Numbered from the stretch's first letter, positions 1 to 64,000 are shown. The stretch is 64,000 nucleotides of DNA from Geosiphon pyriformis uo1 (GCA_016748015.1 JAAOMT010000727.1:365306-429305), one strand, 5' to 3'. Notes: generated by a model not told the origin, from the sequence alone. Numbers and translations: made by a program.

Positions 1-1452
1 GTTTTTTGAAAGTGAACCATCTGAAATCCAATCACTAGTTGTAGAACAAAGAGAATTTTCCCCTGAAAAAAGAAAAATGAACATTGAAAATCTGTTGGCT
101 AGGAATAGTCCAGTTATCTCAAAAGAAGATAATACCCCTGGACAAACCCATATGATACAACACACTATCATTACAAAAAAAAGTTGTTCCATTTATTTGA
201 AGCCCTATCAATCTAATTGACACAATAATAAGTTTATTAAAAAAAAATAAACCATATGAAAGATCTTGTGTTTATACAAGAAACCAAGAGTAAATGGGCT
301 TTTCCAATTGTAATGGTATTCAAGAAAGGTGGAACCTTATGTTTCTGTGTTGACTATTGCCAACTAAATGCCATTACTATAAGAAACATATATCTACTCT
401 CCAAAATTAATGCAATGCTAGATAAATTCAATGGTGCTGCTTTCTTCTCAACCATTGACTTAACTGCTGAATTCTGGCAAGTAGAGATGGATCCAGAAAG
501 CAGAAAGAAAACTGCTTTTATTACCAAGTATGGCACTTATGAATTTATAGTCATGCCTTTTGGTCTCACCAATGCCCTTCCCACCTTCCAATGTCTAATG
601 GACAAAGTATTTGAATCAGTAAAAAAAAACTTTGTTCTAGTTTACTTAGACAACATAATGGTCTACTCAAAAACCTGGGATAAACACCTTAAACATTTGC
701 AGAAGGTTTTTGATCTGCTCAGAAATATTGGTTTCAAGATCAACTCAATCAAATCTTTTTTTGAATGCCAATCCACCCAGTTTCTTGGTTATCTTATTAC
801 AAAAGATGAAATCTTCTCTGACTTAGCTAAAGTTAAAAAAGTCCAGAACATTAGACAACCAATGAATGTTTTTAAACTATGCTCTTTCTTTGGTTTGGCC
901 TTTTACTATCACAAATTTATCAAAGATTTTTCCAAAATTGCTTTTCCTCTTAATTAGCTACTCAGAAAAAATGTCAATTATCACTGGGGCACTCATCAAC
1001 AAAAAGCTTTTGAAATTTTGAAGGAAAAACTTGTTACTGAACCAATTCTCAAGCAACTTGATCTGAACCAACTTTTTATCCTCCATATTGATGCATCTGG
1101 CTATAAACTTGGTGCTGTTCTTTCACAGAAAGATGAAAATAGCAGAGAACATGCCATAACATATGTTAATAGATCCCTTACACCAGCAGAAAAAAACTAT
1201 TCAGTTACTGAACAGGAATGCTTAGCAGTAGTTTGGACTTTTAGTTACTGAGAACAATATCTTCTTGGTGCAAAATTCTTAATGATAACAAATTATCAAG
1301 TTTTGGTTTGGCTGTGCAATAAAAAGAAGCTGGAACACAAATGAATAACTTGTTAGATATTTCACTTGGATGAATTTGACTATGATATTCAATACCACAA
1401 AGGAGCAAATCATTAAAACACAGACACTCTCTTTAGACTTACTATTCAGTAA
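1..1452 (+). pseudogene. Gypsy A1 reverse transcriptase-RNase H
   Basis: FCVDY, MPFGLTNA, YLDN (degenerate YxDD), IDASGYKLGAVLSQ and EKNYSVTEQECLAV. Same frame throughout with several in-frame stops; ends TAA 1450-1452. Confidence 0.93.
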
Positions 1453-1516
1453 CAGTACAATCTTTCAAACCAAACCAACTTAATTATTAGTAATTCCTTC
1501 ATAAACAAACACGATA

Positions 1517-2799
1517 ATGGACTTGGACAACTACTTTGCCTTAATAGAATTTTTGGGTAAAAGACAATACCCATCAGAATACACTCAACAGCAAAGAAAA
1601 CATTTGTGCAAACAATCAAATTTTTATTTGATTCATCAGAACCAATTATACAAAAAAAACAGAAAAGATTCTAACCACTTTCAAAGAGTTATTAGATTTG
1701 AAAAAAAAGAAATTGTAATATACAATATACACATTGACCCATTAGCTAGACACTTTAGAAAAACAAAAACAATTCAGAAAACTTTAGCTTGCTATTATTA
1801 ACCTACTTTGGGAAAAGACATTGCTAAATACATCAAAACCTGTAACATCTGCCAAAGAAGAGGCAAACCCAATTGCAAAGAAGATATCTATCCAATCTCT
1901 GTTGGTCAACTATTTGACAAAATTGGTATGTTAGACCTTTAACAATAACTCTTGATGGCAACAGATATATTATTACAGCTACTGACTATCTTATAAAGTG
2001 GGTAGAAGCAAGAACCACTCCTGACCAAACAACAGTCTCAATAGCCAATTTCATTTATGAAGATATCATTTGCTGTCATGACTGTTCCAAAGAACTTTTA
2101 TCTGATAAAGGAAAAGCTTTTCTTAGTACACTAGATAAAGAACTTTGTAAAAAAATGGAAATATGTTATAAATTTTCTTTTTCTTATCACTCTCAAACAA
2201 ATGGCTTAGTAAAACATTTCAATAGAACACTATATGAAACCCTAGCCAAAACCAGTAAAGAAACAAACTTATGAGACAAAGTATTGCTTTTAACTTTGTT
2301 TGCTTATAGAACTGTAAATCATGACATAACAAGTTATAAATCTTTTTATTTGCTCTATGGATGTATGGCAACATTACTAATAGAAACTGACATTAAAACA
2401 ATACACTTTGAAGAAATCACAATAGGAAATTACAAAGACATTTTGTAAAGAAAGCTTGGTACTATTCTTGACTCCTTGATAGAAGCACAAATAATTACTT
2501 TTAAAAAGATAAAACAGTTTCAAAAAAAGCTTAAGAAAAAGAAAACTTATAAAACACTTTCTTTAAGTGTTGGTAACTTGGTACTAAAATACCATTCAAA
2601 CAGAAACATTGTCTATGGTGATAAATTTTCTAGCCGATGGAAAGGACCTTTTATAGTTAACAAAGTTTTGAACAATAGTTCTTATATTCTTTAAGATCAA
2701 TCTGGAACAATCTTTAATAATTGTTCTGTTCATAATATATGACTCAAGAAATATTATAAACAACCTGATTGATTGCCTGTTGTGATAATACTGACTTAA
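1517..2799 (+). pseudogene. Gypsy A1 DDE integrase in a separate ORF
   Basis: Starts MDLDNY. Has H...H/CNICQ zinc-binding motif, LLSD.G, YHSQTNGLV and WKGPF, and ends LPVVII. Stops and a frameshift; no chromodomain seen. Confidence 0.9.
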
Positions 2800-2819
2800 T
2801 TAATCAGCAAAAATCAAGT

Positions 2820-3521
2820 ATAAATAAATGCACCATTCCCAAAACAGAGGTATTTTCAATTAACATAAATAATTATTTTTTGGATCAAAACATTCAAAAT
2901 GCTTTCTATACTTTCCATAAGTATTAGATTAAAAACTATCCAAATGCTACCCTAACCATTAGAAAACAAACCACTATAACTGATAACAGTAGAACACATA
3001 CTGTTATTAGACCAAAAAAAACCACTATCAGAAGAGAAAGAATTGGTAACAAAATAGATAAATACCTGTTAGAAAGTATAACAGCAACTATACTTCTATC
3101 TTCCAGCACAATTGGAAAAACACTTCAAGAAATCTTATCCATAGACAAAAACTTGTCATATAGAAAGCAATTAGAACTCTATAGTTACCTTAAAAAAATT
3201 ATAAAAAATATAAAACTCATAAAGAAAACAACTTCAGAGATACAGACAGAAATTTTGGACATTATACAGTTAGATGTCCTAAGAGTTTTAATTATTGCTA
3301 AAAGAGCCAAAACTCTAATACAAAGATTTGGCCTCTTGAATACAAAACTCATTTTATCTCAAGTATCATATACCCTATCTACAAAAGACTTCAACAAACT
3401 AGTTAGCTTTGAGTTAGATAAAACTTTTCAAATAGATTATATTATAAATAGCTTAATTTCACCAAAGCTCAATCTCTTTGAAGAGGATAATGTTACAGTT
3501 GAAACTTATACTTCTTATTAA
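2820..3521 (+). pseudogene. Gypsy A1 additional 3' ORF (about 230 aa, unknown function)
   Basis: The frame of ORF 3153-3521 extends upstream with one stop (FLDQNIQNAFYTFHKY*IKNYPNATLTI...). Same position as ORFs in elements B and C. Start codon uncertain. Confidence 0.7.
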
Positions 3522-4240
3522 TTATTACATGTATTAACCACTAATGTCACATAAATTAGCCACTCTATTTTTAGAAAGTAATTATTGACCTAATCAATGA
3601 CTTAACCATTGACCTGATCATTGACCTGATCATTAACCTGATCAATAACTTGATCATTGACCTAATTAATGACCTGATTATTGACCTGATCATTGACCTG
3701 ATCATTAACTATTTTTGACAGCTATATAAGTGATGAATCTCTTAACTGTAGAAAAGTATGTAGAAATCAAGGAAATCAAATAAATAAAATAACAACTTTC
3801 ATCTTAATTATTTTTTTATCACTAATTTCCCTTTCCCTACCTTCAAGTATCTGAACATTTTGGGATAAAAGATTACTTTTTGGTTATTTTTTACCCTTTT
3901 CCTGACTTGTATAATTGTAACATTTGAAGATTATTGAATAAAGCATGACTGAAAAATACATCTAATACCTGATATTGAATTCTAAGAGTGTCAACATGAG
4001 ACATAGAATTATATTAGGCATGATCATTTGTTAACAGTATGAACTATTCCTCTACCTTCAGATTTCTTGGTTATCTTTGAAAAGTATAGTGACTAAAATA
4101 TTTTATGAGACTAATCTCGTACATTAAATCCATACTTATTCAATTCGCTCTTTGAAGTTAAATTTTCTTTGATTTCTTTTATCACTCTATAATTCTGTTC
4201 TCCCTTGCTATCCGTTAGCTTGTTATTCCAACCCATAACA
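3491..4240 (+). repeat. 3' LTR of Gypsy A1 (750 bp)
   Basis: TGTTACAG...CCATAACA, preceded by purine tract GAAGAGGATAA, with TATATAA near 3723. Both ends match the LTRs of the copy at 51088-58044. Confidence 0.88.
3584..3710 (+). repeat. 12-bp tandem array (ATTGACCTGATC-like, about 10 units) in U3 of the A1 LTR
   Basis: Directly visible degenerate tandem repeats just upstream of the TATA-like box. Confidence 0.85.
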
Positions 4241-4244
4241 CTAT

Positions 4245-5875
4245 ATTCATTTTTTGATTTTATGAAAAAAAAATTATCAATAGCTAACATCTAAGACTAA
4301 GCTGGAAAATTAATAATCTGAATGTATTCAATTTCTTAACCAGTTTATTAACTTGTTTTATAAAGCTAGTAAAATTGTACTCAAAAATAACAAATCTATT
4401 ATTTATTTCTATAGACACTAGTAAAAAAATTTAATATACAAATAAAAGCCAATAACTACAAAAATTGAAGACATTATATAAAAAAAAGCATTACTAATAA
4501 TTTGTGTCTATGTTTTACTATAAAAAAAACTGGTCAAATAATTAAAGTCTGTTTTTTCTTATATATATTGATTAATTATACACAATTTTAAAAGGTAATT
4601 AGCTTTTTATTGTAATTATCAGAATTTCTATCATAAAACACCAACAAATTAAAATGATTATAAGCATTAGTCTTAATTAACAAGATATATAATAAGACTT
4701 AATAACAATTTTTTAATACTTATTTTTGTTTATTATTAATGAACTTAATTATATAAACAGAATTTTTTCTTATAAAAACAAACTATTTAGTCATAATTAA
4801 ATTAATAATATTAACAGATTTAAATTTAACTAGAATTTTTTTTTAAAGATCAATAAGCTATATATTAATAGATATTATCTTATTAAATTTAGAAAAAACT
4901 AATTTTATGGTCAATTTAAAAAAATTAATTGAAATCTTTTTAATAATTACTTTCCAATTTGTACAACTGTTTATCTTTTTAATATTATTATTAACCAAAA
5001 TTTTTTACTAATTGTCATATTTTTAGTTTTTTTAAATTTAACTTTAATATAAAAGATAATCTAATAATTCTTAAGAATTTTAAAAAAGTAGATATTTTTC
5101 TAAAACCACTAACATAATAAAAATTTTTTTTCACAACTAACAATTTATCACCCAAAGTTTTTTCAGATACAAGAAAAAGCTTAATACCCAATACAAAAAA
5201 TTTTATTATATCAAAATTCTATTTTTTTAAAACATGTAATTTAACCAATAGCAATTACTTAAAGCCAACAAATTTAGAAGCTAAAAACATTAAAATATTG
5301 TTATTATTACTAAAATTATTAAATAAAAAAGCCTTTGGTAAGTAATTTAACATATATGTTTGAGTACAAGTTTTTTTAGATATAATATTATTTATATTTT
5401 TATTAATTATTAAAGCATTTGAATCTGCATAACTGGTTTTCTTAACAAATATATTTTTTATATTTTTTATATTCAACAAACTGCTAATATTACTTGTTTT
5501 GTTACCAACTTCATTTTTCTAAAATTTTACAGATTTTAAATTAGAGCCACCAATATTTTTAAGACTTAAAGTACTAACAGACAAATTAACTATATTATTA
5601 CTAACTTTAAGTCTCTTTGGCTTCTTATAAAATATACTGTAAAAATATATATTTTTTACATATTTTTTTTTGGTGCTTGAATAAGTTTTTAAACCAGTTA
5701 AACCAAAATTAAAACTATTAGCAAAAAAGCTTATTAGATTAATTACAATAAAAATTAGTGTATTAAAAAAAATAATTAAAAAAAAAAGAGAAAAAAAAAA
5801 TAAAAAAAACTATTCTTTTAACAACTTTATGCTTTTATTGTAATCAGAAAATCAACAAAAAAAAAGTTTTTTTTA
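4245..5875 (-). mobile_element. Heavily AT-decayed LINE relic (5' UTR and ORF1) of the family at 20596-27515
   Basis: ORF 5255-5479 (KKTSYADS...KKTCTQTYML...SKFVG) aligns with LINE ORF1 (KETSYAES...RKTRTCTYVL...SKFCG). 5830-5875 matches the LINE 5' end at 27455-27498, and 4490-4570 matches 25900-25985. Confidence 0.85.
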
Positions 5876-7480
5876 TAAAATTTTTTTAATATGTTAATTA
5901 ATTTATATAGTTTATTTTATATATATTTTAAAAAATAGCAGTTTTATTAATTAATTTTGGTTTAAAAAGAATATTGTTTAATTTTTAAATTTTTTTTATT
6001 GCAATAAGCATTTTCAATAATTTAAATATATATTATAATCTTAATTGGCTTAAATAATTAATTATGTATAAAAAAATATATTTTTATTATATATTATAAT
6101 AAATAATATTTATTAATATAAATAATAAATAATTGTTTAAATAATTATTTTAAAAAAGTATTAATTACAAATAATAGCATTATATTTTAGTTAAATATTA
6201 ATTTTTTAATTGTTTTATTATTTTAGTAAAAATATACAATTTTATTAAGACTAATATAAAAATCAAAAATAGCTGTATTTATATTTAATTAAATATAAGT
6301 TTTTAAGTTATTATTATTATTATTAAAAGTTTAATTTTCTAATATATTAAAAATAATTGTTAATTAAGAATTCTGGTTTTTAATATAATTTAATAATTAA
6401 TTAATTCTAATAAAAAAACAAATTCTTAAAATTATTATAATTAATTCAAATTTAAAATAAATTATTATATAAAAATAATTAGTATTTTTTTATTATAATT
6501 TTAAAATTAAATATACAATAATGCATGAAAAAATTTATACATAATATTCTTATTAAACAAAGCTTATTTTTAAAAATTAATACTTTAAAAAAATAATAAT
6601 ATTATCTAGTTATATTATTATTTTATTAGTTAGATTAATTATTAATTTAAGTTATATTATTATTGTTATTAATTACATCATTAATTTTCTAGTTAGTTTT
6701 TCATTTAATTAATTATTTTTCTAGTTGTATTATTATTATTAATTAATTATTCAATAGTAATTACTTTTTTATATTATTATTTATTCTTAATGATTTTTTT
6801 TTTAGAATATTTGAATTTAAAGATTTTTATATTTACTTCTAATTCAAGTAACAAATTTTTTTATTTTATTTTACTAGTAAGAATTATAATTAAATAAAAA
6901 TATATATTTACTTGGTAATTTGTAAGCATTTATTATTATTTTATTTAATGTTATAATTATATATAATATTTTTTGCATAACATTTAATTTTAACATTGTG
7001 TCTTTTGAGATTTTACCATTTTAGAATTTTGAAATCTAGGAATTTCATTTAACAAGGGTTTATAATTTATTATATTGGTAAAATATAATTACCATAATTA
7101 ATAACTAATCTTATTATTTTATGTATAAAGTTTTATAAGGAATTATTAATTGAATAAAAGTTGATTGTTACATATTTGAATGATTAAATTAATATTATTA
7201 TCTAGTATTAACGAAAATTATCTTGCTTTTATTATTGTTTTTTTACCCTATATTAATGTAGTCTCTTCCCTATTTACGTACTTATGTCTAAGTATAGCCA
7301 CCAAACTACATCTAACACTACTTCATCGCCATTTAACTCTACTATACCATAGAAATGTTCTCAGCACTTTCTCATACCCAAATTACGGATCAAACAAGAT
7401 TTCGCCGTCGGCAGCCAGATTTTTCCCTATGCTCCACAACCACAGTTGTCACCAACTCCCTGATTAACATAGGTGCCTCT

Positions 7481-7806
7481 TCATAGGCGTTTAGCTTCCT
7501 CGCACCAATCCTTTAGCCAAAAGAACATATTCAAAACGTCATAACTCAGATCTATTTCAAATTGATTCGCCTTCATAGATGTAACGTCGCTCAGAACTTT
7601 GGAGCCCTGAGACTCAGCACCCAACCTTCGTCAACGGTTCCAAACAGCGTTAAGTATCTTGATCCTTGTATTCCTATCCCACACATTGATAAACGTGGTC
7701 AGAATGATCTACCTATCGTACATCCTTTTCCTTTCGGCCAAAGGAGAATTGCTTTCATAACATACGTACGGTAATTTGAAGTGGCTCTACTTTTCGGACC
7801 CGCCAT
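7481..7806 (-). CDS. Possible small 3-exon gene (51 aa, MAGPKSRATSNYRIQGSRYLTLFGTVDEDLSYDVLNMFFWLKDWCEEAKRL)
   Basis: CpG-retaining, GC-richer island. GT-AG introns 7769-7674 and 7625-7552 join into an open frame. No recognisable homology. Confidence 0.22.
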
Positions 7807-8413
7807 AAGACCAAAAGGCCTCAACCTCTATGCGAAACTAAAATCAAGAAAGAAATCGGATAGATTAATATTTTAACTTGACTTTTCAACATTTCAAATT
7901 ATGCCCTCATTATCATTAATAGAATGCTTATAAGCGACTGACTTAGCAATAAAACAATCAGCCACTTTGTTCAAAAGTTCCTTTCGTACTCCCAGGGGGT
8001 TTAACCGTTTAACATTAATCATATACTTAGGCACTAGAGCGTTAAGATGTCCTTTTACCCATAAATTCCGAAAGAATGAAGTAACCCTTTATACAACGTT
8101 TCTTTCGGGGGTTCACGTGTAGTCAAATACCCAGGGACCAGAGTGCCAGGATATCATTTTACCCACAAGCTTTGGTATTCACAGCTAATGCTCTTATGAA
8201 TAATCATTGGGCAACAAGTTAAAAAAGATTACTTGCTTATTTTTGGTAAAGATCAATCATGCATGGTGATCATGACATCAATCTGACAGATTGCAAATCC
8301 CTTTAACCCTATTAAATAGGAATTATACGCAGACAAAAGTAGCAAATGAAAGGATTTAAAGACTATAAATAAAATAATTTTTTTTTCATTTCACGCCAAT
8401 TCTTTTTATTTCA

Positions 8414-9967
8414 ATGCCTCGGATTTCACAGGGTCTGCCTCAGAAACCGATGCGCGCAGTCTACAATCAACTACAGCGCAAAGAAGCTTTGGAATGCCCA
8501 CGAAGTTCTGAAGTTCATATCAATAGTTCCCTCAATTGCACGTGGAATGGCGTTGAGCAAAATTCTGTGGTAAGTTTAGAGCCGCGAAAAATCTACATTA
8601 ATAAAGATAAAACTAAATTTTATAATCTTCAAAAGCTTGATCCGGAAATGGGAGCTTTTTCTAATGCTTCAAGTAAAAAATCGATGAACCCTGAAAAATA
8701 TTTGGTATTATTGATTTTTTACTTATTTTAAAAAAATCTTATCAGGTATACTTTTATACTACTGGATACAGCTGTACCAATTATTACAGCTTTGTTATTT
8801 GGTTAATCGGGCAATGCACACTTTTGGGTTGGTGTAAGAAGGATGGGGCAACTCATATATTCAGCCTGGACAACACATCTTTTTGGTTTAATCAAGGCGC
8901 CACATAGTTATATAAGAATGGTTAAGGGAAAATTTGGGGAAGGAAGCAACCGATGAGACATGGAAATATTATAAACACAAGGTAAAGGGTTTTTTTTGCT
9001 AGTAAAAATGATTTATAAATCATATTTAAATATTTATAATATTAATTTTTTATTTTAGTGCAGTAATGAAATCAATGTAATTTGGAAAAATATGTCTCTT
9101 TGGAACAAAAAACACATTTTTTTCAATGCATTTTTCTCATTTGCTCAAGCCCTCATTCCCAAAGAAAGCTTTTTTGAAGAGCGTGAATATTCAATTTTGC
9201 CGAAAAAATCAAAGTAAAAAATTAAATTATTTTCAATTAAATAGCTTTTCAATCAATAACTTTTTAAATAATATCCTAGGAATATAAATCTGCTTATTCA
9301 ATTGATGAATCACTCTTAGGCCAATGCATTGATGCCATAATTATGGCAAAATTGCATAAACTTCCGCCTAATGAGTCCTTAAAGTCCGATCACGTGATAA
9401 CTGATTCAGTTCTACCATGTATATACAAGAGAAATGAAGAAGCTTTTGAACATTGGAAGAAATAAGTCCAGGCTTTAAACGAAAGTTTGGAAGTGTTATA
9501 CATTGAATATGCTAAGCTTAATGCAACAATGAAAAAGGCACAAATGGACCAAGAAAAATTGCACCAATTGGTGAAATTGAATTTGGATGAAGTTTCGCAA
9601 CAATTTAGCAAAAAGTATCATTTAAAAATAACTCAAGATGTTGCCAAAGATATATATTTGAAATATCTTTATTAACAATCCAAGCAACATGTAAGTTTTA
9701 ATAAAGTCTTACATGCAATTTACAAATATTCAATTAACAAGCTTTTTTTGTCATAGCAACCATGTTAAACTTCATTATAAGCGATCAAAAAGCCCATCCT
9801 CTAATACGCAGCACCCTCTTAACCGTAAAAAAGGTATTATATGAAAAGACAACAATTCAGAAAATATTACCTTGAAAGAAAAAAGAGGAAGAAAACTCTG
9901 TTCAGCATTATGGCAAACACCGACCATTATCAAAGAAATCAATGAAAAATGGAAAAACTTACTTTTA
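8414..9967 (+). pseudogene. Degraded multi-exon gene of unknown function
   Basis: Protein-like segments (8414-8569, about 8746-8981, 9059-9210, 9280-9690) separated by AT-rich GT...AG intron-like blocks, but with in-frame stops and frameshifts. Confidence 0.35.
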
Positions 9968-10259
9968 AAATTAGACCGCTCGGAGCCGTTAAAGGCTTGA
10001 AATCGTTACAACCTAACACGATCCATAGCAGATTTTTAAAGATTCGAGCCCGGCATGTTTGATCCAATTAGCTATGATTAATACTAAAGCTAGCTTTATT
10101 AAAAAATTTAGTTGGAATTGGAAATAGAAAGTTCAGTCAAAAATTTTCCCAGCATTTAATAAACTATAAATAATAAATCTTTCAAAATCTCAATTTAAAT
10201 CTGTATATTGAAACCCTAATAAGGTCGTTTCCCCAAAAGCTAAAAGCATAACAAATCTT

Positions 10260-11426
10260 TCAACGTAAATCCTCAGCTTCCAGCCCCTTTCTAACCTTTA
10301 ATAGCACCTCAATTTGCCATGGAGGTAATGGAGTAAATTGATCATAATCTCGGCAAGACGTAACAAACGCAGATAAGTCATAGGTGTTTTTCGCCTCGAC
10401 AAGTTTCCTGATCAAAGTCGATTCCCGGCTATCAGCAAATGATGGATATAATTGATTTAACTCTTCAAATCTTCTCTCTAGCCTAACCCAATCATCTAAG
10501 GCAATGAGACAAATACATTGCAGGAATACATAATCTTTTATTTTGAAACTCTGTACTCTATCATCGGCTGCAGTTTCAGCGATGGTATCTAAGAGCCGAA
10601 TAGCTTTCTCATAATGGCCAATTTCGGCTGTCAATTCTGCTTGTGAAATCAACGAATAAAGATGACGACCATCCCCCTCTTCCTCAAACAAGTCAGCGGC
10701 TTTTTGATGCATCGCTAAGGCTTTTTCTAAATCTCTATGTTCACTATTCGTCTTTTTATAAAGTACCGCGAGTTGTTCATAGACACGAGCAGCACGAGTG
10801 GCTTGTTGATTACGCAATTCGTAAATAGTTGCGGCAATCTCTAACGCCTCTAATGCCTTTCCCGTTTTTTTTGTCTGCTGAAAAGCTTTATAGGCATCTT
10901 CATAACAAGCGGCTGCATCCAATTGATTATTATCACCGCCTGCATTCTGAAACCGTTTAGCAGCCAATAAAAAATGCTTCGCAGCGGTGTCATAATCTCG
11001 CTTTACTTTGGCTTTAATCGCCGTTTCCCTATCCACATTAGCCCTATCTTCTAGAACTTGTAATTCTGTAGCTTCCTCCAACTTCAGTTGTTGACTCTTG
11101 CTGCCTTGACCACCAATGAACCAATTTCCAAAAGGCTTTTTTTTACCATCCTCAACGATCACAACTTGACTTAATAGAAACCAAAAACTAAATAAACCGA
11201 GATAAGCTGCAGTGCCGTTTTGAAGCGTAACAATACTAAAACAGAAATAATCATTATGTTTAAACACTGGTACTCGAGGTTTGCTGCTCAGAAGGTTTGT
11301 CAAGAATCCAGAAACTCCATCTTTAGGCTTTGTGTCTGATGTAAAATACGCATGAAATGAGCTGGCGTCTGGATTGGTTTTATACGCAATAAAGAGAACT
11401 ATAAAGAAAAATATCCAGCCGAGCAT
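10260..11426 (-). CDS. Alpha-SNAP/Sec17-like protein with N-terminal membrane (DUF4359-like) module, 388 aa, intronless
   Basis: Helical-repeat SNAP pattern (DAAACYEDA, AARVYEQLA, YEKAI, KDY, YPSFADSRE, YDQFTPLPPW) and C-terminus LEAEDLR, like the EEDLR end of alpha-SNAP. First ATG at 11426 gives hydrophobic MLGWIFFFIVLFIAY followed by TNP..SF..Y. Confidence 0.88.
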   Translation of the reverse strand: MLGWIFFFIVLFIAYKTNPDASSFHAYFTSDTKPKDGVSGFLTNLLSSKPRVPVFKHNDYFCFSIVTLQNGTAAYLGLFSFWFLLSQVVIVEDGKKKPFGNWFIGGQGSKSQQLKLEEATELQVLEDRANVDRETAIKAKVKRDYDTAAKHFLLAAKRFQNAGGDNNQLDAAACYEDAYKAFQQTKKTGKALEALEIAATIYELRNQQATRAARVYEQLAVLYKKTNSEHRDLEKALAMHQKAADLFEEEGDGRHLYSLISQAELTAEIGHYEKAIRLLDTIAETAADDRVQSFKIKDYVFLQCICLIALDDWVRLERRFEELNQLYPSFADSRESTLIRKLVEAKNTYDLSAFVTSCRDYDQFTPLPPWQIEVLLKVRKGLEAEDLR

Positions 11427-13348
11427 ATCCAAGATTTTCGATTTGATGTTTTGACAAGAGGGTTTGGTTGATGATTTTTCCAAACAGACCTATTTAACTT
11501 TTGTTGGATTGAAAAGTTTGATTAGTAATGCCACAATTGAATAAAAAATCTCTCTTATTAGATGCCAAATATTGAGCCTTAATCCCTTCAAGACTTTCTC
11601 CTTTAATATACATTTTCAAATGATCTCCAACTGAGGAAAACTCTTTAGCGGGAACATAGAATCTATGACTTGTCATAAAGTTCCGGAATCCTCTTTTGGT
11701 GGGAAATGTATAACTTGAAAAGTCTATTGTTAATGACGATTGCAGCTGATTATGAATAAAAAATTTTGATTTGTTTACTCGACAGTTGGCCGTTGGATGA
11801 TTTTCGAATTTTCCAGAATAAAATACATTATTAATACACTTGAAGACTAATTTGCCGCTCCGCGTTATAGACTAAATGTAAAGCGAAATATATGTTTAGC
11901 AAATACTGTTTTCACCTTTCTAAACAAATACAATTTTTAACAACACGAAACGATTATTCATTGAAACGTTGTGACGATTGGCTCTTTCCAAAAAAGTGCA
12001 ATTGTTTAAAACACCTGAAGTAAAAACAATTCTACTCAATTAAAGATTGCGGATTTTCAATAATATTATTCAGACATGAAATTGAAAGTGCGGAGAATTT
12101 TTCATCTTTTTGAAATAAATATACTTTAAAAAAGTTGAAGACGTGGTGATTACTTAAAAAAATTATATGTGTTGCTTTGGATTTGAATTTGTGAAAAAAA
12201 ACAAGATACAACTTATAATTTTTTATTGTAATCAGAAAAATTTGCAAGCACACTATAAAAATTAAATAATTGTTAAAAAAATAGTATTTTAACTTTGCTA
12301 TAAATATAATAAATTTTTGTTTCAAAAAAAACTTGAATATAATAGTTATTTTATTATTTAAACCAAAGTTTTTTTATTTTTTAGAATATAAAAAAAATCA
12401 CTCTTGATTTGTTTAATTCAAGTTTACATACATGTATAACTGGTTATAGTTTGAATAAATTTATTGATTCTAAAAAAAAAAAGTAAAACATTACAAATTA
12501 ATTTAATTATTTTCAATTTATAAAATTTTATTGTCTTATAAATAATTGTTATTATAAATTGACTAAATGGTTTTTTAAAAACTACCGTTGAATTTTACAC
12601 TCAAAAAAAATTAAATGTAAAAAAATTTTTAAATTATTTGAATTGTATACATAACTACTTCTTTGTTTTTGTTAATATTTAATTTACAAGACACATAAGC
12701 ATTTATAATGTGTAATATAAAGCATGTATATTTTGGATGTATTTTAAATAGCAGTTGGATTACATTATATAAGCAATTATTTTCACAGGTTCAAATATGT
12801 TCAGCAAATGATTTGCTGAAATAATAATACAAAAAAATATTTATGACTTTCTTATCTTTTTTCTTCGATAAAATTCTTATCTTGTCTGTTTAATTAAATA
12901 AAGGAAATATCTCAGTATGTTTTTCCTTTTAACGATCAGTAATTTACAAAGTTAATAAATTTTTTATATCATGGCAATAATTCTTTAAAACAATAAATGG
13001 GGATTATTTATTTATTTATTTAGTTATTTATTTTTAAATTAGAATTCACTTATGTACGAAAATCTTCAAAACAAGATTTGCTCATTCATCAATTCTTAAT
13101 CACAGTAAGGTGATAATAAACAAAAATATTCGGATATTCGTTTCCAAGATCGGAATTTATTTTGTTCAATCTTAAACGGATAGCCCCTAGATCTTCTAAT
13201 CCAAAAAAAATATTGATATAAATACTGTTAGAGAACATCTTAATGGTTTTGAGGTTAAAGACGGACAGATACCTATTATATTCAATTATCCACTACTCCA
13301 ATTTTTACCCGTTCAATTCCTTAGTCTAAATTCAGACAGCGAAAAAAA

Positions 13349-14943
13349 ATGTCGAAGCAAAAGGTTTTCTATGTAGTTTTTGTAACACTTGTCTTGAACT
13401 TGACCTATCTTTTGAACATATCAGTTCATTCATCACCAATTGACCAAAATTTTGGTCTTCCATCAGATTCACGAAATTCTTCATTGAATTTCGATGCAAT
13501 AGGTAGTAGTTCACCAATTCCAGTCCAAGAACAATATTCATTAGAGCAAACATCCCCAAGTTTCGGGAACCAAGCGTCAATCATTCCTGACATCGGTGTT
13601 GATAGCTCAAGTTTATCAACGAACGATGAATCATTTAATCTAGGAGCTGCTTTATCAGATCCGTTAACTCCGGTTGAAAATGTAGCCCTATCGAGTTCCG
13701 ATTCAACAGCAGGTGACCCTTTACTGAATTTTGGGGCAGGGCCTCAAGATACTACCTTGCAAGCAATGAATTCGTTAGATGTTCCCAATTTCGATTCAAC
13801 AGCTTCACTGAATCTTGGGTCAGAGACTCAGGACACTACATTGCAAGCTCTGAATCCGTTAGGTGTTAATTTCGATATCAGTAATGACTTATTGGCAAAT
13901 TCTGACAACGATCCAACAGCTAACGAAGCTCTTAAACCAATTACTAAAAATCAAGCAAATTCTTTTGAACAATATGCACAATTTGCACAAATTACTAATT
14001 GCAAATCTAAATCAGTTGGTAAAATTTCAGCAAGAGCAGTTGCATCAGAAACAGCCCTATTGTTTGGTTTTGCTGGAGACGAAGATCATTTGAATGAATA
14101 CTTGAATAGTAGCGGCTCCACTTTAACTGAATATCCTGGAATTCCTGGTGCCAAAGTTCACGCTGAATTCTATAAAAATTATAAGCTGTGGGAGCAGGGA
14201 ATTTTATCAAAAGCTGTTAAAGTTATTTCACAACGTCCAGAGATGAGTGTCTTTTTAATTGGATATAGCGTTGGTGGTGGTAATTGGATGATTTATTTTT
14301 TTTCTGAAACCTTATTAAATTATAATGATGATGCCACTAATTCAATATAAACTTTTATAGTTTACGCGCAGTTAGCCGCATTGGGATTAAGTACAGCACT
14401 TAAAACACCCAATAAATTATATGTATTCACATACGGTCAACCACGAGTTGGTAACCCTGTATTGGCAGCAGCCATTGAGAAATCAGCTAAAGTGATACGA
14501 TTTACTTTTGGCCATGATACTGTACCCCGGTTACCGGTCGAATACGAGTCCCAAAGTTATACACATTCGGGTGTCGAGGTTTACACCAGTGGAGTGGACG
14601 CAACTCCCAACTGGTGTCCTATTGACAAATCTTCAGGTGGATTGTCTACTGAGAGCAAGGTATCTACCTAGTCAGGATGTTTACTTAATTGGTGATAAAT
14701 GGGAAGAAGGTTTCTGATTATCCTAAATCACTCTAACACTTACGCGTTTATTTATAAAAATAGGAATGTATCAATAAAGCTGATACCAAGGTTGAAACCG
14801 ATCATTTTGGCCCATATTTCAAAGTAAATTTTGACAATTGCGATAGCATTCCTAACGCATCTCCAACTGAACCCCCGGCTGGACAATCTTCAGGAACTAT
14901 AAAAGTCCCCCTAAGAGAATCCACACCTAATTCTCAACCATAA
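13349..14943 (+). CDS. Secreted class 3 (fungal triacylglycerol) lipase, exons 13349-14279, 14361-14659, 14764-14943 (469 aa)
   Basis: Signal-peptide-like N-terminus, AKVHAEFY, nucleophile elbow GYSVG, TYGQPRVGN, HDTVPRLP (Asp), YTHSGVEV and DHFGPYF (His). Both GT-AG introns keep the frame. Confidence 0.92.
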
Positions 14944-17900
14944 TCAGATGATAAGGGGATTGGTTTAAGTTTTTAATATCTTCAAGGCCAAGCTTTTTCT
15001 TTGAAAAATGATACTTGGGATTAAATTATTTCTTTTAATTTCTGTCACTATGTCAGAGGACTGTTTTTAATGTATTGTCAAATATTGATTTAATTTTCTC
15101 GACCTATTTGTAAAGTTTATTTACAAAATATGGGTTTCTGCGACAGTCTTCAAGACTGGTAATTTAATAATATTTGGCATATTCTCACACCTAGATTGTC
15201 AAAAATTTAATACTTGATATCTTGAACTTGGGCAATTTTTTGAAACTTGACAAAAGACATCTTACCGACAAGGTTTAGCAGAGTGGAATTTGAATAAAAA
15301 ATATTGTGCAAAGGACTGGATTAATCAAATGTGTCAATTTTTAGATTCAGAATATTATTTTCAATAGACATTAATCTTTATATTTTTGTATAAAGTATAG
15401 GCCGAGTAAAATATTTTAGCGATCTTAAGTTTAATTTAAAAAATACTTACCAAAAAAACTTTTACTAACATATTAAAACTATGTATTAATACAAATTGCA
15501 TTAATTTAAAAATTTCGCGATATTCACCTTTTTTTTATACCAAATTTAGATTTTTTTGATCATTCCACTTACTTTAAAGTTTTTTTAAATCCAATAAAAA
15601 ATTATGTATTCATTCATTTTAATTTCTATGTACTTTCTAATGCTTTTTGTTAAAAAGCTGTTTTTATTTCATTCATTAAAAATCTTATTAAGCAAATTTT
15701 AGTTTTAAAAAATAAAAATTCCCCATTTTGAAATAAACAATAAAGATTATTAATTATTTATAAATTGTACCTGTCAATTATTGAAAACATATTTAATTTT
15801 GACATTTTTTGACATTTTTTAACATGAAATGCAGTTATTAAAATTAATAATAGCAATATTCAATAACTTTTATTAGATGGTTGAGAAATTAATATTTGGA
15901 TTATTAAAAGGCTTTTAAAATACATATTTTATAATAAATATCAAACAAATCTTGAATGAATAGTAATTTAAAATTATGCTTTTACTAATCAATAAAATAC
16001 CAATCTTTTTAAATTCTGGTATTTTATTAATAAAAATTTTCACATTACAGATATGTAATTTCTGATTTGAATCTTTAGCAAAAACACAAGATTCATATAT
16101 TAAAATAAGATATTTCTTATTGATTAAAATCAAGTTTTATAATTACCTTTGTTGTTTAAATATACAATTTAATGAAAAAAAATTTACTTTAGAAAATCAA
16201 ACTGAATTAAATTTCACCAATACATAAATTATAATACTCAAATTTGTAATATCTAATATAACTATATAAAATAAATTTTATTTTTATTATGTACTTAAAG
16301 ACCAAGTTTTCAATAAAATCTTAATAAATTTTTTTTAAATTAAAAATTTTCAAAAAGATATTACCAAATCAATTCATATCTAATTTATGACAATAGAGTT
16401 ATGCAAAATAATTAATGGCTGGACTACACAATAAACACACAAAAAATAACTTGTAAATAATTGTGAACAAAAAATTTTTTAATTGTAAAATTTTAAAATC
16501 AATTGAAAAATAACCAAAATAATTAATACTAACAAGTAATTAATTTTTTATGTTCAACACTAAACAATTTAAGAAATTTTAAATAAATAATTTTGTTTGC
16601 TTCAAAGTATTTTGGCCAATATAAATTGTATGTTTTATTTTATTGCATAAATATATTTATAATAATAATTTTTTTTGATAAATATGAAGTATTTACAATT
16701 TTAAAATTTTTTGTTACTACTAATAAATTTGCTTTAAATAATATTATTAATTAACTTAAAAGCTATATAATTAAACAATATGTAAAAAAGCTATAAAAAA
16801 ATTTTGTTACTTTGCAGAAAACTTTATTTATGCTAATTTTTTTAAAAGTTACAAAATTTTGCATTGCATAACTTTTAATTTACAAAATTTTATTTTTTTA
16901 TTCTTTTTTTAATTTTATTTTAAAATAATTTAACTATAAAAAAATTAAAAAAATCAAAAAATATTATGAAATAAAAAATTATTAAATTGGTTAATAATAT
17001 TTAAAAAAAGTAGTTTTAACTAAACAAATAAAAACTTTAATATTTTTAAAAAATTCATCATTTTTTAACATATCTTAAGTTTATTTTTATTACAAAATAA
17101 ATTATTTTTAAAAATTTTATCTGAAATTTCATAAAAATTATTTTTTATTATTATTTTATATTAAATAGTTATTAAAAATTTATAATTATTCAAAATCTTT
17201 TTAATCACATAATAAAAAATATTCTAATTATTAAAATAAAATTAAAGACAAAAATATTTTTTTGAAGATTAATTTAGAAATAATTTTATATTATTACTTT
17301 AAAATAATCAAAATAAATTCATTTAAACAAATTTTTATTAATTATATAATAATAAAAAACAACAATAATTATTATAAATTTAAAAAACTGGTTAGCTAAT
17401 TAACACTTTTAAAATAAATAATTAAAAAGATTTTTTTTAAAAGATAAAAGCTAAAATTTTATTATAAACTAAATTATGAATTCTATTTTGAAAATAACAA
17501 TATTATATTGATTAACAATAATTTCAAAAATAGTTCAAAGTATTATTTTATAAATACAACAAATTATAAGTATGCTATAATAATTAAGCTAAAAAATCAA
17601 TAGATAAAGTTTTTTAAATAATAAAAAAATTTTTTTTATTTAATTTAATATTATATTTTTTAAATTTTGTGTTACTTAGTTAAAATTTTTTTAATAATAA
17701 AGTATTTTATATGCTATTATTTTATTACATATTATAAAATTAAAAAATAACTTTTTTATTTATTATAAATTAAAAACACTTAAGAAATTATAAGTTATAT
17801 TAATTTTTAAAATTTAGATTTTATTATAAATTAAAATTATAAAATGCTTTTTAATTAATAAAATTAGTAATACAACTTTTAAATATATGCTTGAGTTTTT

Positions 17901-19689
17901 TTATTTGTTAAATTTTAAGTTTTATTATATATTTATATATAAATTACTTAAATAGTGTTTAATAAAAAAATTTAAAAACTCAAAAAAAATAATAAATTAA
18001 TTTATATTAAATAATTTTTCAATATTTATATTATAATTTTTTGTATATTTAAATATTGTAATTACAGATTTTTTTAGTTTTTAAACTCTTTTTTTATAAG
18101 CTTATTTTTCCTTTTTTAAAAAATATTTGAATTATAATTTTAGTAAATATGATATTAAATATGAAATTAATTAAAAATAATATAACAAAAACAATTACAA
18201 AACTATTATCTTAAATAAATAAAACTATTTATGTTAAAATTCAAATAATAATTATATTCAAAAAAATAAATATTTTAAAAATTTTTATTGTAACAATAAA
18301 AATAGCAATTTAATTAAAATTAATATTTATTTTTTCTAAAAATTTGCTAAAAAAACTATTCATAAAGAATAATATAAAAATTTAATAAAAATTAAATATT
18401 TATATTTATTTATATTTATTTAAAGTGTAAAAATTCAGATAAAAAATTTGTTTGTAAATAATACCAATAAAAAAATTATTTAAGATTGTAATATTTTCTG
18501 AACTAATAATTTTAATTTTATATAATTTTTATGATTATTAATTTTAATATATTTTTTTTAATTAGAATATTTAATTTAATATTTTTAAAAATTTATTTTT
18601 ATTTTTATTTTAATAAAAATTTAAAATCTTTTTAATAATGACATAAATATTTAATTAATGTAACTTAAAATCAATAATAATTAATATATATTTTAATTAT
18701 ATAGCTATTTTTAAAAAAATTTTATAGAAAATAAACAAATATCTTTTATAGAAATAAAAAACTAAAATTATATTTATCTATTTTAAATTGCTAAATATTT
18801 GCTTAATAATCTCAATATATTGTGTATTACAAATTTATTATTAAAAATAATTAAATTATCTAATATAATTAATTAAGTTTTTAAAAACATCTATTTTAAT
18901 AGTTTTATTATTTGTTTTTACATAATAATATTGTAATTTTAATTATATATCTTGTCTTAAAATTGATTTAATTTTATTGTTTTAATGAATAAAAATATTA
19001 TTATTAAATAATATATTATAAAATAAATTAAAATAAAATTGAATAAATTTAATGTAAAATATTTTCTAGTTAATATTTTTAAAATCAAAAAATTAACAAA
19101 AATCTATTTAAAAAATACTAAATATTTTTAATAATTTACTATAAATATGTCTATTAAATTATGTACTTTCGAATTAGAATAGATTTAAAAAATCTATTTT
19201 TATAGTATTCTTTACAACTTTAACTTTATTACTAATAAAACAAATTACAAGTATATATAATTAGGAAAATTAAAAGATTAAAATAATCTTATTGATTTTT
19301 TTTGTTACTAATTGGCCAATTATTATAGATGATTATATATGCAGCTTATAAATATATGCTTATATTTTTGTTTTCTGTAATAAAAACATATTAGCAAAAT
19401 TTTATTTCACTTTAAAGTAAAACAACTTTTCCAAATTTCGAATAGAACATAAAAACATTAAAATACATATCATTTCAGAATATTTCAATATTTTTAATTA
19501 GAACCAAAAAGTCGAAACAATAAAGATTTATAAATATGTAAAAGTTTTAAAAAAATCAAAAATAAATAAAATAAAACTTTTACTATCTGTTTGCTGTTAA
19601 TTTACTTAATTTTTTTTGCATAAATCAAATATATACTTGTAAAGTTTTATTTAATACATTTTACATAAAACTCTAATAAATATTAAACA

Positions 19690-20595
19690 GACAAATAATC
19701 TTTTAAAAATCCAAAATAATATTTTATCAATGCTCATAGAAACCATAGTAAAAAAAAATACAATATTTAAGCTAACAAAAAGTTTTTAGTATGTTACAAT
19801 AGGCCAAAAAAATAACAAATCAATATTTTTATAATATCTAGCATAATAAAATTTGGCTATTTATACAAAAAATAATAAAAAATAAATAAATTAATTATAT
19901 AACAAAAATAAAATAAATATTGTAAAAATTTGAATAAAGTCTTAATTAATATTAAAAACATTTACAAACTTAGCTATATATATATATATTATTAAATAAC
20001 TTGATAAATAATTATAGTAGATCTTTAAAATTATACTAATTTATATTATATATAACTTTATCCCAATTAAGCATTAATCTTCTTAATATAATAAATATCT
20101 AAGCTAATTAAAAGTTTTTTAAAACATATTATAAAAATCTAAAATAATATTTAATTAATGCTTATAGAACTATAGTAAACATTAAACTAATTATTAATCT
20201 TTTAAATATGCTATAATAAGCTAAAAAAGATGATAAACATTCTTATAATATTTTTTCTAAATTGACCAACTTATATTATGTACAATTTTATTTCAAAAAT
20301 GTATTAATTATTTTTATAAAAAATAAAATAAACAACTAATTTTTAAGTTTATTTGTCTTTTGTATATTTTATTATTAAGATATATATTGTTGATTGTTGT
20401 TTTTAGTTTTTTTATATATAATTTAAGAATTTGATCTTGTTATCAAAGAATTACCTATTTTTTATATACTATTTTTCAAAAAAAGTTCAGAGATTATAGA
20501 TTATATTTAAGTAGATATGTATTATAAAATAAAACAAAGTATATTAGTAAGTATTTATATGTATTTATAAGTATTTATAAAAAAAATTTCAACTT
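19690..20595. repeat. AT-rich degenerate repeat interrupted by the LINE (continues at 27516-27602)
   Basis: 20255-20595 plus 27516-27602 align with an uninterrupted copy at 28396-28816. Confidence 0.7.
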
Positions 20596-20728
20596 TTTTT
20601 ATTTAACACATTTAATGAGTGTAGCCCAATTGCTATCTAGTACATAAAACCAAACTAAGAGGCTCAAACTAAACGTGACTCACACACTTTTTATATGTGG
20701 CTAGCCACTCAGGCCAGACAAGGCAACA

Positions 20729-23700
20729 CTACACATCTATAATTACCCGCACACTGCCACCCAGACCAGAAAAGAAACAATAAGGCTTCCGACAACCAAA
20801 GCTAACAGCAAAGGAATTGGCCACACCAAGCAATCTCACAACACCATCAGACAAAACCAAAGACACACCACAAAAGAGCCCAGAAACAACACCAACATCA
20901 CAGACCAGACCAGCCTTCTCCATCACCACCCGGTGGCTGGTCCTAGCCAACCATACTTTAGCACAATGTAACCCAACAACAAACCTGACAAAATTAACAA
21001 TCCGAGCAGCGGCCACCTTTCTATCCTCAAAAACACTGCAAGCTTCCTCATACCACTCCTCCAGCACAAACCCTTTGCACACCAAAGTGTACAGCCCAAC
21101 ATCAATGGAACATCGAGACAAAACTCACAACACGGCAGAAGCAGGGGAACCACCAGCCAAAGCTGACCAACGGGCAGAAGCCTTTGCCAAAATCTCACCA
21201 TGAATGCCAGATTCATAAACACAAGTAAAAGCATGGTCAGAGAACTCCACCTCGCCGCAAAACAAACACAGTATACTAGGGTAGCACTTATCATACAACC
21301 TCTTCCTTACCGCCACTGGCAACCTCCTGTGTACAGCCTTCATAACATAAGTGCGAAGCATTGAGAATGCATGGCTAGTAAACCCAGCAAGCATATGAGA
21401 ATCAGGATGCCACACCTCTGCCATGACAACCCAGTTTATGCAACCAATCATCACATCCAAAACCACGTCACAACCAGGCCCAGCTTCCCAACGAGCACAA
21501 CAAATTGATCAAAAAATATTCCTGACAAAATGACGGGCGTTACCAGAAACAGCGACACCCTCAACAACCAAAAAATGTTCATGCATATTGGCACAAAAGG
21601 AAAAGGGAGACCCAGAGGCAGCCCCAGCAGCCAAGTCAGCTTTTACATTACCAGGAATCCCAGAGTGTCCTTTCACCTTAACCCAACTCACACTAAGATC
21701 CTTATCCCTAACCAAATTGAAAATATGACGCTTTTCCAGCCAGCATTGATTACAGAAATCAGGGGCAACCAAGGACATTTCAGATACACATGCATCAATG
21801 GCAGTCTGGCTGTCAAGATGTAACACCACAGTACTAGAAGAAGGAACACACTCCAAAGCCAAAGCGACAGCCTGTAACTTGGCCAAAGTAGATGACAAAA
21901 AGCCACAAACAACAACACTAATGCTTTTATCCAAGACCGAAAAGTATGCAGCAGCACCACAGGCAACCTCAGCAGAGCCTGCATTTCTCAAAGACCCATC
22001 TGTAAAAACTTCAAAAAAGCCCAACCAAACGTCATGCACCCCATTTTTCACCACAGAAAATTCCTCAGACCCCAAAATGTCCAAACCAAGCTTTTTCGCA
22101 CAGCCAATAGAACCAGAAAATGAGTAACTCTAACCCTTCAAAAACTCAGAAGAAACCATGAACCAGTGAGGCACAGGGCCACGCGGATCCAACCTTTTCC
22201 AATGACAAAAAGTTTTCCAATCCAACAAAACGCCCTTCTTATCAAAAAGCCGATCACCGAAAGTGACACCAAAACATTTAAGAGATTTGATCGAATCAAA
22301 ATACAGAGACTTTCCAAGAACAGAGGACAACGGAAACCGACCAGAACTATGAAATGCAGTAGGGAGGTTGTTCACCAAAGCAAGCTCATTGTCCAGAAAA
22401 ATCTTCACCATCCCAGCCAAAAAATTGTTCACCGGACTAACATGCAACCTGACCGGAAACTGCAAAGGATCCAAAAGAGCCCAACCAAGAACCTGAAGGT
22501 CCAAAAACCTATGTCTAAACAAATGCCCAAGAATACCATAGGCATTAGAGAACGCCATCAAAGCAGCAACTTTTCCTTCTGACTGTACCTGCTCAAAAGG
22601 CTTTAGGCCATACAATAAGGGATGATGCAAAGCAGTGTCTGGAAAATCACGGGGGAGACAAGCCTTGGACCTAAGACCCTTTCTAACCAAGACATCTCAC
22701 TTGCGACAAACATTAGATGAGACAAAACTGAACTAAATACGATAGGCAACAATAGGCTGCAAAACAGCTGACACCAGATAGGAGAACTGTTTGTCTGTAA
22801 TAGCCTTCCTAAGCACAACATTGATGAAGAAACGTATATCCACATGAGCCTTGGTGACACTCGGCTTGGAGAGCCCTTCAGTTGACAGAAAAATACCCAG
22901 ATACTGATGTGCTTCCCCTTTCTTAGCAATAGAAATTGGCTGACCACAAATGTTTAGTGAAGCAACTTTAATGCCCTGATTGATGGGAATAGCTACCATC
23001 TTTTCATTATTGATAGAAATATTATTGATCACAAAAAATTCACTGGCAATGTTCAGAGCATATTGAGTAGAAGCTTGACAATTTCCAACCCAGATTGTAT
23101 CATCAACAAATGCACCAGCCGAAAAATATGATGTCAAACCACCACCGCTCTCAATTCTGCCAGATTTTGAAACAAACTTAGTATCAATTCAATACCCACA
23201 CAATTGTTCGTGCCTCTTAACCTTACACAAAAGTGGATCGTAAAAAATTCTCCAAAGAAGCAGCAAAAAGATCTCACCCTGATCCAGCCCATTATGTACC
23301 TTATAACTACCAGACAAACCAAAGTCAGTCATCATCCTATTAACTCTATCCTCATGAATACCACCAAAAAACCTTATGAACTTCTCACACATCTTGACAC
23401 GCTGCAAACTAGCTCTTAAATGGTGCCACCCAACTGAATCGTAAGCTTTCAGCATATCTTGCAAGACCAACCATAACTCCCTATCCTTCTCAATAGCATC
23501 CTCAATCACTGATCCGACAGCAAACACCGGAGATTGGGTAGACGTACCCTTCAGCACCGAAAAGTTGTTACCCTGAAAAACATTGAACTTGCTACAAGCC
23601 ATTGAAATACGATCAGACAGAATCTTGGAAAGAATCTTCCTGGCTGTCTCAATCAAAGCAATGGGCCGAGTGTTCGTAAGAACTCCATTCCAGTCATAAG

Positions 23701-25414
23701 GTTTAGAAATCATTGACACCCAAGCCCTTTTCTATAAAACAAGCACCACACCAACAGTCAAACATTTATTAAACAGTGCCAACAGGCACTCCAAAACCAT
23801 CTCACCACCATGTTTTCATAACTCATTAGGAACACCAGACAAACCAGCAGCCTTGCCATCAGGAAGACCACCAACAACAGAGAGTAATTCGCCCATACTG
23901 ATAGCACTCATAACACCTGAAAAAGCATCATCCCGAACATGGTCCAAAGGCGCGTACTGACGAGCCCAAAGACCAGGAAGCATTGACTGCACGGAGCATT
24001 TCCTCATCCACCCCTCCATTATTCTATCCACACTAGACTTTATCTTTTCAGACAACAAAACCAGATCATCATCAACTATCAAGTAATCCAGCATGACCTT
24101 GCGAAAAGGCTTTTTCAACACACTCCTGATTATACTACCCTTATCCGAACAGAAATTATCCATGCGCTTCTCAATTGCCTTCTTAACTGAAGCTTCCTCA
24201 GCCAATCTTGATTCAAACATCTTCGACCTCCTGTAATCCCTGCAAACCAATGACAAATGCCTAACAACAACATCAGATTTAACACCCGAGCCCACCAAGT
24301 TCTTGAAAACACGAGCCTTCGCGTCATCCAGAGTTGACCATTTACTCACAAGACAATCAGCACCCAGCAAGTCACCAGAGCAAAATTTCTTGACAATCTT
24401 GGCCACCAACAATTCCAGACCAAAAAACCTAAAAGAATGTTTGTTCCTCGAACACTTGAATTCACTAAACCAATGCCTTGAAAATGTCACATCAGCAGAA
24501 TCCACCACAGCTCCCACCAAAACTGCCCACATAGTATCCACATCACCACGTATTTTGGCACCAGAGAACACCTTACCCAAAGACAAAAGTTTAGCTGACG
24601 AGAGATCCTTAAACTTAGCCCATCCAACACAGTCAGCATTCTTGATTTTGAACTTCCAACAATTTTTATTCACCTGCTTGCGCAAACTATTCAATTGTAC
24701 ATCCAGAAGTCCACCCAAACCGACTGAAACCACAACTGTCTTGTAATCGGTGTTAAAAAAATCTGAAGCAAAGACAACTTGATGACCAGCAACAGCAGAA
24801 GACAAATTACTACCAACAAAAATGTAATCAATTGTTTTCCCAACCCCTCTCAAATTGCTCCACATATAAGAATTAGCCAAATGATAACCAACAAATGAAT
24901 TGACCAAACCCAAACTCAAACAAAACTTGAAACTAGTACTTCTACCAGATCCATTCTCATTAAAGTCCCCACCCAAGATAACAAAATTGCTGGAGTTGAC
25001 TGCCTTTGCAATGAGAGAGTTAACTTCAGAAGCCTAACCAAATCTAGCCCCAGAGGAGGCACCAGCATACAACCCCAAAACAGTAACCAAGAGCTTGCCC
25101 TTAAACAGAAGCTGAACAGAAATAACCCGACCAGGAATCTCCTCCACCTTAGATACATAATGGGCCAAAGAAATGTTCATAACAATCGCAACCCCAACAC
25201 TCATAAAATCCTTATCCAAGCCAAAAGAAAATATTTGCACTTCATCAAATTTGTCCTTTATCCACGGCCCAGAAGAGAACCTCAACTTAGTCTTAGTGAT
25301 AAAAAAAACCATATTCCCCAAGTTCACATGCCAACGAACAACATCTGTTTGCTTCGCAGGAATATTGATACCCTGAACATTGCACATAGCAAACTTCCAA
25401 ACCAAACTACTTAT
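20729..25414 (-). pseudogene. LINE ORF2: AP endonuclease, reverse transcriptase, RNase H, C-terminal zinc motif
   Basis: CNVQG, GDFNE, IDYIF (APE); RPIALIE, LQDMLKAYDSV, QGE, FVDD, YLG (RT); FTDGS, DSQ, KVKGHSG..GN..AD (RNase H); CLFC..HAFTC. One frame with nine point stops and no frameshift. Confidence 0.93.
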
Positions 25415-27366
25415 TGAGATGGAAGAAAAGCCAACGAACCCGATCCAGAATGCAGATGATCTAATCTATCCAAAACTGAGCGAACTGAAGCCTCAAGAGC
25501 CACTATATTCAACTCCAAACTGCCAATCTTGGCAGTCAAAACCTTAGAACTGCTTAGACTGAGATCAACAATCGACTCACCAACATTGGGAGGAGAAGAG
25601 ACAGACGATAACAATGTACTATCTAAAGCCAAACCTGAGTCCATATCTGAAACAACAGCAGTTGAAGACACCAAAGGAAGAGCTGAGAGAGAGGGCGCCA
25701 ATGACACCAAGTCAACGAAACTTAATTTCTTTAAAATAAACGAGACTTGGTCCGAGAGAATTTCCATGAAGTGTTTCAGCACAGCTAGGCGACTACCTAG
25801 ATCAGCAGCACCAGATGAGAAGAGATCCATTGAGAAAGCCTTCGAACCAGAGATCAAACCAACACCAGGAGCACCTGAAGAGATAACATGAGAGGAAGAG
25901 CTGCCTGCCACTTGGGCCCATGTCTTTCCACCAAAAGAAACTGGGTGGACAATTGATGCCTGCTTCTTTCTATAAATATTGGCCAACCATACTCTATCCT
26001 GAGAAGTCGCCGCACGTTTCCCATGACCACCAAACCCCCCACCCACAGAGCAATCAACAGCAGTATGACCAAACAATTTGCAATGAGTGCAACTGGCCAA
26101 AGAAAGACCAGCCCAGCGCAAGCCCACACCTTTAAAAACCGAAACCGAACCAATAGCAGCCAACTTGGATGTCTCACTTTCAAAACAAATTACAGCACAC
26201 CGATCACGAACATATGAAGATGGATTACGGCCAATAAAACAAGTCTTTCTACCATAGACTTCCACCAAAGCAGACAAATCATGGGCAGTGGTGCCAACTG
26301 GAAGAGTGTAAAGCAACGCCCGATGCTGATCCCTAGATATCCACGTTTGTTTATCAACACTTGCCTTTGCCACGTGAACAGAATCTTTTCCCATGAGCAC
26401 AGACCATTTAGCCGCAACCAAATTAGCTATCTCAGATGATTCATATTCCACTAGGGTCTTTTGCCAAAGACCAATAAGCTGCACTTTGATTGAAGTAATC
26501 TTGTCAAACTTGGAGAACACTGCCTCAATTGCCAATTTGGGAAGATCCACTGGAATTTTCTTGACAATCACTTCCCAATCTGAACGGCTGTTTACTTTCT
26601 TTAGATTATCATTTACCAAAATTTTTTTACTGATTGCCATAACTCTTGCCTTAATCAAACTTTGTTCAGATGTAAATAATGACCTAATTATTCCAGGAAA
26701 TTTTGAGGGAGTCGAAGTCCCCCCAAAACCATCAACTTGATAAAAAATTTTTTTCACACAAATCAACTTATCACTAACAGTTTTCCCAGGAACAGCAGAA
26801 AGTTCAATATCCAATGCAAACGATTTTGACAAATTAAAACTCCGTTTCTCTAGTGCACGTGACCCAACTGGAGGAAGGCAATTGGACCCACAAAATTTAG
26901 AACTCGGAAGAGGCAAAGTGTCTTCACCATCACTTAGAACGTTGAAAGAAAGAGGTGGCGGCTTACTGTTCAGAACATAGGTGCAGGTACGTGTCTTCCT
27001 TGGCATGGCATCATTCATGTCGTCGTCCAAACCTGAAACATTCGACTCTGCATAGCTAGTTTCCTTAGTGACAACGTTTTCCAAGTTATCTAAGTCCGAG
27101 ACGCCACTTACACTGTCCACTTTGCTGTTGATCTCACTAGCCCACGATCATCCAACGTCAGGTCTGTCACCACTTTTATCCATAACATTTGAGACACCAG
27201 CAGACGACTCCACCAAACTGTCAACCACCACAGATTTCTTCGGCTTCTTATAGGACACACCATGAGATTAAGGACCAACCGAACACTTATTTTTGACACC
27301 AGACTGGGTCCCCAACCCAGCCGAAATGGACCCAGAATCACCAGCAGCAAAGTCCACCAGTTCCAT
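25411..27366 (-). pseudogene. LINE ORF1 (RRM-like region and CCHC zinc knuckle)
   Basis: ATG at 27366 is in frame with ORF 25411-27120 (two intervening stops). VIVKKIPVDLPKLAIEAVFSKFDKITSIKV is RRM-like; CTHCKLFGHTAVDC is CX2CX4HX4C. Confidence 0.9.
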
Positions 27367-27784
27367 AGCTACAAAAAGGGAAATGTCTGAAGAAATAACT
27401 GGAAAAAGTTGAAGGGGAAAGAGAAAAGGAAGGCTATTTCAACAATGACTTAAAGCTCTCGTTGTAACTGGGGGATCAACGAAAGAAAGAGTTTTTTTGT
27501 TTCTTATAACAATATTTTCAACTTAATATTATTAAATTAACTTATTAATTAAAATTATATATTTATTTATCAGTTAATTTTAATTTAAATATTTGAGTAC
27601 TGTATTATTTAAATTAAAATATTATTTGATTTATAGAAAAAAAAAATAATATGAAAAGCCACAATAATTAATAGTTTCCTAAATATACTGTAATAAACCA
27701 AAAAAGATAATAAACTAACATTTTTATAATATTCAAAATTGTACCAACTTATATTATACAATTTTATTTTAATTAAGCATTTAA

Positions 27785-28816
27785 TTTTTTTAATAAGTTT
27801 TACTTAAAACTATGATAAACACCTAAATTAACTAATAGTCTCTTAAAATATGTTATAGAAAGTTTAAAATAATATTTTATTAATATTTATAAGACTACAG
27901 TAAATACTAAACTAATTAATAGTCTTTTAAATATATTATAATAGACCAAAAAATATAATAAATTAATATAAATTTATATAGTTAATTAAATATAACTTTT
28001 TTAATAAATTTTACTTAAAACTATAGCAAATACTTAAATTAATTAATAGTTTTTAAAAGTGCTATAAGAGATGTAAAATAACATTTTATTAATACTTATA
28101 AGGCTAAATAAATATTGGGCTAATTAATAGTCTTTTAAATATACTATAATAGATCAAAAAAATAAATAACAAACATTCTTATAATGTTTTTTCAAAATTG
28201 TATTAATTTTTTAATAAGTTTTATTTAAGATTATAATAAACATTTAAGTTAATTAATAGTCTTTAAAAGTATTATAAGAGATTTAAAGTAATATTTAATC
28301 AATGTTTATAAGACTATTGTAAATATTGAGTTAATTAATAGTTTTTTAGATGTATTATAACAGGCCAAAAATAATAATAAACAAACTTTTTCTTTAAAAT
28401 TGTACCAACTTATATTGTGTACAATTTTATCTTAAAAAAATATTAATTATTTTTATAAAAGATAAAATAAACAATTTATTTTTAAATTAATTTGTTTTTT
28501 TGTGTATTTTATTGTTAAAATACATATTATTAATTGTTGTTTTTAGTTTTTTTTACATGTAATTTAAAATTTTGGCCTTATTATCAGAAAATTGACTATT
28601 TTTTATGTATTATTTTCTAAAAAAGTTTAATATTATAGATTATATTTAAGTAAGTATGTTCTATAAAAATGTAGTAAAAATAAAACAAAGTGTGTTTATA
28701 TATATTTATAAGTATTTATAAAAAAAGATTTTTAACTTAATATTACTAAGTTAATTTATTAATTAAAATTATGTGTTTATTTATTAACTAATTTTAGTTT
28801 AAATATTTAAATACTG
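27785..28816. repeat. Three ~210-bp degenerate tandem units followed by an empty-site copy of the LINE target repeat
   Basis: Units begin TTTTTTAATAA(G/A)TTTTA(C/T)TTAA near 27785, 27996 and 28207. 28396-28816 matches the joined LINE flanks. Confidence 0.65.
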
Positions 28817-30949
28817 ATAAAATTAATAGTCAATTAGTTTATAATAATAATATTATACTGTCTTATTATAAATTATTTCGAATTTTATTTATTGGTTTAA
28901 TGCTTTTATTGTCTTATAAAACAATATTTTTTGAATTATTATATTAAAAAACAATATATTTTCAAAATAAAAATTTTAAAATTAAATAAAATAAGATAAT
29001 TAAAGAATAAATGCTGTTTTTAGTGATTTTTATTTAAATAATTAATTAATTCAAACTAAATTATGTTAATTTTATAATAAAAAATTTATTTAAAAAACAT
29101 TTTATGTATAAATACAACCAAAATATTATTGTTATAATTATATTACTTATTTATTTAACTGTTTTATTTGTATTAAACTTAATACAATAAAATTAATATT
29201 CTTAAAAAACTAATAATTAATTATATATATTAATATTTAAAATAATATTAAATAAATTTATATTATTATTTTCAAGTTTGTTTTTAATTTTAAACTTAGT
29301 ATTATTATAATTTATTTTACTTAAAGTTCTATTAAAAACAAATATGTTATTTTAAATAGTTTTAATTATATTTTTTAATTATATTTTTTAATTTATAATA
29401 TAAAACAAAAAAAGTATTAAGCAATTTGGTTAATAAATAACCAAAATATTAATAAATTTATAATAAATTTTATTAATAAAACCAATATAATTAAACAAAA
29501 ACCAATTACAAAATTAATAACAACAGAAAAACCAATTAAAAAACAATAATAAAAGAAATTAATAAAACAAAAACTAATATAAAATTTAGTATTAACAAAT
29601 AAAATCCAGAATTTTTGAAAAAAATTACAAATTTAAATAAAAATTTATTAAAAAAAGATTAAAATATCTTATAATTTACAGTCAAATAAGTTATATTTTA
29701 ATATTTCAAAGTTTTTTACCAAATATAATATTTTTTTAATATATTAATTTAGTAGTAATAATATTCAAATTTATTTTAAAACTAAAAATATAATATTATA
29801 TTATAATTGTTAAATAAATTTAAAATTTTTGGTATTCTTAAAATTTTTATTGGTATTCTTAAAATTTTTAAAATTACATGTTTTAATAATCTTTTATTTT
29901 ATTATTGGCTATTTTTAAATTATTATTATTTTTCTGTTTTTTATATAAATAATATTATAAAAATCAGAAAATTTTAATTATAGCCTACTTAATAAAAAAA
30001 ATAAAAAATGTGTTTTAAAAAGTTCTTTTAAATTTAAACTTAAAATTATTACCAATTATTGAAAATTAATCGCTAATCAATTTTATTTATTATTAATTTA
30101 GAATAAGTAATTTTAAAGTAGTAATATTTAAAAATTTTTGGGTTTTTTAAGATAATTTTTTTTATTAAATTGATTTATAATAGCTAATTATTAATTTAAA
30201 TTAAGATATTTTAAGATAAAATACATTTTTTTAAAGAAAAAAACTTTTTTTTTATACAATTTATTATAGTATTATTATTTGATTTAGCATTTTTTTTCTA
30301 ATATTTTAGTAAACTAAAGATATATTTTATTAAACTACAATTTATTTTTGTAAATTATTGATTATTTTAATAAATTGTTGAATATTTCAGTAAATTTTTA
30401 AATATTACATAGTTTAATATATTACATAATTTAATTATTGTAATTTATATTTGTGTTTTTGTATAAATCAAATTATTAATTGAATAATAATTTGAATAAT
30501 TTAATAAGATAATAAATAATAAATTAAAATAGTAATATATATATAGTAATAATAGAAAATATAAAAATAATTTTATGCTAATTGATATTTTAAATTTTTA
30601 TTGATAATATTATTTATTGGTTTAAAAATTTTTTTTATAAATTAAAATAAAAAAATACTAAAATAAATAAGCAGTTATATTAATTAAATTAATAATAATA
30701 ATATTATTAAGAATATTAAAGTAATTTTTAATTTTAGATTAAATAACTAAAATATTTTTATTACAAATAAAGTTAACAATTTGTTTTTTTTTTAATTTAA
30801 TATTAATTATAAAAATTAAACAATTTAATACTTTTTGTTTATTAAATATATTAATTATTAAAATATATCTTAAAACATAAAATATTTTTAAAAATATTTA
30901 TATAAAAACTTAAATAATTGTTCATAAAAATTATGAATTTAAAAAAAAT

Positions 30950-31554
30950 AAAAAAAAATTTGTAAAAACTATAAAAAAACTTTTATTTATAAATATTTGT
31001 TGTAATAATAACAAAAAATACTCAATAGTAACTATATATTATTATTACTTATATATTTTAGAACAATTTAGTTATATAAAATGACAAAAAAAATGAAACA
31101 ATAAATTGTGTTTAATCTGTAAAGAAATTTTTTCTAATAAAAAAATATAGAATAATATTTCAAGAAAAAGAAGAATATATAATAAATTATATTAATATAT
31201 AATCTTAATCTATAATTGAATAAAGAAAAAACACTAATACAAACTGCTTATAATCAAAATTTTACTTGTTTAAACAATTGTTTATATAACAAAAATAAAA
31301 TTTGAAGAATGACAATTGTTAAATATAATAATATTATAAAAAAAAATATACATAATTAAAAATATACTTAAAAAAATTATTTTAAGACTCATTTTTTATA
31401 ATACTCAATAATTTAGTAAAATTAACAAGTATTATTAGTTGCTAATATTTATTCAAAAAAAACAAAAACAAAAACATGCTAATTTTAATACTCAATTATA
31501 TAAATATTGTTTTATTTCATGTTAATTTAAATATTATAATAAATATAATACTGT
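30950..31554 (+). mobile_element. Relic Gypsy D (C-like family), left part: Cys-rich domain
   Basis: AT-decayed match to element C 40250-40820; continues in frame after 49585. Confidence 0.75.
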
Positions 31555-32213
31555 TGTTACCAGTAGAATTTTAGCTATTAATTAGCATGAAATTATTCTT
31601 ATAATTCCTATCAGTAATTAACATGTTAATATCAATCCAAATTATCACTTATTATTTAATCAATTTATCACATATCACGATTCAATTAATAATCCAATTA
31701 GTACAACAGAAAGTAAGATGATCAAATTACACAATACCCTGAACTTTGTAACATTCTAAAAATTCGCCGAAATTTACAGAAATTTGCCGAAATTTATATG
31801 AAATTCACCGAAATTTATAGAAATTTGCTAAAATTATGAATAGTTCATCCAAATTAATCAATAGTTTAGCGAAATAACTTGTAGTTCATCAAAATATATT
31901 TTTAGTTCGCCGAAATTTGAGCAAAGAGAAAAAGTGCAAGTTCATAGACTAGTACTACAACAAGTTGTATAAAAGAAGAGCTTTTCTCTTCAAGAAAATA
32001 TATCTTACTTTAGATTTATCACTTAGAACCATTCTTATACACACAAAAAGAAATAAATATCAAATAATTTGAAAAACCAAATTCTTTAATTATTGCACTT
32101 GGAAAATCCCCAAAACCCAACTAACGTTTTGAAATTGATTAGCTACCAATTTCAGTAAACTGTTAGTGACTCCAGGCCTGGATAGAAAACGTTTCCCTTG
32201 ACAAAATTCTATT
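31555..32213 (+). repeat. Family B LTR copy in inverted orientation (U3 end at the left flank), running into an assembly gap
   Basis: Reverse complement of 48923-49581 and of 32303-32918. Begins TGTTACCAG directly after CTGT. Confidence 0.92.
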
Positions 32214-32302
32214 NNNNNNNNNNNNNNNNNNNNNNNNNNNNNNNNNNNNNNNNNNNNNNNNNNNNNNNNNNNNNNNNNNNNNNNNNNNNNNNNNNNNNNN
32301 NN
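32214..32302. other. Assembly gap (89 N) between two converging LTR copies
   Basis: Run of N. Confidence 1.
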
Positions 32303-32918
32303 GTCATTAACAGTTTACTGAAATTGGTAGCTAATCAATTTCAAAATGTTAGTTGGGTTTTGGGGATTTTCCAAGTGCAATAATTAAAGAATTTGGTTTT
32401 TCAAATTATTTGATATTTATTTCTTTTTGTGTGTATAAGAATGGTTCTAAGTGATAAATCTAAAGTAAGATATATTTTCTTGAAGAAAAAAGCTCTTCTT
32501 TTATACAACTTGTTGTAGTACTAGTCTATGAACTTGCACTTTTTTTCTTTGCTCAAATTTTGGCAAACTAAAGATACATTTTGATGAACTACAAGTTATT
32601 TCGCTGAACTATTGATTAATTTGGATGAACTATTCATAATTTTAGCAAATTTCTATAAATTTCGGCGAATTTCATATAAATTTCGGCGAATTTCTGTAAA
32701 TTTCGGCGAATTTTTAGAATGTTACAAAGTTCAGGGTATTGTGTAATTTGATCATCTTACTTTCTGTTGTACTAATTGGATTATTAATTGAATCGTGATA
32801 TGTGATAAATTGATTAAATAATAAGTGATAATTTGGATTAATATTAACATGTTAATTACTGATAGGAATTATAAGGATAATTTCATGCTAATTAATAGCT
32901 AAAATTCTACTGGTAACA
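32303..32918 (-). repeat. 3' LTR of B (U5 end lost in the gap)
   Basis: Starts TGTTACCAG right after the PPT. Contains four ~20-bp AAATTCGCCGAAATTTATAG-type repeats and TATAAAAG. Confidence 0.92.
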
Positions 32919-32945
32919 TAACCTCCTCCTTAAGACTGAGCTCTG

Positions 32946-33605
32946 TCAAAGTCCAAGCACTACTGTAATGTCAAGATAGTGGTCCAAGATGATTGAAGTA
33001 ATTTGCTCTGAAAATTGTTGAAATTTCAGTTCTGTGAGCTTTCCAATGTATTGTATTTTCAATGGTTGAAGTATTGGGCTTTGTAGGACGTTTTCACAAG
33101 TATTAAACAAGTCATAGAGTCTAAGAGCTGCTTTAAGTTTGTAGCGAGTGTTTGTTAATCCAGCTGCTGTCTTGAATTCATTGTGAATTTGTTTTTGTAT
33201 GGCTTCTGGGGTGGTATTTGTTGCTTCAAGTTCTAGTTTTCGTTTATAAAGTATTTTTCCAATGCAGAAATATTTAAATATAAGGGTATGTTCATTGTTC
33301 TATTCATTAAGTAATAGTAGAAGTTTTTGTTGTATTGTGGCATTTGGTGGAATGTCAATAGAGGCAGATAAAAAGTTTTCTTTTAGTGCCTGTTTCAAAA
33401 GTTCTGGTAACCTATTTTCAGAGTGATTTCTTGTTTTTCTTCTATAGGGGTGATAGTTCTGTGAATGATTTGCTACTGGGGCTGTGGTTTCTTTCTGAAT
33501 GTAATTAATTTGACTTCCATTAATCATTATGAATAAGTCAGGAAGTGTTTTCAAGGCTAATATTAACTTTTGGGATATTTGTTGAATATTTTGAGAAATA
33601 ATCAT
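32946..33605 (-). pseudogene. B additional 3' ORF (about 220 aa)
   Basis: MIISQNIQQISQKL... then one internal stop, then ...KAALRLYDLF...IGKLTELKFQQF. Lies between integrase and the PPT. Confidence 0.75.
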
Positions 33606-34060
33606 GATAAAATTGACTAATTATGAAAAAGAAAAATAAAGAAAATTATTTTTGAATATGGGGTTTTTATTTGTTTTTGGGTTTGGGTGTTTTGTAATTA
33701 TTTATTATTTTTGTCTTTGTGTTTTTATTAGAAAATTATTGTAAAATTTAAGTATTCAAGTTTGGTTGTTGTTCTATTATAATTATTGGTTCTAAATTTC
33801 GGGAAATATCTTCAGGATTAATTAAAGGGGAATGTGTACCAATTTGTGGAATTAATGGTTCAGGATTGTTTCTGGAATGATAGTGTTTCAATCTGTCTCC
33901 ATGTGCAACTTTTGCTAGTATTTTGTCATCAAGTCTTAACTTGTATAATCNNNNNNNNNNNNNNNNNNNNATGGGGTTTTTATTTGTTTTTGGGTTTGGG
34001 TGTTTTGTAATTATTTATTATTTTTGTCTTTGTGTTTTTATTAGAAAATTATTGTAAAAT

Positions 34061-35446
34061 TTAAGTATTCAAGTTTGGTTGTTGTTCTATTATAATTATT
34101 GGTTCTAAATTTCGGGAAATATCTTCAGGATTAATTAAAGGGGAATGTGTACCAATTTGTGGAATTAATGGTTCAGGATTGTTTCTGGAATGATAGTGTT
34201 TCAATCTGTCTCCATGTGCAACTTTTGCTAGTATTTTGTCATCAAGTCTTAACTTGTATAATCTATTGCCTAGAATTTCGTAAATATAAAATGGTCTATC
34301 CCATTTGTTTTCAAATTTCTCACTCCATTGTTTTTCAGCCTTAGTTTTATGTAAGAAAACTTTATTTTCAACTTTAAATTCATTGGTAATGGATGGTAAT
34401 TTGTTGTCATGTTTTTCTTTTTGTTAAGTTTGAGAATGTTCAATATGAGTTGTTGCTATTCTTTTTTTTTCTTCCAGTGTACTAAAAAGAGTGTAGGCTC
34501 TTCTTTGGAGTGTTTCTTGAAAGTTTTCTTCATTGATTGGTTGCACTGGGTATGTTTTCACTGTGAAATTAATTGGTAATGTTGCTGTTTTTCTATAAAT
34601 AAGATCAAATAGTATGTGTTTTGTAGTATCTTGTTTTAGTGTTCTGTATGCTAGTAACACTAATGGAATAAAGATATCCCATTTCTGTTCAAAGTCTGTT
34701 GAGATTTTGGCTAGAGATTTACACAATGTTCTGTTGAAACATTCTACAAGTTTATTTGTTTGAGGGTAATAAAGTGATGATAAAGATCTTTTGACATTGA
34801 ATCGTTCACAAATTTCTTGTATCAAGTTGTTCACAAAATGTGTTTCTTGATCAGATAAGAGTTCAATTGGGCATTCATGTCTACAAATAATGTCTTCATA
34901 GATGAAATTTGCTACTGATTTTGCATCTGCTCTTTGGATGGCTCTAGTTTCAAGCCATTTGGTGAGATAATCTATTGCAACTGCAATATAACAATTTCCT
35001 TGAGTTGTGATAGGTAATGGTTCGACTAAATCAATTCTAACTCTGTCAAAAGGTTGTCCAACTTTGATTGGATTTAAAGATTCTGTGGGGCGAGTTCCTT
35101 CTCTTCTTTGACAACTATCACAAGATTCTACATATTGTTGAATGTCTTTTTGCATGTGAGGCCAAAAATAATGTTCAAGAGTTCTTTGGATTGTTTCATC
35201 TCTTTCCAAGTATGCTAAAGAAGGATCTATGTGCATGTTGTATAGAATTGTTTTTTTTTTATTTTCCTGTACTAATCTGAGTGGTTGGTTTGAGTTTTTA
35301 CAATTTTTGTAATAGATTTTGTTGTGGTGTATAAAATATTGTTTAGATTGGTGTTGTAATCAATGTTTTTCACTTGGAGACCAATTTTCTGGCATGGTGA
35401 GAGTTTCTAAATAGTTTTTGATGTTGTTGTAGTTTTCTGGATTCAT
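34061..35446 (-). pseudogene. B integrase in a separate ORF
   Basis: Starts MNPENY at 35446. Has CDSCQ, IDLVEPL, DYLTKW, LLSDQ and YYPQTNKLVECFN, and ends EPIIIIE. Confidence 0.9.
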
Positions 35447-35513
35447 TGTGGTTAATTTTGTTGTTTGTTCTGCTGTTAAGTTTGTTGGTGTTTTGTTGGT
35501 GTTGATGTTGGTA

Positions 35514-38500
35514 TTAATATTGTCTCATTCTTGAAAGGCTATTAACATTGGTGTGTAGTTTTTCTGGTTTGTGATGTACAATGTATCTGTAGTCTGCTAG
35601 AAAGTTATTCCATTGAGACTGTTTGGCACTTTGTTCAGTTTTTTTTTTATTAAGCCATTTGAGGCCAATATTGTCAGTTATTATGTCAAATTCTTTTCCA
35701 TTTTTTAGGTATTGTTGAAAGTGTTTGAGAGCCCAGATGACTGCAGTGGCTTCCAATTCAGTTGAGCCATATTTAAGTTCTGTTGGCTTGAGTGTTCTGC
35801 TGGCATAGGTGATAACTTGTTCCTGGCCATTTTCATCCAATTGTAATAAGATGGCACCAAATGCTATGTGTGAAGCATCAGTGGCTAATTGGAATTGTTT
35901 GTTGAAGTCTGGGTAAACAAGAACTGGGGCTGTTGTCAATTTTGTTTTGAGAGTTTCAAAAGCTTTTTGTTGTTTTTCAGTCCATTTGTATGACATATTT
36001 TTGTTGATAAGATAATTGAGTGGTTTGGCAATTTCTGAGAATTTTTTTATGAATTTTTGATAGTAAGAGGCTAATCCTACAAATCCTCATAGTTCTGTGG
36101 TATTTCTGGAAATTTGAAAGTTTTTGACAGCACTGATTGTTCCTGGGTTTGGTTTGATTCCATTTTTACTAACTATGTGTCCAAGAAAGATCAAGCTTGT
36201 TTTTTCAAAGTGACATTTTTCAATGTTTAACTTCAATCCTGCTTTCCATAATCATTGAAAAACTTCTCACAGGTGGATAAGATAAGTCTCAAAGCTTAGT
36301 GAATATACATCAGTGTCATTAAGATAGACAACTACTAATTGCCACAAGAGTTCTTCATATACAACATCCATGAGTCGCTGGAATGTTGCTGGTGCATTGC
36401 AGAGTTCAAAAGGCATAATATTGAACTCGTAGTTTTCTTCCTGGATAGTAAATGCTGTTTTGGGTTAGTCTTTTGGGTCTATTTCGACTTGCCAGTATCC
36501 ACTTTCTAAGTCTAAAGTTGAGAAGAACTTGGCTTTTCCTAGAGCATTTAGCATGTCATCAATTCTTAGAAGAGGGTAGACATCTCCAATTGTAATACTA
36601 TTTAGTTGTCTATAATCAATACAGAATCTGATTTTTCCGTTTTTTTTTTAACTAAAACTACTAGTGAGGCCCAAGGACTTCTTGATGGTTGAATCAATCC
36701 GTTATTGAGCATTCTTTGGACTTCTTTTCTAATGAATTGGTGGCTGGCAGATGGCACTCAATAAACTTGTTGATGTTTTGGTAGAGCATCTCTTGTATAG
36801 ATCTGATGTTGAACAATATCCGTTTTTCCCAAGTTATTGTTGTCTTTTGCAAATATATCTGCAAATTCAGCTATCAATTGTTTCAATTGTCTTTGTTGTT
36901 AAGGTTTTAAAGGATCCATGTTGATTCAAGAGAGTTTTTCTTTCAAAAGATGGTAGTTTTCAGTGGTGGGAATGAAATTTGGATTTGGGAGTAGAGTGTG
37001 TCTTACAATTTCAATAAAATTAGAGACAATTTAAGAGTTTTCATCTTGAAAAATATTGCTGTGTATAATTCCAATCTTTAATTTGTTTAATAAGACAATA
37101 AGGTAATTATTGGGGTTGTAGAATGTAACTTGAAATTTTTTCATTCCTTTGGGAATATAAACGTTTGGAATTAAGATTTCATGCTTCAAACAGATTTGTT
37201 CATTGGATTCAAGTTTTGAGCAAGTGTAAATTTTGTGATGTTCTCCAAAAGATGAAATGGTAATTGGTTGGAAAAGTTGAAGAATCTGGTAAGATTCATT
37301 CTGTATATTAAGAGCTATGTTTATTGGAACTGTAAATCGTCCAGTTGAACCAAAACCTTGTATTTCCCTTTCACTTTTTCCCAATTGTTCTCTGTTGTTA
37401 ACTGATTGTAGACCCGAAATATTGATTAAGAGTAGGTAAATTGCTTGAGCGATTTTTTCAGCATGTTTAATCTTGAATAATTTGTCTGTTTCATTCTGCA
37501 ACATGATAGTAATGTCTCTAGTGTATCCTGCATCTATAACTCCTCTTCTAATATTGATTCCTTTGCTTGCCAATAATTATCTGGAAGCAATTTGAACCAT
37601 TGCTCCTAGTGGTATTTCAAGAGCAATTTTGAAATTGATTTTTGTCAAAGACTTTGATTGGAAAACCAAAGTATCTTTTCCTCGATATTTTAGATCATAT
37701 CTAGCATCAATTTCGTGTGCTTTTTCTGGTCTGATTCCTTGGCCATGATTGTCAAAATATTTAAGTTATAGAGGTGGTTGCTTTTTAAGAAAATAGATGG
37801 AGGTAGTTGGTAGTTCTTTTACTAGTTCAGATACTCCAAATTCGATTTTATTTTCATTATTCTCATCTGGCAGAGGAATGCTAAGAGCATAACATTCTAA
37901 ACACCATTGGTCATTACAAGGCATAACACATTCTTCACACAATTGAATGTTCATTTGCTCTAATTGTTGAATTTGAGCATCTTTGGTCAGATATGTGTGG
38001 CTTGCAATTTGGTGGTAGGTTTCTACTTCATCTTTATAATCAAATCCAGCTAATTTTATAGTATACTCAATATATTTAGCTTCTTTCATTTGGTAGACAT
38101 CTTCTTGGGTGGCTCTATTGATTAATGCCATTGCTAGATCAAAAATTATTTTAGCATTATGAGGGTAGTGGTAAAGTTTATTGAGAGCACTGTTGTATGT
38201 TGCATCAAATAGTGTTCCTCTTCTGACTTTTTCCGAAATTGATAGAGCATATTGACAGATCTGATCACATACTTCTTCTCTTATTGTTACATCAATCCAA
38301 TTGCATTCTTCTGGTAGCATATCTCCACATGTGAAACAAGATGTGTTGTCCCATTTTCCACTTTTTTTTGGAGATCCAAATCGTTTTTTATGGCATGCTT
38401 TACAGAAGTAACAAGTGCAAGTTTCATATTTTTCTTCTAGGGAAATACAGATTCTCATAGATGAAAGCTTCTTTTTGCAATCTTTGCATTTTAATGGAAT

Positions 38501-38851
38501 ATATGGTGGTTCTTTTCATGGTTCTGGTGTGGAATATCTAACTTTCTTCTATCTTCTTGATTCTTCAAAAATCTCTTGTTTTGTTTCCTCAGCCCAATTA
38601 GATGGTGATCTAAGAGTCATGTAGGTTTCAGTAAGTGGCATTTCCTTTTTTTCTTCAAATTCAAATACTAGAGCTTTTTCTGATTATTTATTAAAGATAC
38701 CACAGGTTGCAGGTACTATAGTATATTGTCTTTGGTATGAGATTTTAAGTTCTTAAGTTTCCCAGTTCAGGTTTGCATTGGTCTTGAGAAGCCAATCATT
38801 TCTGACTAGAGCTTGGTATTAGGGTGCATCCATAACAAGAATCTTAACTGG
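35514..38851 (-). pseudogene. B pol: protease C-terminal half, Cys-rich domain, dUTPase (about 37340-37765), RT, RNase H
   Basis: GVIDAGYTRDI, KIAQ and GFGSTG (dUTPase motifs); FCIDY and YLND (RT); TDAS and ELEATAV (RNase H). Many stops. Confidence 0.92.
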
Positions 38852-39588
38852 TGTTACTCATAGAATATAAGAAAATATAGTATTATTAATCAGTAGATAT
38901 TAGCCAATCAGAGGTAGACATAGTAAATATGGAATTCCAGGATTCCTCTCAAAGGAATTGCAGGATTCTAGGAAATTCAAAATTCTCCGATGAAGAATCG
39001 CAGAATTCCAGAATTCCAGGATTCCTCTCATCAGAAATCACAGAATTCCAGGAATTCCAAGATTCCTATCACAAGGAATTGAGAAATTGAGGAATTTCAA
39101 ATAAATAATTATTCCATACTCTAAAACTTCTTTCCATTACCAACATCTTATGTTGATAATAATTCATACTTAATCACACTAGAACAATAGTTCTTGATTA
39201 TGACTATTGATGGGATACTAATCTACAAATTGTCTTGGCTTATTTCTTTATATTTCTTTATTTTCTTTATTTTCTTCTTTGATTTTGTTATTGTGCACTA
39301 ACCAATTTATTAAAAGCACTGATTACTGATGTCAAGGATTGCCTAGTAAAAGACCCCTGCAAGTGGGTAAGACATGTACAGAAGATACAGATTACTTACT
39401 AGAGGATTGCCAGCCACCAAGCTGAGAAAAGAATTGACAGACTTGCGAGTCTGGGAAGTTACGGATAAAACAACTATTGAATTTCTGTTCATTATACAAC
39501 AGAGTCCATTAAAACTTTCAGATACAACACTTTCAAAACATCATCAATGGAAATAGCTTTTTGAACACCAAGTTATGAGTTTGTTATT
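38852..39588 (+). repeat. 5' LTR of C (84-bp internal deletion; 3' end deleted)
   Basis: Aligns to 45437-46257 and joins directly to protease coding sequence at 39589. Confidence 0.9.
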
Positions 39589-42500
39589 AATTAAGTCACC
39601 GAGTTAATCGAGCTGCTAGTGCCAGAATCATCATGGCTGATGGAGTGACCAAGACTTTAATTGGCGAAATTAATGACTTACCAATTGAAATTAATGGCAT
39701 TATAGTCCCAATCAAAGTACTCATCATGGAAACCACCCAATACCAAGCTCTATTTAGTAATGACTGGCTGTCCAAGACAAATGCCACTTTAGACTGGAAC
39801 ACACAAGAGCTTCAAATTAGCCAGAACTGGCAACACATGCATGTACCAGCAACATGTGGCCACTTCAAGGCTACCAACACCATGGCACCACTAATTAACT
39901 TTGAGGAAGAGAAACCAAAACCTACCTGGGAAGCCTACCAAGTGTTGTGAGCTAACAAAAAGCACAACGAACTGCCACCAATACTCTCTTAGGATGACAA
40001 TGGGAAAAGAAAGCAAACAAACAAACTTACTTGGGAAACTGATGATCTGACTTGGACTAACAACAAACAAGAAGAAGCCTCAAGTTGGGAATAAAATGAA
40101 GATAAGAGAAAAGGATAAGAAAAGGAAGAAGGAATGCCACCAACTGCCACCATTTATAATTCCTACACCCACCACATTCCACAACAATCCAATTATCAAT
40201 GGCCAAAGCTTGTATGCGTCAATTGCAGCAAGAAACTGTTGTCAATAAGTGTATGCTGTGGCGATGATGAAGAATACTATACTGCAACAAAGTTCTACTG
40301 TTGTCCATGCATATTCAAATGCTTTGAACAACCAAAGAGGCAAGGAAAATGGAATAACCAATCTTGTCTTGCTTGTGGAGAGACCCTGCTAGATGAAGGG
40401 ATGTGGAACAACATTTCAGGACGTGGAGGAACATGTGATGTGTCAATACACAATTCTAATAAGCGACTAGATAAGGAAAGAAACCCCAATAGAAGCAGCC
40501 TGGAGAAGAGCCATGCAGCAACTAGACAGTTGTCCACATGATGATGACAAAATTTGGAGAATGGCAATTGCCAAAATAGAAGGAGCAACACCCAAAGAGA
40601 TCAGAGAGATCAAAAACAATTCCCCAGAGCCCATAGAACTTGACTGAGACCCAGAACCAGTTATAAATTTTTTAGATCTGGAGTAATTCCACAAACATTA
40701 TCAGGAGTTAACACCCACAAAGAAGGAGTAGGAGAAATGCTTGGAAGAAATAAACACCAGATTATGTGACCACTGTTTAATTCCATGTGATTTCTAATAT
40801 TGTGATGAGTGTGATCTCATCTACAATCTACCACCATACATGATCTACACAATTCCCAAGGAAGAAGAACTAACCAACAGCTGCGCATCGGAATCGGAAT
40901 TAGTTTACAATCCCAATTCAAATTCTGACAACAATGATGATGAAAACACTGGTTCTAGCTTTGTGCAATATGGCAATAAAAATATCAATGATTTAGACTC
41001 CAATCCTAACTACAAACAATACATCACCCTACCAAATCTCTCTAAAAAACAGGAGTTGAAATGGTACAGTGACAATGGTAAAGGCATCATGCCAAAACAA
41101 GCACATGATACCAATGCAGGGTTTGACCTAAGATATCCAGGAAAAAATACTATCAAATTGAAACCACATTTGTGCACCTGCATTGATCTGGAAATCCCAG
41201 CAACAACAATGGTTCAACTAGCATCCCAGAGTAGTTTAGCAAAAAGAGAGATTAATATAAAAAGAGGAATAATTGACATGGAATATGTAGGAAATATCAT
41301 TGTCATACTACAAAATGATTCAAAAAAAGCCTATATAATACAGCCAAATGAAAAGATAGCACAGGCAATATTCTTACTGTTAGTTAAGATAGCTCAATTA
41401 GTACCAGTAAGAAATAGAGAAAAATTAGAAATAACAGCAAGAGAGATACAGAGATTTAGGTCAACAGGTAGAATAGATGTACTAGTTAATATGGCGGAGG
41501 AAAAAATTGTTGGCCAAGGAGAAATTATCTCAACCAGTCAAGCTATTTTCATTCCACCATATAGCCAGTACATACTAGCAATAAAAAGGAAGAAAAAAAA
41601 GCAAGAACAGATTTTTGAAGCTAAAGCAAACCTTTGTGAATCAGGAGAGATTGGACTGATCAATCTCTACATACCAGCCAAAAGCTATAGCCACATAAAA
41701 ATTCCCATCTACAACAACACTGGCAATGTTATTAACATACCAAAAGAAACCACCATCAGATATTTAACCACAGAAATAGAAGACCAACCACCAAACCCCA
41801 TTTCAGACTTTCCACAACTTTGTGAATATGTCAACATCACATCACAAACAATCTATGGACGAGACAAATGTTATTTGCTCCAATCAGAACAATTGGAACA
41901 AACAAACATGGGAAATTTAGACTCATTACAACGTATGCAGCTCAAGATGTTGCTTAACAATTTCAATGACATCTTTGCCAGCGAAAATGAGTTTGGCCAA
42001 ACTGATATTATCCAGCATCAGATCAAGATTAGAGATGCAATGCCAATTAAACAAAGAGCATACAGAGTGCCACCAGCCAGTCATGAGATCATTCATCAAG
42101 AAATCAACCAGATGCTTGACAACAGGCTAATTCAACCATCAATAAGCCCATGGTTGTCACCAGTAATACTTGTCTGTAAAAAGAATAGAAAAATCCGATT
42201 TTGTGTGGACTACAGAAAACTCAATGGTATAACTCATGGAGACAGTTATCCAACTCCATGAATACAGAAATTATTTGATGCTTTTGGTGGGAACAAATGG
42301 TTCTCAACATTAGACTTAGACAGTAGTTACTGGCAAGTAGCCATGAATCCAGTTAACAAAAAAAAGACAGCATTCATTACTAGAGAAAAAAATTTCGAAT
42401 TTGAAATGATGCTATTTGGCTTGATCAACGCTCCAGCCACTTTCCAATGGTTAATCGAAATTGTTTATATTGACTTATTGTGGAAATCAGTAGTTGTATA

Positions 42501-43302
42501 CTTGGATGACACCAATGTATTTTCAAAGATGTTTGATGATCATCTTTATTATCTTTAACAAGTATTCAAAAGACTAAGAAGAGCAGGACTAAAGTTAAAT
42601 GCAACAAAATGCTTCTTTGGCAAGACAGAACTAAAATTCTTGAGACACATAGTCAGCAAAGACGGCATCAAAACAGATTCAGAGAAAATAGAGATAGTAA
42701 AGAACTTTTCAGTGCCAACCAATATGATAGAACTGAAATCATTCTTGGGATTTGCCAGCTACTATTGACATTTTATCAAGAACTTCTTCAAGATAGCACA
42801 GCCACTCAACCAACTGCAAAACAAAAATACAAAATATGAATGGACAGAAAGTCAACAAGAAGCTTTTAATATTCTAAAAAGAAAGCTCATTCAAGCTCCA
42901 GTACTGATCTATCCAGATCACAGCAAACCATTTATCATCACCACTGATGCATCCAGTCAAGCATTGGGAGCAGTATTATCTTAGAGAGGACCAGACAGCA
43001 GAGAACATCCAGTAGCATATGTCAGCAGAGGTTTAACACCAGCCGAAAAGAACTATAGAACACCAGAACAAGAACACTTAGCAATATACTGAGCAGTCAT
43101 AAAATGGAAAAAATACTTGAGCCAGAAGTTTGAAGTGTACACAGATCACAAAGGATTAACATTACTTCAAAAACAAAAATTTGAAGATAGAAGACAGTCA
43201 AGATGGAAAATGATACTTGCACTATATAATTATACTATACATTATAAAAAGGGAAAAAAAAACAGAAATGCTGATGGTTTATTGCGAATAAGACAAATCT
43301 AA
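39589..43302 (+). pseudogene. C pol: protease C-terminal half, Cys-rich domain, dUTPase (about 41060-41470), RT, RNase H
   Basis: AHDTNAGFDL, GIIDMEYVGNI, EKIAQ and STG (dUTPase); FCVDYRKLN and YLDD (RT); TDAS and YTDHKGL (RNase H). Confidence 0.92.
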
Positions 43303-43363
43303 AGACATTTCAACCCAAAAATATAACAAAACCAAAACAATATTTATGAAAATATAACAAAAG

Positions 43364-44733
43364 ATGAACACACAAAAATATCAACAACTTTAATATTATA
43401 TAGATACTCAACAGTTCAAGGAGAAATTATCTCAACTGGAACAAAAGAGGATCAAACAACAATCTAAATATTTTATCACCCACCAAAATATATTTTATCG
43501 AAAAAATAGAAAAGATTCAAATCAGCCAACCAGAGTAATTACAGAACCAGAAAAAGAAATAATACTGTTTAATATGTACTCAGATCCAACTGCAGGACAT
43601 TTTCATAAAGAAGCAATCATAGAAAGAACCAGAAAGAGATACTATTGGCCATCAATATATCCAGACATTATACAATATGTACAAAATTGTGATGCTTGTC
43701 AAAGAAGAGGTGGAACAAGACCCAGCAAACTATTGAGACGAATCAAAGTGAGACAACCATTTGATCACATTGGAATTGATTTAGTTAGACCATTGACAAT
43801 TACCAGCAGAGACAACAGATATATTGCAGTAGCCATGGACTACCTTACAAAATAGCCAGAAGCAAAAGCAATTCAAAGGGCAAATGCAGAATCCATTGTC
43901 GAATTCATTCATCAGGATTTGATTTGTTGACATGGATGTCCAAAAGAACTATTATCAGAACTCATTTTGTGAATAGAACATTAGCAGAACTAAGCCAAAG
44001 ATTCGGAATTAAGAGACTACTATCACTACCATACCATCCACAAACCAATGGATTAGTTGAAAGATTTAATAGAATATTGTGTAAAGCAATGGCAAAACTC
44101 AGCCAAAAAAACCAAGACAAATGGGATTTGTTTATACCATCTATACTATTGGCTTATCAAACAATGAAGCAAGACACTACACAAGCAACACCATTTGAAT
44201 TAGTATATAGTAGAACAGCAACACTACCAGTTGAGATAGAAGTTAACACTTATCCAACAGAACCAATAACTGTAGACAATTTTCAGGAAACATTACTAAG
44301 AAGAACATATGATTTAATGAAAACTCTAGAAAACAAGCAATAAAGAGCAGCTGATAACATTAAAAAGGCACAAGAGAAACAAAAAGAGAGGCATGATAAC
44401 CAACTACCAGACAAATCAGTTGAATTCAAGATTGGAGACAAAGTACTTTTACATCATACTAAAGCGGAAAAACAATGGAGTGCAAAATTTGACCCCAAAT
44501 GGGACGGACCATTTTACATAGAAAAAATTCTAGGAAATAGAGCTTACAAATTAAGACTGAACAACAAAATCTTAGCCAAAGCAGCACATAGTGATTAACT
44601 GAAACCATTTTACTAGATAGCATTAGCATCTACCAATAACATTCCACAACTGGGAGTACAAAGAATACTAGTCCAACCAGATGAGATTTCATGAGACTGG
44701 GAACCAATCATAATCATTAAACCAAACACGTAA
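43364..44733 (+). pseudogene. C integrase in a separate ORF
   Basis: Starts MNTQKY. Has GHF, CDACQ, GIDLV, YHPQTNGLVERFN and WDGPF, and ends WEPIIII. Confidence 0.9.
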
Positions 44734-44763
44734 AATTGAACAAACAAAATAGTATATAAAGAC

Positions 44764-45423
44764 ATGGTCAATGCGACAAAAGATACCAGAAAAATGGAAA
44801 TAACCAACAACATCCACTCACTAGCACAACAACTCTTTCAATTAATCCAACACCAAGAAATGGAAATTACAATCAATCAACAAACCATTTGTTACAAAAA
44901 TATGACAAATATACCACAACACAAAGCACAGAAAAGACTTTAAAATGTTGTTGACAAGATCATGACTAAGATAAAATTGGCCATAAACGAACAACAAATA
45001 GTCAGATTACACCAAGACCTTACCAGAGAAACTTGGACTTGGTGGATGCAACAATTTCCAAAAAACTATTGTCATTTCCACTTGGAACAACATGTAAATA
45101 TTCAGAATTTGTACACCGACAAAACAAAATGGTTATTTGACACAACAATACTGAAACAACTGGAACAATTTGTGGGAAAAAACAATCTAACCACACAAAC
45201 TCGAGCCATTTACTGGCTATATATGGGATTTTAAGACCGACCAGAAATCTTACTTAACACAGCAATGGATACAGTTACGAGTAATCAATTTGGAAAAATG
45301 ACCAATGCCCAATTTGAAAAATTACAAAATCAAATAACACAAGTAATACTTGAAAAAGAAGTTCAAGAAATAATTCAAGAGGGAGAATTAAAAGAATTAG
45401 ATTTTGACAGAACTCAATATTAA
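44764..45423 (+). pseudogene. C additional 3' ORF (about 220 aa)
   Basis: Single frame from ATG 44764 to TAA 45421 with two internal TAA stops. Similar N- and C-terminal patterns to the B and A ORF3. Confidence 0.75.
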
Positions 45424-45436
45424 AAAAAAGGAATAA

Positions 45437-46289
45437 TATTACTCATAGAATATAGAAAAATATAGTATTATTAGTCAGTAGATATTAGCCAATCAGAGGT
45501 AGACATAGTAAATGTGGAATTTCAGGATTCCTCTTAGAGAAATTGCAGAATTCCAGGAAATTCAGAATTCCCTGACAAGGAATTGCAGAATTTCAGAATT
45601 CCAAGATTCTTCTCATCAGGAATCACAGAATTCCAGGAATTCCAAGATTCCTGTCACAAGAAATTGAGGAATTGAGGAATTTCAAATATGTATATATAGC
45701 AGTAGTGTTAGAAACAGAAAAGACAGAATTGATACTACAGAATTCTTAGTCTAAAAACACAATCATTAAATAAATAATTATTTCATACTTCAAAACTTCT
45801 TTCCATTACCAACATCTCATGTTGATAATAATCCATACTTAACCACACTGGAACAATAGCTCTTAATCATGGCTATTGATGAGATACTAATCTACAAATT
45901 GCCTTGGCTTATTTCTTTATATTTTTTTATTTTCTTTATTTTCTTCTTTAATTTTGTTATTGTGCACTAACCAATTGATTAAAAGTGCTGATTACTAACA
46001 TTAAAGATTGCCTAGTAAAAGACTTCTATGAGTGGGTAGGACATATACAGAAGATATGGATTACTTATCAGAGAATTGCCGGCTACCAAGCTGAAAAAAG
46101 AATCGACAGACTCGCGAGTCTGGAAAGCTACGAATAAAACAACTATTAAATCTCTGTCCATTATACAACAGACTCCATCAAAACCTTCAGATACAACACT
46201 TTCAGAACATCATCAATGGAAATAGCTTTTTGAGCACCAAGTTACAAGTTTGTTATTTGATTCAAGACCCCAAATAATTAACTATAACA
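45437..46289 (+). repeat. 3' LTR of C (853 bp)
   Basis: TATTACTCA (mutated TGTTACTCA)...TATAACA after a purine tract, with a GGAATTCC-rich array and TATATATA near 45691. Confidence 0.92.
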
Positions 46290-48700
46290 CTGAAATAGTG
46301 ATTCCATTGATTGTAAAGGAGAAATCATCAATTTCTTCTACTGAAGTCTTCTTCATACCATCAGCTGTAACAATAACTGTTTGAGCTGGTCTGTCTATGT
46401 TTTGTTTGAGTTGTTGCATCAGCTGGTAAGTAATAATACTTCCAGCCAATCCACTATCTAAGATTAAGCAAATGGGTTTTTCTTCCACTGTAGTTTCTGT
46501 GTACATAACAGTAATTGTTTTCTGTTTATTGACTACTGCATTACTAAGTAGAAATGGTAATTCATTTGCTTCAAATTCAAATGAAAATATATCTGACAGA
46601 TTGGCATTTTGGGCAATTTAAGTTGGTGAAATGATATGGTTGGAAGAGTTTGATCTTGGTGCTGCAACTTCACCTTCAGAAAGTGCAGTTTGTTGAAAAT
46701 CCGATTCCTCTGGTATTGTAAGATAACTGAGTTGAGTGTGATAATAATTGAATCTTTGCTGACCAGAATTTCGAGGAACCAACTGGTTATTTGGATTGAT
46801 TCTGTTGTTGTTACTGCAATTAATTTTGGGGTGTGAATTGGTTATGTTGAACCAATCTTCTTGCTGGTACTTGATATTGTTGAGTGAGTGGTGTCTGATA
46901 TGGCTGAATTGGTAAAGATTGCTAATATTGTTGCTGTATTAGTTGTGGAGCTGGTGAATAGTAACTGTTTTAATTTTGTGGTCTTGGTGAATAATAGATT
47001 AGTGGTAGAGATTGGTAATAAGATTGTTGTGGTGAAGAGTAATGTTGATTACTCTTGTTTTGTTGGTCTCTCTGTAATTTTCTGCAATCTTATTTTCAGT
47101 AATTTAGAATTTTACAGTAATGGCAATTTTGAGGTTGGTTGTTGGATGATGTTCTAAAGTTGTTCTGATTGTATTGTTGTAGGGGTTGATATCTTTGTGA
47201 TTGTTGCTGCTATTGTTGTTGGTTTGTAAAATAGCTTTCAACTTTTTTTGTGAGTTGGTCTATCTTCTCTTCAGCTGCTAAGCTGGTTTCTCCAATTGCA
47301 AGGTTTACAAGCTTGGTGTGATTTGCTTCTTCCATTGCCATTTCATAGCTCTTTGCATGTCTAATGGCAGTTGCTAAGTCTGCTGGTGCGTGTGAACAAA
47401 CTTTTTTAATCAGTTTGTCTTTTAACCCTGCTATAAACTGATCCAGAATTTGAGCATCAGAATAGTAGTTATTGGTTTCTAATTGTCAGATTTATCTGAG
47501 AAGTTTGTTAAATTTTTCAAGATAGGTCATAACAGTTTCAGATGTTTCTTGTTTGATATTGTGAAAGCAGTTTCTGAAAGTGATAGAGGTATTGTTATTA
47601 GTGAATTGTTGTAAAAAAGCATCTTTGAATGCTTGCCAGTTTTCAAATGGTTTTTCTAAATTTTCAAACCATTCTTCTACTGTTCCTTAGAGAAAGTAGA
47701 GAATTGCTTTAAGTATTCTTGCTGTAATTCAACCATTTGCATCTCCTGCTTTTTGAACTTTGTCAAGCCATTCTTGAGGACTGGTATCATTATCTTCACC
47801 TGTAAATTCTGGAATTTTTGCAATGTAAGTAGTTGCCATTTCCTGTGGCTTCTCCTTGATCTGATTCAGTTTTTTCACTTTCCAAATTTTCTGAATGATT
47901 ACTTTCGTTTTTCTGCAAGTATTCAATAATATTAGTGCTTGTTGATATAGGTTCCTGCTGTTGAGTAGGATTTTTAGGTAACTAAAAATCTTCTGGTCTG
48001 GAAAAATGGTTAAGTGGTGAATTTGGTGTTTGTGGTCAAGCAAGTAAAATTAGAAATGGTGTGATAGAAAGTGGTAATTTGACACTGGTTTCTTGTTCAG
48101 ATGTTTGCAAGTGTTTGGCAGTTGTCTTTGGTAGTATTGGAGTGTTTGGAGCGGTTTTTAAGTGTTGTTTCACTTTTTGTTTGCCTTTGTTGCCTGTTTC
48201 TGTTTCTGATTCAAAGTCAAAAGAGTATTTAGACTGTACTGGGTATTTTTCTTCACAATACTTGATAATGTTGTAATTGAGTTTTTGAAAGTAAGTGGCA
48301 AGTGTTTCATTGTTAAGGTCTTCAGTTTCTAACTGTAAATAGTATACTAGATTATTGTAGAGGTTGCTTCTCACTTCTGAAATGTTGTAATTTCCAAGAA
48401 GATAATTGTTTATATGGTTTTCAATGTATTGGTAGAGTGTTCTTTCAACAATTTCAATTCTGTCTGGGATGTTGAATCTCTGCTTGCAATGGGTGTAAAT
48501 TGACTGATAATACTCCAGAGTTGTTATGTCTGGTGTAGTTGTCACTTTGAAGTTTGTTGTTTGCTGTGTTATTTCCATAGAAGAGCACCAAATGTTACTG
48601 AAGGGTTTTGGTCTCTTTTCTTGAGTGTTGTAACTGTCTGTTGGTTGCAAATTCACGTTTTCTAGAAGTAATTGAACCTCCAATAACTGAATTTATCTTC
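46290..48700 (-). pseudogene. B gag (with long N-terminal extension) and protease N-terminal half
   Basis: IPEFTGED..PQEWL, FKDAFLQQF, IKQ..SETV..Y and QFIAGL (retrotransposon gag); LILDSG (aspartic protease). Confidence 0.85.
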
Positions 48701-48835
48701 AAATTATCTCCTATAATTTGAACTGCTGGGCTTATAAGTGGAATGGCCAATTTTTTGCCAGTTACTTTATGTAGTTATGTTGAAGTAAATGTTAACTCTT
48801 TCCCAGGAATTGCTTGTCTGGAAGCTCACTAAAAA

Positions 48836-49581
48836 TGTGTAGTTACTTTGCTGTGAAAGTCAACTCTTCTACAGGAATCTATCCTAATAATTGTAATAAA
48901 AAAAGAAAAGAAAAATAAAAAAAATAGAATTTTGTCAAGGGAAACGTTTTCTATCCAGGCCTGGAGTCACTAACAGTTTACTGAAATTGGTAGCTAATCA
49001 ATTTCAAAATGTTAGTTGGGTTTTGGGGATTTACCAAGTGCAATAATTAAAGAATTTGGTTTTTCAAATTATTTGATATTTATTTCTTTTTGTGTGTATA
49101 AGAATGGTTCTAAGTGATAAATCTAAAGTAAGATACATTTTCTTGAAGAGAAAAGCTCTTCTTTTATACAACTTGTTGTAGTACTAGTCTATGAACTTGC
49201 ACTTTTTTTCTTTGCTCAAATTTCGGCGAACTAAAGATACATTTTGATGAACTACAAGTTATTTCGCTGAACTATTGATTAATTTGGATGAACTATTCAT
49301 AATTTCGGCGAATTTCTATAAATTTCGGCAAATTTTATATAAATTTCGGCGAATTTCTGTAAATTTCGGCGAATTTTTAGAATGTTACAAAGTTTAGGGT
49401 ATTGTGTAATTTGATCATTTTACTTTCTGTTGTACTAATTGGATTATTAATTGAATCGTGATATGTGATAAATTGATTAAATAATAAGTGATAATTTGGA
49501 TTGATATTAACATGTTAATTACTGATAGGAATTATAAGGATAATTTCATGCTAATTAATAGCTAAAATTTTACTGGTAACA
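48836..49581 (-). repeat. 5' LTR of B (inner boundary uncertain: 48836 or 48933)
   Basis: U3 end TGTTACCAG at 49581. Candidate end ...TACACA is followed by a degenerate PBS-like TTTTTAGTGAGC. Confidence 0.85.
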
Positions 49582-50760
49582 CTGTTTACAATTTATTATC
49601 ATATATTATCTATATTATTTTAGAGCTTAACAAACCAATTAATAAAGCTAAAAAATTGAAATTAGAGCTTAATCTTAATTAATTATTATTTTTAAATTTA
49701 TTGAAGATTTAAATATTATTACTAAAGCTAAATAATATATAACATTTTTTAATTTATTAAAAAGTAAGTGCTTAAATAGTTTAGCAAAAATAATAAAAAC
49801 ATTATATCTAAAAAAACACATAAAACAAATATTAGATTTAATCTTAAAACTTTATTTATTTAATAATATAAATTTAAAATTAGCATAAAAAATTTTAACA
49901 ATTACTATAATTTAGTTAATATTTAAATTTAGCTTAACCAAAAAAAAATTACTATAAAAGAAGAAATAATTGACATTGAATATATAGAAAATATTATTAT
50001 TATACTACAAAATAATTTAAATAAAGTTTATAAATAAAATCAAAAGAAAAAATAACACAAATTATATTCTTGTTATTAATTAAAATAACTAAATTAGTAT
50101 TAATAAAAACCAAAAAAAATTAAAAATAATGACCAAAAAGATTAAAAGATTTAAATTAACAGAAAAAATTTATATATATATCAATATAACAAAAAAAAAT
50201 ATTAATTAAAAAGAAATTATTTTTATTAGTTATAATATTTTTATTCTACTATATTATAAATACTTATTAAAAATATTTTAAAAAATTAAAAATTAGCCCC
50301 AAATTTTAAAGCAGAATTAGATAAATGTTAAAACAAAACTATTGTCATTACTAATTTGTATATACTAGCTAAAAATTACAAAAATATTAAAATTTTAATT
50401 ATTAATAACACAAAAAATTATGTAGAAATATTGGCTAATATATTATTAGATATTTAAGTCCAAAAATTAAGAACCAGCAGTCAACCAATGTTTTAAACTT
50501 CAATTAATTATGTAAATATATAGTTTTTACATTACAAATTTGGATTTAAAAAATAAATATTATGTATTTTAATTAAAACAATTAGAGCAAATAAATTTAA
50601 AAAATCTGAATTAATTATAAAAAATATAGCTTTAAATAATATTAAAACAATATATCAATATTTTTACAAGCAAAAATAAATTTGAAAAAACTTATATAAT
50701 TTAACATAAAATCAAAACAAAAAATGTTAAGCCAATTAAACAAAAAATATATAGAATAAC
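49582..50760 (+). mobile_element. Relic Gypsy D, right part: end of Cys-rich domain, dUTPase, start of RT
   Basis: AT-decayed match to C 40820-42070 (YNPPPxxIYTIP, IDxxYxxNI..LQN, IF.S.N.F.KT..I.H.I). Confidence 0.75.
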
Positions 50761-51087
50761 TTTAATTCTTATTATTAGTTTAACTACAAAATTGAAAATC
50801 AGTAATAATTACATATTAACTAATTCCTAATATTATTAACTTATAAACAAAAAATTATTCCAAAAATTTAGGAAATCTATAACCAATTTTTTAAATTTTT
50901 AGAACTATTTAAGTTTTTTTGTTGTAATTGAAACCAATAATTTTAACAATGATATCAATAGTTACAACATAATTTTATTTGCAATTATTACTAAAAATAG
51001 TATACATGTTATTATTTTTTTATTTGAATTAAAAACTAAATTATTATTTAATAGAACTGTTTTAAATTTAACTTAGTCTATTACTAT

Positions 51088-54000
51088 TGTTATAGATTAA
51101 AGTAACAAGCTAATAGATAACAAAAAAAAACAGAATTGTAAAATAATAGAATTAATCAAAGAAAAAATTACAATAAAAGAGTAAATTAAATGAATAAAAA
51201 TTCAATATGAATAATTAGTCTTATAAAAACTACAGTTACAAATCTTTTTTGAAAATTTGAAGATAAAAAAATAGTTTGTAATTATTAATAAAATAATACT
51301 ACTGCTATTATTTTATGTTTTAACTTAGTAATTCTTAAAATCAATAACAAGTATTATTTTGCTTTTCAATTATTTTTTATTTAATAAATAATAAGGGCAA
51401 GCAATTGCTTTTTAAGCTAATTTTAATAATACAAATTAAAAAAGAGAAAAAATAAGATATGTAAATACCAACAAGTAATTTTTTATTTCAAAATGTTTAA
51501 ATACTTGAAAGTAAAAAAAAAATAAGCAATATGAAAGAAAATAATTAATAGTAAATTTTATTTTATTATTTTAATCATGTTTTTCTATAACTAAAAGATT
51601 TATTACTTATATAACTATTAAAAATAGTTAATATTCAAATTATTAATCATATTAATAATTAAATTAATAATTAATATCTAAAAATAAGATGTCTAATTAT
51701 ATAATAACTAATAAAAACTATGGTTTTTAATTATAATATCATTTTTTTCAAAAAGATTAAACTTAATGAAATCAAGTTATTTTTAAAATAATCTAATTAA
51801 AAAATTTTGTTTAATTTGAAACTGACTAGTTTGGTAAAATATTTTGTAAATAAGATATATAATAGTTGAAGTGAAATAAGTTTTATATTTAAGAAACTAA
51901 ATTTTTGTATAAAAGTTTTGGCTTTTTTAGCAATAGTCAAAACTCTTGGAACATTTAATTATATAATGTTCAAAATTTTTACTTGTATCTTTAAAGTTGT
52001 TTTTTTTATGAGCTTTATGTCTTCTATAATTTTACCAAGTCGACTATAAAGCTCTAATTATCTTCTATATAATAGGTTTTTATCTATAAACAAGATTTTT
52101 TTAATTGTTTTTCTAAGTATTTAGAAAGTAATAATATGTTTGCTATTATGTTTTTAAGCATATATTTATTAATTTTGCTATCAATTTTTTCTTTTTTAAT
52201 AATGGTTTTTTTTGGTTTAATAATAATATGTGTTTTATTATATTTAATTATAGTTGTTTGTTTTTCAATAGTCAAAATAGTATTTAAATAATTTTTGATT
52301 CAATACTTATAGAAAGTATAGAAAACATTTTGAATGTTTTAATTCAGGAAAAAATTGTTTATGTCAATTGAAGATATCTTTGTTTTAGAAATAGTGTATT
52401 TATTTATATCTGATTTTTGCTAATTATTTGAATTGGTATTATTATAACAGATAACCAATCAGGTTGTTTATAATATTTTTTGAGTTGTATACTATAAATA
52501 AAGTAATTATTAAAGATTGTTTTATATTAGTCTTGTAAGATATAAAAACTATTGTTTAAAACTTTGTTGACTATAAAGAGTCTTTTTTATTAGTTAGAAA
52601 ATTTATTACTATAGATATTGTTTTTGTCTGAGCAGTATTCTAAAACTAAGTTATAAATACTTAAAAAAAATGTTTTATAAGTTTTTTTTCTTAAATTTTT
52701 CTTAAAACTGTTTATTTTTTTAAAAGCAATTATTTATGTTCTTATTAAAAAGTCAAAAATAATATCAAGTCTTTTTTGCAAAATATCTTTGTAATTTTTT
52801 ATTGTAATTTCTTCAAAAGATATTGTTTTAATATTTGTTTTTATTGGTAGAGTTGCTATTTATTTATAGAACAAATAAAAAGATTTATAACTTGTTATAT
52901 TATAATTTATAGTTTTATAAGTAAACAAAGCTAAAAGCAGTATTTTGTCTTATAAATATGTTTTTTTACTAGTTTTGATTAAGGTTTTACATAATTTTCT
53001 ATTAAAATATTTCATTAAACTATTTGTTTAATAGTAATAAGAGAAAAAAAGTTTATAGTGTATTTTTATTTTTTTACAAAGTTTTTCAACTAGTGTATTA
53101 AGAAAAATTTTTTCTTTATCAAATAAAAATTCTTTGGAGCAGTCATAGTGATAAATAATATTTTTATATATAAAATTGGCTATGAAAACTGTTGTTTAAT
53201 CTAAAGTAGTTCTTGTTTCTATCCACTTTATAGGATAATTAGTAGCTGTAATAATATATCTGTTGTCATAAAAAGTTATTGTTAAAAGTCTAATAATATC
53301 TATATTAATTCTGTTAAATAGTTAACCAATAAAGATTGAATAAATATTTTTTTTACAATTGAATTTTTTTTTCTTTGGCAAATATTACAAGTTTTAATGT
53401 ACTTAACAATAATTTTTTCCAAAATAAACCAATAATAATAAGCAAGTGTTTTTTGAATTGTTTTTGTTTTTTTAAAATGTTTAACTAATAAGTTAGTATA
53501 CATATTATAGATCACAATTTCTTTTTTTTCAAATTCAATAACTCTTTAAAAGCAGTCAAAATTTTTTCTATTTCTTTTATATAGTTGATTTTGGTGGATC
53601 AAATAAAAATTTAATTGTTTTTGCAAATGTTTTTTTTGTTATTAAGTGTAGTTTAGTGGATATTGTCTTTTATTCAAAAATTTTATTAAGACAGAATAGT
53701 TGTTCAAGTCTATTATTGTGTTTGGTTTAAAAAAAATTACTAATAATTAATTTGGTTTGTAAAATTTGTACTATTATTAAATAATAAGTCTAAAAAAAGT
53801 ATCAATATTTTAATAATGAGCTTTTTTGTGATATTATATATCATAATTGAATTCATCTAAGTAAAGTATCCAGTAATTTATTCATTTGTGTTTCAGCTTT
53901 TTTTTTGTATAGCTAAACCAAAACTTAATAATCTATTAATACCAAAAATTTGGCACCAAAAAAATATTTATTCCAGTAATTGATAGTTTATACTACTATT

Positions 54001-57000
54001 AAGCATTTCTGTTTAGTAACTCAGTAGTTTTGCTTTGTTAAAAAAAATAATTGACTAGTATAAGCTATAATATGTTTTTTGCTATCTTTATTTTTTTGAA
54101 AGAAAACAGCTCTAAGTTTAAAGCCAGATACATCAATATAAAAAATAAAAAATTAATTTAGATTAAGTTATATAAAAATAAGTTTTATAACTAATTTTTC
54201 TTTCAAAGTTTTAAAAATTTTTTGCTAATATATGTTCCAGTAAAAATTAACAGTTTTTTTAAATAGCTAATTAAGAAGAAAAACAATTTTAGAGAAATTT
54301 TTAACAAATTTTTAATAACAAAAAACCAAACTAAAGAAAAAGTGTAATTAATAAATATTTATTAGTTATTTACTTTTTCAATCTTGGCTGGATCAAAAAA
54401 AATTTCATTTTTTGTGATAAAATAACTAAAAAATTAGATAAATTGTTATTCAAAAAAAGATTTAATTGAATTGATCTTAAGACCAATATTTTTGAAAAGA
54501 ACAAAAACTTTTTGCAAATGTTTAAGATATTTATTTCAAATTTTTAAATATATTATTATATTATCTAAGTAAACTAAAACAAAATTTTTTTTTATTAATT
54601 CAAATACTTTGTTTATTAAGCATTGAAAGATAGAAAGAATATTAATAAGATCAAAAAATATGACTATAAATTTATAAATGCTATATTTACTAATAAAAGA
54701 AGTTTTTTTTCTGCTTTTTAAATTTATTTTTACTTGTCAAAATTTAGCAGTTAGATTAATAGTTGAAAGAAAAACAATATTATTGAATTGGTTTAGTATT
54801 ATATTAATCTTAGAAAATAGGTATATGTTTCTTTTAGTAATAATATTTAATTAGTAATAGTTAATACAGAAGTATAAAATTCTATCTTTTTTGAATATTA
54901 TTATAACTAAAAAAACTTATTTATTTTTGGTTTTTTGTATAAATTCAAGATTTTTCATTCAGTTTATTTTTTTCTTGATAAATTTATTATTGTGATAATT
55001 AAACTAATAAGACTTTAAATAAATAGAGCAAATTTTTCTGATAGTAATAGTGCATTGTATTATATGAATATATTTAGAGATATTATTTTTTTTAAGATAA
55101 CTAAATTATTTTTAGCCAGCAAATTTTTAATGTTAATTTTTTTTTGGGAGAAAATTCTTTTTGTTTTACTATAATTAACTAAATTTCTGATGATTTATTC
55201 TCAAAGAATTTTTGTACTTTTTTTATTTTTTCTCTTAGTATTAAGCTAATTGGTTCTTAATTTTTGTAATAGATTAGACAAAATTTGCATTTATTACTAG
55301 AAAAATACAATAATTTATTGTACTAGTACTAAATACAAGAATTATATTATTAATAACTATATTTGGCTTTTTTGCCAGACTTTTTATCAAAAATTTTTCT
55401 ATGAATATTATATTAGAACTAGTAAATTAGCTTTTTATTTACAATAATTTTTTTTTTGTTAGCTTTAATATTTTCTAATAACTTGTTATTATTAATAAAA
55501 ATAATATAGGCAAGTTCAATAGTTTTTTCTTGTTTTTTTTTATTTTTTTATTATTATCTTTATTATCTGATTTATTTAATTGTTTTTCTTCTTGGTTCTG
55601 CTTAAATACTAAAGGAGTAATCTAATAATAATACTTAACCACAATGAATTTTTCACTATATCTGATAGTTAATTCACAAAGTTTATAATTAAGCAAAGCT
55701 TTTGCTTTCTTGAATCATTTATTGTTAACAATAATAATATATTCTTTTGCTTTAAAAACTTCTATATTAGTTTTAATGCTAATATTATTGATATGAACAA
55801 GAATAATTTTGATTATGCCAAGATTTTTTTTTTATCACTATGTATATTAGTCATAAACTGAATTGAAGATTCATTAATCTTTTTTTCAATTGCTTCAAAA
55901 AAGTGTTTGGCAATAACACTAACAGACAATTTACTATCTAAGATTAAATCAATAAAATAACCAGCTACTTGGACTTTGCAAATCAGAAAAATAATATTAC
56001 TATTATTAATAAGTCTAGCTTGACAAGAATATTTGTTGATTTTGGTGTTTTTTTTTGAAATTAAAAATTTGCAAAAATATTTTCTGAATTGTAAATAAGT
56101 TATTGCCTGGTTAAAAATAATGTAAACTGAAGTTTTTATAAAATTTTTAACAATAAAACAGTGACCAGATTTTTGTACTATCTTTAAGGATTTTAATTTT
56201 GAAAAATTCTTAAAAACTTTAGTTTTTGGTAATTTATTGTTATTAAAAGTAGAAGTTGAAGCTTTATTGAGGTTTAAAACGAAATCAACTTTGGTTTTCT
56301 TCTTTTTTCTTATAAATTCAGAGAAATTGATGACTAATTCATCTATATTATAATTATTATCAATTAAATTAAAAGCATAAAAGAAGTTTTTTTGTGGTTG
56401 GCTTGTATTTTTATTCTTTAAAGATGTGCCTACTAGTTTAAAAGCTAATAAATAGTGGTTTTAATTAAAAGATCCTCTTCAAAAAAATTAATGTTGATAT
56501 GATTAAATTTTTAATTAAAAGCATTATTGTTAATAATTCTGTTGTTTTAATTATTATTGTTTCTAGAAATTAGAAAAGACAAAAAAAGATTGTTGTAATC
56601 TCTGGAGAAATGTTTAAACAATTTACAATAATAACATATAAATAGATCATAATTTTGTTGTCTTTAAAAAAAAATTGCTAAAGCTAATTAAAATGGGATT
56701 TAAATCTAAGTCTTTGGAGTTGTTAATTTTCTTTGACTGCTTGAACTAAAAATTCTAGTAACTGAACAAAATTGGCTGTAAGTTTATCTATTAATTGTTT
56801 ATTAAGATCTTGAATTTGAATAGCAAAAGAAGTTATAGCTATTTAAGAAGTAGAAACCAATACAAAAGCAAAAACAAAATTAAAAGAGTGAATTCTAAAT
56901 ATATTTTTTGGTTATTTTCAATTTTTTGAACAAGTTTAATAGTTATATCTATAATAAAATTATTTTTTAAAGCCAAAAAAAACCAAAAAATATATAATAG

Positions 57001-58044
57001 ATTAGTTTTTAATCTTTTTGTAAAGAAGTAAATTTTTTGTTTTTCTGTTCAGTTTTTTTCAAAATTTATCTATTTAATAAGCTTTCTAATTGTTTTGGTA
57101 TATTTAGTTATAACTTTACCAAGGTTTTAAGTTTTTTTTTTAATTTTATATGCCATTTAGAAATTAAAATAGAAGTTCTGAATTTGTTTTCGAATCAAAT
57201 AATAAAAGAGGTATTTTTTTTCAAGTATTTATTAATATCTATTTAATAATTTTTTGGTAAGTATTAGTATTAGTTTTTTGTAAAAACCAAGTAGCAAAAA
57301 AGTTTTGGAAATAGTGACCAATGATTTAAAACTTGTATTTTATATTATATTGATTAGCAGTAGCTGCTTTTTTAAAATTATCTAACCATTCAATTGAATT
57401 TTGAATATCACTATTAAATAATAGTAATAAGATGTTGTTTTTTTATTTTAGAGCAATTTGTATATCTTAAAAAACAGCCAATATATTTGTTTGCATAAAG
57501 TCAGCAGCTATTAGTTCAAAAATAGCTGTTTATATGGAATAATTTATTTCAAATATTTAAAATTAGGAGACTGTTGGTTAAAAGTTGTTGAATATAAAAG
57601 TTGATTAATGTAATTGTTTTTTTCTTAAAAATTTTTTCCAAAGTAAGCTTAATTAAAGAAATAAATTGTATAAACTATATAGATTTTAGTTAAATATTTA
57701 TTTAAGAATCAGTTCTAAAAATCTTGGAATTATTTGCAGAATTGTTTTTTAACAAAAAAGCAAATTAAGCAAAAAGACAAAAGATTAAGTTTTATAAAAT
57801 TTAGGTCATTTTTATTGTGTATTACAAAGTGTTTTTCTGATTATTATGACAGGTATAAATAATTATTCATATAATAAGAAACAAAATAATTTTTAACAAT
57901 TTCATAAAAAGTATTACTTTTATGTTATAGATTGGAATAATAAACTAACAAATAGCAAAAAAAAACAGAATTATAAGGTAATAAAATTAATCAAAGAAAA
58001 AATTACAATAAGAGTGTGAATTGAATAAATAAAAATTTAATGTA
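51088..58044 (-). mobile_element. Gypsy family A, copy 2: near full length and extremely AT-decayed (3' LTR 51088-51738; 5' LTR remnant 57923-58044)
   Basis: Colinear with 1-4240 in reverse (ORF 53300-53515 matches the A1 integrase; 52084-52275 matches ORF3). Also has a protease region and a gag zinc-knuckle remnant CYYCKLFKHFSRDY near 56590-56640. Confidence 0.88.
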
Positions 58045-60149
58045 CATTATTAAAAATAAATACAAATATAATTATAAATGAAAAAAACTATTTTATTTAA
58101 CATGTATTTACATATTTATTCAGGTTATTTTAAAAAAACAATAATTATATAATATATAATTAGTTATTATTATTGATTCAAAATAAATACAAATATAATT
58201 AATATATAAAAAATTGTAATTTATACTATTACTAAGAAAAAAACATGAATTTAGAAATTTTTCAGCAATAACAATGCTTTTTTTTAACAATATATATGAT
58301 TATATATATATAGTTATATAAATTATTTCAGTAATTTAAAGAGTAAAAAAGTATTAAACAGATTCTTAAATAAAAAAAATGTTGTTATTACTATTTATTT
58401 TTGGATAAAAACTAATTTTAGTGTAAGTTTTATAAAAAAAATAATTAAATTCACATTTATAATACAAAAAACAAATTATAACCAAAAAATAAACTATTTA
58501 ATCAAAGTATAATATAAATTTTTTCAAAAATTGTTAAAAAAATATGGTGTTTATAAATTTGTTTTTAAAAGTAAAAATAAAAAAATATAATTAAAATATT
58601 TATTTAAATAAAATATGATTATTAAAGATTTAATTATTAATAATATAATACTTTTTATTACTTAATTAACACTATAATAAAGACAAAGTCAAATAATAAA
58701 ACTAATAACTTATTTAGTAAAATAAGGTATAACATAAAATATTAATAATATATAATAAAAGATTGAAAAATAATAATAAATATATAATATATTTTAAATA
58801 GTATTTTAGAGCTTGAAAAAAAGAAAAAAAAGATATATATAAAAAAATAACTATGTTTACTATAAAATTATAAAAAAAATTAGTTTAATATAAATTTAAT
58901 ACTTTTTTTGATTTATAGAAACTATATATATAGTTAAATCATATAAAATTTTTATATTATATTAAGATTATTTTAAGTATATTTATTATTTATATATTTT
59001 AATTAATTAATTTAGTTGTAAACTTGCTCAACATATTATTTTACTTAAAATTAGTAATTTAAATAATTAAATTTAAAATTATAATTGTATATTATTAATA
59101 TTAATTATAATTATAATTAATATAATCAAATATAAATCAATTAATTATATTTTTTAATAGCTATTTTAAATAATAATTGCAAATTTGGAATATTAAACTA
59201 TATTAATAGAAATATATAAAAATTTTAGAGCATAATAAAGCCTGATTATTAAATTATATATATTAATCTTTAATTTTTATTGGTGTTTTTTAGTTTGTTA
59301 AAATTTTTTTGTATCTAATTTAATTAAACAACTAGATTATATTATGTTTTTTGTTGTTATTAAAATAATTGTTAATCTTTTATTTTTATTTGCTGATATA
59401 TTTTGTTAATTAAATATAATAATATAGGCTTTTTTTGCATAACTTTAATGATAATATTTACAATATATGTTGTAATTTTTGTATTAAAAAACTACAAAAC
59501 TTTTTGATAATAATGTTAATAAAAAAATAAAACAAAAACAATTAAATTATTAAAACTAATAAAAGTTAGATAGCTATTTAATAGAATTAGAATTAATTTA
59601 ATTAGATATTATTAATTATAAAAAACAATTATTATATTATAATAACAGTAAACTATTTTATTAAATAATAGAAAACTAAAGCCATTAAAATAATTAATGC
59701 TATTTTAATAACTTAATTTGTATATAAAAACTTAATTTGCTAACAGAAATTTTTATATAAATTGCTATTAAATTAAGATATATATTTTGTAAATATTATA
59801 TTAAAAATACTTAACTAAAAAATTTAAAATTAAATAATCACTATTATTATTATATTATTTACAAACAAATAAATTAATTAAATAGTTTAATTATATACTA
59901 TATAAATTACTGGTCAAAATTAACAATAAACATAAAAAAAATAAGATTATTTATATTAATAATACTATTAACATATAAAATATTAAAACAAAATACTATA
60001 TAATTTATATTATTTAAATTAGTTTATAAATTTCGTTGAATAGATAATTTTTAATAAGCAATATTTTGTTTAGAGTGATTTAAAGTATTTAAAAAACATT
60101 TTTAAGTTTATTAATTAAAAAAATTCTCAATTGCAAAAGATGTGGTTAA

Positions 60150-60600
60150 AATCTGAATTAATTAAGTCTATTTTTCAAAGATAGATCTGTTTATTATTAA
60201 TAGTTTTTGAAATTGCATGTTGTTTAAGATTTTTTTGTCATAATGTTGTTAAAATTGTTTTTGGTGAAATATCTGCATTTAACATTTGTGAAACTAATAC
60301 TTTCTGTTTAGATTTAAGTCATCAAGCAGTAGAATGTTCAACAATATTATCAGATAACTTATAATTATGTTCAGTATTACAAACTGTTAAATACCAGCAT
60401 TTATTAGCTTTAAGTACTCATCTATATACAATAAAAGAGCAGTTTGTTAATCAAGTTGCTGTTTTTTGTTGTTAATCTTTTAATACAAGTCTTTTAGAAA
60501 CATTATATTTATTTCTTCTATCAAATTTGAAAGTAATATGAGTACCATTAACAGAAAAGCATTGTTTTGTAACTATATATCCTTGGAAGTATGTAAAGAT
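60150..60600 (-). mobile_element. Mutator-like (MULE/FAR1-type) transposase N-terminal relic
   Basis: GYIVTK...FDRRNKY...T*LTNCSF...WYLTVCNTEHNYKL...VSQML..DISPKTILTTL resembles the FAR1/WRKY-like DNA-binding region. Stops and a frameshift. Confidence 0.55.
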
Positions 60601-61164
60601 ATTAAGACTTTGTATTATCATCTCACAAGAGCTATATGATGTTTTTGGAGATAATAGCATTATATAAAAAGATGTAATTACTAATAAAATCAAAAGAAAA
60701 CTTATTAAATTTATTCTAGAATTTTTTGATTATAAACTTGTTAATATGTTTTTATACATAGTTGAATATAAAACTATGATGTAAATAATATCACATGTTA
60801 GGAGTGAGTCGATTTAGCAAAAAAAGTGGGTTGATTTAGCAATTTCTTAACTATAACATTATTTTCAATTTACCATTTATAAAATGTGTACAATTTTATA
60901 TTTAAAGAACTATTAAATAAATTACAAAAAAAGTTAAAAAATTTAATAATAATTATTAATTAGTTAAATATCTAGTTTAACTACTAAAATAAACAGTTTT
61001 TTTGCTTATTTTAACTTATTAAAAATGTTAAAATTAAAATAGTTTAATAACAATAATGAAAAAAATTAACCCAAAAAACACACAAAAGTAATATTGGTTT
61101 TAATTTTAAATTTTTGTTGTATTAACATTAAAATTTTATATGGTTCAAATAGTTTTATAATCTA

Positions 61165-61759
61165 CATTTGGCGGAAAAAAGTCATGAGACACTTTACATT
61201 TTTATTATTTTGTGTTCCATAAATGATAAAAATATCTAGAAAAATTTATTTATAACTATATTAGCTATCTATAAATAGTAAAGCATGAATTAAAATAACA
61301 ATTATTAATCAAAACAAAGATATAATTAACAATATTTAATTCGCATTTTTTTTATTAACATAAAATTTTTCGGGATTTTTTTTGATAAACATGAATATTT
61401 AAAAATCCAAAGTTCAATGTTAAGACTTGGATGGCTCAAAAACATCTCAATTTACTTTCTAAATGGCCGGCACAATCACCCGATTTGAATCCAATAGAGC
61501 ATTTATGGGATTATTTACAAAAACAATTCAAAAAACCGAAATCCGCGCCCCGAAAATAATCACAAATTATTCCTCGCGTTAAAAGAAGAATGGCAAGCAA
61601 TTCCACGAAATATCTATATAAATTTGGTTACTAGTATATCTAGACGTATTGAAGAATGTATTAGAAAGGAGGGTGGACCAACTAGTTATTGAGTTTTAAA
61701 TAAAATAAAAAGTTATTAAAGAAATAGTAAAGTGTCCCATGACTTTTTTCCGCCGAGTG
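61165..61759 (+). mobile_element. Internally deleted Tc1/IS630-type DNA transposon (595 bp)
   Basis: 33-bp TIRs CA(T/C)T(T/C)GGCGGAAAAAAGTCATG(A/G)GACACTTTAC with TA on both sides. Transposase C-terminus WPAQSPDLNPIEHLW...EEW..I...LV.S..RR...CI...GGPTSY at about 61410-61692. Confidence 0.92.
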
Positions 61760-64000
61760 TATATATAAGATTTTTAATATGGCCAATTAGCTTTTATTAA
61801 TTAACTTGTTGTTTAAAAATAAGCTTTTTGTAACAATTTTGGAATTTATATTGGAGTTTCTTTAAAAAAAACTGATGAAAACAAATAAAGTTAACTTTTT
61901 AATAGCTAAATTGTAAATAAAAGTTTATTGTGGTTTTAAACAGCAATTTTAATAAAAATAGCTTTAAAAAATGAGCTTGTTTTGAGAAATATTTGAATTT
62001 AGGCTTAATCAATTTTTTGTCAAGTAATTATATATAAATTAAATATTTTAACTTAAAAGAATTTAAAAGAAGTAAAGAAGGTAATTAATTATATTTTGTT
62101 AATACATTAGCCAATCAAAAAATACTAAGTTAAAATTTTTTAATATTAATTATTAAATTGTTTCTGTTTTAATTATTTCAAATAACTTTTTAAATGTTTA
62201 GTTTGCTGCTTTATTATAGCAAACAATTTTAAGAATACAAATAAATTTAAGTAAGATTATTTTAGAACATTTTATTATTAAAAAAAGTGTGGTGATTTTA
62301 AAAAAACGGAGATTTGAATATAATATGGACTTTTATTTAAAAAATTATGTATTTTTTAATTAATAATATGATAAATATAAGTTTTAATTTTGACAATATT
62401 AGGCCTGTTTTGTTTAAAATGAGAAAGTTTTATCAAATATTTATGTTTTGCAAATCTTAAATAGCAGAAAAATTTAAAATTAGGTCTATTATTGCCAAAT
62501 ATATAAATAATTTTACTTATAATAGAAATTTTATAATTAAAAATGTTTTGAAATACCTATTATATAATATTGTCTGATTTTTAATAATAAATTAGTTAAT
62601 AATAAAACTGATAATTTTTTTAATATACAAATAAATTTTGAAAGCATTATAATAAGTTTGTTAGAATTTTTAAGTGCATATTTGTTTAACAAGTCTGTAT
62701 TAAAAGCTTGAAAAAAAGTCTGATATCTTAATTAAATAGAGTAAAATTATTTAAAAAACAGTTTGATTAAAATTAAACGATTGTTACAAATAGACTTATT
62801 GAGTTATGTTCTATAATTTAGCGCTGTAATTTCATAATATTGTTATGGGTGACACTTTTACTTTTTAGTTTTACTTATTTTTTTAGTATAGTTAGTTACA
62901 TGTATTTTAAAAAAATAATAAACTTTATAATCTTAAGATACCAACTTATCCCTGATAAAATTTTTGCATATATTATATTTAATGAAGACTATGAATTTTT
63001 TTTGTAATTAGCTGAAAAAACTTTTATCATATCGATAAGCCTAAAAATAATTTGAAAATAAAAAAAGGATTTTCTAATCCACTTTTTCGTTAAAAATTTA
63101 ATATGAAAACATAAAACAAACCTCCTTTTTAAAATTTAATGGAAAGCCAATAAAAATTGCCACTTTTTTAAAAAATAATTTTTCATGAGGTTTTCTATGA
63201 CAACTTTTCTTTATTTCATTAACTTGTGTTTAAGAGATAAAAACACTAATGTGATATATGCCAAAAAACGTTTGATAATTAATTTTATGACATATAATGC
63301 ATGTTTTGTACATTTATAAAATAATTTTCAAATCTAAATTGTTTACCGAAATTTATTTTTTAAAGAATATTTCTTGATTTCACTTTTTTTTTGAATGGAA
63401 ATTAAAATAAATAGAAAATAAGGCTTTTAAGGCCTGAATTAATTTACTGCTCATTCTTGAATTCCATCCTGTACCTAAAGTTTCTCCTTATTAGAGAGTT
63501 AAATGCTTGCTTCCCTTATTCATTAAAGAGTTTTGAAGTCTTTATTTTTCAAATTTACTAAGCAAAACAATCAAGAAGTGTTCAAAATATGAATTTAAAC
63601 GTACTGAGCTATAAAAATAATAATCTAGAAGGAAGTTGAATTAGACTTATGTACACATTCTGGAAAATTCTTTTACTGAACTTAAGCTATTCTTTATCAA
63701 TGGAATCAAAATATTTTAGGGTCAAAGAACAGTTCCCTCTCTGAAATTTGATAGCCCCAAACATGTCAAATAGGTAATATTGTAAAAAAGATAATGGTTA
63801 AAAGTTGGTTTGAAACTAAGCTATTTGCAAATTGTATCAATAAATATACAGTACTAATTAAATAATGAGATAAATGATCAAGCTGAGGGAAAGTTAACCT
63901 CGATGATATCATCAAAGTGGTAGGGAAAAATACTAGCCTTGGAATTCTTCAAAAATTATTCTATCTTCATTTCAGGCTCTTCATCGATCCTCAAATTATG

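What the first reader, a model, noticed from the sequence alone, without database searches (positions are those of the whole stretch)
31551..49585. 18-kb insertion bounded by two inverted U3 LTR ends with a perfect 4-bp TSD
Seen: CTGT-[LTR + strand, TGTTACCAG...]-gap-[3' LTR -][internal -][5' LTR -, ...CTGGTAACA]-CTGT. Removing 31555-49585 rejoins relic D in frame (AAT ACT GTT TAC AAT, matching D-L-I-Y-N in C), so this is one insertion site. Yet both junctions are the same U3 end, whereas a normal provirus has U3 at one end and U5 at the other. The three LTR copies each carry private substitutions. Inference, three options: (a) concerted integration of U3 ends from two cDNAs joined tail to tail, one later reduced to a solo LTR or hidden in the gap; (b) a composite with LTR-derived long TIRs moved by the free-standing integrase, like a Ginger DNA transposon; (c) misassembly at the gap.
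Basis: partly seen in the sequence, partly recalled or inferred. Interest (0 to 1): 0.85.

Follow-up and report, generated by a model that had tools for sequence, protein, structure and literature searches.

The report
Retrotransposon with the same end twice
A dead fungal retrotransposon sits in one insertion site with its start end (U3) joined to the chromosome on both sides, which read data confirm; it likely arose when a copying slip gave its DNA copy two start ends that the integrase then inserted normally, a rare accident rather than a new kind of mobile element.

Summary
A Ty3/gypsy element (family B, with an older nested element C) in the fungus Geosiphon pyriformis has the U3 start of its 989-bp LTR at both flanks. 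The 4-bp duplication CTGT is exact: the flanks map to paralog C with a 4-base overlap. The 89-N gap lies inside both left LTR copies; neither shows the U5 end. The three LTR copies are about equally diverged (2.1-2.9%), and the 3' LTR stops exactly at a 12-bp palindrome in U5. Best reading (0.38): one aberrant cDNA gained a second U3 end by a strand switch during reverse transcription and was integrated normally. Rivals: two cDNAs in one intasome (0.2), a later replication template switch (0.2), a second insertion into the duplication (0.13). A Ginger-like transposon is not supported. The gap is unresolved and only one case was seen; no genome-wide count was possible. Inverted LTR-element pairs at one site are already known from Drosophila.

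The parts
30974..31550 (+). Left half of decayed gypsy relic D (insertion target)
   Evidence: blastn to C 40230-40575 and tblastn to C ORF 40119; covered by read contig
31551..31554 (+). Left copy of 4-bp target duplication CTGT
31555..32213 (+). Extra LTR copy L, LTR positions 1-659 (U3, R, part of U5), inverted relative to element B
   Evidence: junction in read contig to 31575
32171..32182 (.). 12-bp palindrome TCCAGGCCTGGA (LTR 617-628), candidate switch point
   Evidence: longest inverted match within LTR 590-989
32214..32302 (.). 89-N assembly gap inside both LTR copies; centre of the inverted repeat unresolved
32303..32918 (-). 3' LTR T of element B, LTR positions 1-616; stops at the edge of the palindrome
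32919..32931 (-). Polypurine tract before T
33658..34263 (.). 293-bp exact duplicate around a 20-N gap: unmerged contig overlap, likely an assembly artefact
34064..38847 (-). B pol: protease C-part, dUTPase, RT, RNase H, integrase, SH3; stops and frame changes
   Evidence: Pfam; 6 stops in 771 aligned codons
38852..46289 (+). Nested gypsy element C inside B protease, duplication CTGG/CTGA, LTRs 10.8% diverged, gag missing
46294..48692 (-). B gag-like ORF pieces and protease N-part
   Evidence: the gag label is inferred from position, no Pfam hit
48583..48590 (-). Primer-binding-site-like TGGTGCTC, 2 bases after the 5' LTR
48593..49581 (-). Complete 5' LTR F, 989 bp, 6-bp terminal inverted repeat
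   Evidence: junction in read contig
49582..49585 (+). Right copy of target duplication CTGT
49586..50758 (+). Right half of relic D
   Evidence: blastn and tblastn to C; read contig to 49800

Best explanation
This is a real Ty3/gypsy insertion with U3 joined to both flanks of one 4-bp duplicated site, likely made when a single aberrant cDNA gained an inverted second U3 end during reverse transcription and was then inserted by integrase in one normal event. Shown: one site, both junctions, PBS and PPT in normal places, three U3 copies of about equal age, and a 3' LTR that stops at a 12-bp palindrome. Inferred steps: (1) the plus strand stalled in U5 of the 3' LTR; (2) it annealed, probably through the self-complementary 12-mer, to a plus-strand strong-stop DNA (its own or that of the co-packaged genome) and copied it backwards; (3) that template begins exactly at U3 base 1, so the copy ended in a precise U3 end; (4) integrase, probably supplied in trans because B is broken and carried the older element C, joined both U3 ends and made the 4-bp duplication. 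The product is an inverted repeat with arms of about 0.6-0.75 kb at one end of the element, which would also explain why the assembly breaks there.
For: Exact U3 start and exact 4-bp duplication at both ends, present in read contigs at single-copy-like depth with no break where a U5 path would branch. Pairwise differences over 616 bp are L-T 13, T-F 15, L-F 18, and 22 of 23 variable sites are transitions, as for three copies born alike that then decayed by deamination. All three share T at LTR 481, where 92% of summed contig depth has C, so L is from the same sub-lineage. The gap is 89 N; a switch at the palindrome predicts -31, two whole LTRs 703. The longest inverted match in LTR 590-989 is the 12-mer at 617-628 and its minus arm resumes at 616, exactly where T is cut. 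B LTRs differ by 2.4% but nested C LTRs by 10.8% (Fisher p 4e-10), so B+C was likely recopied as a unit. Precedent: two co-packaged RNAs, strong-stop transfers and defective members joining in (PMC6894440, passages); Ty1 composite elements ascribed to strand switching and integrated with normal duplication (PMC2939329, passages).
Against: The centre is not sequenced. No strand-changing joint was listed for the LTR in either lay (15 of 19 joints shown; 3 listed), though loose-end tables were cut (243 and 178 rows hidden). The assembled L runs to 659, 31 bases past the palindrome, so a clean fold-back requires that tail to be mis-extended. The palindrome match is post hoc (about 1 in 370 possible cut points, my estimate; a 12-bp palindrome somewhere in the LTR occurs in 40% of 200 shuffles). 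Shared derived changes exceed a pure star: L+T 4, T+F 2, L+F 0 (simulated P 0.04 at CpG sites, 0.08 elsewhere). T and F share A at 374 where L and 94% of depth have G, which fits L coming from another template. One case only.
Confidence: 0.38

Rival explanations
1. Two cDNAs each gave their U3 end to one intasome; the free U5 ends were then joined by host repair and the second element was reduced to one LTR or deleted.
For: Explains precise ends, one duplication and equal ages. T+F share A374 and A572 against L, as expected if L came from another cDNA. Two-donor concerted integration is standard in vitro (recalled, not from a call). Aberrant HIV ends are joined to further viral DNA in either orientation (PMC5041404, passage), though there the duplications are usually large.
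Against: Needs extra steps; whole LTRs tail to tail need 703 bp against 89 N. L+T share 4 derived changes against F. No U5-U5 joint listed (weak).
Confidence: 0.2
2. B integrated normally; later a replication template switch or hairpin repair replaced the U5 end of the 3' LTR with an inverted copy of its own U3-R, switching at the 6-bp terminal inverted repeat and back at the 12-bp palindrome.
For: The LTR's 6-bp terminal repeat makes such a junction look precise. L is closest to T and shares 4 derived changes with it. Template switching at short inverted repeats is common in yeast (10.1101/2024.05.03.589936, passages).
Against: Needs the switch to fall on the terminal 6 bp, about 1 kb from its partner, when 7-10-bp inverted matches exist elsewhere. 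T and F share the rare A374 that L lacks. L and T have more private changes (6 and 5 derived) than shared ones.
Confidence: 0.2
3. Double insertion: a second family-B copy integrated in the opposite orientation into the left CTGT copy of an existing normal insertion, then collapsed to one LTR, with later loss at the palindrome centre.
For: Known route: inverted tandems of LTR elements exist in Drosophila, with a target-like motif at the junction of two Rover copies (PMC5932611, passages). The window is a nest of insertions.
Against: Needs a base-exact second hit. No strong target motif was seen: 24 contigs with loose ends before the U3 start agree only 0.5. Predicts a 707-bp gap unless deleted. 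L would have to be of the same sub-lineage and age.
Confidence: 0.13
4. The junctions are real but the scaffold between them is wrong or hides much more sequence, so the 18-kb unit is not as drawn.
For: Two N gaps within 2 kb, one with a 293-bp unmerged overlap. No record spans the gap.
Against: B protease reads through across C. PBS and PPT sit normally. Flank register is exact. Even a wrong scaffold leaves U3 on both flanks; opposite-orientation alleles would branch the flank contigs after the shared 6 bp, which they do not.
Confidence: 0.06
5. A composite that moves as a DNA transposon using the LTRs as long terminal inverted repeats (Ginger-like; first reader's option b).
For: Geometry fits: identical TGTTAC ends facing inward and a 4-bp duplication. 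Bao et al. propose Ginger1 TIRs arose from two opposed LTRs around an integrase (PMC2836005, passage).
Against: Carries RT, RNase H, PBS and PPT. No intact transposase in the window. Repeats of at least 616 bp against 40-270 bp, and CTGT is not the Ginger1 CCGG/CCGT motif. No second copy found; none could be sought genome-wide.
Confidence: 0.03

Closest known systems
Ty3/gypsy LTR retrotransposons of Glomeromycotina with dUTPase
   Same: TG...CA LTRs, PBS, PPT, order PR-dUTPase-RT-RH-IN, 4-bp duplication; integrase 45-46% identical to Cetraspora and Rhizophagus polyproteins (3 hits).
   Different: The downstream junction is an inverted U3, not U5; three U3 copies.
Inverted tandem LTR elements by double insertion (Drosophila Rover pair; PMC5932611, passages)
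   Same: Same LTR end on both outer flanks of one site.
   Different: Here the second unit is at most part of one LTR, and no target motif is visible at the centre (unsequenced).
Aberrant proviruses and strand-switch composites (HIV/ASLV, PMC5041404; Ty1, PMC2939329; passages)
   Same: Extra LTR DNA in inverted orientation at one end; composites made in reverse transcription can be integrated.
   Different: In the HIV cases the abnormal end is joined by host repair, usually with large duplications or deletions; here both ends are precise with a short duplication.
Ginger1/Ginger2 DNA transposons (PMC2836005, passages)
   Same: Inward-facing TGT termini, 4-bp duplication, gypsy-type integrase; matches the proposed precursor geometry.
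   Different: Retains RT, RNase H, PBS, PPT; repeats much longer; integrase not free-standing; one copy.

Membership tests
Ty3/gypsy LTR retrotransposon | Order PR-RT-RH-IN | tested here: met
Ty3/gypsy LTR retrotransposon | Direct LTRs with TG...CA ends, PBS after the 5' LTR, PPT before the 3' LTR | tested here: met
   F and T are direct repeats, 97.6% over 616 bp; PBS-like and PPT present
Ty3/gypsy LTR retrotransposon | Short target-site duplication | tested here: met
   4 bp, register fixed by paralog C
Canonical provirus structure | U3 at one flank, U5 at the other | tested here: not met
   U3 at both flanks in read contigs
Inverted tandem by double insertion | Copy of the target site between the two elements | not testable with these tools
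   centre lies in the 89-N gap; no record spans it
Inverted tandem by double insertion | Strong target-site preference | tested here: inconclusive
   24 U3-junction contigs agree 0.5 in their flanks; single duplications not listed
Ginger DNA transposons | TIRs of 40-270 bp | tested here: not met
   at least 616 bp
Ginger DNA transposons | Integrase without RT or RNase H | tested here: not met
   RT and RNase H present
Ginger DNA transposons | Several copies with the same ends at different sites | not testable with these tools
   no whole genome held; contig tables truncated

The most novel reading that the evidence does not exclude
The conserved U5 palindrome makes this gypsy family produce U3/U3 cDNAs repeatedly, so that a share of its insertions are bounded by long inverted LTR repeats with a normal duplication: a natural, integrase-made intermediate on the proposed path from Gypsy retrotransposons to Ginger-type TIR DNA transposons.
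Probability: 0.07. Interest if true: 0.85.

Novelty: new variant of a known kind. Interest (0 to 1): 0.47.

Why it matters
It is a read-supported case in which an LTR-element integrase appears to have used two U3 ends in vivo, or in which a rearrangement mimicked that exactly. The centre sequence would tell the routes apart with one long read. It shows that a Gypsy element bounded by opposed LTRs with a shared duplication, the structure proposed as the origin of Ginger1 transposons, can arise in nature. LTR finders that demand direct repeats with a duplication would miss or mis-bound such insertions. As a single dead copy it has no evident function.

Tried and rejected
No whole genome is held, so no genome-wide count of U3/U3 against U3/U5 sites was made. 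Loose-end tables could not substitute: 24 contigs at the U3 start, but no row at either LTR end among the 6 shown. Runs X2 and X3 held next to none of the stretch (1 and 0 records laid); no evidence either way. No fold-back or U5-U5 joint was listed; short palindromic junctions may drop out of such contigs, so this is weak. A scan of metagenome contigs with the U3 start motif gave 2 loci, both 21-base matches with no extension: chance. A search for longer integrase relatives found 3 proteins at 45-46% and no close intact helper (weak by the tool's own note). Stop counts give only mild support for an old interior: 6 in 771 codons against about 2.4 expected from LTR divergence (my estimate). Three weak self-inverted AT-rich hits elsewhere in the window (5800-6900, 16800-17900, 58400-59400) were matched or beaten by 1, 4 and 1 of 20 shuffles: not features. 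Flank symmetry around the site is 10 of 30 ungapped, too weak to drive a misjoin. Three look-ups of earlier findings returned nothing. Nine paper searches listed no paper describing a U3/U3 LTR-retrotransposon insertion with one short duplication; I read only listings and keyword passages, no supplements, and subscription journals are not covered, so this is not proof of absence.

Full report
Setting. The window is fungal: a SNAP-like host protein at 10260-11489 is 100% identical to a Geosiphon pyriformis protein (1 of 9 hits). It is a nest of decayed gypsy elements and a LINE. No whole genome was available, so evidence from outside the window comes from contigs of one public run, X1, which holds 0.75 of the sampled words and may be the source sample.

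Anatomy. Self-comparison shows three copies of one LTR: L (31555-32213, +), T (32918-32303, -) and F (49581-48593, -). F is complete: 989 bp, with a 6-bp terminal inverted repeat, followed after 2 bases by a PBS-like TGGTGCTC. T is preceded by a purine tract. Between them on the minus strand lie gag-like pieces, protease, dUTPase, RT, RNase H and integrase, so F...T is an ordinary Ty3/gypsy element, B. Element C (38852-46289, +) sits inside B's protease with a CTGG/CTGA duplication, and the protease continues across it. L covers LTR positions 1-659 and T 1-616. The 89-N gap falls inside both, and LTR 660-989 occurs only in F.

One site. Each flank was scored separately against paralog C. The left flank ends at C 40820 and the right flank, counted from its CTGT, starts at 40817 (34 and 36 of 40 letters; next registers 26), so exactly 4 bases are duplicated.

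Are the junctions real? In X1, a 655-bp contig of depth 71.5 matches 30969-31575 without difference; its neighbour has depth 64.3. A 284-bp contig of depth 95.5 matches 49555-49800 without difference. They run 21 and 27 bases into U3, where a U5 end would differ at 10 and 14 letters. Both fall short of the tool's 31-letter rule for a bridge, which such contigs cannot meet at a high-copy repeat (inference). Neither breaks after the 6 bases that U3 and U5 share, as it should if a common U5 path left there (inference). Misassembly at the junctions is therefore unlikely. The gap is not spanned by any record.

Ages. Over 616 bp, L-T differ at 13 sites, T-F at 15, L-F at 18; 22 of 23 variable sites are transitions. 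All three carry T at position 481, where 468,471 of 507,560 summed contig depth shows C, so L is a close relative, not a random family member. Taking T and A as derived, L+T share 4 changes, T+F 2, L+F 0; this is somewhat more than parallel mutation gives (P 0.04 at CpG sites, 0.08 elsewhere). At 374, T and F share a rare A while L and 265,659 of 282,743 depth have G. The signal is mixed: some sites tie L to T, one ties T to F. These depth tables are truncated and weighted by contig, so they are rough.

A passenger. C's LTRs differ at 81 of 747 sites (10.8%) against 15 of 616 for B (Fisher p 4e-10), and CpG o/e is 0.64-0.86 in B's LTRs but 0.08-0.24 inside. A nested element cannot be older than the insertion that holds it, so B+C was likely recopied as a broken unit with help in trans; conversion of B's LTRs is the alternative. 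Co-packaging of defective and active RNAs is described for Ty1 and ONSEN (PMC6894440, passages).

The centre. Two whole LTRs tail to tail need 703 bp, or 707 with a target copy; the assembly has 89 N, though gap estimates in repeats are unreliable. The longest inverted match in LTR 590-989 is the palindrome at 617-628, and a switch there resumes the minus arm at 616, the exact base where T is cut. This is post hoc, and L's assembled tail runs 31 bases beyond it. Self-complementary motifs serve RNA dimerisation in Ty1 (search listing only); that role here is a guess. No strand-changing joint was listed in either lay.

Mechanism. Any explanation must add a third U3 start and join it to the flank at base 1. 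Recombination between LTRs cannot change which end touches a flank. A plus-strand strong-stop DNA begins exactly at U3 base 1 (established; passages), so a plus strand that switches onto one in U5 ends with a precise U3 terminus, and integrase then makes the short duplication in one step. I rank this first (0.38) because one event gives precise ends, equal ages and a short centre. Two cDNAs in one intasome (0.2) fits site 374 but needs later loss. A post-insertion template switch (0.2) fits the L+T sites but must land on the 6-bp terminal repeat. Double insertion (0.13) has a precedent in the inverted Rover pair of Drosophila (PMC5932611, passages) but needs a base-exact second hit without a visible target motif. 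Scaffold error (0.06) and a Ginger-like composite (0.03) are least likely. The first two routes together, integrase using two U3 ends, come to about 0.6.

Known or new. Inverted pairs of LTR elements at one site and aberrant proviruses with inverted extra LTR DNA are known (passages only). Ginger membership fails on repeat length and on the presence of RT and RNase H, yet the geometry is the one proposed for Ginger1's origin (PMC2836005, passage). Nine searches of an open-access library listed no description of this exact structure; that is limited coverage, and no supplements were read. Verdict: a real, probably one-off, variant of a known kind; interest 0.47, rising sharply if more U3/U3 sites share this centre.

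Noticed in passing
window 38852-46289 within 32303-49581: Nested element C is much older by LTR divergence (10.8%) than its host B (2.4%), suggesting a broken 17-kb composite was recopied in trans, or that B's LTRs were converted.
   Followed up: partly
window 30063-30598 (-): Old, AT-eroded relative of the family-B LTR (about 66% identity) about 950 bp left of the insertion.
   Followed up: partly
window 33658-34263: 293-bp exact duplicate around a 20-N gap; likely an unmerged contig overlap.
   Followed up: partly
window 32946-33620 (-): Two ORF pieces between B's integrase and PPT with no Pfam hit; a similar post-integrase ORF exists in family A (2928-3521, 51758-52299).
   Followed up: no
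window 37766-38515 (-) and 40119-40541 (+): Cysteine-rich domain between protease and dUTPase in B, C and D with no Pfam hit in B.
   Followed up: no
window 2-3530 and 51699-55208: Two copies of another gypsy family, 76% alike, in opposite orientation; the second heavily eroded (27 stops in 711 codons).
   Followed up: no
window 59550-60030 (+): Decayed integrase-like stretch with stops; no RT or RNase H hit beside it.
   Followed up: partly
window 21509-27147 (-): LINE-like element with endonuclease-, RT- and RNase H-like ORF pieces, GC 40-46% (labels from motif recall, not scanned).
   Followed up: no
window 27781-28386: Tandem array of about 210 bp, 2.9 copies, with related sequence at 19981-20589.
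   Followed up: no
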